DNA of 64,000 bases from an uncultured Planctomycetia bacterium (GCA_964430735.1 CAYSFB010000004.1:104040-168039), one strand, 5' to 3'. Shown: positions 1 through 64,000, counted from the first letter of the stretch. Program-made: numbers and translations. The notes: a model not told the origin generated them from the letters alone.

Positions 1-3000
1 ATCTGGCCGGATTCCAGGAAGTGAACAAGCTCAAAACCCTCAAGGACACGGAAAAAAATATTTCCTTCGAGAAGGCCAACCTCGAACAGGAAAAGCTCCT
101 AGCAGAACTCTCCTCCAAGGGCCTCAAAACACAAGTCGACGAATATCTCGCCGCGACCAAAAAAACCCGTAATCTCCAAGTCTCGCAGAGCGTTCTTCTC
201 GGGAATCTCATGGACTTGGCCAAGTCCCAGAGCATCGACACCGCCTCCTTTGTCGAACTCTCGCGCTACAGCGAGTACCTCAAGTTCTTCAGCGCCCTGG
301 ACCTGGAGCAGGTGATGAAGGAAGTGGAGCTTCTGGAAGACACTGTTTACAAGAACCTGCTTCCGGCCGAAGACGGCCGCAAGCTCCGCGCCGTCGACCG
401 CTTCGTGGGGCTTCTGAACAAGGCCTACCGGATCAAGATGTCCTCGCATGACTTCAGGACCTTGGCTGCCAACAAAGACGACTTCAAGACCGAGGCCTGG
501 GAAGCCTTCCTGAACGATCAGCTCCTGAAGCTCTCTTATTTTGATGATCTGGTTCCGCTGAAGCCCCTTCTGGAAGAAGCGGCCGAGCCCCTGTTCAACT
601 TCTACAAGCTCGTGGATCAGCGCGACGACGCCTTCCTGGAGAATACGGGCCGGATTCTGGAAGAAGAGAACGTCCAGGTCGGCTATCTCATCGCCGGCGG
701 CTATCACACCGAGAACCTGACCCGTCTCTTCAAGAACGAGGGCTACTCCGTCATCGTTCTGACTCCCGTCGTCGAATTCGAAACGGATCAGAAGCTCTAC
801 GAAAAAATGCTCCTCATGCCCTTCATCCTCGCCCAGAGCGAAAAGGAAAAAGAGGAACGCAAGCTGGCCAAAGCGGAAGACCCGGACGCCTCCCGATCGA
901 CGCTCGGGCAAACCCGGATGCTCCAGAGCCCTCTATCTGCTAAGAGAGCGGCCGGCGAGATGGACAGGTCCGGTCTTCCGTCCGAAGTCCTCCTCCTCGC
1001 CGCAAGACTCGCCGCCGAACCTAAACACGAGAATACAAAAGAGACCGTTGCGGAGGTGTTGGATAAATCGCTGGAACAGACTGCGAAAGATATGGTCAGC
1101 AGTTTGGTGTTCGATTCGCTTCAGATGGCTGAACCGCTGGAATATGATCCTGCGAAATTTGCCGAAGATCTGAAAAAGGTCCGGAGGCCGGACGGCGCCC
1201 GGCTGGCGGAGGCCGAAGCCCTGCGAGCCATAATGGCCGGCGAGAGATTTGATCGTCAGGGCCTCCCGGATGAGGCGGTCGAGCTTGCCATGAAACTGCA
1301 TGAAAAACTGACGGACGAAACGGGCCGGATGGACATGGCTCTGCTGTCCGATCTTATCGGTTTTATGCGGCTGATCGCTGATGAGTACACGGCTAATGTG
1401 TATTCGATCGACATGGAGGCGGTTGTAGCCGCGATCGCGAATGAAAACAATCGGATATATGCTTCTTATCCGAAGGAACTGGCGCTCATGAAAAGGCAGA
1501 AGCTGATCGAAATCAGCGAATTCTTGGAGAGCGAACCCGACATAGTTTTTGCCGAGGGACCTTGGAGATATCCGAACTTCAAGTATGGGGTGGTCAGAAT
1601 GCTTGAAAGGGCCGGCCGCGCGGCAGGCTTGGGGCAACGGAGTTCGACGAGCGGCGCTCCCCGCTACAGAAAACTGGTAATCGATTATCTGGCAAAGACC
1701 GGCGAGAGTGCCGCTTTTCAGGAAAAAGTCCTGAAGCTGTACGATCGACTTGACGACCTGGGGCAAAGCGGAGCTTCGTTTGGCCTCTTTCGGAACACTT
1801 TGACGCGTTTTGGATACGCTGCGGAAAAAGGGGACATTCAATTCGAGCTGGACTATTTTGAAGACAGATTTCGATCAGATTACCTCCAAGACGAAGAGGA
1901 GGAAAATGACGAAGAAGACGATGATGCAGATAGAGAAAAAGACGGCGTGAGTCGAAAGAGTTATGCCGAATTGCTTTATGAACATCAGATAGAGCTGCTG
2001 AACCTCTTCGTTTCGCTCACCCACGACGGCACGTCGCCCAAAAAAATCATCCATCTTTTGAATTCATCCATCAGCTACGCTGAAAATGAGCAATCCGCCA
2101 CCGAGTCCGGTCGGTTTGTGAGTCTTTCGCGGTTGCTCGCTTTGGGCGCCGAGTTTTATGGCGCGGACCGCAGGCTCTTGCTGATGCCCTCCTATCTTCT
2201 TACGGAACAGCATGCCTACAAGTGGGGGGTCTTGAGGACGATTGACGGCGAAGCCGTTCGTGCCGGACAGCACTCCACCGAAGTTTACGCGACCCGATGG
2301 ATTCCAAGAGGCTATTTCGGACTGTTTCCCCGCAGGATCAAGATTTTAAAAGTGGGAATTGATACGAGCAACTTCGAGGTGTGGGGCGCCCGGATGGCCA
2401 CCACCCAAGACATCAAGCTCAGCAGCTGGCAGGGCAGCAGCAGCATGCTCAAGATGCCCAACGGCGACATCATCAATCTGAATAAGATCGATGTGAAGAA
2501 GTCCGGCGTCCTGAAGGACGGCCAACTCACCGACGTTCCATACATCAGCTGGAAAGAAAGGGATGTGGTCAGAATCTCCTACGGCCCCAATGCCATCAAC
2601 GCCAAAGCCAACACCGAGTACACCGAGACCTTCCTTCTGACGGAAAGCAATTGGAAGAGATCGAGCTCGGCCTTTTACACCCTTCCCAACGGATTCATCG
2701 TGAACTTGAATAAGATCTCGAAGGAATCCGGTCTAAAAGAAAAAGGGGGTGCCGTTAAAGTTGAACAATACACCCTTTGGCAGAAAGGCCAAACGGTCGT
2801 GGTTCGGTACACGACGGAAGCGGTCGTAGGCATCAAGCTCACCGTAAACAGCGAAAGCTACTTTGATCAGGTGGAAGCGGTGCAAGGCGCCCGGATGGCG
2901 ACTGAATCAGATGCAAAAGCATCCAATGAGCTTGCCGATAAAATTATGGGAATTACCTTGGATCTCGAGAATCCGTGGGAGCAACGGCTCGATGCTATTT

Positions 3001-5237
3001 ACGCTTTGATCCGCGGACTTTCTTATGTCCAAATCGCCGGGTTGCTGCGCGCCTATCGTTCCCACGAGCAATTCACGGCGGATGATCTGCGCCTGGCCAC
3101 GGACAGGGCGATTTACGATACATGGATAGGTCGACGCACCGAGGCGGCTAAGGTTCTTATGCAGGCGAAATATCCTGCACCGGAAGCGGAAAAGATAAGC
3201 CGCATTGTTAGCGAGTTGGTCGAAGTGGCTCTGAGCCAAAAAAGATTACCGCTCATGGAAATCGTTCAGGAGAAACTCGAGGGCTTGAATCTGAGGGAGC
3301 GGAAAGCCGTGCACACCGAATACTACTCTCATTCGAACGATCCAGAGTTCCAACAAAACAACGCTTATTACGTCTTCATCGAACGAATTCTCAGAGAAAG
3401 AGCCGAACCGGCTATGGGAGAGCTGGAAGGAGACTTGATTGCCCCCATCGCGCCCTCGGACGGTTCCCGACTGGCCGCCCCCATTCCTTTTTATGCCGGC
3501 CTTCCCATGCTGCAATCCGTGTCCGGTGATCCCAGGGTATTGATGAACCAGGTGAATGCGCACCCTGATACGAAAGCGTTCAAGCAAGCGCTTGTTATGG
3601 CTATAAAAAATGGGGATTCGCGATTCGTAAAAAGTATGGGGATACCGTTAGGCGAAAATCAGACCCTCCCTGGAAGGTTTGAGATTGTTGGGCAGGGCAA
3701 AAGTCGCAGGCTGATGTATTTCGCTGATCGGGAAGATGGTTATCTGGTCATTTACGAGGCGAACCTTCCTGATGAAATCGATAAGGTCATTGCAAAGGCC
3801 ATCGATGATAAATTTGACTCAATGGATGATGTGATAAACGGATTGATCAAATGGGTCAAAACCGATAATGCCGCCCGGATGGCCACCACCCAAGACATCA
3901 AGCTCAGCAGCTGGCAGGGCAGCAGCAGCATGCTCAAGATGCCCAACGGCGACATCATCAATCTGAATAAGATCGATGTGAAGAAGTCCGGCGTCCTGAA
4001 GGACGGCCAACTCACCGACGTTCCATACATCAGCTGGAAAGAAAGGGATGTGGTCAGAATCTCCTACGGCCCCAATGCCATCAACGCCAAAGCCAACACC
4101 GAGTACACCGAGACCTTCCTTCTGACGGAAAGCAATTGGAAGAGATCGAGCTCGGCCTTTTACACCCTTCCCAACGGATTCATCGTGAACTTGAATAAGA
4201 TCTCGAAGGAATCCGGTCTAAAAGAAAAAGGGGGTGCCGTTAAAGTTGAACAATACACCCTTTGGCAGAAAGGCCAAACGGTCGTGGTTCGGTACACGAC
4301 GGAAGCGGTCGTAGGCATCAAGCTCACCGTAAACAGCGAAAGCTACTTTGATCAGGTGGAAGCGGTGCAAGGCGCCCGGATAGCGGGAATGGAAGGTGTC
4401 ATCCGATTCTTGGATTTCCTGTCGGTCAAATTCGAAGCTGAGACGGTGGTCGAGATCAGCGACGTCGGCGATCTGGCGCTTACGTCCGCGTTGGCGCGCA
4501 GGGGCGCGAATCTGAGAGGCGCGTCCAAGTCGCAGCTCGTGAAGTCGTTCAGTCCTTCGGTCAGCGGGATCACGGATGCATTGGGAATGCCGTTGTCTTC
4601 AGGCGATGCCGGCACGATCCGGACGACGCAAGCCGGCGGTCAAGCCGCATTTGGCATCGTCGGCGCCGGTGATCAGCTCGGGCAGCACAAGACGCTGGCC
4701 CGCGTCATATCCGGTATGGGGGATGCGGAAGTTCCCGTGCTTATCACGGTCAACGGTAAAACGGCCTCCACGATCAGCGCGATGTCGGCCAAGGAATGGC
4801 TGGAGTTCTTTTCTCTGCTCGAAACGCTCGTTGGCGGCAATATCTTCGTCGACATCGATGGGATGGGTGAAAAAGACACCGGACACCTTGCTCCCGAGAA
4901 CTCGCGGCAGGGTATTCTGACCGGAGCTGGACAAGGCGAGCTTCTCCGTCTCGGTCTGGGCGGGGCCACAGCCAGCGACGGGCTTCCGGATCCTCTGGCC
5001 CTTCTCGCATACGGTGTTTTGCTGCAAACGGATCCGGGCACCGAGGTTAGTCTGGCCGACCGTCTCGAACGGGTGCTTCCGGGCTCGACTCCGGACGTTT
5101 TGAGGGCCATACGCCAGCTTGCCGAGCAGCGCCAAAAAGAACTGGTATTGAGTCGTCCCTTCAAAAGCCTGTCCCAAGCAGAGCAGTTCTTCGAAGCCTA
5201 CGCGATCGTGCGGGCTGCGATCGTCTGGGCGGCCTAA
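1..5237 (+). CDS. Giant multidomain protein A, N-terminus outside window. It has the C-terminal half of a TraB/Tiki-like domain, an acidic stretch, and two identical ~166-aa beta-rich repeat modules.
   Basis: The ORF is open from the window edge and the track ORF 21-5237 uses GTG. Residues ~1-280 align with residues ~250-500 of the 2802-aa ORF at 44801, for example YLIAGGYHTENL...VIVLTPVVEFETDQKLYEKMLL against VLITGGYHTDHL...AVITPQVIHETDKRGYERLLL. There is a DEEEENDEEDDDAD acidic patch. No recognisable catalytic domain is present in the remainder. Confidence 0.6.
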   Translation, partial: LAGFQEVNKLKTLKDTEKNISFEKANLEQEKLLAELSSKGLKTQVDEYLAATKKTRNLQVSQSVLLGNLMDLAKSQSIDTASFVELSRYSEYLKFFSALDLEQVMKEVELLEDTVYKNLLPAEDGRKLRAVDRFVGLLNKAYRIKMSSHDFRTLAANKDDFKTEAWEAFLNDQLLKLSYFDDLVPLKPLLEEAAEPLFNFYKLVDQRDDAFLENTGRILEEENVQVGYLIAGGYHTENLTRLFKNEGYSVIVLTPVVEFETDQKLYEKMLLMPFILAQSEKEKEERKLAKAEDPDASRSTLGQTRMLQSPLSAKRAAGEMDRSGLPSEVLLLAARLAAEPKHENTKETVAEVLDKSLEQTAKDMVSSLVFDSLQMAEPLEYDPAKFAEDLKKVRRPDGARLAEAEALRAIMAGERFDRQGLPDEAVELAMKLHEKLTDETGRMDMALLSDLIGFMRLIADEYTANVYSIDMEAVVAAIANENNRIYASYPKELALMKRQKLIEISEFLESEPDIVFAEGPWRYPNFKYGVVRMLERAGRAAGLGQRSSTSGAPRYRKLVIDYLAKTGESAAFQEKVLKLYDRLDDLGQSGASFGLFRNTLTRFGYAAEKGDIQFELDYFEDRFRSDYLQDEEEENDEEDDDADREKDGVSRKSYAELLYEHQIELLNLFVSLTHDGTSPKKIIHLLNSSISYAENEQSATESGRFVSLSRLLALGAEFYGADRRLLLMPSYLLTEQHAYKWGVLRTIDGEAVRAGQHSTEVYATRWIPRGYFGLFPRRIKILKVGIDTSNFEVWGARMATTQDIKLSSWQGSSSMLKMPNGDIINLNKIDVKKSGVLKDGQLTDVPYISWKERDVVRISYGPNAINAKANTEYTETFLLTESNWKRSSSAFYTLPNGFIVNLNKISKESGLKEKGGAVKVEQYTLWQKGQTVVVRYTTEAVVGIKLTVNSESYFDQVEAVQGARMATESDAKASNELADKIMGITLDLENPWEQRLDAIYALIRGLSYVQIAGLLRAYRSHEQFTADDLRLATDRAIYDTWIGRRTEAAKVLMQAKYPAPEAEKISRIVSELVEVALSQKRLPLMEIVQEKLEGLNLRERKAVHTEYYSHSNDPEFQQNNAYYVFIERILRERAEPAMGELEGDLIAPIAPSDGSRLAAPIPFYAGLPMLQSVSGDPRVLMNQVNAHPDTKAFKQALVMAIKNGDSRFVKSMGIPLGENQTLPGRFEIVGQGKSRRLMYFADREDGYLVIYEANLPDEIDKVIAKAIDDKFDSMDDVINGLIKWVKTDNAARMATTQDIKLSSWQGSSSMLKMPNGDIINLNKIDVKKSGVLKDGQLTDVPYISWKERDVVRISYGPNAINAKANTEYTETFLLTESNWKRSSSAFYTLPNGFIVNLNKISKESGLKEKGGAVKVEQYTLWQKGQTVVVRYTTEAVVGIKLTVNSESYFDQVEAVQGARIAGMEGVIRFLDFLSVKFEAETVVEISDVGDLALTSALARRGANLRGASKSQLVKSFSPSVSGITDALGMPLSSGDAGTIRTTQAGGQAAFGIVGAGDQLGQHKTLARVISGMGDAEVPVLITVNGKTASTISAMSAKEWLEFFSLLETLVGGNIFVDIDGMGEKDTGHLAPENSRQGILTGAGQGELLRLGLGGATASDGLPDPLALLAYGVLLQTDPGTEVSLADRLERVLPGSTPDVLRAIRQLAEQRQKELVLSRPFKSLSQAEQFFEAYAIVRAAIVWAA
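2387..2896. repeat. First copy of a 510-bp intragenic direct repeat with perfect nucleotide identity to 3872-4381
   Basis: The same nucleotide string cgcccggatggccaccacccaagacatc...gtgcaaggcgcccggat occurs twice, 1485 nt (495 codons) apart and in frame. It encodes ARMATTQDIKLSSWQGSS...QVEAVQGAR in both copies. Confidence 0.8.
3872..4381. repeat. Second copy of the 510-bp intragenic direct repeat
   Basis: Identical to 2387-2896 at the nucleotide level. Each unit also contains two internal ~25-aa sub-repeats: LKMPNGDIINLNKIDVKKSGVLKDG and YTLPNGFIVNLNKISKESGLKEKGG. Confidence 0.8.
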
Positions 5238-5359
5238 CCGTTCCTCTCTATCGAATCGGCCGTGCGGATTTTCGTTCCGCATGGCTGATTTGATGTATAG
5301 TCAAAATAATTTTGTACTTTCTTCTTGAATTTTTTTTAGAAAAAGCTAACATCTTACGC

Positions 5360-5899
5360 ATGAAACACACACCTCTTACCTTGACCACCCTGACCATCAT
5401 CACGGCCCTCATGCTCGCCACCTCGGGTTGCGGGAAGAAGGCCGAAACCACGGCATCCCTTAACACCACCAGTGACCTCGAAGTTCTCGCCGGCCTCGGA
5501 GAAGGAGCAGGCAGCGCGCAGAATACGGTCGAAATCATTCCCGTGCCTCAGTCCCAGGCGGCCTTCCAGGGCGGCATGGATTCGACTCAGGCCATGATGC
5601 AGCAGGGCATCCAGCAGACCGGCCAGGTCGCGGCCGCCGTTGTCAGTGCCGCGGACGTGAAGCCCGGCACGGTTGAGTACGCCAAGAAGATCCAGACGGC
5701 GCTCAAGAACGCCGGCTTCTACACGGGCAACATCGACGGCAAGCTCGGTCCCAAGTCCAAGGAAGCCATCAAGGCATTCCAGGCTCAGAACGGTCTGAAG
5801 GCCGACGGCGTCGCCGGCGCGCAGACCTGGGCCAAGCTCGGCCAGTACTACACGACCTCGGCAGCAGCTCCCGCCGCCGTTTCGACGATCTCCGAGTAA
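5360..5899 (+). CDS. Lipoprotein with a C-terminal peptidoglycan-binding (PG_binding_1-like) domain
   Basis: The signal peptide and lipobox read MKHTPLTLTTLTIITALMLATSGC. The C-terminus ALKNAGFYTGNIDGKLGPKSKEAIKAFQAQNGLKADGVAGAQTW matches the peptidoglycan-binding repeat. The ATG at 5360 is preferred over the track start at 5312. Confidence 0.6.
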   Translation: MKHTPLTLTTLTIITALMLATSGCGKKAETTASLNTTSDLEVLAGLGEGAGSAQNTVEIIPVPQSQAAFQGGMDSTQAMMQQGIQQTGQVAAAVVSAADVKPGTVEYAKKIQTALKNAGFYTGNIDGKLGPKSKEAIKAFQAQNGLKADGVAGAQTWAKLGQYYTTSAAAPAAVSTISE

Positions 5900-5914
5900 C
5901 GGTCCGTTTCCGAA

Positions 5915-5948
5915 TCCCGGGAGACTTCGGTCTCCCGGGATTTTTTTT
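5915..5948 (+). terminator. Rho-independent terminator
   Basis: A tcccgggagac/ttcg/gtctcccggga GC-rich hairpin is followed by T8. Confidence 0.65.
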
Positions 5949-6052
5949 GCCCTCCGCCCCCGTCCAAAATATGATAAATTAGCCCCTCGACCGGTCTCAA
6001 ACCCCTTAAAAAAGCGCGGCTGTCCGACGGGCGGCCGGATGGTGATTTTTTC

Positions 6053-6724
6053 ATGTTTGAAGAATTCCGCAAAAAGATCGCGACGTTCCTTTTCTTCGCT
6101 CTCGTTCTGCTCGGTCTCGTCGTTTTTCTCAAATTCAAGGACTACTCCGACTTCAAGCGCATCGTCGCCGCGCTCGAGGCGGACTCCCGCGCCGCCGAAG
6201 TGCTCGTGACCGAGTCCAGTCTGGACGAGGCGACCGGCACGTTCACGACCACGATCAAATTCCTCGAATACGATTACAAGGGCGGGTCGCTGCCGCCGCG
6301 GTACTTCACGTTCCGGGGCAACCAGATCCAATTCCAGGCGCTCGTTGTCCGTTTTGAGGACGGCTATGTCGAACGCGGCCACCGGCTCAAGGGCAAGAGC
6401 GTCTACCTGTTCACCAAGGCCTTCGTCCTCGACGGCCAAAACACCCAGGAGTTCGTGATCACGCCGACCCAGGGCGTGCCGCGCGGCTACGAAGTCCCGG
6501 GCGCGCCGTCCGCGATGCAGAAAAAAATCTGGGCCAATTTCTGGTCCTATGTGTTGAATCCGAAGGCCCGCAAAGGCGTCGGCATCCGGAACGCCCAGAT
6601 CGAAGCGCCCGGCTCCGTGTTCGTGCCCGGCACTTTGTACGACATCCGGATCGAGCACGACGGCGGCCTGCGCATCGACGCCAAGCCGATCCCGGCCGTT
6701 CTGCGCGGCGAGACCATCCTGTGA
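6053..6724 (+). CDS. Hypothetical membrane-anchored protein
   Basis: There is an N-terminal TM helix ([17 protein letters not shown]) and the composition is coding-like. Its stop overlaps the uvrA GTG start. No homolog is recognised. Confidence 0.45.
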
Positions 6725-9546
6725 GCCTCCGCAACGACATCTACGTCAAAAACGCCCGGGAGCACAACCTCAAGGGCATCGACGTCCGGATCCCGCGCAA
6801 CTCGCTGACCGTCATCACGGGTCTTTCCGGGTCGGGGAAGTCCTCTCTTGCCTTCGACACGATCTACGCGGAGGGTCAGCGCCGCTACGTTGAGTCCCTC
6901 TCCGCCTACGCCCGCCAGTTCCTGGACCAGATGCACAAGCCGGACGTCGAGCTCATCGAAGGGTTGTCGCCGGCCATCTCGATCGAGCAGCGCAACGCGG
7001 CATCCAATCCGAGATCGACGGTCGGAACCGTCACCGAGATCTACGACTATCTCCGGCTCCTGTTCGCCTCCGTCGGCATCCCGCACTGCCACCGCTGCGG
7101 CAAACGCATCGCCAGCCAGAGCGCCCAGGAAATCGTCGAATCGGTCCTGAAGCAGGGGAAGACCGGCTGGCACCTCTCGGTGCTCGCGCCCGCCGTCGAA
7201 GGCCGCAAGGGCGAATACAAGACGATCTTCAAGGACATCGCCAAGCAGGGCTTCGTCCGCGTCCGCGTCGACGGCGAAATCCGCGAAGTCGGCGACAAGG
7301 CCAACAACACGCTCGACAAGAACAAGAAGCACACGGTCGAAATCGTCGTCGACCGGCTGGTGCTCAAGCCCGAGAATAAGAAACGCATCACCGACTCGGT
7401 CGAGACGGGTCTTAAGACCGGCAAGGGTCTGATCCGGGTTCTGACCGAGAACCCTTCCGACAAAAAAGAGCGCGACGAACGGCTCTATTCCGAGCTCCAC
7501 GCCTGCGCCGATTGCGGAATCTCCATCGACAAGATCGAGCCGCGCATGTTCAGCTTCAACAGCCCGTACGGCGCGTGCAAGTCCTGCGACGGTCTGGGCA
7601 ACAAGATGGAGATCGACCCCAAGCTTGTCGTACCGGACCCGTCCAAATCGCTGCGTGAAGGCGCGATCGAACCCTGGAAGCGCGGCGGCAAGTCCTACGT
7701 CATTTATCTCCGGCGCCAGCTCCGTTACCTCGCCGAAAAGAACGGCTTCAGCTACGACACGCCGTTCGGCAAGCTCACCAAGGCCCAGCAAAAACTGGTC
7801 CTCGACGGCGACGGCCGCGGCGTGGACGGTGACTTCGAAGGGGTGATCCCGAACCTCGAGCGGCGCTTCCACGAGACCGAATCCGAGTACATGAAGAACG
7901 AGATCAACAAGTACATGAGCGAGCAGGATTGTCCCGACTGCAAGCGGCGGCGCCTCAAGCCGGAGAGTCTGGCCGTGAAGTTCCGCGACCAAAGCATCAT
8001 GGACGTGACGGACCTCTCCATTGTGGGAGCGATCCAGTTCTTCGAATCGCTCAAGCTGACCGCGACCGAAGAGCAGATCGCGCGTCAGATCATCAAGGAG
8101 ATCAGCGAGCGCCTGACCTTCATGAAAAACGTCGGCCTCGACTACCTGACCTTGAGCCGCACGTCGGGATCCCTTTCCGGCGGCGAAGCCCAACGCATCC
8201 GCCTGGCGACCCAGATCGGCGCAGGCCTCATGGGTGTGCTGTACGTGCTCGACGAGCCCTCCATCGGTCTGCATCAGCGCGACAACTCCAAGCTGCTCAC
8301 GACGATGAAGCGGCTGCGTGATCTCGGCAATACGCTCATCGTCGTCGAACACGACGAAGAGACGATGCTCGAGGCCGACTATCTGCTCGACCTGGGTCCG
8401 GGCGCGGGGAAACACGGCGGATACCTGATCGCCGCCGGCACGCCGAAGGAAGTCATTGCGAACGAAAAATCCCTGACCGGCCGTTATCTTGCCGGCAAAG
8501 CCGGTATTCCCGTCCCGGCCAAGCGCCGTGATGCCAAGGCGGCCAAAAAGATCACCGTTCACGGCGCGCGTGAACACAACCTGAAGAACGTCACGGCCGA
8601 ATTTCCGCTGGGCCTCCTGACCTGCGTCACGGGCGTCTCGGGATCCGGCAAGAGCACGCTGATCGAGGACATCCTGTGCCGCGGCCTGATGCAGAAGCTC
8701 TATGATTCCAAGCCCAAGCCGGGCGTTCATGACAAGATCACGGGCATTGAACACATCGACAAGTGCATCGTCATCGACCAGTCGCCGATCGGCCGCACGC
8801 CGCGCTCCAACCCCGCGACGTACACCGGCATGTGGGGCCCGGTCCGCGACCTCTTCAGCCGCCTGCCCGAATCGCGCGTGCGCGGGTTCGACCCGGGCCG
8901 CTTCAGCTTCAATGTGAAGGGCGGCCGTTGTGAGGCCTGCGAAGGCGATGGCGTGAAGGTCATCGAAATGCACTTCCTGCCCGATGTTTACGTCGAATGC
9001 GAAGTCTGCAAAGGCCGCCGCTTCAACGACCAGACGCTCGAGGTGACGTACAAGGGCAAGAATATCGCCGAAATCCTCAAGCTCTCCGTCGAGGATGCGA
9101 TGACGGTGTTCAAGGACGTGCCCGCGGTGATGGGCAAGCTCCAGACGCTGCACGACGTCGGCCTCGACTACATCGAACTCGGCCAGTCGGCGACGACCCT
9201 TTCCGGCGGCGAGGCCCAGCGCATCAAGCTCGCGACCGAGCTCTCCAAACGCGCGACGGGTCGCACCCTGTATATCCTGGATGAACCGACCACCGGCCTG
9301 CACTTCGCCGACATCGCCAAGCTGCTCCAGGTGCTCCAGACGCTGGTCGACCGCGGCAACACCATCATCGTGATCGAGCACAACCTCGACGTCATCAAAA
9401 CCGCCGATCACCTGATCGATCTGGGGCCCGAAGGCGGGGACGGCGGAGGCACGATCGTCGCGCAGGGAACGCCGGAAGCGGTCGCCGTAAATCCCAAGTC
9501 TTTTACGGGCCACTACCTCAAGCGCGCTCTGGGGATCAAGAAGTGA
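6721..9546 (+). CDS. uvrA: Excinuclease ABC subunit A
   Basis: The N-terminus reads [58 protein letters not shown]. Two ABC modules, zinc-finger cysteines and LSGGEAQRI signature motifs are present. Confidence 0.95.
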
Positions 9547-11948
9547 CTTCCCGGTTCCGGGCCGCCGCGGCCGCCATGTTTCTGACTGCCGCCCTTTCAG
9601 TATTCGGCGGTCCGGCCACGGCCGGAGAATCCGACGATTTTGTCCTCGTGACCAAGACCTTCGACGACCGTTTGTACGACCTGACCCGCACCCACGCCGA
9701 AGCCTTCGTGCAAAAGTATCCGGCTTCTCCCGAAGCGTCCCGCGCCCGGTTTTTGCTGGGGCGTTCGCTTTTCGAACTGAACCGGCCCGCCGAAGCGCTG
9801 ACCGTCTTCGAGGCGCTCGCGAAGACGCCCGGATTGACGGGCCTCAAGGATCAGGCGTTATTTTGGACGGGGGAGTGCTATTTCCGCCTCAAGGATTACA
9901 CGACCGCGATTCAGCGGTATCAGGTCATTCCTCAGGAGTTCCCGTCCTCGGACCTCGCGCCGATCGCACGCTATTCGATCGCGTGGTCGCTGGAGCGGCT
10001 GGGCAACGCCGCCGAAGCCACCGCCGCGTACGAAGAGCTGCTCGTCGCGCACCCGGACAGCCCCTACGCCGCGGACAGCCGGTTCAACATCGGCCGCCTC
10101 GCCTTCGAGCGCGCGGACTACGATCAGGCGGCCGACACGCTCCGGCGTTTCGTCCAGGATCACCCGCTGCACGCCAAGGCAGCGGAAGCGTATTACCTGC
10201 TCGGCGAGACGTATTTCAACCTCAAGGATTTTCCGGAAGCGCTCCGGTACTTCAAGTCCGTTCCGGCATCCGCGGACACGTCGGATTTCCACGTGTTTCT
10301 GCTGCATGGCCTCGCCTGGACCTATTTTCAGCTGGAGCGGTACCCGGAGAGTCTGGAGGCATTTTCGCCGTTCGTCGACGAGGTTAAAGGGAGCCCGATC
10401 GAGGATTCGTTTTTGTTCGGCCGCGCGCGGGTGCTGCAGAAGCTCAAGCGGTTCGATGAAGCGCTCGCGGCGTTCGAGGATGTGGAAAAGCGCTTTCCGG
10501 ATTCCGCGCTGGCGGACGACACGCTGTTTTGGGAAGGCGAAGCTTATTACGACCGAGGCGATTACGGAAAAGCGGCGTCCAAGTGGCGGCGGCTGCTCGA
10601 ACGTTTTGATGCCAGCGATCTGAAGGAAAAAACCCAGTACAATCTGGCTTGGGCCTGTTTTAAGCTCGACAACGACGAGGAGGCCGTCAAATATCTGTCG
10701 CTGGTCCGTCACCATGGCCGGGACCCCTATCTCCGGGTGTCCGCCGCCTGTCAAATCGGCGACACGCTCCTCGAGCGAGGCAAATACGCTGAGGCGATCG
10801 CCGTGTACGACGAAGTGCTGGGCGAATATCCGGATTCGGTGCTCTCCGATTACGCCCAATACCAGCTGGCCGGCGCTTTTTTGAAGTCGCGCAACACGGC
10901 CGGCGCCATCCTGGGCTATCAGGCGCTGATCCAGAATTATCCCCAAAGCGCCTACCGGGACGACGCGCTGTACGCGTTGGGCTTCGCTCAGATGTCCCAG
11001 AACGAACATCGTTCGGCGCTCGCTTCGTTTCAGGGACTCGTGCGCCAGTATCCTGAGAGTCCGCTCCGCCGCCGGGCCTATTACCAGACCGGCGTCTGCC
11101 AGCTGAACATCGGCGCTCATGACGAGGCGCTCAAGATTTTTTCGGAACTCAAATCCGGATCGCAGGACGGGGAGCTTGCGCTCCTGTCGGCGTTTCAGGA
11201 GGCCCAGGCGCTCATCAAGCTCGGCCGCCGTGCCGACGCGCTGCGGGTGCTGGAGCGGCTCATGCAGGACGCGCCCGGCTCGCGGCTGGCGCCCGAAGCG
11301 TTGCATCTGATCGGCGAAACGCTGCTCGAGGACGGCAGATTCAAGGAAGCGGCCGACGCGTTCGACCGTTTTACAGGTGAGTACCCGCGCCACGAGCTGG
11401 CGGACAACGCGCTGCTGCGGCTGGCCGAGGAAGCCGAGCGCGCCGGTCTCACCGACGCCGTGTCGCGGTATCATGAGTTGGTCCAGCGGTACCCGGCCGG
11501 GGACGCGGCTCCGGCGGCGGCCCGCCGCTACACCGAACTCTGCATCGGTTCCGGCCGCGTGCGGATGGCCAAGCGCGAGCTGCTCAAGTGGCACGGCGCG
11601 GCCAAAGATCCGGCGTTCAAGGCGATGCTGGCCGGCAAGCTGGGCGAAATTCTGAAGATCGAAGGCAGCCGGGACGAAGCTCTTTTTTATTTGAGGGAAG
11701 CGCTGACCGGCTCGGCCGAGCCGGACGCGGCGCGGATCCAGTTCCTAATCGGCGAGACGCTCGAAGAGAAGTCGGACTTTGAGGGGGCGGTCAGCGAATA
11801 TCTCAAGGTCGGGTACCTGTACCCGGCCGAACAAAAGTCCGCTCTGGAAGCGAACCGGCGCGCCGCCGCGATCCTCGAATCGCAGGGCCGCACGGCGGAA
11901 GCGGAACAGATTCTGGAAAAATCACAAACCGTCAACGGAGGGGAATAA
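9543..11948 (+). CDS. Secreted tetratricopeptide-repeat protein (YbgF/Tol-Pal-associated-like)
   Basis: There is a signal peptide, [27 protein letters not shown]. More than 15 TPR-like units repeat the pattern ...A.Y.LG.....G.Y..A...F.. Confidence 0.7.
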
Positions 11949-11952
11949 CGAT

Positions 11953-12585
11953 ATGTGGGATGCATTGCAAAAGGGCGGACCGATCATGTGGCCGATCCTG
12001 GTCTGTTCGGTCGTCGCGTTCATCATCGTCGTGGAGCGCGCGCTCTACCTGCGCCGCGTGACTATCGACACGCGTAAGTTCTCGGAGCAGATTTCGCGGT
12101 CGATCAAGCGCAACCGCATCATGGACGCGGTCGACCTGTGCGAAAAAACTCCCGGACCCGTCGCGCACATCATCAAGGAGGGTATCCTCAAGCATGATCG
12201 GACCCGCGCCGAAATCCGCGAAGCCGTCGAAGACGCCGCGCTCCACGAAGTGCCGATCCTCGAAAAGCGCCTGCCGGTGCTGGCGACGATCGCGCACATC
12301 GCCCCGCTGCTCGGCCTGCTCGGCACGGTGACCGGCATGGTCGAAGCCTTCCGCGTGATCCAGGAAAAGTCGTCCGCCGTCGCGCCGGTGAACCCGGGCG
12401 ACCTCGCCGGAGGCATCTGGGAAGCGCTGCTCACGACCGTGTTCGGCCTCTGCGTCGCGATCCCGACCTTCGTCGCGTACAACTACCTGACCAGCCGCGT
12501 GGACGGCCTCGTGCTCGACATGGAAAAGAGCGCGTCGGACCTCATGAACACGCTGTCCGAAAAACGCGACGTCAGCGAAGCCTAG
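11953..12585 (+). CDS. MotA/TolQ/ExbB proton-channel family protein
   Basis: An ATG follows a GGAGGGGA RBS. The sequence reads MWDALQKGGPIMWPILVCSVVAFIIVVERALYLRR ... LGLLGTVTGMVEAF. Confidence 0.85.
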   Translation: MWDALQKGGPIMWPILVCSVVAFIIVVERALYLRRVTIDTRKFSEQISRSIKRNRIMDAVDLCEKTPGPVAHIIKEGILKHDRTRAEIREAVEDAALHEVPILEKRLPVLATIAHIAPLLGLLGTVTGMVEAFRVIQEKSSAVAPVNPGDLAGGIWEALLTTVFGLCVAIPTFVAYNYLTSRVDGLVLDMEKSASDLMNTLSEKRDVSEA

Positions 12586-12604
12586 GCCGCGGAAGGAGAC
12601 CGTC

Positions 12605-13021
12605 ATGCGTTTTGAACGCCTCAAGCGAAGGACTTCGATCCACAAGGGCCAGCTGGACATTGCGCCGCTCATCGACGTGGTGTTCCTGCTGCTCATCTTT
12701 TTCATGCTGACGTCCAACTTCGTCCTTCAGCCCGGAATCAAGGTCCGGCTGCCGAAGGCCGTCACCAGCGAAATCATCGATTCCGAGAACCTGATCGTAT
12801 CGGTGACCGCGCAGGATCTGGTCTACCTCAATTACAAGCCCATCCAGTCCGCGGCTCTCCAGGATCTGCTGGAGGAAGCGGCGCGTAATCAGTCGAGCGT
12901 TCTCATCAAGTCGGATGTTGGCGCGTCCGTCGGCAAGATCGTCGAGATCTGGGACCTGTGCCGCCGTTCCGGGATCAGCAAGGTGAATATCGCGACCAAC
13001 CCGACGGGAAGCCAGAGTTGA
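12605..13021 (+). CDS. ExbD/TolR biopolymer transport protein
   Basis: The sequence reads QLDIAPLIDVVFLLLIFFMLTSNF and the size (138 aa) is typical. Confidence 0.85.
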   Translation: MRFERLKRRTSIHKGQLDIAPLIDVVFLLLIFFMLTSNFVLQPGIKVRLPKAVTSEIIDSENLIVSVTAQDLVYLNYKPIQSAALQDLLEEAARNQSSVLIKSDVGASVGKIVEIWDLCRRSGISKVNIATNPTGSQS

Positions 13022-13740
13022 TCGGGTTCTTCCGCGAAATTCAGGAGAGCCGGCCGCTCCGCACGGCGATCTTCGCGTCGCTGCTGTGGCACCTGGTGTG
13101 GCTGTTTGTCTTCGTCATCGACGTCAAGGACCCGTCGGTCAAGCCGAAGCTCGAGCCGAAGATCTATTTCGTCGGACCCATCCTCTCCGACGACGCGTTC
13201 AACCTGATCCTCGAGACCAAGCCCGAGTTCAGCACGACGGTGTACCGCTCGGACGGCCAGACGGCGCCGGAACTTGAGCCCCAGCCGCAGGAGATGGAGC
13301 GCGCGGATCCGGGCGATCTGGTCAGCGTCCCGCTCGGCCGCTCCACCTGGGAGTCGCTCCGCGGCCGGCTGAAGGAAGAAAAACCCTACCCCGACGTGCT
13401 GTTCCGCAAAAAGCTCCCCGTCGACTCCGTCCGCACACCGTTCCCGGTCAGCGGAGACGAGCTGGCGTCCCGGGGTCTCTTGACGGCGCCGGTGTTTCCG
13501 TCGCTGCCGGAACGGGGTGACGCTCGGGGAACGGATCCCGAATACGAGCTGACCGTGACGGGCACGGGGCTTGTCGGCGAGGTGCGTCAGTTGATTTCCA
13601 GCGGCGATCCGGAAACGGATCTGATTCTCACCCGTTATCTGAAGCAGTGGCAGTTCATCCCGCTGGAGGAGTCGCGCCGCGACGCCGCTCAGAAGGGGAG
13701 TGTCCGGATTCCTTTGGACGGCGGAAAGAAGCCCGCATGA
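13018..13740 (+). CDS. TonB-family energy transducer (C-terminal TonB domain)
   Basis: A TTG start overlaps the ExbD stop (TTGA). A short N-terminal tail precedes a TM helix (AIFASLLWHLVWLFVFVI). The C-terminus SSGDPETDLILTRYLKQWQFIP matches the TonB_C signature SSG..LD.AA..A...W.F.P. The start is uncertain; there is an upstream ATG at 12958. Confidence 0.5.
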   Translation: MIGFFREIQESRPLRTAIFASLLWHLVWLFVFVIDVKDPSVKPKLEPKIYFVGPILSDDAFNLILETKPEFSTTVYRSDGQTAPELEPQPQEMERADPGDLVSVPLGRSTWESLRGRLKEEKPYPDVLFRKKLPVDSVRTPFPVSGDELASRGLLTAPVFPSLPERGDARGTDPEYELTVTGTGLVGEVRQLISSGDPETDLILTRYLKQWQFIPLEESRRDAAQKGSVRIPLDGGKKPA

Positions 13741-13979
13741 TCCCCGTCGATTTTTCGACCGCAGTTCTGATCTATCTGCTGGTCACGCTGATCGGCGTGA
13801 TCGCCGTCTGGGTGCGATTTGAGCGCGGCGACGCGTTCAAAAAATACAACGTCCATCCCAAAGAGGTGTGGAATTGCTCGGTCTGCGCCTATACCTATGT
13901 CGATTCTCTGCACCGGGAACTTTCTAAATGCCCCCAGTGCCAGAGCTGGAACCGCCGGAACGAAGATGACGACAACTAA
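13737..13979 (+). CDS. Small membrane protein with a C-terminal CxxC...CxxC zinc ribbon
   Basis: MIPVDFSTAVLIYLLVTLIGVIAVW forms a TM segment, followed by CSVC...CPQC. The ATG overlaps the upstream stop (ATGA). Confidence 0.45.
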   Translation: MIPVDFSTAVLIYLLVTLIGVIAVWVRFERGDAFKKYNVHPKEVWNCSVCAYTYVDSLHRELSKCPQCQSWNRRNEDDDN

Positions 13980-14082
13980 CGGAGCGGCGATGGTCGCTTG
14001 GGATTCGAACGGCCGTTGTGCTAAAATATCCGCTCTTTGGATCGAGGTCGAACGCTCAGGCGTCCGTTGAACGGAGAACCCC

Positions 14083-14283
14083 ATGATCACGGAAATCGGT
14101 ATCGTCGCCGGCGAAATTTGGCACTTTTTGGACGAGAAGAAGGAAAGCACGCTTTCGGCACTGGTCGCAGGCATCGGCCGGGATCAGGACATCACCCTCA
14201 TGAGTCTGGGTTGGCTGGCCCGCGAAGGGCACGTCATCCTCTCCAAAGAGGGCAAGGATTACCGGATCCTGCTCCGGTTCTAA
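14083..14283 (+). CDS. Small hypothetical protein (winged-helix-like)
   Basis: This 66-aa ORF has coding-like composition. No confident homolog is recognised. Confidence 0.35.
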   Translation: MITEIGIVAGEIWHFLDEKKESTLSALVAGIGRDQDITLMSLGWLAREGHVILSKEGKDYRILLRF

Positions 14284-14287
14284 GCGC

Positions 14288-14605
14288 ATGACCGACGTCC
14301 GGGTGGTCCTCGTGACCTGCAAGGACGATGATCAGGCCGGCCGGATCGCGCGGAAGCTGGTCGAAGGAAAAATGGCCGCGTGCGTCAGTCTCGTTCCGCA
14401 GATTCGTTCTTTGTATGTCTGGCAGGGGAAGCTCGAGGAGGCGAAAGAAACGCTGCTCGTAGCCAAAACCCAGGCCCACCTCGTCAAACGTCTGGAAGCC
14501 TCGATCCGGGAGGACCATACGTACGAGTGTCCGGAAATCCTCTCGATGCCTGTGGACCAGGGGTTTGAACCCTATCTGTCCTGGGTCCGCGAGAGCACCT
14601 CATAA
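14288..14605 (+). CDS. cutA: Divalent-cation tolerance protein CutA
   Basis: The sequence VVLVTCKDDDQAGRIARKLVEGKMAACVSLVPQIRSLYVWQGKLEEAKETLLVAKT is typical of the CutA1 family. Confidence 0.8.
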   Translation: MTDVRVVLVTCKDDDQAGRIARKLVEGKMAACVSLVPQIRSLYVWQGKLEEAKETLLVAKTQAHLVKRLEASIREDHTYECPEILSMPVDQGFEPYLSWVRESTS

Positions 14606-14619
14606 ATACCCGTCTTTCA

Positions 14620-14695
14620 GGGGCTGTAGCTCAATTGGTAGAGCGCTTCGTTCGCAACGAAGAGGTCAGCGGTTCGATCCCGCTCAGCTCCACCA
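14620..14695 (+). tRNA. tRNA-Ala (anticodon CGC)
   Basis: The sequence ggggctg ta gctc aattggta gagc g cttcg ttCGCaa cgaag aggtc agcgg ttcgatc ccgct cagctcc a cca folds as a cloverleaf. A G3:U70 alanine identity pair is present and CCA is encoded. Confidence 0.85.
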
Positions 14696-14716
14696 CTTTA
14701 CCTGTTTGAGGGCGAG

Positions 14717-15973
14717 TTATTTTTTCAAGCCGTCAGGCCGAGCGTCTGAGCGGCCCGCCGCAGCCCCTCTGCGGCCGTAAAAATCCAAAAAAACATCCGC
14801 TACGAGAGAATGTCCCGCCTCATTCCAGTGAAAATCGCCTTTTATGAAATACTTCCGGATCAGCGCCCGCCTTTCTTCGCGCGTGCCGCCTTTGACGAAA
14901 ATCGGAAAGTAGTTTAAAAAATCCACGCCGCGTTCACGGCACCATTCCTTCCAGAATCTGACCTGAATCGAATCCAGATCGCCGCGTTGGATCTGGCGGG
15001 GCCACGGGTATACGGCGACCGTGAGGCGGATGCCGTTTTTTTGAAGCAATGCGTTCAACCGGTCCATGTGGCCGGCCGCACGCCGCAGACCCTCCCGACC
15101 GTATTCCCGGTAGACGTTTCCGCAGTAGGTCCAGCGATCCCGCACGCGCGAAGAGTGCTGTTCCGCGAAGAAGCGCCGCTTGTTCTCGAGAATCCGCTCC
15201 GGATCCGGGCGGTAAAGGAGTTTGTGCAGCGCCATGTACACGGTATCCGCGACGATAGTCCGGCCCGCTATGAAAGACAATAACTCGTGCACAGCCGTCC
15301 GCCGTTCAGATTGGGATTTTTTTAACTCGAGCGGGTCGAATTTTCCGATCACGCGATGATTGCTCAGCTTATAAATTTGAGCTTCGTCCTGGATGTCGCT
15401 GATATCGACGTAGACGACGGCTTCATCGAACTTCAGCCCCGCTTTTTCAATCAGGAATTCGATTTTTTTCCAATAGATGACGGGGGAGTAGCTGGACACA
15501 CCCGCATTGAGAACTTCGACGCCGGATCCGGACAGTTCCGAATCGATCCGGCCGACGAACGTATCGGGGTATTCGACCCCCACGCCTTCCGTGAACGAGT
15601 CGCCTATGAAAAGGATCCGGTGTTTGTCCGTGACCAGAGGAATATTGCGTACCGTGCGGTCTTTGAATCCCAGCGAGTTTGTGTGGATCCGATATTTGGC
15701 CTGTCCCCATATTTGCGTGGCGCCGGAGAGGTTCTTGGCCAGATCGTGATGATAAATATCCGATCGGACCCTTCCGAGGGGGTGCATGCGGCCCGGCGGG
15801 TTCATCCGATCGTGCCATTTGTAGCCCTTGACCGACCGGTAGACCTCCGCTGCAGTCATATCCATGCCGACGGTGACGGCGAGGATGGTCGCACACAGCA
15901 GCACCATGGACGCGAGCGGATGCCGCTCGAATCGGGTTCGATGATTGTGTGTCGGTGACGGACGCTGGTTCAT
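14717..15973 (-). CDS. SGNH/GDSL-family hydrolase with N-terminal membrane anchor; possible glycan O-acyl esterase or transferase
   Basis: There is a TM segment (MVLLCATILAVTVGM). An FIGDSFTEG block I contains the catalytic Ser, and a GDFHWNEAGH block V contains the Asp/His. It is transcribed divergently from the glycan locus. Confidence 0.7.
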   Translation of the reverse strand: MNQRPSPTHNHRTRFERHPLASMVLLCATILAVTVGMDMTAAEVYRSVKGYKWHDRMNPPGRMHPLGRVRSDIYHHDLAKNLSGATQIWGQAKYRIHTNSLGFKDRTVRNIPLVTDKHRILFIGDSFTEGVGVEYPDTFVGRIDSELSGSGVEVLNAGVSSYSPVIYWKKIEFLIEKAGLKFDEAVVYVDISDIQDEAQIYKLSNHRVIGKFDPLELKKSQSERRTAVHELLSFIAGRTIVADTVYMALHKLLYRPDPERILENKRRFFAEQHSSRVRDRWTYCGNVYREYGREGLRRAAGHMDRLNALLQKNGIRLTVAVYPWPRQIQRGDLDSIQVRFWKEWCRERGVDFLNYFPIFVKGGTREERRALIRKYFIKGDFHWNEAGHSLVADVFLDFYGRRGAAAGRSDARPDGLKK

Positions 15974-16092
15974 AACCGCAGTTTATTCGGAACCCCTTTG
16001 TTCAACAATGAGATTAGGCGCCGGCCGCCTAGTAATACTTACTAATGTCATGTATTATATATTATTGTATATTTAGATCTATAGGAGTTTAA

Positions 16093-17148
16093 ATGGGGAC
16101 ATTGTTGGTAACAGGCTCGTCCGGTCTCATCGGGTCTGAGGTGTGCCGTTATTTTGCCCGATCCGGATGGACCCTCCACGGAGTCGATAATAACCAGCGG
16201 ATGGTCTTTTTCGGTCCGGAAGGGGACACGCGCTGGATGGGTCGGCAACTTCAGGCATCCATCAAAGGCTTTGTGCTTCACGAGACGGATATCCGGGACC
16301 GCGAAGCGGTGTTGAAGCTGGTTGAGCGCATCCGCCCCGATGCAATCGTTCATGCGGCCGCTCAACCCAGCCACGACCGCGCCGCCTCGATCCCTTTCGA
16401 CGACTTCGACACCAATGCGGTCGGCACGCTGAATCTGCTCGAAGCGGTCCGGCGCCATGCCCCCCGGGCCCCGTTCGTTCACATGTCCACCAACAAGGTT
16501 TATGGGGACGCCCCCAATGAAATCCCTTTGACGGAACTTCCGTCCCGCTGGGATTATGCCGATCCGTCGTATGCGAACGGTATTCCGGAAACTTTCCGAA
16601 TCGACCGGTCCAAGCACTCTCTGTTCGGGGCTTCCAAGCTGGCTTCCGATATCCTGGTTCAGGAATACGGCCGCTACTTCGGAATGTTCACCTGCTGTCT
16701 CAGAGGAGGGTGTCTCACGGGTCCGGACCATTCCGGCGTCGAGCTTCACGGCTACTTGAGCTATCTGATCAAATGCAACCTGGAAGGACGTATCTACAAT
16801 ATCTACGGATATAAGGGCAAGCAGGTCCGGGATAATATCCATTCGTATGATGTCGCGCGCTTCATGGAGGCTTTTATCGAAAAACCCCGCATCGCCGAAG
16901 TTTATAATCTGGGGGGCGGAAAAGAGAATGCCTGTTCGATTCTTGAGGCATTTGAGCGGGTTCAAGCGCACACGGGCAAAGCGATGCGGTCCGAGTATAC
17001 GGATAAGCACCGCGAAGGCGACCACATCTGTTATTACAGCGACTTGCGTAAAATGAAGGCGCATTATCCGGGGTGGTCTGTGACGCGATCCTTGGACGAT
17101 ATTTTTTCCGAGATCGCGGAGGCATGGTCCCGGAGGCGCGTACTGTGA
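16093..17148 (+). CDS. NAD-dependent epimerase, CDP-paratose 2-epimerase (tyvelose epimerase) family
   Basis: The N-terminal Rossmann motif is [11 protein letters not shown]. The motifs [26 protein letters not shown] and GYKGKQVRD match the CDP-tyvelose 2-epimerase pattern. An AGGAG RBS is present. Confidence 0.75.
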
Positions 17149-17173
17149 AGCCCGATCTGCAGAGCCGGCACCG

Positions 17174-18235
17174 ATGAGGGTCCTGATCACGGGCGCCGCG
17201 GGCTTTGTCGGAAGTCAGTTGGCAGAGGCGCTCCGTGCCGCATGCGCCGGGTTGAAACTGTTCGGTATCGATAATCTGAGCCGTAAGGGCAGCGAGATCA
17301 ACTTGGCGCGTCTTGCGCGCGCAGAATGCGCCTTTATCCGGGGGGACATCGGGCGCGCGGATGATGTTCGAAACCTGCCTGCCGCGGATTGGATCGTGGA
17401 TTGTGCGGCCGATCCGAGCGTGCAGGGAGGCATCAATTCCAGTTCCGAGCGCCTCGTATCCGACAATCTGATCGGCACATTGAATCTGCTTGAAAAATGC
17501 CGGCGCGATCATTGCGGGTTTGTCATGCTCAGCACGAGCCGGGTCTATTCGATCCATGATCTGCGGGCAATCCCTTTGTCCGGCTCGCCCGCGCGGTTCG
17601 ACCTCGATCCAGCCGGAAAATACCCGGCCGGCCTCACCTTGTCCGGAATATCCGAAAAATTCTCTACAGATTCGCCCCTGTCTCTCTACGGCGCGACCAA
17701 GCGCGCTTCGGAGATCATGGCATTGGAGTACGCCGCCGCCTTTGGATTCCCGGTCTGGATCGACCGGTGCAGCAACATCGCCGGCCCGGGCCAGTTCGGA
17801 AAACCTGATCAGGGCATCTACTCATTCTGGGTTTATCAGTGGCTGTTGGGGCGCCCCTTGCGATACACCGGGTTCGGGGGAGAGGGCAAACAAGTCCGGG
17901 ATCTCCTTGATGTCGCAGACCTTGCGCGGCTCGTTGTTCAGCAGGTGACCCGGCCGGCTCCGAAGGCTCCGCAAATCGTCAATGTCGGAGGGGGGGCGGA
18001 GCGATCCATCAGCCTCAAAGAACTTTCGGCATTTTGCGGGACCGCCCTAAAAGTTTCGCGCGAGGTCGTCTCCGAGCCCGATACGCATGCTTTTGATATC
18101 CCCTATTTTGTAACGGACAACCGCGCCGTCTCGGAGCATTGGGGTTGGCATCCCGAAATCCGATTGGATGAAACGCTCCGATCGATCGTCGAATGGGCGC
18201 GGGAACATAGGTCCCAAATCGAGTCGGGATTCTAA
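17174..18235 (+). CDS. Second CDP-paratose 2-epimerase-family NAD-dependent epimerase (paralog)
   Basis: The sequence contains ITGAAGFVGSQL, DNLSRKGSEINLARL, TLNLLEKCRR, STSRVYS and GEGKQVRD. Confidence 0.7.
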   Translation: MRVLITGAAGFVGSQLAEALRAACAGLKLFGIDNLSRKGSEINLARLARAECAFIRGDIGRADDVRNLPAADWIVDCAADPSVQGGINSSSERLVSDNLIGTLNLLEKCRRDHCGFVMLSTSRVYSIHDLRAIPLSGSPARFDLDPAGKYPAGLTLSGISEKFSTDSPLSLYGATKRASEIMALEYAAAFGFPVWIDRCSNIAGPGQFGKPDQGIYSFWVYQWLLGRPLRYTGFGGEGKQVRDLLDVADLARLVVQQVTRPAPKAPQIVNVGGGAERSISLKELSAFCGTALKVSREVVSEPDTHAFDIPYFVTDNRAVSEHWGWHPEIRLDETLRSIVEWAREHRSQIESGF

Positions 18236-18237
18236 TT

Positions 18238-19440
18238 ATGCACGGACGCGCGAATGCGCCGATTCGCATCCTCTATGTGTCCGCGATCACGCCCGACGAA
18301 TCGTGCGGGGCGCATTTGGCCATGTGCCGGCATCTGGTGCATCGCAAGAATTTTGATACGGCCGTGCTCAGCACGAATGCGGCGAATGCTCTGACGGACC
18401 GCAAGATGAGCCTGGCAGCCACGGGCATCAAACACCGTTTGCTGCATTCAAGGATCGCGGCTCTTGCCAATAACCTGGATTACGTCATGAACTGGTCGCG
18501 TCTGGACGGACGCGCGGTACGATTTGCCGCCGATGAGGCTCCGGATATCATCTTGTCTGTCCCGGATAATTGGCATCTGGGGGTGGCCGTACGGCTCGCA
18601 AAAAGACTCGGCAAGCCGCTCGCGCTGAACTTTCAGGACCTGAGCCCGATTTCGAATTATCTGCCCGGGTTCATGCGGCCATTTCCACCGGTCCGAAGCT
18701 ATTTAACCCGCATGTTCCGCCGCGCCCATCGTTCGGCGGACCTGGTTTTTTATACGAGCGAGGGGATGCGCGACTGGTTCGAGCCTCATCCGAATGGACA
18801 CATCCTCTATCCGATGGGGGATTGGGACCGGCCCGTGCCGGATCCGGCACGGCGGGCCGCAGCGCCGGGTGCGCGGTTCCGGGTGGTGTATGCCGGGAAT
18901 TGCTACGGGGCCTATGGACGCATGCTTCTGGGGTTAGCGCGTATGCTCAAGAATTCGGCTCATATCGATCTGAAGATTTATCCAGTCGGCGCCGGATGGG
19001 CGGAACGGGACATTCGGGAGATGAGGCAGGCGGGGATTTACCAGCATTTTCTGCCGTTTGGACAGTTGAGGCCTGAGTTGGAGAAAGCCGATGCTTTTTT
19101 GACGGCGATGAGCTTTGAACCGTCGGAAGCGCCTTTCGTCAAGACGAGCTTTACGACCAAATGGCTGGATTACGCTCCTTACGCCAGACCGATCGTCGTT
19201 TGGGCTCCGTCTTATTCGACGGCAGCCGGTTTTGCGGTCAAGAACGGCTGCGGTCTCGTGATCGACGATCCGGACCCGGTGCGGCTGGCTTCCGCTCTGC
19301 TGGATGTTTCGAGGGACGGCAGTTTACGGAGAACGTTGGGGGAGCAAGCGGCAGCTGTCTCCGAGACGCTGCTGAATCCGCGGCTGATCCACGGGGTGTT
19401 CGTCGATCAGATCACCCGTTTGGCGGGCCCGCGGACATGA
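18238..19440 (+). CDS. Putative GT-B fold glycosyltransferase (divergent)
   Basis: It sits among sugar-modification genes. A C-terminal VVYAGNCYGAYG...IYP...ERDIREM segment resembles a GT4-like nucleotide-sugar binding half. Similarity is weak. Confidence 0.4.
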   Translation: MHGRANAPIRILYVSAITPDESCGAHLAMCRHLVHRKNFDTAVLSTNAANALTDRKMSLAATGIKHRLLHSRIAALANNLDYVMNWSRLDGRAVRFAADEAPDIILSVPDNWHLGVAVRLAKRLGKPLALNFQDLSPISNYLPGFMRPFPPVRSYLTRMFRRAHRSADLVFYTSEGMRDWFEPHPNGHILYPMGDWDRPVPDPARRAAAPGARFRVVYAGNCYGAYGRMLLGLARMLKNSAHIDLKIYPVGAGWAERDIREMRQAGIYQHFLPFGQLRPELEKADAFLTAMSFEPSEAPFVKTSFTTKWLDYAPYARPIVVWAPSYSTAAGFAVKNGCGLVIDDPDPVRLASALLDVSRDGSLRRTLGEQAAAVSETLLNPRLIHGVFVDQITRLAGPRT

Positions 19441-20375
19441 ATCGATCCGTTTGTATCGCGATTCTGAACTGGCGCGGAAAAAAATATCTGGGTGAATTGC
19501 TGCCGTCGGTCGTGGCGGCTGCCGCCCGGTATCCGGGAAAGGCGGACGTTATTTTTTTGGATAATAACGGGCCAGACCAAGAGGATCGTGAATGGGTGAA
19601 AAAGCACCATGGTTCCGTCAGAATTGTGGCGGCCCCGTCCAATGATTATCTGTTCTCCTACAATGAGCTTCTCAAGAGCTCCGGCTACGACATTTTTATC
19701 TTGTTGAACAATGACATTGCGGTTGAGGAGGGGTTCGTGATGCCGTTGGCGGCGCATTTTGACGATCCTTCAGTTTTTTCGGTCAGCGCCAGATCCTTCA
19801 GCTGGGACCGCTCGGCTGTTACATCAGGCCCCTTTCTTCTCCGTAAGCATCGAACGCATTATTTCTTTACGCCGGATTACCGGAATCAGAATACCGTTTA
19901 CACGCTTTTCGCCTGCGGCGGTTTTATGGCGGTGGACCGCTCCAAATTCCTCGAGCTCGGAGGGTTCGACCGCCTGTATTACCCGGCTTACGGAGAGGAG
20001 ATGGACCTTTGTTTCAGGGCCTGGCTACGAGGATGGTCTTCGATCTATGAACCGCGGAGTACGGTGAGGCACTGGGGAAGCGGTTCTTGGGGAGGGGATG
20101 AGCATCCGGGCGGGAGCAGCGAGCATCTGAATCTAAGATCGGCCTTTTTATTCCAGTGGCGGTATCTGGCGCATTTGGACGGCAAAGCCGCGCGATTTTT
20201 GTATGACCGGTGGTGTTGGATCAGGGCTTTTCTCAGACGGGACCAGGCGTGGATCGATTCCTTCCGGGAAGCGCGACAGGTGTGGAGATCCAGGGGCGGG
20301 GAGGCGAAGCGGGTCCGGGTCAGCCGGGTCGAATTGGAACGGATCGTACAAGCCATCGGAAGGAGGGTTGCATGA
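19437..20375 (+). CDS. Family 2 glycosyltransferase
   Basis: Taking the internal ATG gives MNRSVCIAILNWRGKKYLGELLPS...IFLDNNGPD...LLNNDIAVEE. This carries the GT-A DxD-type signature. The start overlaps the upstream stop (ATGA). Confidence 0.7.
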   Translation: MNRSVCIAILNWRGKKYLGELLPSVVAAAARYPGKADVIFLDNNGPDQEDREWVKKHHGSVRIVAAPSNDYLFSYNELLKSSGYDIFILLNNDIAVEEGFVMPLAAHFDDPSVFSVSARSFSWDRSAVTSGPFLLRKHRTHYFFTPDYRNQNTVYTLFACGGFMAVDRSKFLELGGFDRLYYPAYGEEMDLCFRAWLRGWSSIYEPRSTVRHWGSGSWGGDEHPGGSSEHLNLRSAFLFQWRYLAHLDGKAARFLYDRWCWIRAFLRRDQAWIDSFREARQVWRSRGGEAKRVRVSRVELERIVQAIGRRVA

Positions 20376-21301
20376 TCCCGAAGCCGAATTTTTTTATCGT
20401 GGGATCGGCCAAATGCGGGACCTCGACATTGGCTCGGATTTTGGACCAGCATCCGGACTGCTGCATGAGCCGTCCGAAGGAGACCTGCTTCTTCAGTTTT
20501 GATCATCTCTATGAACAAGGGTGGGATTGGTATCAGACCGCCTTTGCTCATTACAATCGTGAGATTGCCATCGGGGATGCAACGCCCACTTATTCCACGA
20601 TGCCGTTTTATCCGGATTGTGCCGAAAGGATCCATGCCTTCAACCCTGCGGCCAAGATCATCTATATCGTCCGCCGCCCGATGGCAAAACTCATATCGGG
20701 ATGGCGGATGCATCACCATACGGACAGTCTGCCGGAAGACCAAAAGCGCGACATGATCCGGACGTTATACACCGAACCGTTGAGATTCGATCCATCCGCA
20801 ATGTGGAAATCCGCGGGCGAAGGCTTCGAGCGCTGGGTGATGAACTCAGTGAGGGGCAGTGTTCTGGACGATTGCCTTTATGATTATCAGTTGGAAGCTT
20901 ACCGCAGGGTCTTCCCGGACAGCGCGATCATGGTCGTCTTTCTCGAGGATTGGGTCAGCGATCCGAGGAAGGAATACGAGCGTCTTTGTGTCCATCTGTC
21001 GCTGTCTCCGGGTAACCTCAGCGAGTCGGACCTGCGGGGATACAACCGCGCGGATGACCGTATGGTTGAGAGGGCCTATTTCGCGTCTTTGCGCCGGTCG
21101 CCTTGGATCGGCCGGTTCAAGGGCCTGGTGCCCGTGAACGTGAGATACCGGATCGGGAGAATGATCGGCATCAAATCAGTCGAGCCTCCGGAGCCCGATA
21201 TATCGGACCGTTTGCGGGCCGAGATCCGGGAATACCTCTGCCGGGACACGGAGAGGTTCTTGAGCCAATATGGAAAACCGGCGGATTTTTGGCAGTGGTA
21301 A
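20372..21301 (+). CDS. PAPS-dependent sulfotransferase
   Basis: An AGGAGGG RBS is present. The 5-prime-PSB motif is FFIVGSAKCGTSTL and the 3-prime-PB motif is YIVRRPMAKLISGW. Confidence 0.75.
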   Translation: MIPKPNFFIVGSAKCGTSTLARILDQHPDCCMSRPKETCFFSFDHLYEQGWDWYQTAFAHYNREIAIGDATPTYSTMPFYPDCAERIHAFNPAAKIIYIVRRPMAKLISGWRMHHHTDSLPEDQKRDMIRTLYTEPLRFDPSAMWKSAGEGFERWVMNSVRGSVLDDCLYDYQLEAYRRVFPDSAIMVVFLEDWVSDPRKEYERLCVHLSLSPGNLSESDLRGYNRADDRMVERAYFASLRRSPWIGRFKGLVPVNVRYRIGRMIGIKSVEPPEPDISDRLRAEIREYLCRDTERFLSQYGKPADFWQW

Positions 21302-21333
21302 CCGATTCCATCGGACGCCAAGGCCGAATTTCC

Positions 21334-22275
21334 GTGATCACACCTCTTTATAACAAGGCGTCCTACATCGAGGCGACCGTGGGATCGGTCCTGGCGCAGA
21401 CCTGCACGGATTGGGAATGGCTGATCGTCGACAATAATTCGACGGACGGGAGCGTCGAACGGGTTCGCCGGTTCGGCGATCCGAGGATCCGGCTGATGCA
21501 TTGCGCGAAACAGGGGCCCGGCGCGGCGCGCAACCGGGGATTTGACGAAGCGTGCGGAGAGTGGATACTGCTGCTCGACGCGGACGACTTGCTGGAGCCT
21601 TCGTATCTTCAAAAGCAGCTGGAGACAGCGGAAAGGCATCCGGATGCCAGTCTGGCAGCCTCGGCCTGGTGCCAATTTGAATCGGAAGATCCGTCCCGGG
21701 TTAAAATGGTCGAGCCCGCGGGATTGCGCATGTCGCCGCAGGCGCTCAAGGATTATTCAATCGCTTTTTGCCCGTGGGCGCCGCACGCAGCGATTTTTAA
21801 GCGGTCGCTGTTGTCGGATCGGGAGGCTTATTTTTCTGAGGAGCTGGACGCGTTTGCCGCGGAAGACCTGAACTTCTGGTTCAAGATTCTGGATCGATCG
21901 GAGGTCGTATTCGGCGGCTATGCAGGCGCGCGCTACCGGTATCACGTACCGCAAAGCCGCAACCCGGATCAGGATATCGTCAAATGGTTCGAGGCGCTCG
22001 ATCGCACGGTCCGCTTGAATTTAAGTTACTTGTCGAGGCATTCGCGCGCCTTGTCCGACGATCACCGCGAGCATTTGGTGCGTTTGTATTCCGGTTTGTA
22101 CGCGCAGGCGAATCGCGCGGGAAACAAGGATGTTGCGAGACTGGCGCGTTGCGAATCCGGAAAGTGGCTGAGGGAATATCTGGAGCATGCGCGCAAACCC
22201 AAAAAATCCATGCGGCTGCGCGCACTTTTCGGACCCGCAATTTATAGCCGGGCCATGGCTGCGTTCGGGCGGTAG
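21334..22275 (+). CDS. Family 2 glycosyltransferase
   Basis: The sequence reads ISVITPLYNKASYIEATVGSVLAQTCTDWEWLIVDNNSTDGS...ARNRGFDEACGEWILLLDADD. A GTG start is chosen after the sulfotransferase stop; the track ORF starts further upstream. Confidence 0.7.
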   Translation: MITPLYNKASYIEATVGSVLAQTCTDWEWLIVDNNSTDGSVERVRRFGDPRIRLMHCAKQGPGAARNRGFDEACGEWILLLDADDLLEPSYLQKQLETAERHPDASLAASAWCQFESEDPSRVKMVEPAGLRMSPQALKDYSIAFCPWAPHAAIFKRSLLSDREAYFSEELDAFAAEDLNFWFKILDRSEVVFGGYAGARYRYHVPQSRNPDQDIVKWFEALDRTVRLNLSYLSRHSRALSDDHREHLVRLYSGLYAQANRAGNKDVARLARCESGKWLREYLEHARKPKKSMRLRALFGPAIYSRAMAAFGR

Positions 22276-22336
22276 CAGGGATTGTGCCGAGAGAAGCTCC
22301 AAGAAGCTTTTATATAGAAGGAACCAAATAAGACTT

Positions 22337-23578
22337 ATGGAAAAATCATGCATGAATTGCCGCGGCGGCAATCTGGTCGAATTCATCGATTTGGGCAATC
22401 AGCCGAACGGGAACAATTTTCCGTTGCCCGGATCCCGGGAGGCGGAACCGCTCCTTTCCATGGCCATGAAGGTCTGCCAGGATTGCTGGCAGGTGCAGAT
22501 TTCCCAGTTTCCGGAACAGGAATTTCTTTTTACGGACCACCCGTATATTACCGGGGTCAACGTGCCGATCGTCCAGCACTTCGAGCGGCTTTCGGGCCAT
22601 CTGGTCCAAAAACTCGGGTTGAAGCCGCAATCGCTGGTGATGGACATCGGCTGCAACGACGGAACCCTTCTCAAGGCGTTCGAAGTGCGGGGCATGCGCG
22701 TCGTCGGCGTCGATCCCAGCGGCCGGGTTGGCGAGTTGGCACGGTTGAACGGAATCAACGTGTTTCACACCTTCTGGAATCTGCAGGCGGGGAAGAGCTT
22801 GAAGCAGCTCAATCTGCTCCCGGATCTCATCACTGCGACCGCCGTTTTTTATCACGTGCCGGACCTTCATGACTTCGTTCTGGGCTTGAGGGAGGTGATG
22901 CACGAAAAAACGGTATTCGCCGTTCAGTGCGTCAACCTGAAGGACTTGATCGAAAAAAATCAATTCGACCATTTTTATCACGAACACAGCTGCATCCATG
23001 CGATCGCTCCGCTCAAACGTTTGTTCGGGGAGCACGGTTTGCGGCTGCTGGACGTCGAATTCATCGATATTCACGGAGGTTCTTTCGTCTTGTACGTCGG
23101 CCTCGATTCCAACCCGACCCCGACCAGCCCGGCGGTTCAGAATGCGATCGATCTCGAAAAACGGGCGGGGCTGGACAAGCTGGAGACTTACCGGGAATTC
23201 GCCCGGCGCACGCGGCAAAATGCGGATCAGCTGGTCGGGCTTTTGCGCCAGCTCAAGAAGGACGGCAAGCGGGTTTATGCTTTGGGCGCGCCGGCAAAGG
23301 GCAGCACGCTTCTGAACTATTGTCAGATAGGCCCCGACCTCGTCCAATGCGCGACGGAAGTGAACCCGTTCAAGATCGGCCGCCTGACGCCTGGAACCCA
23401 CATTCCAGTGGTTGATGAAAAAAACGTGCAGGACGATCCGGAGTATTACCTGATTTTGTCTTGGAACTTCCTGGACTACCTGATCGTCAAATACAAATCC
23501 TATCTGATGAGGGGCGGCAAGTTCATCGTGCCGATTCCGACCATCCGCGTTCTCTCGTTCGATACGGTGGGCCGGTGA
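22337..23578 (+). CDS. Sugar C-methyltransferase (TylC3/NovU-like: N-terminal Cys4 zinc domain plus class I SAM MTase)
   Basis: The zinc ligands are CMNCRGGN...CQDCWQVQ and the SAM motif I is VMDIGCNDGTLL. The architecture is that of C-3 methyltransferases acting on NDP-4-keto-6-deoxyhexoses. Confidence 0.65.
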   Translation: MEKSCMNCRGGNLVEFIDLGNQPNGNNFPLPGSREAEPLLSMAMKVCQDCWQVQISQFPEQEFLFTDHPYITGVNVPIVQHFERLSGHLVQKLGLKPQSLVMDIGCNDGTLLKAFEVRGMRVVGVDPSGRVGELARLNGINVFHTFWNLQAGKSLKQLNLLPDLITATAVFYHVPDLHDFVLGLREVMHEKTVFAVQCVNLKDLIEKNQFDHFYHEHSCIHAIAPLKRLFGEHGLRLLDVEFIDIHGGSFVLYVGLDSNPTPTSPAVQNAIDLEKRAGLDKLETYREFARRTRQNADQLVGLLRQLKKDGKRVYALGAPAKGSTLLNYCQIGPDLVQCATEVNPFKIGRLTPGTHIPVVDEKNVQDDPEYYLILSWNFLDYLIVKYKSYLMRGGKFIVPIPTIRVLSFDTVGR

Positions 23579-24528
23579 TGGCGGAGGGAGCGGTGAAACA
23601 CGCGGTGGTGACGGGCGCAACGGGGTTTATCGGCAGCGTTCTGCTTGAGAGACTGAAGCGCGAAGGTGGCGGGGATTCCTCTGTTACGGGACTCGGCTCG
23701 AAAGACGTCGACCTGACCGACGGCGGGGCGTCCTTTGCCTGGTTCAAACAGCAGTCGCTCAAGCACAAGGTCAGCCATATTTTTCATCTGGCCGCCGTTT
23801 ACAAGGCGGGAGGATGGCCGGCCGCGCATCCGGCGACTCAATTTTATGCGAACATGTCGATCAATGTGAATTTACTGGAAGCGTGGGCGCGGCACTGTCC
23901 CAAGGCCCGGCTCGCCAGCGTTTTATCCTACTGCATGTACCCGCCGCACGACCGGCCGCATCCGGAAACCGAACTTCAGGGGACGGAGCCGGAAGAATAT
24001 TTGTACAGCTACGCCATGACCAAAAAATCCCTTTTGATCGGCCAGCGCGCGTACCGACAGGAGTATGGGATGAGCTGCACCGCCGTCATCCTGCCGACCG
24101 TGTACGGGCCGAACGACAGCTTCGCCGAAGATTCCCATGTGATGGGCGCCATGATCGGAAAGTTTGTCCGGGCCGCCCGGTCGGGAGCGGATACGGTGGA
24201 AGTGTGGGGAGACGGTCTGCAGGAACGGGAGTTCCTCTATGTCGACGACGCGGTTGACGGATTAATCACGGCCGCAGCCAAATCGCAGGCGGATGTCCTG
24301 AATCTGGGTGCCGGCCGGACGCATTCGATCCGGGAGATTGCGGACTTGATTGCAAAAGCCTCCGGGTTCAAAGGGAAGATTCAGTACAACCCGGCCCGCT
24401 TTACCGGTGTTTTGAAGCGCTCGCTGGATTCGAGCCGCGCCGCCCGCGAGCTCGGCTGGACCGCGCAAACTTCCATAGAGACGGGGATTCAAAAGACGGT
24501 GCAGTGGTATGAGCGCCATCTCGGTTAA
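23578..24528 (+). CDS. GDP-L-fucose synthase-like NDP-4-keto-6-deoxyhexose 3,5-epimerase/4-reductase
   Basis: The Rossmann motif is VTGATGFIGS. The blocks HLAAVYKAGGW, SYCMYPP, LPTVYGPNDSF, VWGDGLQEREFLYVDDAV and ARELGW are collinear with Fcl/WcaG. The start overlaps the upstream stop (TGATG). Confidence 0.7.
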   Translation: MAEGAVKHAVVTGATGFIGSVLLERLKREGGGDSSVTGLGSKDVDLTDGGASFAWFKQQSLKHKVSHIFHLAAVYKAGGWPAAHPATQFYANMSINVNLLEAWARHCPKARLASVLSYCMYPPHDRPHPETELQGTEPEEYLYSYAMTKKSLLIGQRAYRQEYGMSCTAVILPTVYGPNDSFAEDSHVMGAMIGKFVRAARSGADTVEVWGDGLQEREFLYVDDAVDGLITAAAKSQADVLNLGAGRTHSIREIADLIAKASGFKGKIQYNPARFTGVLKRSLDSSRAARELGWTAQTSIETGIQKTVQWYERHLG

Positions 24529-25636
24529 ATTCAAGTCTGCGCTCAAGGCCGCCGGCGGCGTCTTATGGCCGGAGTATTATTATCGGCTCACTCCGGCAAT
24601 GAGCGCAGTCCTTCGTCAGTCGCGGCTCATCGTGGCGGACGCAGGTTCGTGCGGCGGGCCGGATGTCCGGTGGCTTCCGCTGAAGGGCCTGGTGCATTTC
24701 CTGGCCTTTGAGCCGGATGCCCGTTCCTCCCAAACTTCCCCGGACGCCAATTGCACATATTTTGCGGTCGGGCTGGGCCGGCGTAAGGAAACGCGTCCGC
24801 TTCATTTGACCCAATTTCCGCCGGCCTCGTCGCTTTATCCTTTGAATCAGGAACGCCTCAAGGACTTTGCAAACCGGGAGTGGCATCAGGTGACCGGATC
24901 CAGTCTGATTCCGCTCGATACGATGGACGCCTGTCTGGCGGACCGTCCCGATCTGGCGCCGGACTTTTTAAAGGTGGACGTCGAAGGCGCGGATTTGGAC
25001 GTCCTGAATGGGGCGTCGGGACTGTTGGCGGCCGGCATTCTGGGCGTTCAGGCGGAGGTGACGTTTTTGGAGCGGCATCTCGGGGCTCCGTTTTTCGGGG
25101 AGACGGACCAGTTCCTGCGGAGCAGGGGGTATGAGCTTTTTGCGCTGCTGCGCGAGCGCTGGCTGCGGACGAATCGGACCTATGGAGCCAATTCCAATCC
25201 CCAAATCGTTTGGGCGGATGCCGTTTATTTTTTAAATCGAGAATCCATGCTCCGCCGGCTCCAGGAAAGTTCGCCGGACGGTAGGAGGATTCTTTTGGTC
25301 AAATTCGTGACGTTGCTGCTTTGTTACGGGGCGCATGATTATGCCGTCGAAATAACGGACGCGGCCCGGTCTGCGGGTCTTGCGGACGCTGCGGATGCGG
25401 AAGATCTCAAGAGGGCCGTCGAGCAGTCGGTTCGAGGCTTTGCCGACGTTTTGATCCGTTCCGCCCTCGGTGCTGTTTTGTCTCTTTGCCTTTGGATCGT
25501 GTCGCTTCCGTTTGCGCGGGCCCGGAACCGCGCTTTGCAGTACTTGAAAAGACATGTGTCCGAATGTTCCGACGCTCTGTCCCGATTCTCGAACCGTTGC
25601 GGAGTGAACGGTTCATGCGTGCCGGACGCCAGATGA
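24509..25636 (+). CDS. FkbM-family methyltransferase
   Basis: The segment FLKVDVEGADLDVLNGASGLL is an FkbM signature. Confidence 0.7.
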   Translation: MSAISVKFKSALKAAGGVLWPEYYYRLTPAMSAVLRQSRLIVADAGSCGGPDVRWLPLKGLVHFLAFEPDARSSQTSPDANCTYFAVGLGRRKETRPLHLTQFPPASSLYPLNQERLKDFANREWHQVTGSSLIPLDTMDACLADRPDLAPDFLKVDVEGADLDVLNGASGLLAAGILGVQAEVTFLERHLGAPFFGETDQFLRSRGYELFALLRERWLRTNRTYGANSNPQIVWADAVYFLNRESMLRRLQESSPDGRRILLVKFVTLLLCYGAHDYAVEITDAARSAGLADAADAEDLKRAVEQSVRGFADVLIRSALGAVLSLCLWIVSLPFARARNRALQYLKRHVSECSDALSRFSNRCGVNGSCVPDAR

Positions 25637-26850
25637 CTGCCGAGAAGCGCCTTCTGATCGTCGAGGAGGCTCTGAAGGATCGCCGGGGGCATTGGTACGA
25701 ATACGATAAAGCGGTCCGGTCGATCAACGCTGCGCGCGGAGTGAGCGTCGTAGTTGCGGCGCATCAGTCGGTCGCTCCGGAAATTATGACCGAGCTCAAT
25801 GCGGCGCCAGTTTTCCGGTATACGAATTGGGATCAGATCTATTACAGCGCCCGCCCGTTCAAACGGTACTGGGGCGTTCTCGTGCACAACTGGCGGGTTT
25901 GGCGCGCGATGGACCGGTTTCTGAAAGACTCGGAGCCCTTCGACCATATTTTTGTGCCGACCGTCGCCGTTTTTCACCTCGCCGCCTGGTTTTTTCTGTG
26001 CATGCGGCACAAAAATAAAAAATTTAAACGGCTGACACTTCTTTTTCGAAACAATGCCGGACGTTATGTTGCGGGACAATCCCGGCCGGTGTTCAAGCGG
26101 TCGTCCTACATCCTGCGACAGTTGCTCCGCAGCTTCGGACCCTGGGTTCGGGACGGCGCGGTTTGTCTGGCCACGGACAGCTCCAGACTCTCGGCCGAGT
26201 ATACCGCGCTCTGCGGACTGCCTTTTCAAACTTTTCCACATGCGCTGATCCGGACGCACACGGCGACAGTCCACTTGCGGAAGTCCGGGGATCCGGTCGT
26301 TTTGGCGTGTCTGGGTCCGGCGCGTCTCGAAAAGGGTATTGACCTGCTGGAGAAGGCCGTCCGGTTATTGCTGGATCGGAAGCCGGAATTGAATGTCCGG
26401 TACGTCATCCAGTGGAATCAGGAATTGCGGACATTGGACGGCGGCCGAATCGAGCCTGATTCGGGGCTCGTGAAGAGCGGCCGGGTGGATTATTTGACCC
26501 GCGAACTCTCCAGCGACGAGTATGACCGGCAGCTTCTCAGAGCGGACTGCATGGTGCTGCCCTATCGCCGGGAATCCTACTGCGCCCGAATTTCGGGCGT
26601 GGCTCTCGAGGCGATGGCCGCCGGGATTCCGCTGATCTACACCCGGGATACCTGGATGGAGGACGCCGTTCTGGCTCACGGGGCGGGTCTGGCGGTTGAA
26701 GACGAAAGCGCCGAAGACCTCGCGGACAAAATTACCGAGATGGTCTCCCGCGCGGATGAGTTCAGGGCCGCCGCTGCCCGGCGTTCTGCCGCCGCAGTCG
26801 AACATCATTCGCCCGAGCGTTTGATGGCCGCATTATGGGGCGGGGCGTGA
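25633..26850 (+). CDS. GT-B fold glycosyltransferase (GT1/GT4-like)
   Basis: The C-terminal half LPYRRESYCARISGVALEAMAAGIPLIYTRDTWMEDAV resembles a GT4 EX7E region. The start is chosen at the ATGA overlap. Confidence 0.6.
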   Translation: MTAEKRLLIVEEALKDRRGHWYEYDKAVRSINAARGVSVVVAAHQSVAPEIMTELNAAPVFRYTNWDQIYYSARPFKRYWGVLVHNWRVWRAMDRFLKDSEPFDHIFVPTVAVFHLAAWFFLCMRHKNKKFKRLTLLFRNNAGRYVAGQSRPVFKRSSYILRQLLRSFGPWVRDGAVCLATDSSRLSAEYTALCGLPFQTFPHALIRTHTATVHLRKSGDPVVLACLGPARLEKGIDLLEKAVRLLLDRKPELNVRYVIQWNQELRTLDGGRIEPDSGLVKSGRVDYLTRELSSDEYDRQLLRADCMVLPYRRESYCARISGVALEAMAAGIPLIYTRDTWMEDAVLAHGAGLAVEDESAEDLADKITEMVSRADEFRAAAARRSAAAVEHHSPERLMAALWGGA

Positions 26851-28010
26851 AGATTCTTTATTATTCTCCCGCCGCTCACGGCGGCATCGCCGACTATGCG
26901 CACGAACAGGCGAACGCCTTGGCGGATCTGGGGACGGAAGTGACGCTGTTGTGCACGCCGCGTTATGTCCGGGGCCGCGGTGAGAAGTACGCGATCGCGG
27001 CTGATTTGAAGGACGCGGGCTCATTTTTGGCCGGTGCGCCCCGCTGGCTGAAGCGCGTGGATTATGTCCGGGCGACCCTTCGTAACTTTAAGACGCTCGC
27101 CCGGCAGATCAAGGCTTCCGGCTCGAACTACGTTCTGCTCGGATCCTATCAGGAATATCTGGCGCCTCTCTGGGCGCCGGAGTTCAAGAAATTGGCGGCG
27201 CGGGGAGTCGTATTCGGGGCTATCCTGCACGATCCGGTCCGGGATTACGTCGTCGGCCCTCGCGGGTGGCATCGGTGGTCGGTCGCGGAAGGGTATTCTT
27301 TTCTGAGAGAGGCCTTTGTGCACGAGCCGATTCAGCTCGATACGGTCCGGCCCGTCCCCGGCTTGCGGACGACGGTGATTCCCATGGGACCCTTTCGCCA
27401 GACCGCCTCCCGGCGCACCCGCGAAGAGATGAGGCGGAGTCTGGATCTTCCCGGCGATGCGCCGGTGCTGCTGGCCTTCGGACATATCCATCCCAACCGG
27501 AAGAATCTCGATCTGATCATTCACTCTCTGAAGCATCATCCGTCCGTTTATCTCGTGGTCGCCGGGAGCGACGAGTCGACGGGGCAAAAGGTGGTCGAGG
27601 CGTATAAAAAACTGGCGGCCGATCTTGGCGTGGCTGACCGCTGCCGTTGGCATATCGACTATATCCCGAACGAATGTGCGGGGGATTATTTTGTCGCGGC
27701 GGACCTCGTGGCGCTGGTCTACAAGGGAATGTTCCGCTCGGCCAGCGCGGTGCTGAATGTCGCCGCCGTTTACCGGAAACCCTGTATCGCCTCGTCCGGC
27801 GCCGGAAACCTCCGATCCGTCGTCGAAAAATACCGGCTGGGGGTTTGGGTGGAACCCGATAATCTGGATACGCTGGTTTCCGGCATCCGGCGTTGTCTGG
27901 ATTCCGGGACGGTTCCGGACTGGGACAGGTACCTGGCCGAAAATTCATGGGAAACAAACGCGGCGGCGGTGATCGAAAAAATGGAAGCGCCGGGGAGATT
28001 GCGCTCATGA
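26835..28010 (+). CDS. Family 4 glycosyltransferase
   Basis: The sequence reads VVAGSDES...ADLVALVYKGMFRSASAVLNVAAVYRKPCIASSGAGNLRSVVE. Confidence 0.65.
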   Translation: MGRGVKILYYSPAAHGGIADYAHEQANALADLGTEVTLLCTPRYVRGRGEKYAIAADLKDAGSFLAGAPRWLKRVDYVRATLRNFKTLARQIKASGSNYVLLGSYQEYLAPLWAPEFKKLAARGVVFGAILHDPVRDYVVGPRGWHRWSVAEGYSFLREAFVHEPIQLDTVRPVPGLRTTVIPMGPFRQTASRRTREEMRRSLDLPGDAPVLLAFGHIHPNRKNLDLIIHSLKHHPSVYLVVAGSDESTGQKVVEAYKKLAADLGVADRCRWHIDYIPNECAGDYFVAADLVALVYKGMFRSASAVLNVAAVYRKPCIASSGAGNLRSVVEKYRLGVWVEPDNLDTLVSGIRRCLDSGTVPDWDRYLAENSWETNAAAVIEKMEAPGRLRS

Positions 28011-28705
28011 ACGGAGGCATGTACGGAAGCGGCGAGTATGTGGATAAAAACCCTTCTTGGCATTCCGAAGATTCCGAATGGAAGGCCGGTCAGATTCTCA
28101 AAATGATGGACCGGAATCGGCTGCTCCCGAATTCGATGTGCGAGGTCGGCTGCGGCGCCGGCGAGATATTAAACGGTCTGCACAACCGGATGCCGAAGCA
28201 CGTTGTATTTTCGGGTTATGAGATCTCGCCGCAAGCGTTCGACATATGCCGGCAGAAAGAAAAAGAACGACTGAAGTATTATCGCGGGAACATGCTCGAG
28301 TCCGAGACCCCTTATTCCGACATCGCCCTGGCGATCGACGTCTTTGAACATGTGGAGGATTATCGGGGGTTTCTCCGTCAATTGCGCCTGAAGGCAGCGC
28401 ACAAAATTTTCCACATTCCGTTGGACTTGTCGGTCTCGAGCGTTTTGCGGGGCTCGCCTTTGGCAAACGCCCGGAAGCGCGTCGGACACATCCATTATTT
28501 TACGAAAGAGACCGCGATCGAGACGCTGAAGGACACCGGCTACGAGATCCTCGACCATTTTTATACCGCAGGATCGATAGATCTTCCCTCGAAGTCCCTG
28601 GCGGCTTCACTGGCCCGGCTGCCGAGGCAAATGATCTACCGCCTCCACCCGGACACGGCGGTCCGATGGCTGGGCGGATATTCGCTTATGGTGCTGGCAA
28701 GGTAG
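28007..28705 (+). CDS. Class I SAM-dependent methyltransferase
   Basis: Motif I is CEVGCGAGEIL, the acidic residue after beta2 is in SGYEIS, and a later motif is IDVFEHV. The start is an ATGA overlap. Confidence 0.7.
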   Translation: MNGGMYGSGEYVDKNPSWHSEDSEWKAGQILKMMDRNRLLPNSMCEVGCGAGEILNGLHNRMPKHVVFSGYEISPQAFDICRQKEKERLKYYRGNMLESETPYSDIALAIDVFEHVEDYRGFLRQLRLKAAHKIFHIPLDLSVSSVLRGSPLANARKRVGHIHYFTKETAIETLKDTGYEILDHFYTAGSIDLPSKSLAASLARLPRQMIYRLHPDTAVRWLGGYSLMVLAR

Positions 28706-28712
28706 CGCACCC

Positions 28713-29873
28713 ATGAAAGTCGCGTTGATCTGGTCCAATTTCATGTCCTACCACGTGGCGAGACTTCGCGCGCTTCAGGAGAAGAGTGCGGACGACGTTC
28801 TGGGGATCGAATTGACCGGTGCGGGGGACAGCGCGGGTCTGGCCCTCTGGCAGAGCCGGGAGAGGCAGGGGCTTCGAATTGAGACACTTTTTCCAGAAAC
28901 GGATTTGAGGACGCTGCCGCCGGGCCGGATTGCGGAATCGCTGATCCGCAAGATGACCGAGAACGGAATTCAGGCGGTATTCGTGAACGGATACGGAACG
29001 CCGGAGATGCGGCGCGTCATCCGATGGGCCGGAAGAAGCGGCGTGGCGTGTTATATTTTTTCGGAAACCAAGAAAAACGACTTCAGGCGGTTTTTCTGGA
29101 AGGAATGGTTCAAGAGGTGGATTCTGCGCGGGGTGGACGGGGCCATTTGCGGCGGCAGGCTTCATCGGGAGTATCTGGAGGACCTGGGGATGCCGGCAGA
29201 ACGCATCTTCACCGGATACGACGTCGTCGACAACGCTTTTTTTGCGGTCCGCAGCGACGAGGCGAGAGGCCGCGCGGCCGAGATGAGACTTGCGCACGCG
29301 CTGCCGGCCCGTTATTTTTTATCCGTCTGCCGTTTTGTGGAAAAGAAGAACCTGGAACGTTTGATCTCGGCCTACCAGCATTATCGGCAGAGCTGTTCCG
29401 GAGGCGATCCGTGGGCACTCGTGCTGTGCGGAGCAGGGCCTCTCGAAACCCGTCTCAAGGATCGGGTGCGAGAAGAGGGTATTCCGGGCGTCGTGTTTGC
29501 CGGTTCCAGGACGTCGGAAGAGCTCGCCGTTTATTACGGGTTGTCCGAATGTTTCGTGCTGGCGAGCACCACGGAGCAGTGGGGGTTGGTGGTCAACGAG
29601 GCCATGGCCAGCGGAGTACCGGTGCTGGTGAGCCGGGCGGCCGGCGCGGCCGACGAACTGATCGAAGAGGGGGTGAACGGATTTACATTCGACCCATTCA
29701 ATATCGGCCAGATCGCCGCACATTTTTGTAAAATACATGCGATGTCCGGCGTTGAGCGCGCGGCCCTGGGGCGCCGGGGAAGGGGCAAAGTGGCGGAGTA
29801 TTCACCCGGGCATTTTGCGGACGGCGTTTTATCGGCGCTCCGTATACAGCCGCGAAATCAAGAGAGAAGGTAG
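28713..29873 (+). CDS. Family 4 glycosyltransferase
   Basis: The sequence FVLASTTEQWGLVVNEAMASGVPVLVSRAAGAADELIEEGVNGFTFDP carries an EX7E motif. Confidence 0.75.
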   Translation: MKVALIWSNFMSYHVARLRALQEKSADDVLGIELTGAGDSAGLALWQSRERQGLRIETLFPETDLRTLPPGRIAESLIRKMTENGIQAVFVNGYGTPEMRRVIRWAGRSGVACYIFSETKKNDFRRFFWKEWFKRWILRGVDGAICGGRLHREYLEDLGMPAERIFTGYDVVDNAFFAVRSDEARGRAAEMRLAHALPARYFLSVCRFVEKKNLERLISAYQHYRQSCSGGDPWALVLCGAGPLETRLKDRVREEGIPGVVFAGSRTSEELAVYYGLSECFVLASTTEQWGLVVNEAMASGVPVLVSRAAGAADELIEEGVNGFTFDPFNIGQIAAHFCKIHAMSGVERAALGRRGRGKVAEYSPGHFADGVLSALRIQPRNQERR

Positions 29874-29877
29874 GAAT

Positions 29878-30408
29878 ATGTTGTTGTGGAAAAAGAAGCG
29901 GACGCCGGCCGTGATTTGGTTCACCGGGCTTTCCGGAGCCGGCAAGTCCACGATCGGCGAGCAGATGGCGAAGGAACTCAAAGCGCGGGGGATCGATTTT
30001 GAGTGGCTGGACGGCGATTCGATCCGGGACATCTTTCCGGGGACCGGGTTTTCCAAGGAAGAGCGCATCAAGCATATCGCCCGGGTCGGGCACCTGGCGA
30101 GCGTTTTGGAGCGGCACGGCGTATTCGTTCTGGCGACTTTCGTCTCGCCCTATGAGGCTTCCCGCGACTTCGTCCGGTCCATCTGCAAAAATTACGTGGA
30201 AGTGTACGTATCGACCGATTTGGCGGAATGTGAGCGGCGCGATGTTAAAGGCCTCTACAAAAAAGCCCGCAAAGGGGAGATCCAGAACTTTACCGGGATC
30301 AGCGATCCTTATGAAGTTCCGACGCGTCCGGATCTTGTGATCAATACTCAGGAAGTGCCCGTTGCCCGGGCGGTCCGGATGATTCTGGACCGGCTCAAGA
30401 TCCGCTGA
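29878..30408 (+). CDS. cysC: Adenylylsulfate (APS) kinase
   Basis: The P-loop is VIWFTGLSGAGKSTIG. The blocks LDGDSIR, FVSPY and LYKKARKGEIQNFTGISDPYE are present, and the length (176 aa) is typical. Confidence 0.85.
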   Translation: MLLWKKKRTPAVIWFTGLSGAGKSTIGEQMAKELKARGIDFEWLDGDSIRDIFPGTGFSKEERIKHIARVGHLASVLERHGVFVLATFVSPYEASRDFVRSICKNYVEVYVSTDLAECERRDVKGLYKKARKGEIQNFTGISDPYEVPTRPDLVINTQEVPVARAVRMILDRLKIR

Positions 30409-30413
30409 GAAGA

Positions 30414-30442
30414 TTGATACCGCGGGGTTCAGAGGTTATACT
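30414..30442 (+). promoter_or_regulatory. Consensus-like sigma70 promoter: TTGATA, 17-nt spacer, TATACT
   Basis: The -35 and -10 hexamers have ideal spacing, ~75 nt upstream of the repeat-protein ATG. Confidence 0.5.
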
Positions 30443-30516
30443 ATTTTGAACATTCGCCGACAAAAATGAGTGCGAATCGCGTACTTAACCGGATGACAAG
30501 GAGAAATACACAGACC

Positions 30517-30810
30517 ATGAAGAACCGCCTGGCCGTTTGCACTTTCGTGTTGGGAGCCGTCGTTGCCTGCGCTTCCGCTTATGCCGATGACAACGCCGTC
30601 ACTCAGGCCGTCAGCACCACCGTGACCACCACGGCCAACGTCGTGACCGGCACCGCCGACGCCGTTTACAAGGCCCCCGGTCAGGTCGTCGACGCGACCT
30701 ACAAGGCCCCCGGCCAGGTCGTGGACGCCACCTACAAAGCCCCGGGTCAGGTCGTCGACGCGGTCAGCTCGGTCGTGAACAACTTCGTTCCCGGCAACAA
30801 GAAGAGCTAA
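30517..30810 (+). CDS. Small secreted protein with three tandem 12-aa repeats (YKAPGQVVDA[TV])
   Basis: An AAGGAG RBS is present. The signal peptide is MKNRLAVCTFVLGAVVACASAYA. Three tandem 36-nt units at 30664-30771 encode (V/T)YKAPGQVVDAT. The gene has its own promoter and terminator. Confidence 0.55.
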   Translation: MKNRLAVCTFVLGAVVACASAYADDNAVTQAVSTTVTTTANVVTGTADAVYKAPGQVVDATYKAPGQVVDATYKAPGQVVDAVSSVVNNFVPGNKKS

Positions 30811-30841
30811 TGCTTGAGGGTTCCTTCGGGAGCCCGGAATT

Positions 30842-30884
30842 CCCGCCAGACCTCCGGTCGATCCGGGCGTCTGGCGGGTTTTTC
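30842..30884 (+). terminator. Rho-independent terminator
   Basis: A cccgccagac...gtctggcggg stem is followed by TTTTT. Confidence 0.6.
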
Positions 30885-30894
30885 ATTTTGACCC

Positions 30895-31635
30895 ATGGTC
30901 CAATTTTATCTTCCCCCTGACCGCTGGAAGTCCGAGGACGCCGAGCTGCATCTGGAAGGCGACGAAGCGCGGCATGCGCGCGACGTGTTCCGTCTGGCGC
31001 CGGGCGACCCGATCCGTATCTTCGACGGGCTCGGTTCCGCGGCCGAGGCGCGGATCCGGAGCGCTTCAAAATCGGCGCTCGGTCTTCAGATCGAAAAAAA
31101 GCTTCCGTCCGACCCCGCGCCTCCGGTGCGCATCGATCTGGCTCAGGCGCTCGTCCCGCACGAGACGATGGACGAAATCGTCCGCCAGGCGTCCGAACTG
31201 GGAGCCGCCCGGATCTGGCCGGTGCTGTGCGAACGCAGCATCGTCCGGCTCGATGCGGAAAAGCGCATTTCCAAGCTGGAGCATTGGAAAAAAACGGCGC
31301 TGGCCGCCTGCAAGCAATGCGACCGCAACACGCTTCCCGAGGTGATGCCGGTGGTGACCGCCAAGGAGCTGGCGGAACATTTTTTGGAATACGACGCCGT
31401 GCTGGCCGCCTGTCCCGTCGCTCCGGAGGGGCGTCTCGACAGCTGGGCTGCCGCCGCCGTGCGTCCCCGGCGCATCCTGGTCGCGATCGGACCCGAGGGG
31501 GACTTCTCGCCTGCGGAAATGAAGCTTTTTAAGGAGCGCGGAGCCGCATCCGTCACGCTCGGACCGTTGATTCTGCGCAGCGATACGGCTGCCGCCGCCG
31601 CGCTCGCCGTCCTCCAATTCCTGTCCCACAAGTAA
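30895..31635 (+). CDS. rsmE: 16S rRNA (uracil1498-N3)-methyltransferase
   Basis: The sequence RFYLPPD...GDEARHARDVFRLAPGDPIRIFDG...IGPEGDFSPAE matches the RsmE family and the length is typical. Confidence 0.8.
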   Translation: MVQFYLPPDRWKSEDAELHLEGDEARHARDVFRLAPGDPIRIFDGLGSAAEARIRSASKSALGLQIEKKLPSDPAPPVRIDLAQALVPHETMDEIVRQASELGAARIWPVLCERSIVRLDAEKRISKLEHWKKTALAACKQCDRNTLPEVMPVVTAKELAEHFLEYDAVLAACPVAPEGRLDSWAAAAVRPRRILVAIGPEGDFSPAEMKLFKERGAASVTLGPLILRSDTAAAAALAVLQFLSHK

Positions 31636-31672
31636 GCCCGTTCCGCCCCCGAACCGCGCGTGAAGAACCGTT

Positions 31673-31744
31673 TTGTCAAGCGGTCTGTCAAGCCCCCCTC
31701 CTTCCCTCGAGAAACAGGCCTCCGGGGAAGGGGCTTGTCAAGCG
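31673..31744 (+). promoter_or_regulatory. Three direct repeats of TGTCAAGC upstream of cvpA-dnaG-rpoD; candidate operator
   Basis: The repeats are ttgtcaagcg (31673-31682), ctgtcaagcc (31685-31694) and ttgtcaagcg (31735-31744). A TATACT -10-like box follows. Confidence 0.25.
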
Positions 31745-31874
31745 TTTGGGCCATATACTTTTTTGTATATTAACCCCTTGAAGTCACCACGACCCTCGTG
31801 TATACTTCGGTATCTCGATTTCCGGAGAGCTCTCACAAAACATCCGATTTTAGTTCAAGACACGAGGCGCAAGC

Positions 31875-32417
31875 ATGGATCAGGCGATTCAGCAGGTCAG
31901 TGAATTTTTGCAAACGCTCAGTTGGGTTGATTACGTGATCGCCGCCGGCATCGGCCGCGGAATTTTTGTCGGTTACAAGGCGGGCGGCTTCGTCGAGCTG
32001 ACGCGCTGGGTGGTTCTGCTTCTGACGCTCGCGGTGATCGTGGCGTTCAACGGAACGCTCGCGGCCTACGTCCAGAACCACACGCTGCTGAGCGCGGATC
32101 TTTCCCAGAAGACGGTGATCGTCCTGCTCGGCGTGATCACGTTCATGGTGCTGGGCTGGATCATGGGAATGATCCTCAAGTTCGCGTCGATGGATAACAA
32201 CTGGGTGATGAAAATCATCGGCATCACGCTCGGCGGCCTGCGCTGGGCCCTGATTTTGAGCTTTGCTTTGTTCGCCTTGAATTCGCTCGAATTGCTCGTG
32301 ATCGGCAAGGACGTGCTCCAGCAGTCTCGCTGGGGCGGGGCGATCGAGCCGATCGCGCCCGGCGTGATCGACTTCGCGAACGGCACGGTTCCCAAGGCTT
32401 CGTTCGACCTTAAGTAG
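31875..32417 (+). CDS. cvpA: CvpA-family membrane protein
   Basis: The N-terminus is typical for CvpA (WVDYVIAAGIGRGIFVGYKAGGFVELTRWVVLL). Multiple TM helices are present. Confidence 0.7.
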   Translation: MDQAIQQVSEFLQTLSWVDYVIAAGIGRGIFVGYKAGGFVELTRWVVLLLTLAVIVAFNGTLAAYVQNHTLLSADLSQKTVIVLLGVITFMVLGWIMGMILKFASMDNNWVMKIIGITLGGLRWALILSFALFALNSLELLVIGKDVLQQSRWGGAIEPIAPGVIDFANGTVPKASFDLK

Positions 32418-32439
32418 ACTCAAAGCCAGACAGGATTTT

Positions 32440-34213
32440 TTGACGATGATCCCTCAGAACGTGCTGGACCAGATCCAGGACCGGTGCGACATCGTCGAGG
32501 TGATCCAGCGGGTCGTTCCGCTCAAGCGCGCGGGCAAGGGTTTTTCGGCGACGTGTCCGTTCCATTCGGAAAAGTCGCCCTCGTTCACGGTCAGCCCGGA
32601 CAAACAGATTTTTCACTGCTTCGGGTGCGGCGCCGGCGGCAACGTGTTCACGTTTGTGATGAAGTACGAGAAGCTGACCTTTCCGGAAGCGGTGCGGCAG
32701 CTGGCGCAGAGCGCGGGCATTCTGCTCGCCGAGGACGAGGAGTTCCGGAAGCGCGAAGACACGCGGCAGCCGCTGTACGCGGCGATGCAGGCGGCGACGG
32801 ACTTTTTTAGAAAAACCCTGCAGGCCCAGGGCGCGGAGGCGCCGGTCCAAAAGTATATCGCCAAGCGACGGCTCACGGACGCAGCCCTTTCGAAGTTCAA
32901 GATTGGTTTTTCTCCCGAGGCGTGGGACGGGCTGCTCAAGTCGCTCGCGAAGGACCACGGGGTCGAGACGCTTACGCGCTGCGGGCTGCTTCTCGAGCGC
33001 GAAAACAAGAGCGGTCACTACGACCGGTTCCGGAACCGGATGATGTTTCCGATCACGGACACCAAGGGCCGGGTGATCGGGTTCGGCGGCCGGGTGCTGG
33101 ACGATTCGCAGCCCAAGTACGTGAATTCGCCGGAGACGGAGATTTATCACAAGGGCCGGGTGCTGTACGGTTTTTATGAGGGTCTGGACGCGATCCGGAA
33201 CGAGAACCGGGTCCTCCTCGTCGAAGGGTACATGGACGTGGTCGGCTGTCACGAGGCCGGCGTCGAGATCGCGGCCGCGGCGTCCGGAACGTCGCTGACG
33301 ACGGATCAGATCCGGGCGATCAAACGCTTCACGTCCAACGTGACGGTGCTGTTCGACGCGGACAAGGCCGGCGAAAACGCGACTCTGCGCGGCCTGGACC
33401 TTTTGGTCGAAGAAAATTGTTCGGTGCTCGTCGCGTCGCTCGAACAGGGGCATGACCCCGATTCGTACGTCAGGGAATTTGGCGCCGAGAAGTTCCGCGC
33501 GGCGGTCGACGCGGCGCTGCCGCTCTTCGATTACAAGTATCAGCTGCTCGCCCGGCGCAACGACGCGCGCCGCGTCGAGGGCAAGGTGAGGATCGCGGCG
33601 GAGATGCTCACGACGATCCGCCGGATCCCGAACGAGATCACGAAGGCCGGCTATGTGGCGGAGTTGTCGCGCCGGCTCGGCGTCTCCGAAGACGCCCTCA
33701 AGGTGGAGCTCGCGAAGGCCGCGTCGGCGCCCCGGGCGGTCGAGCTCGCGACCCCGAGGGAGGAACTGGGAGTTCCCGAGCGTCCGCGCGGCCCGGTCCC
33801 GGCCATCGAAAAATTGCTGCTCGGCCTCCTGATCACGACGCCGAAGATCTGGACGAAGGGACGCGAGCGGTTCACGATCGAAGATTTTGCGCACGAAGAG
33901 GCCAAAGCGCTGGCCCGGATGGTGTTCGGCGCCGGCGGGTGGGAAGAGATCCAGCCCTCGCGGATCATGAACGCGGTTCAGGACCGGGAAACGGCGTCGC
34001 TGCTCGTCCGTCAGGCGGTGCACGAAGCCGAGATCGTCGAAGACGCCGACCGGGCGTTCGAGGATTGCCTGAGGCGGCTCGGCTCGGACCGCGACAAGGA
34101 TCGGCTCAAGCGGATGCGCGAAGAAATTGCGGCGTGCGAAAAGTCGAACGACCGCGAACGTTTGAACGTTTTGTTGAGAGAATTTGAATTAACCAGCAGA
34201 AAGGCAAAGCCCA

Positions 34214-34236
<23 letters not shown>
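32440..34236 (+). CDS. dnaG: DNA primase
   Basis: The zinc-binding domain is [34 protein letters not shown]. The TOPRIM motifs LVEGYMDV and DADKAGENA are present. Confidence 0.9.
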
Positions 34237-36082
<1,846 letters not shown>

Positions 36083-36106
36083 TTCTTAGAGGATCAATCG
36101 GGGAAA

Positions 36107-36140
36107 AGGGGTTCGCCGGAGACGGCGGACCCCTTTTTGT
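36107..36140 (+). terminator. Rho-independent terminator after rpoD
   Basis: A ggggttcgccg/gaga/cggcggacccc stem is followed by TTTTT. Confidence 0.6.
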
Positions 36141-36167
36141 TTGGGGTCCTCCCCGGATCCGGGGAAC

Positions 36168-36179
36168 TGTGCTAGAATC
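36168..36179 (+). promoter_or_regulatory. Possible extended -10 promoter (TGn-TAGAAT) for the tRNA-Met/tRNA-Val unit
   Basis: The sequence tgtgcTAGAAT lies ~18 nt upstream of the tRNA-Met 5-prime end. No good -35 is present. Confidence 0.3.
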
Positions 36180-36196
36180 TTGAACCAAAGTTTTAC

Positions 36197-36270
36197 GGGC
36201 CCATAGCTCAGTTGGTTAGAGCAGGTGACTCATAATCACTTGGTCCCTGGTTCAAGTCCAGGTGGGCCCA
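36197..36270 (+). tRNA. tRNA-Met (anticodon CAT; elongator type with fully paired acceptor; could alternatively be lysidine tRNA-Ile2)
   Basis: The sequence gggccca ta gctc agttggtta gagc a ggtga ctCATaa tcact tggtc cctgg ttcaagt ccagg tgggccc a folds as a cloverleaf. CCA is not encoded. Confidence 0.8.
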
Positions 36271-36404
36271 AAGTCGTTCGCTGAAAAAGGCGCATCTGCG
36301 GCGTTGCCGGCGCGCTCACGTAGCTACCGCTACGCATCGCGCACCGGCGCCTTGCATCTGCACCTTTTTGAGCGAACGACTGTGATCAAAAAAAATGACA
36401 GTTT
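36271..36404 (+). other. ~130-nt highly structured spacer between two tRNA genes (long imperfect hairpin with nested stems)
   Basis: The arm gtcgttcgctgaaaaaggcgcatctgcgg pairs with the downstream ccttgcatctgcacctttttgagcgaacgac at ~22 of 27 bp. Inside are ccggcgcgc/gcgcaccgg and cgtag/ctacg sub-stems. An A8 tract follows. Confidence 0.45.
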
Positions 36405-36481
36405 GGGCAATTAGCTCAGTTGGTTAGAGCACATCGTTCACATCGATGGGGTCAGAGGTTCGAGTCCTCTATTGCCCACCA
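36405..36481 (+). tRNA. tRNA-Val (anticodon CAC)
   Basis: The sequence gggcaat ta gctc agttggtta gagc a catcg ttCACat cgatg gggtc agagg ttcgagt cctct attgccc a cca folds as a cloverleaf. CCA is encoded. Confidence 0.85.
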
Positions 36482-36492
36482 TTAGGATCCAT

Positions 36493-37206
36493 ATGGCACA
36501 CACGCTGACCGATCAAATCAAGGTTCTCATCGAGCTCCAGAAGATCGACGGCCGGATCTTCGAGCTGCGGCGCTCGTTGGAAGCTTTTCCCGCCAGGAAA
36601 AAGACGATCGAAACCAAGCTCGCCGCCGCCAAAACCCGCTTCGCGGCCGCCGAAGAAAACGTCAAAAAGCTCCAGGTGAAGCAAAAAGAACTCGAGAACG
36701 ACGCGCTCGCCAAAGAGAACCAGGGCAAGAAGTACCAGCAGCAGCAGGCGTCCGTGAAGACCAATCAGGAATACGCGGCCCTCACCAAAGAGATCCAGAA
36801 CGCCGCCGCCGACAAGTCGCTCATCGAAGATCAGATCCTCAAGCTCATGGACGAGATTGAAGGGCAAAAAAAATTCATCCAGGACGAGAAAAAAGTTCTC
36901 GCCGATTCCGAAGCCGCCGTGAAGCAGGAGCTCGAAACGATCGCCCGCGAAACCGCCGCGATCACGCAGCAGGTCGATGCCTTGAACGCGGAACGCAAGC
37001 AGCACACGCCCCAGGTGGCGCCGGACACGCTGGCTCAGTACGACCGGATTCTCGCCAAGCGCGACGGCAAGGCGTTGGCCGCCCTGAACGGCGAGTCCTG
37101 CAGCGGTTGCGGGTTGGCGTTTCCTCCCCAGACGGTCAACGAGATCAAGATGAAAGAGTCGATGATCTTTTGCGAGTCCTGCAGCCGTATCGTCTATGAC
37201 GCATAA
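36493..37206 (+). CDS. COG1579-type coiled-coil protein with C-terminal C4 zinc ribbon
   Basis: The ATG lies 12 nt after the tRNA-Val end. A long coiled-coil (ELQKIDGRIFELRRSLEAFPARKKTIETKL...) leads to CSGCG...FCESC. Confidence 0.7.
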   Translation: MAHTLTDQIKVLIELQKIDGRIFELRRSLEAFPARKKTIETKLAAAKTRFAAAEENVKKLQVKQKELENDALAKENQGKKYQQQQASVKTNQEYAALTKEIQNAAADKSLIEDQILKLMDEIEGQKKFIQDEKKVLADSEAAVKQELETIARETAAITQQVDALNAERKQHTPQVAPDTLAQYDRILAKRDGKALAALNGESCSGCGLAFPPQTVNEIKMKESMIFCESCSRIVYDA

Positions 37207-37606
37207 GGAACTTCATATCTTTGTCGACGGGGCATCCCGCGGCAACCCCGGACCCGCATCCGTCGGCGTCCTCATCCTCGATCCTTCCGGCGAGACCGTC
37301 AAAACGATTTCCGAATACATCGGCACCGCGACCAACAACATCGCCGAATACTTCGCCCTGATCTACGCCCTGCAGGAAGCGATCGCCCTCGGAGCGAAGA
37401 AAGTCGCGGTCAAGACCGACAGTCAGCTCATGGCGCGCCAGTTCAGCGGGGAGTACGAGACCCGCGAGCCGCATGTGAAGCTGCTCTACAAGATCGTGAA
37501 GCGGCTGGCGACGTATTTTGAGCGCTGCACGGTGACGCATATCCCCCGGGAAGAGAACCGGGAGGCGGATCGGCTGGCCGGCAAGGCCGTCGAGGCCGTC
37601 CAGTAG
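37196..37606 (+). CDS. RNase H-like (ribonuclease HI family) protein
   Basis: The sequence reads IFVDGASRGNPGPASVGVLI...TNNIAEYFALIYALQEA...VKTDSQLM...EENREADRLA. The DEDD-type RNase H catalytic residues are present. It overlaps the upstream gene by 11 nt. Confidence 0.7.
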   Translation: MTHKELHIFVDGASRGNPGPASVGVLILDPSGETVKTISEYIGTATNNIAEYFALIYALQEAIALGAKKVAVKTDSQLMARQFSGEYETREPHVKLLYKIVKRLATYFERCTVTHIPREENREADRLAGKAVEAVQ

Positions 37607-37647
37607 TTTTTTGATAGAACTGTCAAAAACTGCTCAATCCTGTTACC

Positions 37648-37676
37648 TTGAAAAGCCCTTGTGGCTCGGGTATACT
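37648..37676 (+). promoter_or_regulatory. Consensus-like sigma70 promoter: TTGAAA, 17-nt spacer, TATACT
   Basis: Near-perfect hexamers with ideal spacing lie ~90 nt upstream of the ComFB-like ATG. An AT-rich UP-like region sits upstream. Confidence 0.5.
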
Positions 37677-37769
37677 GGCCCAGTCCCCAGTTATTTATAG
37701 AGTTCAACGTCTCCAGTTTTTCGGGTTCGATTTTATTCATTATCATTCGGAATTTTTAAGGACAATTTT

Positions 37770-38114
37770 ATGAAGCGCAAGACCGCCGCGAGCAAATCCG
37801 CCTCCAAAGCCGATCAAAAAGAGTACCATGTGTTCAATTACATGGAAGAGCTCGTGAACATCACGCTCAAGGGTCTCATCTCGCAGCTTCCCGACAAGAC
37901 CCGTCCGTCCGGCCGCGAAGAAGTCGACATCCGTGCTTTGGCGCTCAACCGCCTGTGGCCGATGTACGTCACGACCGAGAAGGGCAAGAAGTTCGTCCAG
38001 CGCGATGTCGTGACCGACAAGATCGACCGCGACGTGACCCGCGAACTCCGGGCCGCGCTTGAGATCGTGTCGAAACACCCGGCGCCGAAGACCTCGACTC
38101 CCGTTTCCGCTTAA
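37770..38114 (+). CDS. ComFB-like (late competence protein ComFB family) small protein
   Basis: An AAGGA RBS is present. The core EVDIRALALNRLWPMYVTTEKGKKFVQRDV resembles the ComFB motif D..A.ALN.LPP.YV.T. The cysteines seen in some family members are absent. Confidence 0.5.
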   Translation: MKRKTAASKSASKADQKEYHVFNYMEELVNITLKGLISQLPDKTRPSGREEVDIRALALNRLWPMYVTTEKGKKFVQRDVVTDKIDRDVTRELRAALEIVSKHPAPKTSTPVSA

Positions 38115-38139
38115 GCAAATCCCTTTCGCTTGAACTATA

Positions 38140-41100
38140 ATGGGCCGCATGAAAATGCGGCCCATTTTGCGTTTGATCACCGGCGCTGCCGGTACGGGAA
38201 AAACCTCCCGCTGCATCGAACTGTTCCGGGACCGCATCCTCGCTTCCGGCGGCTCCGGCCTCGATTCCGCGTCCTACTTCATCCTTCCCAATAAAGAGCA
38301 TACCGACCGCATCCACGACGTGCTGACCCGCGACCCCCGCGTCGGCGGACTCGTTCAGCATCATCTGCTGCCCATCGGCGACTTCGTCCGCTTCAAATGC
38401 TGGACGGGCCGCGACCGCGTCGTGACCCAGTTTGAACGCCGCTGGTTTGCCCGGCGTGTGCTCGACGCCGGTGCCTGGACCTGGATGGCGCAGAGCGCCG
38501 GAACAGCCGGTATGGCCGACTGCATGGCCAATTGGATTCGCGCGATGAAAACCGCCGGCGCGGACGCGGCGGGGTTCGAGCGGGCCGCGCGCGGGCCGTT
38601 GGCGGCGGCCGGAGATCCGGACAAGCTCCGCGACCTGACGGCGTTTTACCGCGATTACGAGAATCTGGTCCGCGCCGAAGGATGGCAGGACCCGGAGGAC
38701 GCGGTCGCCGCTTACGCGCGCGCGACGGCGGAACGTCCCGAGGCGGCGCCCGCCGAGATGGACCTCGTCGTCCTGGACGGGTTCTTCAGTTTGACGCATC
38801 AACAGCTCGTTTTTCTGGAAGCGGCGGCGCGGCGGTCGGCCGAGACGGTGGTCACGCTCACGCTGCCGGAAGCGGCGGAGGAGGGCGTCCGGGCGGAGGC
38901 CTTTTTGTACCCGCTGCGGTTACGGCGGAAGCTGCTCGGAATGGGCTTCGTCGAGGAGCGGATCGCGGATGCGCCGCGCCGGTTCAAGAGCGCCGGGTTG
39001 GCGGCGTTGGAGCGGAGTTTGCCGGCGCCGGCTGCGGAGACGGACGCGTCGGGGGTGCGGCGCATCGAGGCGGCGGGCCGGCGGCAGGAGGTCGAAGCGA
39101 TCGGCCGCGCGATGGCGGCGCAGGTGCGCAGCGGCCGCTGCCATTGGAGCGATCAGATGGCCGTTTTTCGCGGCGTGCTCGCGTATCGGCCGTACCTCGA
39201 AGAAGTTTTTGGCGCGCTGGAAATTCCGTACGAACTGCACGAGCGCCGCCGGCTGTCGGAGCATCCTTCGGTCCGGCGGATGATCGAGTGGCTGGAGCTC
39301 ACGGAGCCCGCGGAGGCGGCGGAGGGCGCTCCGGCGGTGATCCGGGTACATCGCTGGGCGATGTGGATGGACGCGCCGGAGGTTCAGCGCGAGCTGGACG
39401 CGCTGCCGTCGCGGCTGGTGTGGGAGCAGATTCCTGAGGCGGTTTCCGGGTCCTCGACGGACTGGGAGCGGGAGCGCGGACGGATGAAGCGCTTTTTGGA
39501 GCTGGACGATGCGCGCGGACTCAAGACTTTTCTGGAGGAGCTGTTCCGGGATTGTGCGGGGGAACAGGCTCTGCCCGAGACCCGGCGCGCGGCGGATTTG
39601 ACGCGCGAGCTCATCGAGCGGCAGGCGGTGCGGCCGATCGCCGGCCGCGAGGGCGTGCGCGCGGCCGTCGAGCGGTTCCGAGGGGATTTGAAGTCGGGGT
39701 TGTACTCGTTTTCGGACCGGCGCAAGAACTGCGTTCAGATTTATGACACGGCGCTGGCGCTTCCCAAGGAATACCGGATCGTGTACGTCGGCGGGCTGAA
39801 CCACGGGGAATTTCCGGCCGCGCATCGGGAGGATCCGATTCTGGCCGACGCGGAGAGGCGGATTCTCGCGGCCGAAGGGTACGAGCTGGACACGGCCGAG
39901 GACCGCCGGAAGGGCGAGGCGTTTTTTTTCTATATGGCCGCGACGCGCGCATCGGAAGAGCTGGTGCTGTCGCGGTTCGCGGCGGATGACGAGGGCCGCT
40001 CGACGGCGGAGTCGGCCTGGTGGCGCGCGGCGGCCGACGTTTTTGGCGGGACGCTGTCGACCGAGCGCCTGGAATCCGACGCGCTCCTTCCTCCCGCGCC
40101 GCAGCTGCGGCTCCCCAAAGACCTCATCAAAAAATCCGGTCAGGCGCTTGCGCCGGGATCGCCGGACGCCGCGTGGGCGCCCGCGCTCGGCGCGGCCTGG
40201 GACCGGCTCGACGCCGTCGACCGGCGTTTGGCCGGCTTCGGCGGAACGGCCGAAGACTTCGGCGGCCGATGCGCGCAATTCCGGAGGCCGGCGGCGGTGA
40301 ATCCGGAGCTGCTGGGTCCGGCGGCTTTTCAACGCCGCAAGCCCTGGAGCGCGACCGAGGCGCAGTCGATCCGTCAATGCCGGTTCAAATATTTTGCGCA
40401 GTACGGCATCGGCATCAAGCCGCCGGTCGAAACGACGCCGGTGATGCGCGAAGGCGAAATCTGGCACAAAGCGCTCGAGATTCTGATGCGCCAGGTCTTC
40501 GGCGGCGGCAAAGGCGGGCCGCGGCCGGTGCGGGAAGCCGTGTTCCGGGCGGCTCCGGCGGCCCTTGAGCAGGCGCTGCGAGAACATCCGCCGGTTCCGG
40601 AGCGGTTCTATTCACGGACGGCCCGCCTGGAGCGGATCCGCCGCCGGTGGCCCCGGGTCGTCGAAGCCGAATGGGACAATCTCGCGGCCACGCGGTCTCT
40701 CGCCCCGGCTCATTTTGAAGCGGGATTTGGTCTCGTCGAAAATGGCGTGCCGTCGGACCGGCCCGCGTTTGCGGTGACGGCCGGGAGCGAGCGGCTGGAA
40801 TTCCAGGGCAAAATCGACCGGATCGACGCGGACCCGGCGTCGGGGCGCGCGCTGGCCGTCGATTACAAAAGCGGCAAGGGCTTTGCGCCCGCCGAGCTCA
40901 AAAAAGGGATGCGCTTCCAGGCCGTCCTTTACGCCCTCGCGCTGGAAAAAGTGTGGGGGTATCAGCCGGTGGGAACGGAGTATGTGTCGCTCAAGAGCTT
41001 CAAGCGCGGCGGCCTGTTGCGCGAGGATTATTTTTTGGAAGAGCGGCCGAAGAGCCGTTTGAAAAACCTCATGGATGCCGCGACCTTTGACGCGTTCATT

Positions 41101-41235
41101 GCCGGCGAATTAGCCGCGCTGGCCGGGGACTGGGGCGCGTACAAGTCCGGCGATATCGCGGCCGACTCCAAGAGTTGTCAAAACTGCGACTTTTATCCGA
41201 TGTGCCGTTATGAAAAACGACGCGACAAAAAATAA
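38140..41235 (+). CDS. addB: AddB-type helicase-nuclease subunit (N-terminal P-loop, C-terminal PD-(D/E)XK nuclease with Fe-S cysteine cluster)
   Basis: The N-terminus carries the P-loop LITGAAGTGKTS. The C-terminus carries QCRFKYF...VDYKSGKG...CQNCDFYPMCRY (Cys4). It is positioned immediately upstream of addA. Confidence 0.75.
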   Translation: MGRMKMRPILRLITGAAGTGKTSRCIELFRDRILASGGSGLDSASYFILPNKEHTDRIHDVLTRDPRVGGLVQHHLLPIGDFVRFKCWTGRDRVVTQFERRWFARRVLDAGAWTWMAQSAGTAGMADCMANWIRAMKTAGADAAGFERAARGPLAAAGDPDKLRDLTAFYRDYENLVRAEGWQDPEDAVAAYARATAERPEAAPAEMDLVVLDGFFSLTHQQLVFLEAAARRSAETVVTLTLPEAAEEGVRAEAFLYPLRLRRKLLGMGFVEERIADAPRRFKSAGLAALERSLPAPAAETDASGVRRIEAAGRRQEVEAIGRAMAAQVRSGRCHWSDQMAVFRGVLAYRPYLEEVFGALEIPYELHERRRLSEHPSVRRMIEWLELTEPAEAAEGAPAVIRVHRWAMWMDAPEVQRELDALPSRLVWEQIPEAVSGSSTDWERERGRMKRFLELDDARGLKTFLEELFRDCAGEQALPETRRAADLTRELIERQAVRPIAGREGVRAAVERFRGDLKSGLYSFSDRRKNCVQIYDTALALPKEYRIVYVGGLNHGEFPAAHREDPILADAERRILAAEGYELDTAEDRRKGEAFFFYMAATRASEELVLSRFAADDEGRSTAESAWWRAAADVFGGTLSTERLESDALLPPAPQLRLPKDLIKKSGQALAPGSPDAAWAPALGAAWDRLDAVDRRLAGFGGTAEDFGGRCAQFRRPAAVNPELLGPAAFQRRKPWSATEAQSIRQCRFKYFAQYGIGIKPPVETTPVMREGEIWHKALEILMRQVFGGGKGGPRPVREAVFRAAPAALEQALREHPPVPERFYSRTARLERIRRRWPRVVEAEWDNLAATRSLAPAHFEAGFGLVENGVPSDRPAFAVTAGSERLEFQGKIDRIDADPASGRALAVDYKSGKGFAPAELKKGMRFQAVLYALALEKVWGYQPVGTEYVSLKSFKRGGLLREDYFLEERPKSRLKNLMDAATFDAFIAGELAALAGDWGAYKSGDIAADSKSCQNCDFYPMCRYEKRRDKK

Positions 41236-44200
41236 TCCTTCCGCCTCTCCCGAGCTGTCCGCGGCGCAGGCGCAGGCGGTTCATTGCGCCGCAGCCGACG
41301 TGTGTGTGTCGGCGGCTGCCGGTTCGGGGAAGACCCGCGTACTGGTCGAGCGTTTCGCGCGGCTCGTGCTCGAGCACGGTATCGCGCCCGGCCGCATCAT
41401 CGCGATCACCTACACCCAAAAAGCCGCCGATGAGCTGCGCGAACGCATCGAACGGCGGCTGATCGCTGCCGGCCGCGATCTGAACGAACATCGCGAGCCG
41501 GCGATCGGCACCATCCACGGTTTTTGTCTCCGGCTTTTGCAGGAGAACGCCGTCGACGCAGGGCTTGACCCGGCATTCCGCGTCCTGCAAGGGGACTTGT
41601 ACGAAGCGGTTGTCGAAGAGGCGATCGAAGAGACTCTGGACGAAGCGATGCGGGGCGACCCGGCGCGGTTCGCCCCGATGCTCGAATATTCGGACCCGTC
41701 CGCGCTCAAGTCGGCGTTGCTTCAGGGGTATGAACGCGCGCGGACGCTCGGTCGGCGCCCGGAACCGCATCCGGCGCCGGACCCGGCCGGGTTGAGCGCG
41801 CGTATCCGCCACTGGGCCGCGGACGTGAACGCGTGGAAAAAGGAATTGCCGGAAAAGCAGTCGGACCGGATCGGCGGCGCGGCGGACGCGCTGCTGGCGG
41901 AGGGCGCGGACCCGGAGGCGCTTTTGACCGCGCTGCTGGAAATCGGAGAACCGCTGCGGCTGATCCGGAGGACCAAGGCGCTCGAAGAGACCGCGACCGC
42001 ATTTCTCGAAACGCTCGAGACGCTGACGGCGGAGACCGCGGACGCGGCCGCCGCGCCGTACAATGCCCGGTTCGCCGAACTCCTGGAACGGCTTGCGGCT
42101 GCGGTCGCGATTCGCAAGCGGATCGGCTCATGGGTCGATCTGCACGACCTCATGGACCGGGTGATCGAATTGTTGGACCGGCCGGCGTTTCAGGCCCGGA
42201 TCCGGACGGAATACGCGGCCCTGTTGGTCGACGAGTACCAGGACGTGAACGCGCTCCAGGCGAAGTTGCTGGACCGGCTCGGGCGGGGACTTGAAACGTT
42301 CGTCGTGGGCGACGCGCGGCAGGCCATTTATGGCTTCAGGCATTCGGAGAGCGCATTTTTCATCGAGCGGTTCGCGCGCGCCGCCCGGTCCGGCGCGGCC
42401 GTTGAGATTCCGGAAAACTTCAGGTCGCGGCCGGAAGTGGTCGGGTGGATCAACCAGGTGTTCGCGCGCCGCAGCCACGCGGGCGGCCTGTACGGGGATT
42501 TGCAGGCGCGCCGGGCTTCCGCCGGTTCCGGCCCAGCAGTGGAGTGCCTGTGGACCGCTCCTCCCGAAGGCGAAAAGCTCAAGGCCGACGCATTGCGGCA
42601 GCTGGATGCCGCTCAAGCCGCGGCCGCGATCCTGCGCTTCACGGCCGGCGGCTCCGTCCGGTTCGGGGATATCGCGGTGCTGTTGAGCCGGATGACGGCG
42701 CTACCGGCCTACGAAGACGCGTTTCGCCGGGCCGGGATCCGGTACCACGTGATGCGCGGCCGGGGGTTTTACGAAAAGAACGAGATCGTGGATCTGGTGA
42801 ACCTGTTCCGCGCGGTGAGGGATCCGGAGGAGCCGCTGTATCTGGCGGCGCTCTTGCGTTCGCCCTTCGCGGGATTGCGCGACGAGGATATCTGGAAGAT
42901 TTTTAAAAACGACCGCGCGGACGCGCGTCCGGCGGCCTACGAAGACTTCGTCCGCTGGTTCGCGCCGCTTGCCGCGCTCCGGCGTGAACTGACGCTGAGT
43001 CAGATTCTGGAGCGCGCGCTCGCCGGAAGCGCGTTTGAAGCCGTCACCCTCGCGCAGCCCGACGGTTTGCGCCGGTTCGCGAACATCCGCAAGTTCAAAG
43101 ACGTGCTGCGCGAATTCGAAGGATTATACGGATCGAACCTGGACGCGTTTGTCGCAAGGCTCGAGGAACGCATGGACGGCGAGGCGGAGGAGCGGGAGAC
43201 CGAAGCAGCCGTCGCTTCGGAGCGCGGCGACGCGGTGCGCATCCTTACGGTGCACGCGTCGAAGGGATTGGAATTTCCGGTGGTGATCGCGGCGGATTTG
43301 TCCGGGACCGCGCCCAAGTCGAGGTCCGCCGGCGCGTTCGTCGTGGATGACGACGCCCGGATCCTTTCGAACCCGCCCGCACCGGACGAAGACGGGGAAC
43401 GGATTCCGTCGGCGGCGTTTCTCGCGTATCAGGAGACGCGGGCGGAGAAGGAAGGCGCGGAATCGCTGCGGCTGTTCTATGTGGCGGCCACGCGCGCGCG
43501 GGAACGGCTCGTTCTCTGCGGCTCCCTGCCGGATACAGCCGCCGGCTCGCGTAAGAAAAAATCCGCCGTCAGCTGGACGGACATCGTACTCGAAGCGTTT
43601 CCGGAATCGGTCGCCGCCGTTCCGGCGGGATTTGCCGTCGCGCCGGGTTCTGCCCCGGCCTCGGAATCAACGCTTCCGGTGTCGACTGCCGACGGGCTCT
43701 GGGAACAGCTGCAGGACCGGTCCCGGCCGTACCGGCAGAGCGTCGATGTGACAGTTTCGGATTTGTCGGGAGCGGCGCAGGAAGCGGACGATATTCCCGA
43801 CGCCGAACGGAGGACGGTGATGGCGGACGGGACGGAATCCGAAGCGACGCTGCTCGGGGCTTCGAACGCAGGAAGGCTTTTTCACGAAATGATCCAGCAT
43901 GCGGTTTTTTCGCGGGACCCAAAGGAAGAGCAGGCCCGCCTCATGAGCGACTTCGGCCACCGGATGGACGCTGCGGCGCGGCCGGACTTCGAGCAGGGAA
44001 TTCAGCGCTTTTTATCGTCCCGTCTCGCGGAGGATTTGCGCGCGTCGGAGCGCGCGGGGCGTCCGATTTACCGGGAATTGCCGTTTTTTTATCGGGTTCG
44101 AGGGGAAAGCGGCGAGCGGGATCCGGGGTCGATCAAGGGGCAGGTGGATCTTTTGTTCGAGGCGCCCGACGGCAAATGGACGCTGGTGGATTACAAGACG

Positions 44201-44404
44201 ACGGTCGCCGAAAAGTGGGAACACCATGATCAGGCGCGCATCTACGCTTTTTGTCTCAAGCAACTGCTTCGGGGGAGACCTCACCGGGCGGCATTGTATT
44301 ACTCACGAGACGGATCGATGGTGCCGGTGGATTTGAAGGCGCTGGAATCTGAAGATTTTAAGCTGGAATTGAGGGAGCGGTTCGAGGCGCTTAAAACGTA
44401 CTAG
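41210..44404 (+). CDS. addA: AddA/UvrD-family ATP-dependent helicase-nuclease subunit
   Basis: The UvrD Walker A is VSAAAGSGKTRVLVERFA. The blocks ITYTQKAADEL, LVDEYQDVN, VGDARQAIYGFRH and TVHASKGLEFPVV are present. The C-terminal nuclease reads GQVDLLFEAPDGKWTLVDYKT. Confidence 0.8.
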   Translation: MKNDATKNNPSASPELSAAQAQAVHCAAADVCVSAAAGSGKTRVLVERFARLVLEHGIAPGRIIAITYTQKAADELRERIERRLIAAGRDLNEHREPAIGTIHGFCLRLLQENAVDAGLDPAFRVLQGDLYEAVVEEAIEETLDEAMRGDPARFAPMLEYSDPSALKSALLQGYERARTLGRRPEPHPAPDPAGLSARIRHWAADVNAWKKELPEKQSDRIGGAADALLAEGADPEALLTALLEIGEPLRLIRRTKALEETATAFLETLETLTAETADAAAAPYNARFAELLERLAAAVAIRKRIGSWVDLHDLMDRVIELLDRPAFQARIRTEYAALLVDEYQDVNALQAKLLDRLGRGLETFVVGDARQAIYGFRHSESAFFIERFARAARSGAAVEIPENFRSRPEVVGWINQVFARRSHAGGLYGDLQARRASAGSGPAVECLWTAPPEGEKLKADALRQLDAAQAAAAILRFTAGGSVRFGDIAVLLSRMTALPAYEDAFRRAGIRYHVMRGRGFYEKNEIVDLVNLFRAVRDPEEPLYLAALLRSPFAGLRDEDIWKIFKNDRADARPAAYEDFVRWFAPLAALRRELTLSQILERALAGSAFEAVTLAQPDGLRRFANIRKFKDVLREFEGLYGSNLDAFVARLEERMDGEAEERETEAAVASERGDAVRILTVHASKGLEFPVVIAADLSGTAPKSRSAGAFVVDDDARILSNPPAPDEDGERIPSAAFLAYQETRAEKEGAESLRLFYVAATRARERLVLCGSLPDTAAGSRKKKSAVSWTDIVLEAFPESVAAVPAGFAVAPGSAPASESTLPVSTADGLWEQLQDRSRPYRQSVDVTVSDLSGAAQEADDIPDAERRTVMADGTESEATLLGASNAGRLFHEMIQHAVFSRDPKEEQARLMSDFGHRMDAAARPDFEQGIQRFLSSRLAEDLRASERAGRPIYRELPFFYRVRGESGERDPGSIKGQVDLLFEAPDGKWTLVDYKTTVAEKWEHHDQARIYAFCLKQLLRGRPHRAALYYSRDGSMVPVDLKALESEDFKLELRERFEALKTY

Positions 44405-44482
44405 AGGAGGGAGTCGAACCCTCAACCCCTTGCGGGGAGTGGATTTTGAGACCACCGCGTATGCCAATTCCGCCACTCTAGC
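44399..44482 (-). tRNA. tRNA-Leu (anticodon CAA), type II with long variable arm
   Basis: The minus-strand sequence gctagag tg gcggaattggcatacgc g gtggt ctCAAaa tccac tccccgcaaggggtt gaggg ttcgact ccctc ctctagt a has a D-arm and variable arm collinear with bacterial tRNA-Leu. A G1-U72 wobble and a U31-U39 mismatch are inferred. The 3-prime end overlaps the addA stop. Confidence 0.7.
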
Positions 44483-44492
44483 AAAAGAAAAA

Positions 44493-44568
<76 letters not shown>

Positions 44569-44669
44569 TGAAAAAACGGACCTAACTATAACACCCGCTT
44601 CAAATTCCTGTCAACGACCGCTCTGCGTCCTGCGGCGAAAAGAACGTTGAAATAATTGTTAATCGTTAA

Positions 44670-44698
44670 TTGCCAATGAATAGGATTTGCTATATTAT
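44670..44698 (+). promoter_or_regulatory. Putative sigma70 promoter for giant ORF B: TTGCCA, 17-nt spacer, TATTAT
   Basis: It lies in an AT-rich island ~100 nt upstream of the ORF B start. Confidence 0.35.
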
Positions 44699-44800
44699 TC
44701 CGCCCGGCGCTTATTGAACCCTGCGCAGTCCCGGGGCATACTTCGTGCCAGTATATTTTTTGTCCTCTCTATAAAGTATTCATAGGGGAATCACGCCAAG

Positions 44801-47800
44801 ATGCTCTTTTGGGCTCTCTTGCAGTCCACAAGTCTGCTCCGTACTTTAAAACTTCGGATAAGTCGTGCGCGCCGCCGCCGCGTGCCGCTGCGCGCCCTTG
44901 CGCTGGTCCTCGTCCTCGCGCTCGGGTTTGAGGAATGCGCACAAGCGGCTCCGGCGGTGCTTGCGGCCGCTGCGCTCCGTCCGGCCCCGCTTCCCGATTA
45001 CGGTCTTCCGGCGTCCGTCGCAACGGTCGACGACGCGTTTCGGTCGACGGATCCGGATGCGCCCAAAATCCTCCTGGTCCGTGACGCCCACGCCAACCCC
45101 TCCGGACAATTCAATCTGGCGCGCACGCTCGACGCGGTGCTCGAGCGCGAAAATATTTCTGTCGTTTACACCGAAGGCGCCGACCGCGACGTCTCGCTTC
45201 TGTACCTGCGCGATCTGGCCGACCCGTCGGCGCTTGCCCGTGTGGCGAGGGAGTATGTGCATCGGGGCGGGATCAAGGGCAGCGAATATCTGGAGTTGAC
45301 CGGGTCCCGGCGTTTTACGATCCGCGGCGTGGAAGAGGAGCGATTGTACGGAAAGGCGTTGGATGTGTACCGCGGAGTGAGCGCCGCGCGCTCGGACGTC
45401 GGGCGGTTCTTGGCCGAATTGCGCGTGACGGCCGAATTCGTTGAGGATAAAACGCTTCCGGCCGATTTGATCGCCGCGCTCCGGCTGCGCCGGGCGCTGC
45501 GGGAAAAGCGGATCGGGTGGTCGGAATATCTGGACCGGATGGTCGCGCTCAGTCTGAAGCTCGGGCTGACGCTCTCGAATCTGCCGGACCTCGAGGCGCT
45601 CCGCGCGTTGAGGGCGCGGGAGCAGGAGTTGGACGCCGAGGCGGCCGGCCGCGAATGGGATTCCGCGCTCGCCCGCGGCGTCGATCCGGAAAAGGGGTCC
45701 GAAGAATTTCCGCACTTGCGTCGGTACGCGGCTTATAAAAAAATTCTGTCGAACACCCGGTTCCGGCGCCTGACGGCCGATCAAGAAGCGCTGGAACAGG
45801 CTGTGTACGGCGCTCTCGCCGGAAGTGCCGACGAGCTTCAATCGGTCCGCATCGCGCTGGCGATTGAGACGCTCGGTGCGATCGCGGCCATGGAGGCGAC
45901 TCCGGACCAGATCCGCCGTTACCGTTCCGACGCCGAGGCCCACGACCCGGTCCGCATCGCCGCCTGGTTGAACCGGCGGTTGATGCAGTTGGGAACGGGG
46001 CATGAGCGGGCGCTTTTTATGGACGAGGCTTCGACCCGGATCTTGCGGCAGGCGGCCGGTTTTTATCTCACCGCGGATGCGCGCGACCGCGTCTTTGTCC
46101 GCCGCACGCTCCGCCGCATGCAGAGAGACGGGCTCCGGACATCCGTTCTCATCACCGGCGGCTATCACACGGACCATCTCAAGGCCCTTCTCCGGCATCA
46201 GAACATTTCGTACGCAGTGATCACTCCCCAGGTGATCCATGAAACGGACAAGCGGGGGTACGAACGCCTGCTGCTGGGCTCCGACCGCTCCACCCTCATC
46301 CCGCGTTATCACGACAGCCTTCCGGCCGCCGCCCGGCTCCCTCTGATCCGGTCGCTCGGGCTGGACCCGGCGGGTGTCGATGCGGCGCGTCTCGCCCAAT
46401 CATCCGCCGACCGCACGCCGCCGATCGGGACGGTCCGGGAAGGGCTCAACGGTCTGATGCTCGCCGTGAACATTCTCGACCTCGGCATCGAATACCGCTC
46501 GAACCAGCCGCTTGTGAACCGGAATGGTCTGAAAAAACTCAAGGAGCTCATTCCGACCCTGGCGGACATGGGCATCCGCGAGATTTATGTGTACGGTCTG
46601 GCCGAAACGAGCGTGTTGTCCAAACACATCCACCAGGTGCCGACCACCGCGCAATACTTTTTCCACGAAGGCAGCGCCTCGGTGACGGTGGCCCATTACC
46701 CGACGCGGAGCGAGAAGCTGGGCGAGGTGACGCTGCGGGATTCGTGGGGGAATATTTTTTCGATCAATGATATGCGCCGGATCAACCCCATCCTTTCGGA
46801 AGGGGATGCGGAGCAGGACTTGCTCGACGTGACGGCTGCGGCGCAGGCCGCCGGGATCACCGTCGTCGCCGACATGATCAGCTGGCTTTCGCCCGGTGCG
46901 ATCAACAGCTCGAATTACCGGCAGATGTTTTACCGGGAGATCCCGGCCGCCGACAACGAGCGCTTCCGGCAGGTGTCCGATGCCGAAAAGAACGCGTGGA
47001 TCGAGCGGAACATTCTGAGCAAGGATTTGAGGGGGTCGTTTGCGGTCCGCGTGACGGAAGGCGGCGTCGAGCGCATTGTGCTCGTGAAGCATCTCGCGTT
47101 TCACGGGTCCCACAGCGCCGACCAGGCGATTCCGAATCCGCTGCATCCCGCCACGCTGCAGTACTACCTCGACTCCGTCAAAAAGCAGATTGACCGCGGC
47201 ATGAGCGGTCTGCGGGTCGACCTGGGCCACCTTCTGCTCAAGCGCAACATCCGGGGTTACTTCGACGAGATCCGGCACAACGCGGAGGCGTCCGGATCGA
47301 CCATGGAGGAGTGGCTCCGGAACAGCGGCATGGACATCCGTCCCGGCGAAAATTACGAGGCCTGGTGGAGCCGCCAGCCGGAGCCGTGGAGGCAGATCGT
47401 CGACGAAGCCAGTTATTACGCGCTCGAAAAAAACCGGAGCATTCACTTTTATCTGGAGACGTACAACCCGGTCGAGCAGCACGAGTTGTTCAACCTGGGT
47501 GTCGACGGCGCTTACCTCGGAAAGATGTTCGAAGCGAACTACCGCGTCGCCGGCGGAGGATCGCCGCGGGCTTTTGACGACGCGGTGAACGCCGCGCTCT
47601 ACACCCGGCCGCGGTCGCTGATCTACATGACGAACTTCGACCAGATCTCGGAAGAGGCGATGGGCGGTTCCGGCCGCGCCGCGGGGATGCTCCTGGCGAT
47701 TCTGGCCCACGTCGGTTCACCCGCGATTGTCGACTTGAGAGACTTCATGTTCCACCGGGGCCATGTCGCCAAAATCGTCGGCGGCACCCCCGACGCCAAA

Positions 47801-50800
47801 GATCCCCACACCCATCCGTTTCCCACTCACGAGCAGCTCTTGCGCCGGAAGGACTTCGAGGGGATCAAGGCCGAGATCCGGAAGAGCCCTTGGCGCACGA
47901 TTCTTCGGGACTTTTTGAACGCGGTTCCCGGCGACGGGGAAAAGTACGTCACCATCCTCAACAACTCAAACCGCGAGCGGTACTTCACGATCGGCTGGCG
48001 GGCTCAGAACGACCGTTGGGCGATCGCGGTGCTGGACTTCAAGCCGCAGTATGGACGTGATCCGGGGGTGACCGTTCAGCTTCCCAAGAGCGATGATCAA
48101 ACCGGCTTCGACGTTCTGAATTACCGTCCCGTGGAGCTCTCAGGCGCCGAATGCCGAATTTCTAGGTGGGAACCGGGACATCCGGGTTCCCCGGCTGTCG
48201 TCGAAGTCCGGTTCAAGCCCGAAGATGAAATCAAGCCGTACCGATTTATCACCCTGACTCCGATTCATCCCGTGGCCGCCCCGCGCAGGGACGCCAAACC
48301 CTCGCTCGAGAACGCGCTGCGTCAGAATTACATCAAGGGCCGCGTACTGGAGCTGACGCATATCGTCCGCGACGCGGAATTCAAATCGATCCGCCAAAGC
48401 GCGGTATTCTTTTCCCTCCTGGACGACGACTACTTTGTAAGGGCATTTGCGGGCAATCTGCTGGCCGGCCGCGCGCGTCAGGGGTGGGTCGAAGCCGATC
48501 CGACCAAACTGCTCGCTCATCTGCGCGATCCGCTCAAGCCTCTCAAGGAACTCCGGACGCCGCGGATTCCGGGCCGTCAGGACTTCGATCCGATCCGCGC
48601 CCGCCGCAACAGCCGTTACGTCATGCTGTGGGTGCTGGCCAGAATCCTGCAGCCGGACGCCGAAGCCGTGGCCGCCACGATGGGCCGGGACTTGAAGCCG
48701 TACCAGGAGCGTGTCCGCCGGGTTCTGGATCTGCAGCTCCGGCGCGAAGCCGAGTCCTGGGGGCCGGGACATGAGGCGCGGCTGCGCGCGCTGGTCGACA
48801 AACACGACGCGGACCTGGTGCTGGGCGCTCGGCCCGTACTGCCCCCGTTGGAAGTGATGCGGCTGGTGATGCTGAGGGCGCAAAAGGTCGAAGGGTCTTT
48901 GCCGGCCGGACAGCGCGACAATTTTTATTGGGTCAAGCTTGCGGTCGAGCGTGCGTATCCGCAGCGGGAGGACGACCCCGTTTCCGATATTCTTTATGCT
49001 TCGACCGCGGATCCTGGCTCTTCCGGCGCGCGGCTGGCGGACGATCTTAAGGAGAGAGTGGAGCGGATTTTCATGGCGCGGTTGAACCGCGAGTCCGCGA
49101 TCCGGGCGGCCTGGATCCGGGCAGTGCTTTCTTTGAACCCCGCGGTGCTCTGGTTCGTTGGCGGCGTTTCGGTGACCACGATGCAGGATTACCGGGTGGT
49201 CGGAGCGTCGATCTGGGCCGTAGTTTACGGGATCTATCGAGCGAGCTTGAACCGTATCATCGAAGATCCTGTTTTTCATGCGCGTTATCTGGTGTCGCAT
49301 CCCACGGGCGGACAAGACCTGCTTCCGGAGGTGGTCAAGATCCTGGACGGCGCGCGGCTCAGTGCTTTGGATAATTTTGAATCCTTTTATCAAAAGCTTC
49401 GGGCATTGCCCCAGGACGCCACGGCGGAGCAGCTGACAGACGCGATGGATAAGGCGGCGCGGTGGACACGCGGACTGGACGGCATCTCGCTCACGGACGA
49501 CCAGCAGAGGTGGATGTTCTTAAAAGCCAAATTTCTCGCCTTGCAGGCGCAACTGATATGGGAAGCGGCGGATTTGTCTTCCGGCGGCTCGGACAAGGCG
49601 GATCGACTGGATCGTGCTGCCGAGATGTTCCGGTCGGCTGCCGAGCAGCTCGAAAAACACCGGAACCCACTCTACGCCCGCCTTTTGAACGGGTATCAGG
49701 CCGCCGCCAGTCTCGAATCCTTCGTCGCAGGTTACCAGGAGGAGTTGAAGCGGCTCGATGCGGTTGCTGTGACTCCGGAGGCGTTGTCCCGCCGTAGGCT
49801 TTTTAACGACTTCGAATCCAAGGGTCGGTGGCAGCGGGAAATGATCGAGGAGGCCGTTTGGGGAGGAATTCCATTCGTTTCCGATCAGCTTATTGTCCGC
49901 GATAGGATCGCCCGGCGCTTGCATACCGCATTCGAGACGCACCACGCTCTTAAGGCCGAATGGATTCCCAAAGCCAGAGCAGCCGTCGGGCTTCCGCCGT
50001 CCGGTCCGGATCGGATCGTCGATCTTTTGGGAGGGCGACCTGTCAGCCGCAGTATTTCGCGGGAGATGGAAGGTGCCGACCTGGTGTTTTCGTATTTCCG
50101 CAGCATGATGCGGAAAGAGCTCGTAAGCAAAGACATCCGCGATATGAAGCGTGTCCTCATCATCGGCGCGTCCCGTCGCGAGGTGATCGATTGGATCAAT
50201 GCCACGCCGGACACCACCCGGATCACAGCGGTGAACATCGACGGCCGCATGCTCGAAGAAATCGAAAGGCATTTTGTCGAGCATCAGCCCGACGCGCTCA
50301 ACCGGATCGAGATGTTTCGGGCAGACGCCACGCAGCTCGACCCCGCGTATTTCCCGGACGAAACCTACGATTTCATTTACGAGTGGTCGGTCGACCGCAG
50401 CGCCTTCCGGGAGCAGTCGGTGGCCGACCGGGTGTTACCGGCCATCCATCGGGAAGAGACGCGGGTTCTGAAAAAGGGCGGGTATTTATACAAGCTGGTT
50501 ACGGACGATGATTTGTGGGATTTTGACAACCAGCTCGACCGCATCGGCGGCCATCTGTTCATGAAGCCGGCCGCCGGCGCGCGGCTGGCGGATCGCTCCA
50601 GTGTTTTTGAGTTGAATTCCAGGGATACGGGCGAGATCAAGGGTTCGTTCAAGTGGATACAGAAGGCGGACCGGGCGCAGGGGATCATGGAAGACCATTT
50701 GGTATTTTTATGGGCCAATGAACCTTCCGGTCCGCCCGCCCGCTCCGCCGTTTACGATATTTTTGTCATTCCCGTGCGGGAGATTGCGCGCTGGAAGAGC

Positions 50801-53209
50801 ATGGACGGGATACGGGGTTCTTATCAGGGTTGGGCAAATCTTTATTTTGACGCCGACAAGCGGTTGGTGCGGAATCGCGAGGATGCCGTTTGGGGAGGCT
50901 GGGTGACCAAGCGTTCGCGTCTGCACCGATATCCCTGGATCAACGAATTCCTGGTCCGCCGGTTGACCGTGCTGGCGGGGCGTCAGTTGTCGCCGAACGC
51001 TTCGGGAATGGACGACGAAATCGACGGTTTGGACGCATGGCTGGCGTTGACGCCCGAGGAATCCCAAATTCCGATGCGGCTGGACCGGCAGGTGCAGCAA
51101 GAACGCACGGTCGCGGCGATTGAGGCCCTCGAGTCCGACGAACGGCAGCTGGAGTCGTACCCCCGGGCCAAAGCGGAGGCGATTTTCCGAGAGTTGCTGC
51201 GTCAGGTGATCCATTCCGGATCTTATGCCGGTCCCGCTCACGGGATCCCCGCTGCGGACGTTCAAAAAATATCGGAGAATTTGAACGCCGGCGCTTCCAT
51301 TCAGTCATTTTCCGAAGATCTGCTGAACGATCCGGGACTTTCCGTTCAGAGTCGCAACTTGTTCGCGGGCTATCTGATGCAATTCCGGCCGAGGGGGAAA
51401 AATCCTCTGGCGTTTGACGCCGGAAGGCCCCTGTTCCGGTACTACCTCGGGATCGAACCGGCGGCTCCTGACGTTTTTAAAGGGGTTTACCGGTATGTCC
51501 GAGTGATCGGCGCGGGAGCGGAAGGGGTGGTGTTTGAGGTCGCGGACACGCGGTCGGGCCGGACTCTTGCGCTCAAGGTGCTTGCCGGCGGGGGCGCGGG
51601 ACAGGCGGAGACGTTCGCCCGGGCGCTGTCGGGATATTCCGGCGTCGCCGAGATCGTCGAGTATGGGAGCGCCGGCAGATTTGATTACATTGTCCAGGAA
51701 CTTTTGGACGGAGCCGAGATGAGCCACCGCAGCTTTTTGAGCGACCTCGACCGGCTTTATTACAGTCCGGACGAGCGCTTGCAGGTGCTGCTCCGGCTCA
51801 TCGAAGGACTTTCTGAGTTGATGGACCGCGGGATCCTGCCCAAAGATTTTCAATTCATGAGCAAGGCTTCCGCGGGGAGCGCCGACATCAAGTTTTTTGA
51901 CAGCGGCCAATGGATGTTTTTTGGAAGCCCGCAAAGCATCCGCGATTTTGGCGACGACGATCTGGAGGTCTTCACCGCCTCGTTCACACGCTTTTTTGCC
52001 CACCTGCTGCGTTCATCCTCGCGCGATCTCATGGTTGGCCGCTCGCAGGATTCGGAAGCCCTGCGCGCTCTGGTCCTGGAATCGGACCGGATCGAGGCAA
52101 AAATAAAACCGGATGCTCCGTACGACTTCGTTCCTTACATCCGGATGGTCCGCGCGGCCGCGCAGATGACTTTGCAGAATCAGGCGGCGGAAGCTGACTT
52201 TGAAAAAGCTTACCGTAGCTTGGGGATGTACGAACAGATGCGTCTGGACCAATTCGCCGGCCGCATGTCCGACATCACCGCCGTGTTTAAAAACGTGCGC
52301 CTCTACAAGTCGGCGCGTCTCCGCACCGTTTTGGGCGCGCGGCTGGCGCAAGCGGAGGACTTCGGCATATCGGACGAGCGGTTGAGGCCATTTTTGGCGG
52401 CGGTGGCGAGGGCGAAACGTGCCGTGTTGTCGCAGGGTGCAAAAAAGTTCGTGCTCGCGGACGATGAGGGACGGCTCAAGACGATCGTGCTCGGCGCTCA
52501 GGCCGTCACGACCGACAGGATTGCGCCGTCCGAACCGGTTGAAGCGGAGTATGTGCCGCGGTTGTCGGGTGAGCAGGCGGTCGAGCGGGATGCGGAGGTC
52601 TTCGGTCTTTTGGCGGAGATCGCCGACCGCTGGGGTGTGGATCCGACGAATTTTGAGTTTCGATGGGAAGACGTGGCTTCGGGCGCGGACGCAGCGGCGT
52701 TGCCGGCTCTGAAGAAGAGCCTGATCGCGCTTCAGAAAACCGTTCGGAGCAAGGGCTGGGGCGTGTTGCGGATCGCCGGATTCTCGGAGCCGGATCCGAT
52801 CGCGGGAGCGCCCACGACTGCGTTGTGGAACCGGAAACACCCTGGTTGGATGGATGAGCGTATCCGGGCTTCCAGGGCCCATAACGTCCATCTTGCGTTC
52901 GAGCGGGAGGGGGACGAGTCCCTTCCTTATATGAGCGCGATCCTGTTCTCCGGTCTTCTGAGTCATGCGCTTCAGATCCGGGACGCGGCCGAACGCCGGG
53001 AGCGTCTCGCTTCGCTGACTCCGATTTTTAGGAGTCTCACCGGATCCATGCTGTCGTTGACCGACGAGGCGGAGCCCGGCTTCACGGTCTATGAGCCCGC
53101 CAAGTTGAGCGTCTATCCCGCCATCCAACCGCTCACACTGCGCGGATACCTCGACCTCGTCGTTTATCTCCAGAGTCTCTCCCGCGTGTCCGTTTCCGAA
53201 TCCGCGTAA
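44801..53209 (+). CDS. Giant (2802 aa) multidomain protein B: signal-anchor, TraB/Tiki-like domain, GH13-like TIM-barrel module, Rossmann MTase-like module, divergent protein-kinase-like module
   Basis: This is a single uninterrupted ORF with coding-like codon usage throughout. The N-terminus is RRRRVPLRALALVLVLALGF. The motifs LLVRDAHAN...ITGGYHTDHL are paralogous to ORF A at 1-5237. Module-level evidence is given in the findings. Confidence 0.8.
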   Translation: MLFWALLQSTSLLRTLKLRISRARRRRVPLRALALVLVLALGFEECAQAAPAVLAAAALRPAPLPDYGLPASVATVDDAFRSTDPDAPKILLVRDAHANPSGQFNLARTLDAVLERENISVVYTEGADRDVSLLYLRDLADPSALARVAREYVHRGGIKGSEYLELTGSRRFTIRGVEEERLYGKALDVYRGVSAARSDVGRFLAELRVTAEFVEDKTLPADLIAALRLRRALREKRIGWSEYLDRMVALSLKLGLTLSNLPDLEALRALRAREQELDAEAAGREWDSALARGVDPEKGSEEFPHLRRYAAYKKILSNTRFRRLTADQEALEQAVYGALAGSADELQSVRIALAIETLGAIAAMEATPDQIRRYRSDAEAHDPVRIAAWLNRRLMQLGTGHERALFMDEASTRILRQAAGFYLTADARDRVFVRRTLRRMQRDGLRTSVLITGGYHTDHLKALLRHQNISYAVITPQVIHETDKRGYERLLLGSDRSTLIPRYHDSLPAAARLPLIRSLGLDPAGVDAARLAQSSADRTPPIGTVREGLNGLMLAVNILDLGIEYRSNQPLVNRNGLKKLKELIPTLADMGIREIYVYGLAETSVLSKHIHQVPTTAQYFFHEGSASVTVAHYPTRSEKLGEVTLRDSWGNIFSINDMRRINPILSEGDAEQDLLDVTAAAQAAGITVVADMISWLSPGAINSSNYRQMFYREIPAADNERFRQVSDAEKNAWIERNILSKDLRGSFAVRVTEGGVERIVLVKHLAFHGSHSADQAIPNPLHPATLQYYLDSVKKQIDRGMSGLRVDLGHLLLKRNIRGYFDEIRHNAEASGSTMEEWLRNSGMDIRPGENYEAWWSRQPEPWRQIVDEASYYALEKNRSIHFYLETYNPVEQHELFNLGVDGAYLGKMFEANYRVAGGGSPRAFDDAVNAALYTRPRSLIYMTNFDQISEEAMGGSGRAAGMLLAILAHVGSPAIVDLRDFMFHRGHVAKIVGGTPDAKDPHTHPFPTHEQLLRRKDFEGIKAEIRKSPWRTILRDFLNAVPGDGEKYVTILNNSNRERYFTIGWRAQNDRWAIAVLDFKPQYGRDPGVTVQLPKSDDQTGFDVLNYRPVELSGAECRISRWEPGHPGSPAVVEVRFKPEDEIKPYRFITLTPIHPVAAPRRDAKPSLENALRQNYIKGRVLELTHIVRDAEFKSIRQSAVFFSLLDDDYFVRAFAGNLLAGRARQGWVEADPTKLLAHLRDPLKPLKELRTPRIPGRQDFDPIRARRNSRYVMLWVLARILQPDAEAVAATMGRDLKPYQERVRRVLDLQLRREAESWGPGHEARLRALVDKHDADLVLGARPVLPPLEVMRLVMLRAQKVEGSLPAGQRDNFYWVKLAVERAYPQREDDPVSDILYASTADPGSSGARLADDLKERVERIFMARLNRESAIRAAWIRAVLSLNPAVLWFVGGVSVTTMQDYRVVGASIWAVVYGIYRASLNRIIEDPVFHARYLVSHPTGGQDLLPEVVKILDGARLSALDNFESFYQKLRALPQDATAEQLTDAMDKAARWTRGLDGISLTDDQQRWMFLKAKFLALQAQLIWEAADLSSGGSDKADRLDRAAEMFRSAAEQLEKHRNPLYARLLNGYQAAASLESFVAGYQEELKRLDAVAVTPEALSRRRLFNDFESKGRWQREMIEEAVWGGIPFVSDQLIVRDRIARRLHTAFETHHALKAEWIPKARAAVGLPPSGPDRIVDLLGGRPVSRSISREMEGADLVFSYFRSMMRKELVSKDIRDMKRVLIIGASRREVIDWINATPDTTRITAVNIDGRMLEEIERHFVEHQPDALNRIEMFRADATQLDPAYFPDETYDFIYEWSVDRSAFREQSVADRVLPAIHREETRVLKKGGYLYKLVTDDDLWDFDNQLDRIGGHLFMKPAAGARLADRSSVFELNSRDTGEIKGSFKWIQKADRAQGIMEDHLVFLWANEPSGPPARSAVYDIFVIPVREIARWKSMDGIRGSYQGWANLYFDADKRLVRNREDAVWGGWVTKRSRLHRYPWINEFLVRRLTVLAGRQLSPNASGMDDEIDGLDAWLALTPEESQIPMRLDRQVQQERTVAAIEALESDERQLESYPRAKAEAIFRELLRQVIHSGSYAGPAHGIPAADVQKISENLNAGASIQSFSEDLLNDPGLSVQSRNLFAGYLMQFRPRGKNPLAFDAGRPLFRYYLGIEPAAPDVFKGVYRYVRVIGAGAEGVVFEVADTRSGRTLALKVLAGGGAGQAETFARALSGYSGVAEIVEYGSAGRFDYIVQELLDGAEMSHRSFLSDLDRLYYSPDERLQVLLRLIEGLSELMDRGILPKDFQFMSKASAGSADIKFFDSGQWMFFGSPQSIRDFGDDDLEVFTASFTRFFAHLLRSSSRDLMVGRSQDSEALRALVLESDRIEAKIKPDAPYDFVPYIRMVRAAAQMTLQNQAAEADFEKAYRSLGMYEQMRLDQFAGRMSDITAVFKNVRLYKSARLRTVLGARLAQAEDFGISDERLRPFLAAVARAKRAVLSQGAKKFVLADDEGRLKTIVLGAQAVTTDRIAPSEPVEAEYVPRLSGEQAVERDAEVFGLLAEIADRWGVDPTNFEFRWEDVASGADAAALPALKKSLIALQKTVRSKGWGVLRIAGFSEPDPIAGAPTTALWNRKHPGWMDERIRASRAHNVHLAFEREGDESLPYMSAILFSGLLSHALQIRDAAERRERLASLTPIFRSLTGSMLSLTDEAEPGFTVYEPAKLSVYPAIQPLTLRGYLDLVVYLQSLSRVSVSESA

Positions 53210-53215
53210 ATCCGC

Positions 53216-53244
53216 TTGACCGGTCCTGCCCAGAACAGTAACAT
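53216..53244 (+). promoter_or_regulatory. Putative sigma70 promoter upstream of marR: TTGACC, 17-nt spacer, TAACAT. It is followed by an ATCAAA-N10-ATCAAA direct repeat.
   Basis: The hexamers and spacing are good. The repeat between the promoter and the start codon is a candidate MarR operator. Confidence 0.35.
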
Positions 53245-53277
53245 ATCAAATAATTCGCTTATCAAACTATTAGACAA

Positions 53278-53745
53278 ATGCCAAATTCCTCCAAATCCCT
53301 CATCGACTTCAGCCGCCAGGTCACGGAGATCATGCCGTTCCTGCTGCGCGAATTCGTCAAACGCGAGAAAAACGAGCTGGCCACCGGCCGCATCAGCTTC
53401 CCGCAGATGGTCGCGCTAGATCTTTTGGCCCAGCGGTCCAAGGTGAAGATGTCCGAGATCGCCCACGCGCTTTCGGTCCAGCTGTCGACCGCGACGCCGC
53501 TCGTCGACCGGCTGGTCCGCGAGGGAATGGCCGCCCGCTCCCGCGACGAGAAGGACCGGCGGCTGGTCTGGGTCACGGCCACCGAAAAGGGCCGCAAAGT
53601 CGTCGCCAACATCATCCGCGAAAAAGAAGCTAGTATCCGAGCGATTTTTGGCTCCCTCACGGAAGAGGAGCGCTGCCAATACCTTTGTGTTCTTAAAAAA
53701 GTCCGCTGCCACCTGATCGGCGAGGAGCCCAAGCAATGCATATAA
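53278..53745 (+). CDS. MarR-family transcriptional regulator
   Basis: The winged-HTH region reads ISFPQMVALDLLAQRSKVKMSEIAHALSVQLSTATPLVDRLVREGMAARSRDEKDRRLVWVTATEKGRKVV. Confidence 0.8.
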   Translation: MPNSSKSLIDFSRQVTEIMPFLLREFVKREKNELATGRISFPQMVALDLLAQRSKVKMSEIAHALSVQLSTATPLVDRLVREGMAARSRDEKDRRLVWVTATEKGRKVVANIIREKEASIRAIFGSLTEEERCQYLCVLKKVRCHLIGEEPKQCI

Positions 53746-55115
53746 ACTTTTTCACCGCGAAGCGCGTGTCTGCTGCGGCTTTATTGACCGTTTTTGCGAC
53801 GTCGTTCTGCGCGCCGTCCGCCTCGGCTTTTATCTGGCCGTTCAACGCCAAAAAACAGGAGCCTGCCGCCGCGTCCCAGCCTGAGACGTCCGCCCTGAGT
53901 CTCCGCCGCGCGTTCGAGCTCGCGCTCGCCAACGCCGAAGTGATCGCGATCGAGCAGGAGAAACTCAAAGAGGTGGAAGCGCGTTTTTATACGGCGCTGG
54001 ACGAAGTGACGCCGGACGTCAGCTTCCTGCTTTCTGAATTCTGGCAGGATGCCCCGAAAAAGGGCGAGGAGAGCAGCAGTTCTTCCTCCGACGGCGCCAG
54101 CAGCAACCTGTCCCGCCGCACCAAACCCGAGGGCAAGTTCACGTTCAATCAATCGCTCTTCAAGGGCTTTAAAGAAATCGCCGCGATCAACGCTTCGGGC
54201 GCGGACAAGAAACGTCAGGCCGCGCTGCTGCGCAAGGCCAAGCTCCTGCTGTTCGTCGAAGTGTCCGACGCGTTCTACAACCTGCAGGAAGCGCGCCAGA
54301 ATCTCCTGATCCTTGAAGAAATGCGCAGCACCCTCAACCGCCGCGTGAAGGACCTGGACGAGCGTGTGAAGCTCGGCCGCTCGCGCCAGAGCGAAGCGGA
54401 GACTTCCAAGGCCGACCTGCGGCTCATCGAAGCCGACGCCGCGGAAGAAAAGCGCCTCGAGAACGTGTCGCGCCAGCTTCTGGAGTTTTACACGGGCCTC
54501 GAGCGTATCGACCAGCTGGATACGGAATTTCCGGACCTCAACATCGCGTCCGACCCGGCGGAATACGTCCAGAAGTCGCAGACGCGCGCCGACGTCGTGG
54601 CCGCGGAGGAGTTTTTTAAACTCTCGCGCGAGGACGTGACGGCCGCCCGGTCGGAGTTCCTGCCCTCGGCGAGCGTGGGCGGAAACTATTACACGCGCCG
54701 TGTGGGCTTCCAGTCCGGCACGGACTGGGACATGACCTGGCAGCTGGACGTTCCCGTATTCGAGGGAACCGGCCCGATCGGCGAGCTCAAGGCCGCCGAG
54801 GCCCGCCGCCGCCAGGCGGAGCTCGAGTACCAGCGCACCGAGCGTTACGCCCGGACCGAGATCCGCAACGCGTACGAGGAGCTGACCGCCTGGATCACGC
54901 AGGAAAAAGCGCTGCGCGAAGCCCGCGACGCTTCCAAAGAGAATTACCGCATTCAGAACGAAGAGTACGGCCTGAGTCTCGTGAACAACCTGCAGGTGCT
55001 CGACGCCTTCCGCCAGTATCAGGAAGTCGCGCTGCGCTGGAGCCGGGCGTACCACGAAGTGAAGCGGAAATATTGGGAATTCCGCGCGGCCCAAGGCGAA
55101 TCCATCCTTCAGTAA
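53736..55115 (+). CDS. TolC-family outer membrane efflux protein
   Basis: There is a signal peptide. The two-repeat OEP architecture with coiled-coil segments is present, along with LSLRRAFELALANAEVIAIEQ and the C-terminal SLVNNLQVLDAFRQYQEVALRW. Confidence 0.8.
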   Translation: MHINFFTAKRVSAAALLTVFATSFCAPSASAFIWPFNAKKQEPAAASQPETSALSLRRAFELALANAEVIAIEQEKLKEVEARFYTALDEVTPDVSFLLSEFWQDAPKKGEESSSSSSDGASSNLSRRTKPEGKFTFNQSLFKGFKEIAAINASGADKKRQAALLRKAKLLLFVEVSDAFYNLQEARQNLLILEEMRSTLNRRVKDLDERVKLGRSRQSEAETSKADLRLIEADAAEEKRLENVSRQLLEFYTGLERIDQLDTEFPDLNIASDPAEYVQKSQTRADVVAAEEFFKLSREDVTAARSEFLPSASVGGNYYTRRVGFQSGTDWDMTWQLDVPVFEGTGPIGELKAAEARRRQAELEYQRTERYARTEIRNAYEELTAWITQEKALREARDASKENYRIQNEEYGLSLVNNLQVLDAFRQYQEVALRWSRAYHEVKRKYWEFRAAQGESILQ

Positions 55116-55146
55116 AAAACTTTTTCACCAACCACGGACGGCATTC

Positions 55147-58100
55147 ATGACACTTTCTGACATTTCGATCAAAAATCCCGTGTTCGCCTGGATGCTCATG
55201 GCGGCGCTCATCCTCTTCGGATGGATCTCGTACAAGGAGCTGGGCGTTTCTGAAATGCCGGACGTGGACTTTCCGGTCATCGCGGTCAGTCTCAAGTGGG
55301 AGGGCGCCGCGCCGGAAGTCATGGAATCGGACGTCGTCGACGTCGTCGAAGATGCGATCATGAGCGTGCAGGGCGTCCGCGAGATCTCGTCCACGACCCG
55401 CCAGGGCACGGCGGACGTCTCCATCGAATTCGAACTTACGCGCGACATCGACGTCGCGCTCCAGGAAGTCCAGTCCAAGATCGCCCAGGCGCAGCTGCGC
55501 CTTCCGGTCGACATGGACCCGGCCATCATCGCCAAGTTCAATCCGACGGACCAGCCCATCATCTGGCTGGGCCTCGCCGGTTCGCGGCCGAAGCGCGACC
55601 TGATGGGCTACGTGCAGGACGTGCTCAAGGATCGGTTCCAGACCATCGACGGCGTTGGCGACATCATGCTCGGCGGGTACGTCGAGCGGAACCTCCGCGT
55701 CTGGGTGTCGATGGGCAAACTGGCTGAGTACCAGCTCACCGTCAACGACGTGATGGATGCGGTGCGCTCCGGCCATTCCGAAATGCCCGCCGGCCGCATC
55801 GAGACGCCGGAAAAAGAAATGAACATCCGCGCGATGGGCGAGGCGATGACGGTCGAAGACTTCGGCAACATCGTGGTGAGCCGCCGCGGAGGACTCCCGG
55901 TTTACAAGCCCATCTACCTCAAGGAAGTGGCGACGATCGAGGACGGCCTCGCGGACCAGCGCACCTTCTCGCGCGTTCAGGGCGAAACGGCCGTCGGTAT
56001 CGGTATCCGCAAACAGCGCGGCAAGAACGCCGTCGCCGTCGCCGAAGAGGTCAAGAAGCGCCTTGCCGAAGTCCAAAAAGAACTCCCCGAAGGCATGTCG
56101 CTCGGCATCAACTTCGATTCCACTCATTTCGCGCAGGAAGCGATCGACGAACTGATCTTCACGCTCATCCTGTCCGCGCTGCTCACGGCGGTTGTCTGCT
56201 GGATTTTCCTCGGCTCCTGGAGCTCCACCCTCAACGTCCTGCTTGCGATCCCGACGTCGATCCTCGGCACCTTCCTCGTCTTCAAATTCTTCAACTTCAC
56301 GCTGAATACCTTCACCGTGCTCGGTCTGTCGCTGGCCATCGGTATCGTCGTCGACGACGCCATCATGGTGCTCGAAAACATCGTGCGCCACCGCGAAATG
56401 GGCCATAAGCAGGTCGCGGCCGCGCAGATCGGTGCGCGCCAGATTACGTTCGCGGCCATGGCCACGACGCTCGCCCTCATGGCCATCTTCCTGCCGGTCG
56501 CATTCATGAAGGGGATCATCGGCAAATTCTTTTTCCAGTTCGCCGTCGCGATTTCGGCCGCGGTGGGCCTGTCGCTGCTCGAAGCGCTCACACTCACGCC
56601 CATGCGCGCGTCGCAATTCCTCAAAGTCGGCGAACGTGCGACCGCCTTCGGCCGTGGCGTGGAAAAAGCTTTTCACAAACTCTCCGAGGGATATCAGCGC
56701 TGGCTGGTCGCGGCGCTCGACCGCAAGTGGATCGTGGTCGGCGTCTCGGTTCTGATCTTCGTCGTTTCGCTGATGCTGTTCGGCAAGCTCCGCAAGGAGA
56801 TGGTGCCGGCTCAGGATCAGAGCATGTTCCTCGCACGCATCACGACGCCGGTCGGCTCGTCGCTGGAGTACACCGACAGCAAATTCAAGATCGCCGAAGA
56901 GATCGTGATGAAGACCCCCGAAGTGAACCGTTATTACGCGGCGGTCGGCGGTTTTTCCGGCGGCGAAACGAACGCCGGCATGCTGTTTGTGACGCTCAAG
57001 CCCAAGAACGAGCGCCCGGTCCGCGAAGGGAAGAGCCGGCCGCTTTCGCAGCAGGAGCTGATCGACGTGTTCCGCGTCGAGCTCAACAAGATTCCGGACG
57101 CCAAGGCCTTCATCCAGGACCTTTCGACGCGCGGATTCACCGCACAGCGCGGATTCCCGATCGAATTCAGCGTCCACGGCCGCAACTGGGAGCAGCTCGG
57201 GCAGGCCGCTACGGACTTGATCAAGAAAATGGAAGCCACCGGCCTCATGGTCGACGTCGACACGGATTATCAGCTCGGCGTGACCGAAGTGCGCGTCATG
57301 CCGGACCGGCAGAAGGCGCTCGAGCGCGGGGTGGAGATGAGCACGATCGGCGAGGCGATCAACGCGCTGTTCGGCGGCGCCCGCGTCGGCAAGTATTCGC
57401 GCGACGGCCGCCGTTATGACGTGCGCGTCCGCCTGCGCCCGGAAGACCGCGTGTCCCCGGACGACATCAAGAAGGTCTATGTTTGGAACAACCGCGGCGA
57501 GCTGGTCAAGCTCACCGACGTCGCGTCGATCGAACTCAAGCCCTCGCTGCTCTCGATCACGCGCAAAGGCCGCGAGCGCGCGATCGGCATCTTCGGCAAC
57601 GTGGCGCCCGGCAAATCCCAGGCCGACGCGCTGGCCGCGGTCGAGAAGCTCGGCAAGGAGATGCCCGAGGGGACGCGCATTGTGTTTTCCGGAAGCGCGA
57701 CCGTGTTCAAGGAATCGTTCCAGAGTCTTTTCTTCGCGCTGGGCCTCGGCATCATCGTCGCGTACATGATCCTGGCGTCTCAGTTCAACAGCTATGTGCA
57801 TCCGTTCACGGTGCTCATGGCGCTGCCGTTCTCGATCACCGGGGCGCTCGTGGCGCTGTTCATCATGAACCAGTCGCTCAACCTGTACAGCATGATCGGC
57901 ATCATCCTGCTCACCGGTATCGTCAAAAAGAACTCGATTCTGCTCGTGGACTTCACGAACCAGAACCGCCGCGAGGGGAAGAGCACCCGCGACGCGCTGC
58001 TCACCGCGTGTCCCGCGCGTCTGCGCCCGATCCTCATGACGTCGATCGCCACGATCGCGGCGGCGGTGCCTCCGGCGCTCGCGATGGGCCCCGGCGCCGA

Positions 58101-58239
58101 GACGCGCGTACCGATGGCGGTCGGCGTGATCGGCGGCGTGCTCGTTTCGACGGTCCTGACGCTCTTCGTCGTGCCCTGTGTCTACCAGATCCTGTCGGGG
58201 CTCGAACGCGCAAAGTATTCCGCTTCCGCCTCCGAGTGA
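55147..58239 (+). CDS. RND efflux transporter permease (AcrB/HAE1 family)
   Basis: The N-terminus is MTLSDISIKNPVFAWMLMAALILFGWISY. There are 12 TM segments and two large periplasmic loops; the length is 1030 aa. Confidence 0.9.
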   Translation: MTLSDISIKNPVFAWMLMAALILFGWISYKELGVSEMPDVDFPVIAVSLKWEGAAPEVMESDVVDVVEDAIMSVQGVREISSTTRQGTADVSIEFELTRDIDVALQEVQSKIAQAQLRLPVDMDPAIIAKFNPTDQPIIWLGLAGSRPKRDLMGYVQDVLKDRFQTIDGVGDIMLGGYVERNLRVWVSMGKLAEYQLTVNDVMDAVRSGHSEMPAGRIETPEKEMNIRAMGEAMTVEDFGNIVVSRRGGLPVYKPIYLKEVATIEDGLADQRTFSRVQGETAVGIGIRKQRGKNAVAVAEEVKKRLAEVQKELPEGMSLGINFDSTHFAQEAIDELIFTLILSALLTAVVCWIFLGSWSSTLNVLLAIPTSILGTFLVFKFFNFTLNTFTVLGLSLAIGIVVDDAIMVLENIVRHREMGHKQVAAAQIGARQITFAAMATTLALMAIFLPVAFMKGIIGKFFFQFAVAISAAVGLSLLEALTLTPMRASQFLKVGERATAFGRGVEKAFHKLSEGYQRWLVAALDRKWIVVGVSVLIFVVSLMLFGKLRKEMVPAQDQSMFLARITTPVGSSLEYTDSKFKIAEEIVMKTPEVNRYYAAVGGFSGGETNAGMLFVTLKPKNERPVREGKSRPLSQQELIDVFRVELNKIPDAKAFIQDLSTRGFTAQRGFPIEFSVHGRNWEQLGQAATDLIKKMEATGLMVDVDTDYQLGVTEVRVMPDRQKALERGVEMSTIGEAINALFGGARVGKYSRDGRRYDVRVRLRPEDRVSPDDIKKVYVWNNRGELVKLTDVASIELKPSLLSITRKGRERAIGIFGNVAPGKSQADALAAVEKLGKEMPEGTRIVFSGSATVFKESFQSLFFALGLGIIVAYMILASQFNSYVHPFTVLMALPFSITGALVALFIMNQSLNLYSMIGIILLTGIVKKNSILLVDFTNQNRREGKSTRDALLTACPARLRPILMTSIATIAAAVPPALAMGPGAETRVPMAVGVIGGVLVSTVLTLFVVPCVYQILSGLERAKYSASASE

Positions 58240-58252
58240 CTATAATGTCGGG

Positions 58253-59638
58253 GTGCAGCACCTCGAACCGCTCGCCCATCTGATTCCCGAGATTAAGGAA
58301 CTCCTCGCCGCGCATGATTTTGCGACGGTGAAGGAGCTCCTGGTCGACCTGCGTCCCGAGGACCTGGCCGAGAGCTGGTCGCGCCTGTCCGAGCACGAAA
58401 AAGTCGAGATGTTCCAGCTGCTCGATCCCAAGTCCGCGCTCGTTCTCTTCGAAAGTCTCGACAACCCCGATCAGGCCTTTTTGCTCAAATCGCTCGAGGA
58501 CGACAGCATCACGCGCATCCTCGAAGGCGTCCCCGTTTCAGACATCGCCAACATCTTCCATACGCTTCCCAAAAAGATCAAAAGCCGGATGATGACGCTG
58601 ACGCGCCACACCGACGCCGTCCGCCGCATCGAAAAGGCGCTCGAATACAAACCGAACACCGCCGGCGCGCTGATGCACCCCGAATACGTGGCGATCAATC
58701 CCAAAATGAGCGCCCGCAACGCGCTGTGGCTGGTCCAGTCGATCACGCATGTCCGTGAGAAGCACCTGCTGCGTTCGCTCTACGTGATCAATTCCAAGGG
58801 CAAGCTCATCGGCGGCATCACGCTCGAAGACCTCATCTCGGCGGCGCCGGACATTCTCGTCCAGGACCTCATGTCCTCGATCATTCCCTACAAGCTCACG
58901 CCCGACATGGACCAGGAGCACGTTTCGGAGCTTTTTACCCGCTACAACGTCCTGGCCGCGCCCGTCGTGGACGAGCAGGACCAGATCCTCGGCGTCGTGA
59001 TGATCGACGATATCATCAAGGTCGTTCAGGCCGAGGCCGCCGAGGACATGGCCAAGATGGCCGGTACGCGCGCGGACGAATTCCGCGAACGGTCGATTTT
59101 CCGCATCGCATGGATCCGCGCTCCGTGGCTTCTGGCGACGCTGGCCACGCAGCTGGTGGTGTCGCTCGTGATGCGCCACTTCCAATTCGTGCTCCAGGAG
59201 GTGATCGCGCTGGCGACCTTTTTACCGCTCGTCGCGGCCATGGGCGGCAACGTCGGCTCCCAATCGGCGATGATCAGCGTGCGCGGGCTGGCGACCGGCC
59301 GTTTCCGCGGCAAGGGCAAGCTCCTATCCGTGTTTCATGAGGCGGCGACGGGCTGTGTATTGGGCCTTGGTTACGGCGTGCTGGTCGGCGCCATCGCGTT
59401 CGTGATGTACGGCGAGATGTACGGTATAAATTTTGTATTCGTCGTGGGGTTCGCGGTGTTCGTGGCGATGCTGTGGGCGTCGATCGTGGGAGCGGCGGGC
59501 CCGCTCGTGTTCGAAAAGTTCGGCGCCGACCCCGCCACCGCGATGGGCCCCATGGTCACGACCACGACCGACCTTTTCAGCATCACGGCGTATTTTTTGC
59601 TGGCGATCGCGCTCTTGATGCACACCGCTCCCCACTAA
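58253..59638 (+). CDS. mgtE: Magnesium transporter MgtE
   Basis: A MgtE_N domain, a CBS pair (VLAAPVVDEQDQILGVVMIDDI) and a 5-TM MgtE channel domain are present. A GTG start just after the RND stop is chosen; the start is uncertain. Confidence 0.8.
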   Translation: MQHLEPLAHLIPEIKELLAAHDFATVKELLVDLRPEDLAESWSRLSEHEKVEMFQLLDPKSALVLFESLDNPDQAFLLKSLEDDSITRILEGVPVSDIANIFHTLPKKIKSRMMTLTRHTDAVRRIEKALEYKPNTAGALMHPEYVAINPKMSARNALWLVQSITHVREKHLLRSLYVINSKGKLIGGITLEDLISAAPDILVQDLMSSIIPYKLTPDMDQEHVSELFTRYNVLAAPVVDEQDQILGVVMIDDIIKVVQAEAAEDMAKMAGTRADEFRERSIFRIAWIRAPWLLATLATQLVVSLVMRHFQFVLQEVIALATFLPLVAAMGGNVGSQSAMISVRGLATGRFRGKGKLLSVFHEAATGCVLGLGYGVLVGAIAFVMYGEMYGINFVFVVGFAVFVAMLWASIVGAAGPLVFEKFGADPATAMGPMVTTTTDLFSITAYFLLAIALLMHTAPH

Positions 59639-59671
59639 ACCGGCCTCCGCATCATCCCGACAGGAAACGAC

Positions 59672-62176
59672 ATGAATTCAGCCCAGAACCCGAACGCCTC
59701 TTCATCCGCAACCGACGCGCTGTTTCCGTTCGCCGCGTTCGAGCCCAAGTGGCAGAAACGCTGGCTCGACGAAAAGCCCTTCAAGACCGCGAATCCGGCC
59801 GCCGGCGCCAAGTCCGGGGCGGCCGACAAAGCCAAAAAGTACTACATCCTCGACATGTTTCCGTACCCGTCCGGCGCCGGCCTGCACGTGGGACACCCGG
59901 AAGGGTATACGGCGACCGATATCCTCGCGCGGTACAAGCGGATGCGCGGCTACAGCGTCCTGCACCCGATGGGCTGGGACGCGTTCGGTCTGCCGGCTGA
60001 GCAGTACGCCATCCAGACCGGCACACATCCCAAGATCACGACCCAGAACAACATCAACCGTTTCCGCGAGCAGATCCAGCAACTGGGATTCAGCTACGAT
60101 TGGGACCGCGAAGTGGATACGACGGATCCGGCCTACGTGCGCTGGACGCAGTGGATCTTCCTCCAGCTGTTCAAAAAGGGCCTGGCGTACGAGAGTTCCG
60201 CTCCCGTCTGGTGGTGCGAAGCGCTCGGCGCGGTGCTGGCGAACGAAGAGGTGGTCGACGGCAAGAGTGAGCGGGGGAATCATCCCGTCGAGCGGCGGCC
60301 CCTGCGCCAATGGATGCTCAAGATCACGGCCTACGCCGACCGGCTGCTCGAAGATCTCGAGTCGGTCGACTGGTCGCCCGCGATCAAGGACATGCAGCGC
60401 AATTGGATCGGCAAGTCCGTAGGCGCGGAAGTCGACTTCGCGGTGTTCGGCGGCGGAGCGGCAGGGCAGAAGCTGCGCGTGTTCACGACGCGGCCCGACA
60501 CGCTGTTCGGCGCGACGTACATGGTGCTGGCGCCCGAGCACGCGCTGGTGGACGGCGTGACGACCGCCGAGCAGAAGGCGGCGGTGGACGCCTATTGTGA
60601 CCAGGCGTCGAAAAAAAGCGAACTCGAGCGCACCGATCTGGCCAAGGACAAATCCGGCGTCTTCACCGGCGGATATGCGACGAACCCGGTGAACGGCGCG
60701 AAGATCCCGATCTGGATCGCCGATTACGTGATGGCCAGCTACGGGACGGGCGCCATCATGGCGGTCCCGGCGCATGACGAACGTGACTTCGAGTTTGCGC
60801 AAAAGTTCTCCATCCCCGTGATCCGAGTGGTCGCCGATCCTTCCGGAAAGACGGCGGACGGCGCGGTCTTTTCGGGCGAGGGAACGGCGGTGAACAGCGG
60901 CTTTTTGGACGGCCTGGCGACGAAGCAGGCGAAGGACAAAATCATCGGCTGGCTCGAGGAAAAGAAGCTCGGCACGCGCGCCGTGAACTACAAGCTCCGC
61001 GACTGGCTCTTTTCGCGCCAGCGCTACTGGGGCGAGCCGATTCCGCTGGTGCATTGCGCCGCCTGCGGTATCGTCCCGCTGCCCGAAAACCAGCTCCCGC
61101 TGCTTCTGCCCGACATGAAGGACTTCAAGCCCGCCGGGACGGCCGAGCCGCCGCTGGCCAAGGCGGCCGACTGGGTGAACACGAAATGTCCGGCGTGTTC
61201 CGGTCCCGCCAAGCGCGAAACGAACACGATGCCGCAATGGGCCGGCTCCTGCTGGTACTACCTGCGTTACATCGATCCCAAGAATTCCGAGCAATTCGTC
61301 GCGCCGGAACTCGAAAAGTTCTGGATGAACGTTGACCTCTATGTCGGCGGCGCGGAACACGCGGTGCTGCATCTTTTGTATTCGCGTTTCTGGCACAAGG
61401 TACTGTATGACTTGGGGCATGTTTCGACCAAGGAACCGTTCCAGCGGCTGGTGAACCAGGGGATGATTCTCGGCGAAGACGGCCAGAAGATGTCCAAGTC
61501 GCGCGGCAACGTGGTCAACCCCGACGACGTGATCCAGGTGAACGGCGCCGACAGCATGCGCCTCTTCGAGATGTTCATGGGTCCGCTCGAGCAGTCCAAG
61601 GCCTGGTCGACGACCGGCGTTCAGGGTGTGTACCGCTTTTTGGGACGGGTCTGGCGCCTTTATATCGGGGAAGACGGCGCGGTCCGGCCGGACCTCAAGG
61701 CCGTTCCGATGAACGACAAGCAGAAGAAGCTCGTCCACCAGCTCATCCAGAAGGTGACGCAGGACCTGGACCGCATGCAATTCAACACCGCGATCAGCGC
61801 GTTCATGGTTTTTTCAAACGAAATCGCCAAGGAAGAGACCAAGTCGCGCGAAGCGATGGAGATTTTTCTCAAGCTTTTCTCGCCGTTCGCGCCGCACATG
61901 GCCGAAGAGCTGTGGGAAAAGCTCGGCCACAAGACGCTCGTGTGCAAAGAAACCTGGCCCGACTTCGACCCGGCCCAGCTCGTCGAGAGCACGGTCGAAA
62001 TCCCGGTGCAGGTGAACGGCCGGCTCAAGTGCCGGCTCAACGTCCCGGCCGGCATCGCCGAAGCGGACCTGAAGGTTCAGGCCCTGGCCGACCCGGCCGT
62101 GGTCCAGGCGCTCGAGGGCAAAACCCCGACCCGCGTCGTCGTCGTCCCCAAGCGGCTGGTCAACATCGTCGTCTAG
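59672..62176 (+). CDS. leuS: Leucyl-tRNA synthetase
   Basis: The HIGH motif is [16 protein letters not shown] and the KMSKS motif is QKMSKSRGN. The CP1 editing domain is present; the length is 834 aa. Confidence 0.95.
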
Positions 62177-62192
62177 CGCGTTTTTGGGGCTA

Positions 62193-62342
62193 TGGTAGAA
62201 TTGAACAAAATTGAAAAACGGGTGATCGTGCTGGTGCTCGCGGCGCTGTTGGCCGTCGTGTTCGTGCGTTGGCGGCAAGCCGAATCGTCCCGGGTCGAAC
62301 TCAAGGTTGTTTCGGAGGATTCCGTCAGTGTACAACGGTAAG
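62193..62342 (+). CDS. Candidate 49-aa single-pass membrane micro-protein (not in ORF track)
   Basis: The ORF reads atg gta gaa ttg aac ... caa cgg taa. The product is MVELNKIEKRVIVLVLAALLAVVFVRWRQAESSRVELKVVSEDSVSVQR, with a strongly hydrophobic helix. The end coordinate is approximate. Confidence 0.3.
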
Positions 62343-62927
62343 CGCGTCATCGTCCTCGACTTGGAAACGCAAAAAAGCTTCGCCGAAATCGATCGGTCCA
62401 AGCTCCACCTGCTCAAGGTCTCGACCTGCGGCATTTACGACTCGTTCGACGAGCAATACCACGCCTACGAGGAGAACGAGCTCCACAAGGTCGAGCAGCG
62501 CCTCAAGCAGGCGGACCTCATCGTCGGCTTCAACATCATCGACTTCGACATGCGCGTGCTCGGGCCCTACCTCCTGTGCGATGTCCGGCCCTTCAAAGTC
62601 CTCGATCTGATGCAGGAAATCGCCAAAGTCCGCGGCCACCGCGTGAGCCTGCAGTCCGTCGCGCAGGCGACGCTGCACGACTCCAAGAGCGGCTCCGGCT
62701 TCGACGCGATCCAGCTGTTCAAGGACGGCCGGATGGACGACCTCAAGAAATACTGCCTCGACGACGTGCGCATCACCAAACAGGTCTTCGATTACGGCCT
62801 GAAGCACAAGCACATCCTCTTCTACTCCAATCGCGACTTCATGAACCACCAGGTCGAGCTCGACTGGAGCGGCTGGCTCGAAGCGCCCAAAGAGTCCGAG
62901 CAGGTTTTTCCGACGAGTTTGTTCTAA
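62307..62927 (+). CDS. RNase H-like fold 3-prime to 5-prime exonuclease-like protein (DEDD-type motifs)
   Basis: Acidic motifs are VIVLDLET (D,E), GFNIIDFDMRVL (D) and YCLDDVRITKQVFDY (D,Y). The real start may be the GTG near 62328 that follows a GGAGGA RBS. Confidence 0.45.
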   Translation: MFRRIPSVYNGKRVIVLDLETQKSFAEIDRSKLHLLKVSTCGIYDSFDEQYHAYEENELHKVEQRLKQADLIVGFNIIDFDMRVLGPYLLCDVRPFKVLDLMQEIAKVRGHRVSLQSVAQATLHDSKSGSGFDAIQLFKDGRMDDLKKYCLDDVRITKQVFDYGLKHKHILFYSNRDFMNHQVELDWSGWLEAPKESEQVFPTSLF

Positions 62928-63248
62928 ATGAGCGGCCAGTACATGAGGATTTGGCAGACCGTCGACATCGAAGCGGTCAAAAAGCATCTCCTCATCGTCG
63001 GCGAGCTCACGGGCGACTGCGCCTCCTGCCGCGAACTCGGCATTCCGTACGCGACGAGCAAAAATTGCCCCCAGTGCGGCACCGACTTCCACTTTGTCGC
63101 GGCGCGCTCAGCCGTCGGCTCCGCCAAAACCGCCGGCAGCGTCGTCAAGCGCATCAAAGACAAGCGCCCCGACCTGACCTTCATCGACCATGATGACTAC
63201 GTTGCACTGACCGGCAAACAATCCGCGAGAGACTTTTTTGGTGTTTGA
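62928..63248 (+). CDS. Hypothetical protein with CxxC...CxxC zinc-ribbon
   Basis: The cysteine pairs are CASCRELG...CPQCGTDF. Composition is coding-like. It is adjacent and co-directional with the exonuclease-like gene. Confidence 0.4.
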   Translation: MSGQYMRIWQTVDIEAVKKHLLIVGELTGDCASCRELGIPYATSKNCPQCGTDFHFVAARSAVGSAKTAGSVVKRIKDKRPDLTFIDHDDYVALTGKQSARDFFGV

Positions 63249-63254
63249 GCGTGC

Positions 63255-63390
63255 TTGGCAGGAGAGGACGTCTTCTGCGGACAGAGCCGCTCGCGCGCTG
63301 TCTTCGACTAGGCGCGTTCGCTCCTTGCTCCTCGTCGGCGGGGACGCCTCCTCGGAGCAAAAGTCCTACGAAGACGACCTCTCCTGCCAA
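63255..63390 (+). other. 21-bp near-perfect inverted repeat flanking a 94-nt GC-rich structured spacer, ending 3 nt before the downstream start codon
   Basis: ttggcaggagaggacgtcttc (63255-63275) pairs with gaagacgacctctcctgccaa (63370-63390) with 1 mismatch. Inner palindromes include cgctcgcgcgctg and ttgctcc...ggagcaa. Confidence 0.45.
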
Positions 63391-63392
63391 TC

Positions 63393-64000
63393 ATGATCAA
63401 GTTCCTCAAACTCACAGGACTTATTTTTATGCTAACTGTGATCACGAACGCAGCTTACGCAAAAGACAATTTGGTTGAGGTTCAGAAGCTTGATCCGACC
63501 ATCCAAAAAGAAATTAGATATGCGACGGCGGATAATTTTATGAAGGAAGTTTTGTACGAGGATGACCGGTGTTTCTTGCTGCCGGAAGCGGCGGAAATGC
63601 TGGTGAGGGCGCACAGGGAGTTGCAGAAGCAGGGGCTCGGGATCAAGGTGTATGACTGCTACAGGCCGCTGGCGGTTCAGAAGAAGATGTTCAAGCGGTT
63701 TCCGCAGCCGGGGTATGTCGCCGACCCGGCCAAGGGCTCCAATCATAACCGCGGGGCGGCGATCGACTGCACGATTGTCGACGCGCAGGGAAATGAGCTG
63801 AAGATGCCGTCCGAGTACGACGAATTCACCGAGCGGGCGCATCTGGTTTATGCGAACGCGCCGGCGGACCAGATTGCCAACCGCGAGCTCCTGCAAAAAA
63901 CGATGTTGGCCCAAGGATTCAAGTCGATCTCGATGGAGTGGTGGCATTTTGATCTTCCGGACGCCAAGTCGTATCCGGTCTTCGACATCCCGATCCAAGA
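63393..64000 (+). CDS. ddpX: D-alanyl-D-alanine dipeptidase (VanX/DdpX, peptidase M15D), C-terminus outside window
   Basis: There is a signal peptide, MIKFLKLTGLIFMLTVITNAAYA. The motifs YDCYRP, SNHNRGAAIDCTIVD and EWWHFD carry the zinc ligands and catalytic residues. The ORF is open to the window end and is not in the track because it has no stop in the window. Confidence 0.7.
   Translation, partial: MIKFLKLTGLIFMLTVITNAAYAKDNLVEVQKLDPTIQKEIRYATADNFMKEVLYEDDRCFLLPEAAEMLVRAHRELQKQGLGIKVYDCYRPLAVQKKMFKRFPQPGYVADPAKGSNHNRGAAIDCTIVDAQGNELKMPSEYDEFTERAHLVYANAPADQIANRELLQKTMLAQGFKSISMEWWHFDLPDAKSYPVFDIPIQ

Follow-up and report, generated by a model that had tools for sequence, protein, structure and literature searches.

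A window of 64,000 nucleotides, the whole stretch of DNA analysed here, contains one giant open reading frame in which the initial annotation had recognized a divergent protein-kinase-like module, possibly a pseudokinase, behind a signal anchor and fused to glycosidase-like and Tiki-like modules. This raises the question of whether the module is homologous to protein kinases, whether it would still be catalytically active, and what role it plays within so large a protein. We read it, with about even confidence, as a diverged Hanks-type kinase-fold domain that acts as an atypical nucleotide-dependent enzyme and is carried as a cargo cassette by an exported modular protein.

Architecture of the Host Protein

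The reading frame and its modules, together with a second member of the same family in the window, are the following:

44801..53209, +, giant open reading frame encoding the host protein of 2802 aa, identical to database protein P0001 (NCBI, Logan; no name given)
44801..44950, +, signal-peptide-like N-terminus, from sequence reading and a Kyte-Doolittle scan; pattern kept in relatives
44939..46381, +, conserved N-terminal domain, aa ~47-527; BLASTP match to 16/17 relatives
46382..46396, +, boundary motif AARLA, aa 528-532
46397..49024, +, module 2, aa 533-1408; homologous to P0006 aa 702-1705
49025..49039, +, boundary motif GARLA, aa 1409-1413
49040..49348, +, module 3, aa 1414-1516; small, with two moderately hydrophobic helices
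49349..49363, +, boundary motif GARLS, aa 1517-1521
49364..50575, +, module 4, aa 1522-1925; helical region, then class I SAM-methyltransferase domain
50183-50491, +, methyltransferase core in module 4, aa ~1795-1897
50576..50590, +, boundary motif GARLA, aa 1926-1930
50630..51265, +, upstream domain of module 5, aa ~1944-2155; homologs P0020 (Omnitrophota hypothetical protein) and P0031
51065..51469, +, helical N-terminal extension, aa ~2089-2126 to 2223; P0019 and P0082 share it together with the kinase-like domain
51470..52258, +, protein-kinase-like domain, aa ~2224-2486
52334..52348, +, boundary motif GARLA, aa 2512-2516
52349..53206, +, conserved C-terminal domain, aa 2517-2802, ending in YLQSLSRVSVSESA; common to P0002-P0005
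21..5237, +, left-truncated second paralog of at least 1738 aa; five GAR[LM]A sites, C-terminal end IVWAA

Relatives of the host protein, 1809-4883 aa (~1.8-4.9 kaa) long, form with it a family of Omnitrophota proteins, and an Omnitrophota origin of the window is indicated by its RpoD, which is 62% identical to that of an Omnitrophota MAG. Family members share one build: a conserved N-terminal domain behind a signal-peptide-like N-terminus, then shuffled enzyme cassettes and last the C-terminus. The cargo Pfams vary among the relatives, the query unites unrelated enzyme domains in its methyltransferase and kinase-like modules, and kinase domains are also found as cargo in relatives such as P0011, which carries two canonical ones. 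The fusion had been regarded as unusual; comparison of the relatives reveals no one-off but a modular arrangement that is the rule across this family. From this we infer that the kinase-like domain is one exchangeable module of an exported multi-enzyme Omnitrophota protein.

Homology blocks shared with relatives begin and end at GAR[LM] sites. The boundary motif, [GA]-A-R-[LM]-[AS], was counted at 77 sites with <0.4 expected per protein, lies 13-40-fold above shuffles (13 family proteins with at least two copies), and does not occur in 7,866 aa of housekeeping proteins from the same window. The order that we propose is signal-peptide-like N-terminus, N-terminal domain, a questionable GH13-like module, small hydrophobic module, methyltransferase, kinase-like module and C-terminal domain, in which the kinase-like domain would constitute the cargo cassette of module 5 (aa 1931-2511).

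The N-terminus consists of a basic n-region (RISRARRRR), a hydrophobic core of 12 residues (ALALVLVLALGF) and the sequence AQA|AP, which is conserved as A-x-A|AP. It resembles a cleavable signal peptide more closely than a signal anchor. Pfam TAT_signal has no match in the host protein. Since the N-terminal pattern is kept and strong transmembrane segments are few or none in P0001-P0013, the host protein is probably exported; no secretion-system or protease genes were found adjoining its gene, which counts against our preferred reading.

The conserved N-terminal domain may belong to the ChaN/Tiki/erythromycin-esterase superfamily. Its invariants in alignment A3 (D95-x-H97, Q103, E125, E178, E274, R428 and G453-G454-x-H456; alignment positions 49/51/57/79/132/228/382/407/408/410 plus 46) include D-x-H, E, E, R and GG-x-H, in agreement with the Tiki/TraB/ChaN/erythromycin-esterase pattern of paired His motifs plus Glu and Arg. 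PF04187 (ChaN, Tiki superfamily) matches 3/16 members of this domain with a best E of 1.7e-4, but not the query itself, and a Foldseek search with the AF2 model (pLDDT 86.4) returned nothing significant, with EreC and ChaN among the weak top matches (E 0.3-0.9). Support for the annotated Tiki-like module is weak, though the hints converge.

Module 2 may be a GH13-like TIM barrel. It contains the motifs ADMISW, GLRVDLGH, YLETY and MTNFDQ, and neither Pfam nor PDB sequence searches gave a match; the hint behind the proposed glycosidase is a profile search whose sole matches were GH13 alpha-glucosidases, at a non-significant E of 2.4. Module 3 and P0002 aa 1933-2044 share 55% identity. Module 4 scores above the Pfam cut-offs for Methyltransf_25 (28.2 bits, cut-off 27) and Methyltransf_11 (27.2 bits, cut-off 21.2), and the C-terminal domain has no Pfam, NCBIfam or PDB sequence match.

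Homology of the Module to Protein Kinases

The six kinase motifs noticed at the outset are all present, in order and in one frame of the open reading frame 44801..53209 (+), at nt 51506-51913. With the residues that they contain, they are:

51506-51541, +, Gly-loop motif IGAGAEGVVFEV, beginning at aa 2236
51509..51526, +, Gly-rich loop G2237-A-G2239-A-E-G2242 (GxGxxG); G2237/G2239/G2242 on invariant columns
from 51569, +, ALKVL, aa 2257
51575..51577, +, beta3 Lys K2259, VAIK equivalent (LALK); invariant in alignments A1 and A2, Lys in 142/145 canonical matches
from 51605, +, AETFARAL, aa 2269
51608..51610, +, putative alphaC Glu E2270; 'A-E' 11 residues past the Lys in 3/3 subfamily members
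from 51686, +, hinge YIVQELLDG, aa 2296
from 51824, +, DRGILPKDF, aa 2342
51839..51862, +, catalytic loop P2347-K-D2349-F-Q2351-F-M-S2354 in place of H-R-D-x-K-x-x-N
from 51893, +, FFDSGQW, aa 2365
51899..51907, +, D2367-S-G in place of DFG, then the conserved W2371; column Asp in 138/145 canonical matches

Pfam Pkinase (PF00069) was the only model that a Pfam scan of aa 2190-2500 at E<=10 returned, at 15.7 bits against a gathering threshold of 31.7 (E 0.01, profile positions 1-123/263), and this sub-threshold score counts against the assignment; APH, Kdo, RIO and ABC1 gave no match at E<=10. NCBIfam returned nothing but weak kinase models. Direct comparisons were more sensitive: phmmer against the PDB found M. 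tuberculosis PknA (E 1.3e-5), with all but two among ~50 weaker matches being kinases, and an exhaustive phmmer run across 1.84 billion (1.84e9) representative proteins gave 1020 matches at E<=1e-3, the best of which are canonical kinases (E ~2e-9). These matches cover aa ~2219-2376, from Gly loop to DFG. Almost all of the 148 that were examined are canonical Ser/Thr kinases, and the H, R, D, K, N and DFG-D positions are occupied canonically in 144, 137, 142, 141, 143 and 138 of 145 canonical matches, respectively. In alignment A1, G2239, A2257, K2259 and D2349 are invariant, and D2367 and G2369 nearly so. A profile of the three-member subfamily described below aligns by hhalign to a canonical kinase profile with 99.6% probability (E 5.4e-24) from the N-lobe to DFG, where the alignment ends; the C-lobe past DFG has no sequence similarity to kinases detected by this comparison, which counts against the assignment. 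Judged by these alignments, the stretch of the domain from Gly loop to DFG shares its ancestry with bacterial Ser/Thr kinases.

The predicted fold extends this picture. The AF2 model of the domain (pLDDT 77.5, pTM 0.78) has a kinase-like order of secondary structures and alphaEF/alphaF-like helices past DFG, and the domain is predicted to be bilobal, as had been proposed as a check; the model is biased toward a kinase fold because 19 canonical kinases are contained in its alignment. Foldseek against the PDB gave at least 1971 matches at E<=1e-3, and the best 50 are all protein kinases, among them PknA, CK1/Yck2, CASK, TTBK1 and CaMKII, at TM-scores of only 0.45-0.53. The domain comprises N-lobe, hinge, catalytic loop, DSG, a short activation segment, alphaF and C-terminal helices, and is preceded by a conserved helical extension of ~90-130 aa. 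It outruns the 51470-52060 span assigned to it initially, as helices in the model reach ~aa 2486 (nt ~52258). The activation segment of ~12 residues ends in S-P-Q and lacks an APE motif, and E2389 aligns with the alphaF Asp of kinases. Taken together, sequence, profile and predicted fold bear out the initial reading: the module resembles protein kinases but has diverged from them, its catalytic loop departs from the canonical form, and the multidomain protein that carries it is probably exported.

Catalytic Residues and Possible Function

The query forms a subfamily with two distant relatives, P0019 and P0082, at 23-30% identity among the three. Their alignment (A2) has as invariants the K, the A-E at +11, P-x-D-x-Q-F and the W after DFG, and the derived loop P-x-D-[FL]-Q-F is common to all three. 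Lys, alphaC-type Glu and catalytic Asp, whose conservation had been named as a check, are therefore invariant in 3/3 members, a thin statistic because only three members are known. We consider E2270 the likely equivalent of the canonical alphaC Glu, in a region where the query aligns only ambiguously with canonical kinases in the multiple alignment. Within the catalytic loop, His is replaced by Pro, Arg by Lys, the D+2 Lys by Gln and the D+5 Asn by Ser, and the Asp is kept. Accordingly, the initial description of a non-canonical His and Asp applies to the His, which is lost, but not to the Asp: D2349 corresponds to the HRD Asp.

The main rival, possible though somewhat doubtful, is a pseudokinase, that is, a kinase fold without phosphotransfer that would serve as a nucleotide-binding switch, scaffold or substrate-docking site for neighbouring modules such as the methyltransferase, or for a target protein. 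Active kinases almost always have the Mg-binding Asn and the Lys of the catalytic loop, and loss of these two residues is typical of pseudokinases. Both are lost here, which counts against an active enzyme, and with them His and Arg; the four positions (Lys to Gln, Asn to Ser/Ile) are kept in 137-144/145 related canonical kinases. A truncated activation segment without APE and the presence of CASK, for a long time counted as a pseudokinase, near the top of both the structural and the sequence matches point the same way, as does P0082, in which N-L-D replaces DFG and Asn occupies the DFG Asp column, an observation that counts against our preferred reading. On the other hand, the Gly loop conforms fully to GxGxxG, and Lys, alphaC-type Glu and catalytic Asp have remained invariant across three members of such low identity. 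Under an operational definition by which a pseudokinase lacks at least one of beta3 Lys, HRD Asp and DFG Asp, the query does not qualify: K2259, D2349 and D2367 are all present, and with this triad intact the term pseudokinase is possible, not established.

The fold might instead have been repurposed for another reaction or for a small-molecule rather than a protein substrate, which we consider improbable. Kinase folds that perform AMPylation (SelO) or glutamylation (SidJ) provide precedents, and a small-molecule substrate would fit because the peptide-binding activation segment is missing: the ~12 residues leave no P+1 loop. The catalytic loop, moreover, is conserved yet non-canonical (Q at D+2, W after DFG), and the cargo modules next to the domain are enzymes of metabolic type. 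Yet the nearest sequence relatives are all Hanks Ser/Thr protein kinases, with no APH, ChoK, SelO or SidJ among them, and the Pfam models of APH, Kdo, RIO and ABC1 are silent even at E<=10. A chance or compositional resemblance in a region unrelated to kinases, for which the sub-threshold Pfam score and an empty first word-indexed homology search might speak, was rejected as having next to no probability, given the 1020 significant matches, the hhalign E of 5e-24, signature residues that align column for column with 145 canonical kinases, and listed Foldseek matches that are all kinases.

We therefore return to the atypical nucleotide-dependent enzyme. Because K, E and Asp survive at 23-30% identity, the domain most likely binds ATP and catalyzes a nucleotide-dependent transfer, as far as its residues allow a prediction, and a role as pure scaffold is less likely. 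Its mechanism would be atypical, namely non-RD and independent of an activation loop, probably with low activity or unusual metal use. Neither ATP nor SAM occurs outside the cytoplasm, and for this reason the kinase-like and methyltransferase modules would most plausibly be active inside a target cell, be it prey or host; before acting there, they could be released at the G-A-R-[LM]-A boundaries.

Comparison with Known Systems

PknA/PknB-type Hanks kinases (PF00069) are homologous to the query from beta1 to DFG, with 30-39% identity to the best matches, and share with it the Gly loop, the VAIK Lys, the hinge E-x-x-x-G, the catalytic Asp, the DFG Asp and the predicted bilobal fold. The query differs in having P-K-D-F-Q-F-M-S for H-R-D-L-K-P-x-N, DSG for DFG, a beta3-to-alphaC spacing of 11 instead of ~19 residues, and SPQ instead of APE at the end of its ~12-residue activation segment; its C-lobe past alphaF is unrecognizable by sequence, its Pfam score lies below the cut-off, and it resides in an exported modular protein rather than a receptor-like kinase. 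The CaM-kinase domain of CASK, one of the atypical or 'pseudo' kinases without canonical Mg-binding residues, keeps Mg-independent activity; it is among the top sequence and structure matches and, like the query, lacks the catalytic-loop Asn. CASK keeps HRD without the DFG Asp, however, whereas the query keeps the DFG Asp without His and Arg, and there is no specific kinship between the two beyond the superfamily.

OspG/NleH, HopBF1 and the LegK family are secreted bacterial effector kinases with a minimal kinase fold. The query resembles them in concept, since its compact domain has a shortened activation segment, is probably exported and would presumably act in another cell; it differs in that no such family is among the listed sequence and structure matches and that a T3SS or T4SS is not evident here. 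MARTX and polymorphic toxins (CdiA with VENN, Rhs with DPxGL junctions) combine conserved ends, variable effector cassettes and a short junction peptide, and MARTX toxins are processed after a Leu that precedes a small residue. The host protein has the same layout of conserved terminal regions, variable cassettes and junction peptide, and its [LM]-[AS] step resembles the Leu-small site. It shows no sequence homology to these toxins, and its cleavage is hypothetical. CPD, RHS, filamentous-haemagglutinin and T1SS components were not detected, no protease or CPD domain was found in the host protein, and no T1SS genes adjoin it.

Omnitrophota giant proteins carry a multitude of unrelated enzyme domains along a single polypeptide, methyltransferase PF08241 and kinases among them (bioRxiv 10.1101/2023.11.21.568195; 10.64898/2026.06.07.730766, class 1), and post-translational cleavage has been proposed for these proteins, with cleavage points unknown according to West-Roberts et al. 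2023 (bioRxiv 10.1101/2023.11.21.568195). Neither bioRxiv 10.1101/2023.11.21.568195 nor 10.64898/2026.06.07.730766 mentions the boundary motif GAR[LM]A or the conserved N- and C-domains; the words 'Tiki', 'polyprotein' and 'linker' are absent from both, 'motif' from the 2026 text and 'TraB' from the 2023 text. Those proteins comprise at least 10-30 kaa, and the query, at 2802 aa, lies below the 10,000-aa limit of 10.64898/2026.06.07.730766, but it has the phylum and the multi-enzyme tiling in common with them.

Homology of the Kinase-Like Domain to Protein Kinases

The whole region flagged in the initial annotation as a divergent protein-kinase-like module lies within an uninterrupted open reading frame (44801..53209, + strand) encoding a protein of 2802 aa, here termed the giant protein. 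In its translation, the six motifs named in that annotation all occur in a single frame, arranged as would be expected of a kinase:

aa 2236 (nt 51506), + strand: IGAGAEGVVFEV, Gly-loop motif
aa 2257, + strand: ALKVL
aa 2269, + strand: AETFARAL
aa 2296, + strand: YIVQELLDG
aa 2342, + strand: DRGILPKDF
aa 2365 (last nt 51913), + strand: FFDSGQW

The proposed comparison with kinase HMMs gave a divided answer: Pkinase (PF00069) was the sole Pfam match on this segment (E 0.01, profile positions 1–123), yet its 15.7 bits fall under the curated cut-off of 31.7 bits, and APH, Kdo, RIO and ABC1 were unmatched in Pfam even at E≤10. NCBIfam returned weak kinase models only. In a phmmer search of PDB sequences, the best match was PknA from M. 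tuberculosis (E 1.3e-5), followed by ~50 weaker matches that were kinases except for two. Word-indexed searches, conducted with the kinase segment against 5.8 billion proteins and with an alignment of the query and its two closer relatives, found no homologue because the index was swamped by low-information words, which made an exhaustive search necessary. For this purpose the whole module (aa 1927–2515) was compared by phmmer with 1.84 billion cluster representatives, yielding 1020 proteins at E≤1e-3. Of the best 150 of these matches, almost all align at module positions ~293–450, corresponding to aa 2219–2376, i.e., from the Gly loop to the catalytic loop and DFG. The 145 aligned matches are canonical Hanks kinases, as the catalytic residues are present in 137–144 of them: the HRD motif retains its His in 144, its Arg in 137 and its Asp in 142, the Lys at D+2 is found in 141, the Asn at D+5 in 143 and the DFG Asp in 138. 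P0021 and P0023 exceed the Pfam Pkinase cut-off. Profile–profile comparison of the query and its two relatives with the canonical kinase set gave a probability of 99.6% (E 5.4e-24, query columns 9–162). Beyond DFG, sequence similarity to kinases was undetectable both in this comparison and in a PDB search with the C-lobe by itself (aa 2290–2515), which matched no kinase. On sequence grounds, the N-lobe and catalytic core are established homologs of protein kinases.

An AlphaFold2 model of the domain (mean pLDDT 77.5, pTM 0.78) was computed from an alignment of 22 sequences comprising the query, the two close relatives and 19 canonical kinases. It predicts a kinase-like order of secondary-structure elements: three N-terminal strands, a short αC, β4–5 and the hinge, αD and αE, the catalytic-loop strands, a short strand past DSG, αEF, a long αF and further helices. 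Foldseek returned at least 1971 PDB matches at E≤1e-3; the best 50 are all protein kinases, among them PknA, CK1/Yck2, CASK, TTBK1, CaMKII, Chk2, CK2 and Wee1, with modest TM-scores of 0.45–0.53 and for a model that the canonical kinases in the alignment bias toward the kinase fold. Exhaustive search, profile–profile comparison and predicted fold thus agree, and the original interpretation as a divergent protein-kinase-like module is upheld with the corrections detailed below.

Relatives and Active Site of the Domain

Only three members of this subfamily were found among ~15 billion proteins; within the best 150 of the 1020 matches from the 1.84 billion representatives, two are closer relatives of the query:

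L081 1051–3135: P0019, 694 aa, E 3e-28, 32% identity to the query
L082 626–4006: P0082, 1126 aa, 25% identity to the query

Both proteins are much smaller than the giant protein and belong to low-GC hosts (0.39 and 0.36 GC, respectively) unrelated to the organism of the window. Conservation extends N-terminally of the Gly loop over a helical stretch of ~90–130 residues. P0019 carries a signal peptide of its own, contains a 'KGAARANS' linker and terminates in -TSA; its gene adjoins a radical-SAM gene. The gene of P0082 is followed by a Methyltransf_11 gene; a functional methyltransferase–kinase pair was nevertheless rejected, since this methyltransferase has no detectable relation to the methyltransferase module of the giant protein.

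Identity among the three members is just 23–30%. Invariant are two glycines of the Gly loop, Ala and Lys (K2259) of VAIK, an Ala-Glu pair that always follows this Lys by 11 residues (with E2270 as the presumed αC Glu), the hinge Glu, the catalytic-loop Pro-x-Asp-x-Gln-Phe (P2347, D2349, Q2351, F2352) and a Trp four residues past the DFG-equivalent Asp. The Lys, Glu and Asp whose conservation was to be checked (K2259, E2270, D2349) are accordingly all among the invariant positions (n=3). The DFG equivalent reads D-S-G in the query, D-Y-G in P0019 and N-L-D in P0082. The query retains a Lys/Glu/Asp/Asp core, whereas HRD has lost its His and Arg, and the loop's Lys and Mg-binding Asn have also given way to other residues; these substitutions are conserved and derived. 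The catalytic loop had been described as non-canonical at both His and Asp: this is correct for the His but not for the Asp, which is kept as D2349. In typical kinases 20–35 residues separate DFG from APE; in the query ~12 residues lie between DSG and the APE-equivalent S-P-Q, and there is therefore no P+1 or substrate platform.

What kind of enzyme such an active site forms can be read in three ways. We favor an atypical active enzyme, a reading to which we assign an even balance of confidence, mainly because the core residues have been preserved although overall identity is very low; its activity is likely to be low or unusual, as Asn and the catalytic-loop Lys are missing. The loss of these same two residues would also suit a pseudokinase. 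This alternative is less likely: by the usual three-residue rule the query would not be predicted to be one, and the persistence of the core speaks against it. That the kinase fold was repurposed for another reaction is improbable. In any case, the domain is homologous to the kinase fold, its active site is conserved and non-canonical, and, as judged from the aligned sequences, it represents a tiny, deeply diverged Hanks-kinase subfamily with the catalytic loop P-x-D-[FL]-Q-F. As a very small branch of this kind, it offers a natural test of which residues the kinase fold truly needs.

Modular Architecture of the Host Protein

The kinase-like domain is one cassette of a modular protein with a signal-peptide-like N-terminus. 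A full-length search returned the identical entry P0001 and 17 relatives of 1809–4883 aa, the named ones all from Omnitrophota; in line with this origin, the RpoD encoded in the window shares 62% identity with its counterpart in a Candidatus Omnitrophota MAG.

Domains and boundary-motif sites of the giant protein, and its paralog
21–5237, + strand: second family member (paralog), left-truncated, ≥1738 aa, starts within the conserved N-domain, ends ...IVWAA
44939–46381 (aa ~47–527), + strand: conserved N-terminal domain (N-domain), ~480 aa
46382–46396 (aa 528), + strand: motif site 1
46397–49024 (aa 533–1408), + strand: module 2, conserved with P0006
49025–49039 (aa 1409), + strand: motif site 2, 15-mer GGCGCGCGGCTGGCG
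49040–49348 (aa 1414–1516), + strand: module 3, 103 aa, 55% identical to the P0002 module
49349–49363 (aa 1517), + strand: motif site 3
50576–50590 (aa 1926), + strand: motif site 4, 15-mer GGCGCGCGGCTGGCG
50630–51265 (aa ~1944–2155), + strand: domain upstream of the kinase-like unit
52334–52348 (aa 2512), + strand: motif site 5, 15-mer GGCGCGCGGCTGGCG
52349–53206 (aa 2517–2802), + strand: C-terminal domain, ~290 aa, common to P0002–P0005 only

BLASTP delimits an N-terminal block (aa ~17–532) common to 16 of the 17 relatives over most of its length (P0006 begins inside it and matches its last part only; P0017, without the N-terminal part, matches aa 418–503), a C-terminal block (aa 2512–2802) common to P0002–P0005, and two internal blocks shared with P0006 (aa 495–1415) and P0002 (aa 1415–1522). 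The rest is variable cargo. According to precomputed Pfam annotation, the relatives carry protein kinase, methyltransferase, inositol monophosphatase, α/β-hydrolase, CofD, response regulator, GH77, GDPD, SecA, M20 peptidase, FHA and HPr/PEP-utilising domains. The kinase-like modules of P0003, P0005 and P0011 were rejected as orthologs of the query domain, as pairwise comparison showed no significant similarity; kinase cargo was therefore gained several times. Together with the paralog, in which Pfam found no match, the giant gene gives this genome at least two family members within 45 kb.

The surrounding genes are ordinary chromosomal ones, with UvrA, a polysaccharide biosynthesis cluster, DnaG, RpoD and AddAB upstream and MarR, a TolC-like protein, an RND pump, MgtE and LeuRS downstream; among these neighbors in the window, neither a dedicated secretion system nor a C39 peptidase adjoining the giant gene was found. 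The AddB/AddA genes directly upstream (38001–44000) have a G+C of 0.66–0.67, compared with 0.52–0.63 elsewhere in the window.

A signal-anchor or secretion had been predicted for the N-terminus. A signal-peptide-like N-terminus is indeed present, but its basic n-region, 12-residue hydrophobic core and conserved A-x-A|A-P look like a cleavable signal peptide rather than an anchor; strong transmembrane segments are few or absent in the closer relatives. A Tat signal, considered for the RRxxLR-like n-regions, found no support, as Pfam TAT_signal was unmatched. The N-domain that follows has invariant D-x-H, Q, E, E, E, R and GG-x-H in a 16-sequence alignment and a confident AlphaFold2 model (pLDDT 86.4) with a small α/β core and a large helical insertion. 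Its earlier label, 'Tiki-like', is reasonable but unproven: PF04187 (ChaN, Tiki superfamily) matches three of the 16 members (best E 1.7e-4), and erythromycin esterase EreC and ChaN rank high among the Foldseek matches, none of which is significant, however. It is a candidate hydrolase or processing enzyme. For the C-terminal domain, no match in Pfam, NCBIfam or the PDB and no relatives outside the family were detected. A small-residue tail (-SA, -AA or -SV), which could be a C-terminal recognition signal, closes most family members and likewise the standalone relatives P0019 and P0020.

As to the cargo, a glycosidase-like module had also been proposed. Module 2 contains ADMISW, GLRVDLGH, YLETY and MTNFDQ, which resemble GH13 regions I–IV, and its PDB profile matches are exclusively GH13 α-glucosidases at conserved regions I and II, but at E 2.4 the best is not significant, and Pfam gave no match and NCBIfam no significant one; a GH13-like module is possible. 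Module 3 consists of two moderately hydrophobic helices, AVLSLNPAVLWFVGGVSVTT and VVGASIWAVVYGIY, and may form a membrane-inserting hairpin within a protein that is otherwise soluble. Module 4 exceeds the Pfam cut-offs as a class I SAM-methyltransferase. PDB and Pfam/NCBIfam searches with aa 1931–2220 gave no significant match; the domain at aa ~1944–2155 has homologs in P0031 and in P0020, an Omnitrophota hypothetical protein (E 1e-10). In P0020, a GAAR-type linker and a different kinase-like region (HRNQF...LIDKG) come after this domain.

A Five-Residue Motif at the Module Boundaries

The motif [GA]-A-R-[LM]-[ASG] sits at every module boundary of the giant protein and of its relatives, and the blocks of homology to paralogs begin and end there. 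Its five sites compare with 0.14 expected from shuffled sequences; P0011 has 11 (0.39 expected) and P0013 has 12 (0.34 expected). Altogether, 15 family proteins (46,880 aa) contain 77 sites spaced 17–1138 aa apart, and in proteins carrying at least two sites the motif is 13–40-fold above shuffles. Ten housekeeping proteins of the window (7,866 aa) contain none; the paralog has five GAR[LM]A sites. The flanks are unconserved and enriched in Pro, Ser, Ala, Asp and Glu.

At the nucleotide level, the identical 15-mer GGCGCGCGGCTGGCG encodes three of the five sites in the giant gene, a uniformity that could stem from codon bias, gene conversion or recombination at the junctions, and the paralog prefers GGCGCCCGG[CA]TGGC[GC]. 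Synonymous codons vary widely across the 23 sites of P0011 and P0013, which indicates selection on the peptide and rules out a DNA-level element (recombination site, internal start) as the general explanation. An internal start is further disfavored, as the Leu codons are CTG and CTC, which are unusable as starts, and no Shine–Dalgarno sequence lies upstream. The motif may mark sites of processing, act as a structural linker or form a junction between cassettes.

Proposed Working and Significance

We infer that the giant protein may be exported and that its GAR[LM]A sites may release the modules. ATP and SAM are unavailable outside the cytoplasm, for which reason it is mainly within another cell that the kinase-like and methyltransferase modules would be of use. 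Such a role would fit the predatory or parasitic lifestyle proposed for Omnitrophota (10.1101/2023.11.21.568195; 10.64898/2026.06.07.730766). In its full form, the proposal would make the family a bacterial 'polyprotein': exported, cut at G-A-R-[LM]-A by the ChaN/Tiki-like N-domain or a trans-acting protease into free enzymes acting in prey or host cells, including a kinase-like protein of ~65 kDa whose catalytic loop (P-x-D-[FL]-Q-F, without Asn or Lys) would be of a new type, with the motif also serving as a junction for cassette shuffling between paralogs. As a whole, we regard this as a speculative and rather unlikely scenario.

The cassette architecture with its boundary motif is a more unusual result than the kinase-like domain itself, and this context outweighs the domain in significance: mid-sized multi-enzyme proteins of Omnitrophota are assembled from cassettes delimited by a five-residue motif. 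If the motif is a processing site, giant proteins of the phylum could be split computationally into functional units, and their proposed cleavage into several products would be directly testable by N-terminomics. By term matching, neither of the two papers on Omnitrophota giant proteins mentions the boundary motif, a polyprotein or a Tiki-like domain (10.1101/2023.11.21.568195; 10.64898/2026.06.07.730766), the word 'motif' having been looked for in the second of them. Both describe multi-enzyme polypeptides with suspected proteolytic processing, whose cleavage points are unknown according to West-Roberts et al. (10.1101/2023.11.21.568195); if the polyprotein reading were true, these cleavage points would be identified.
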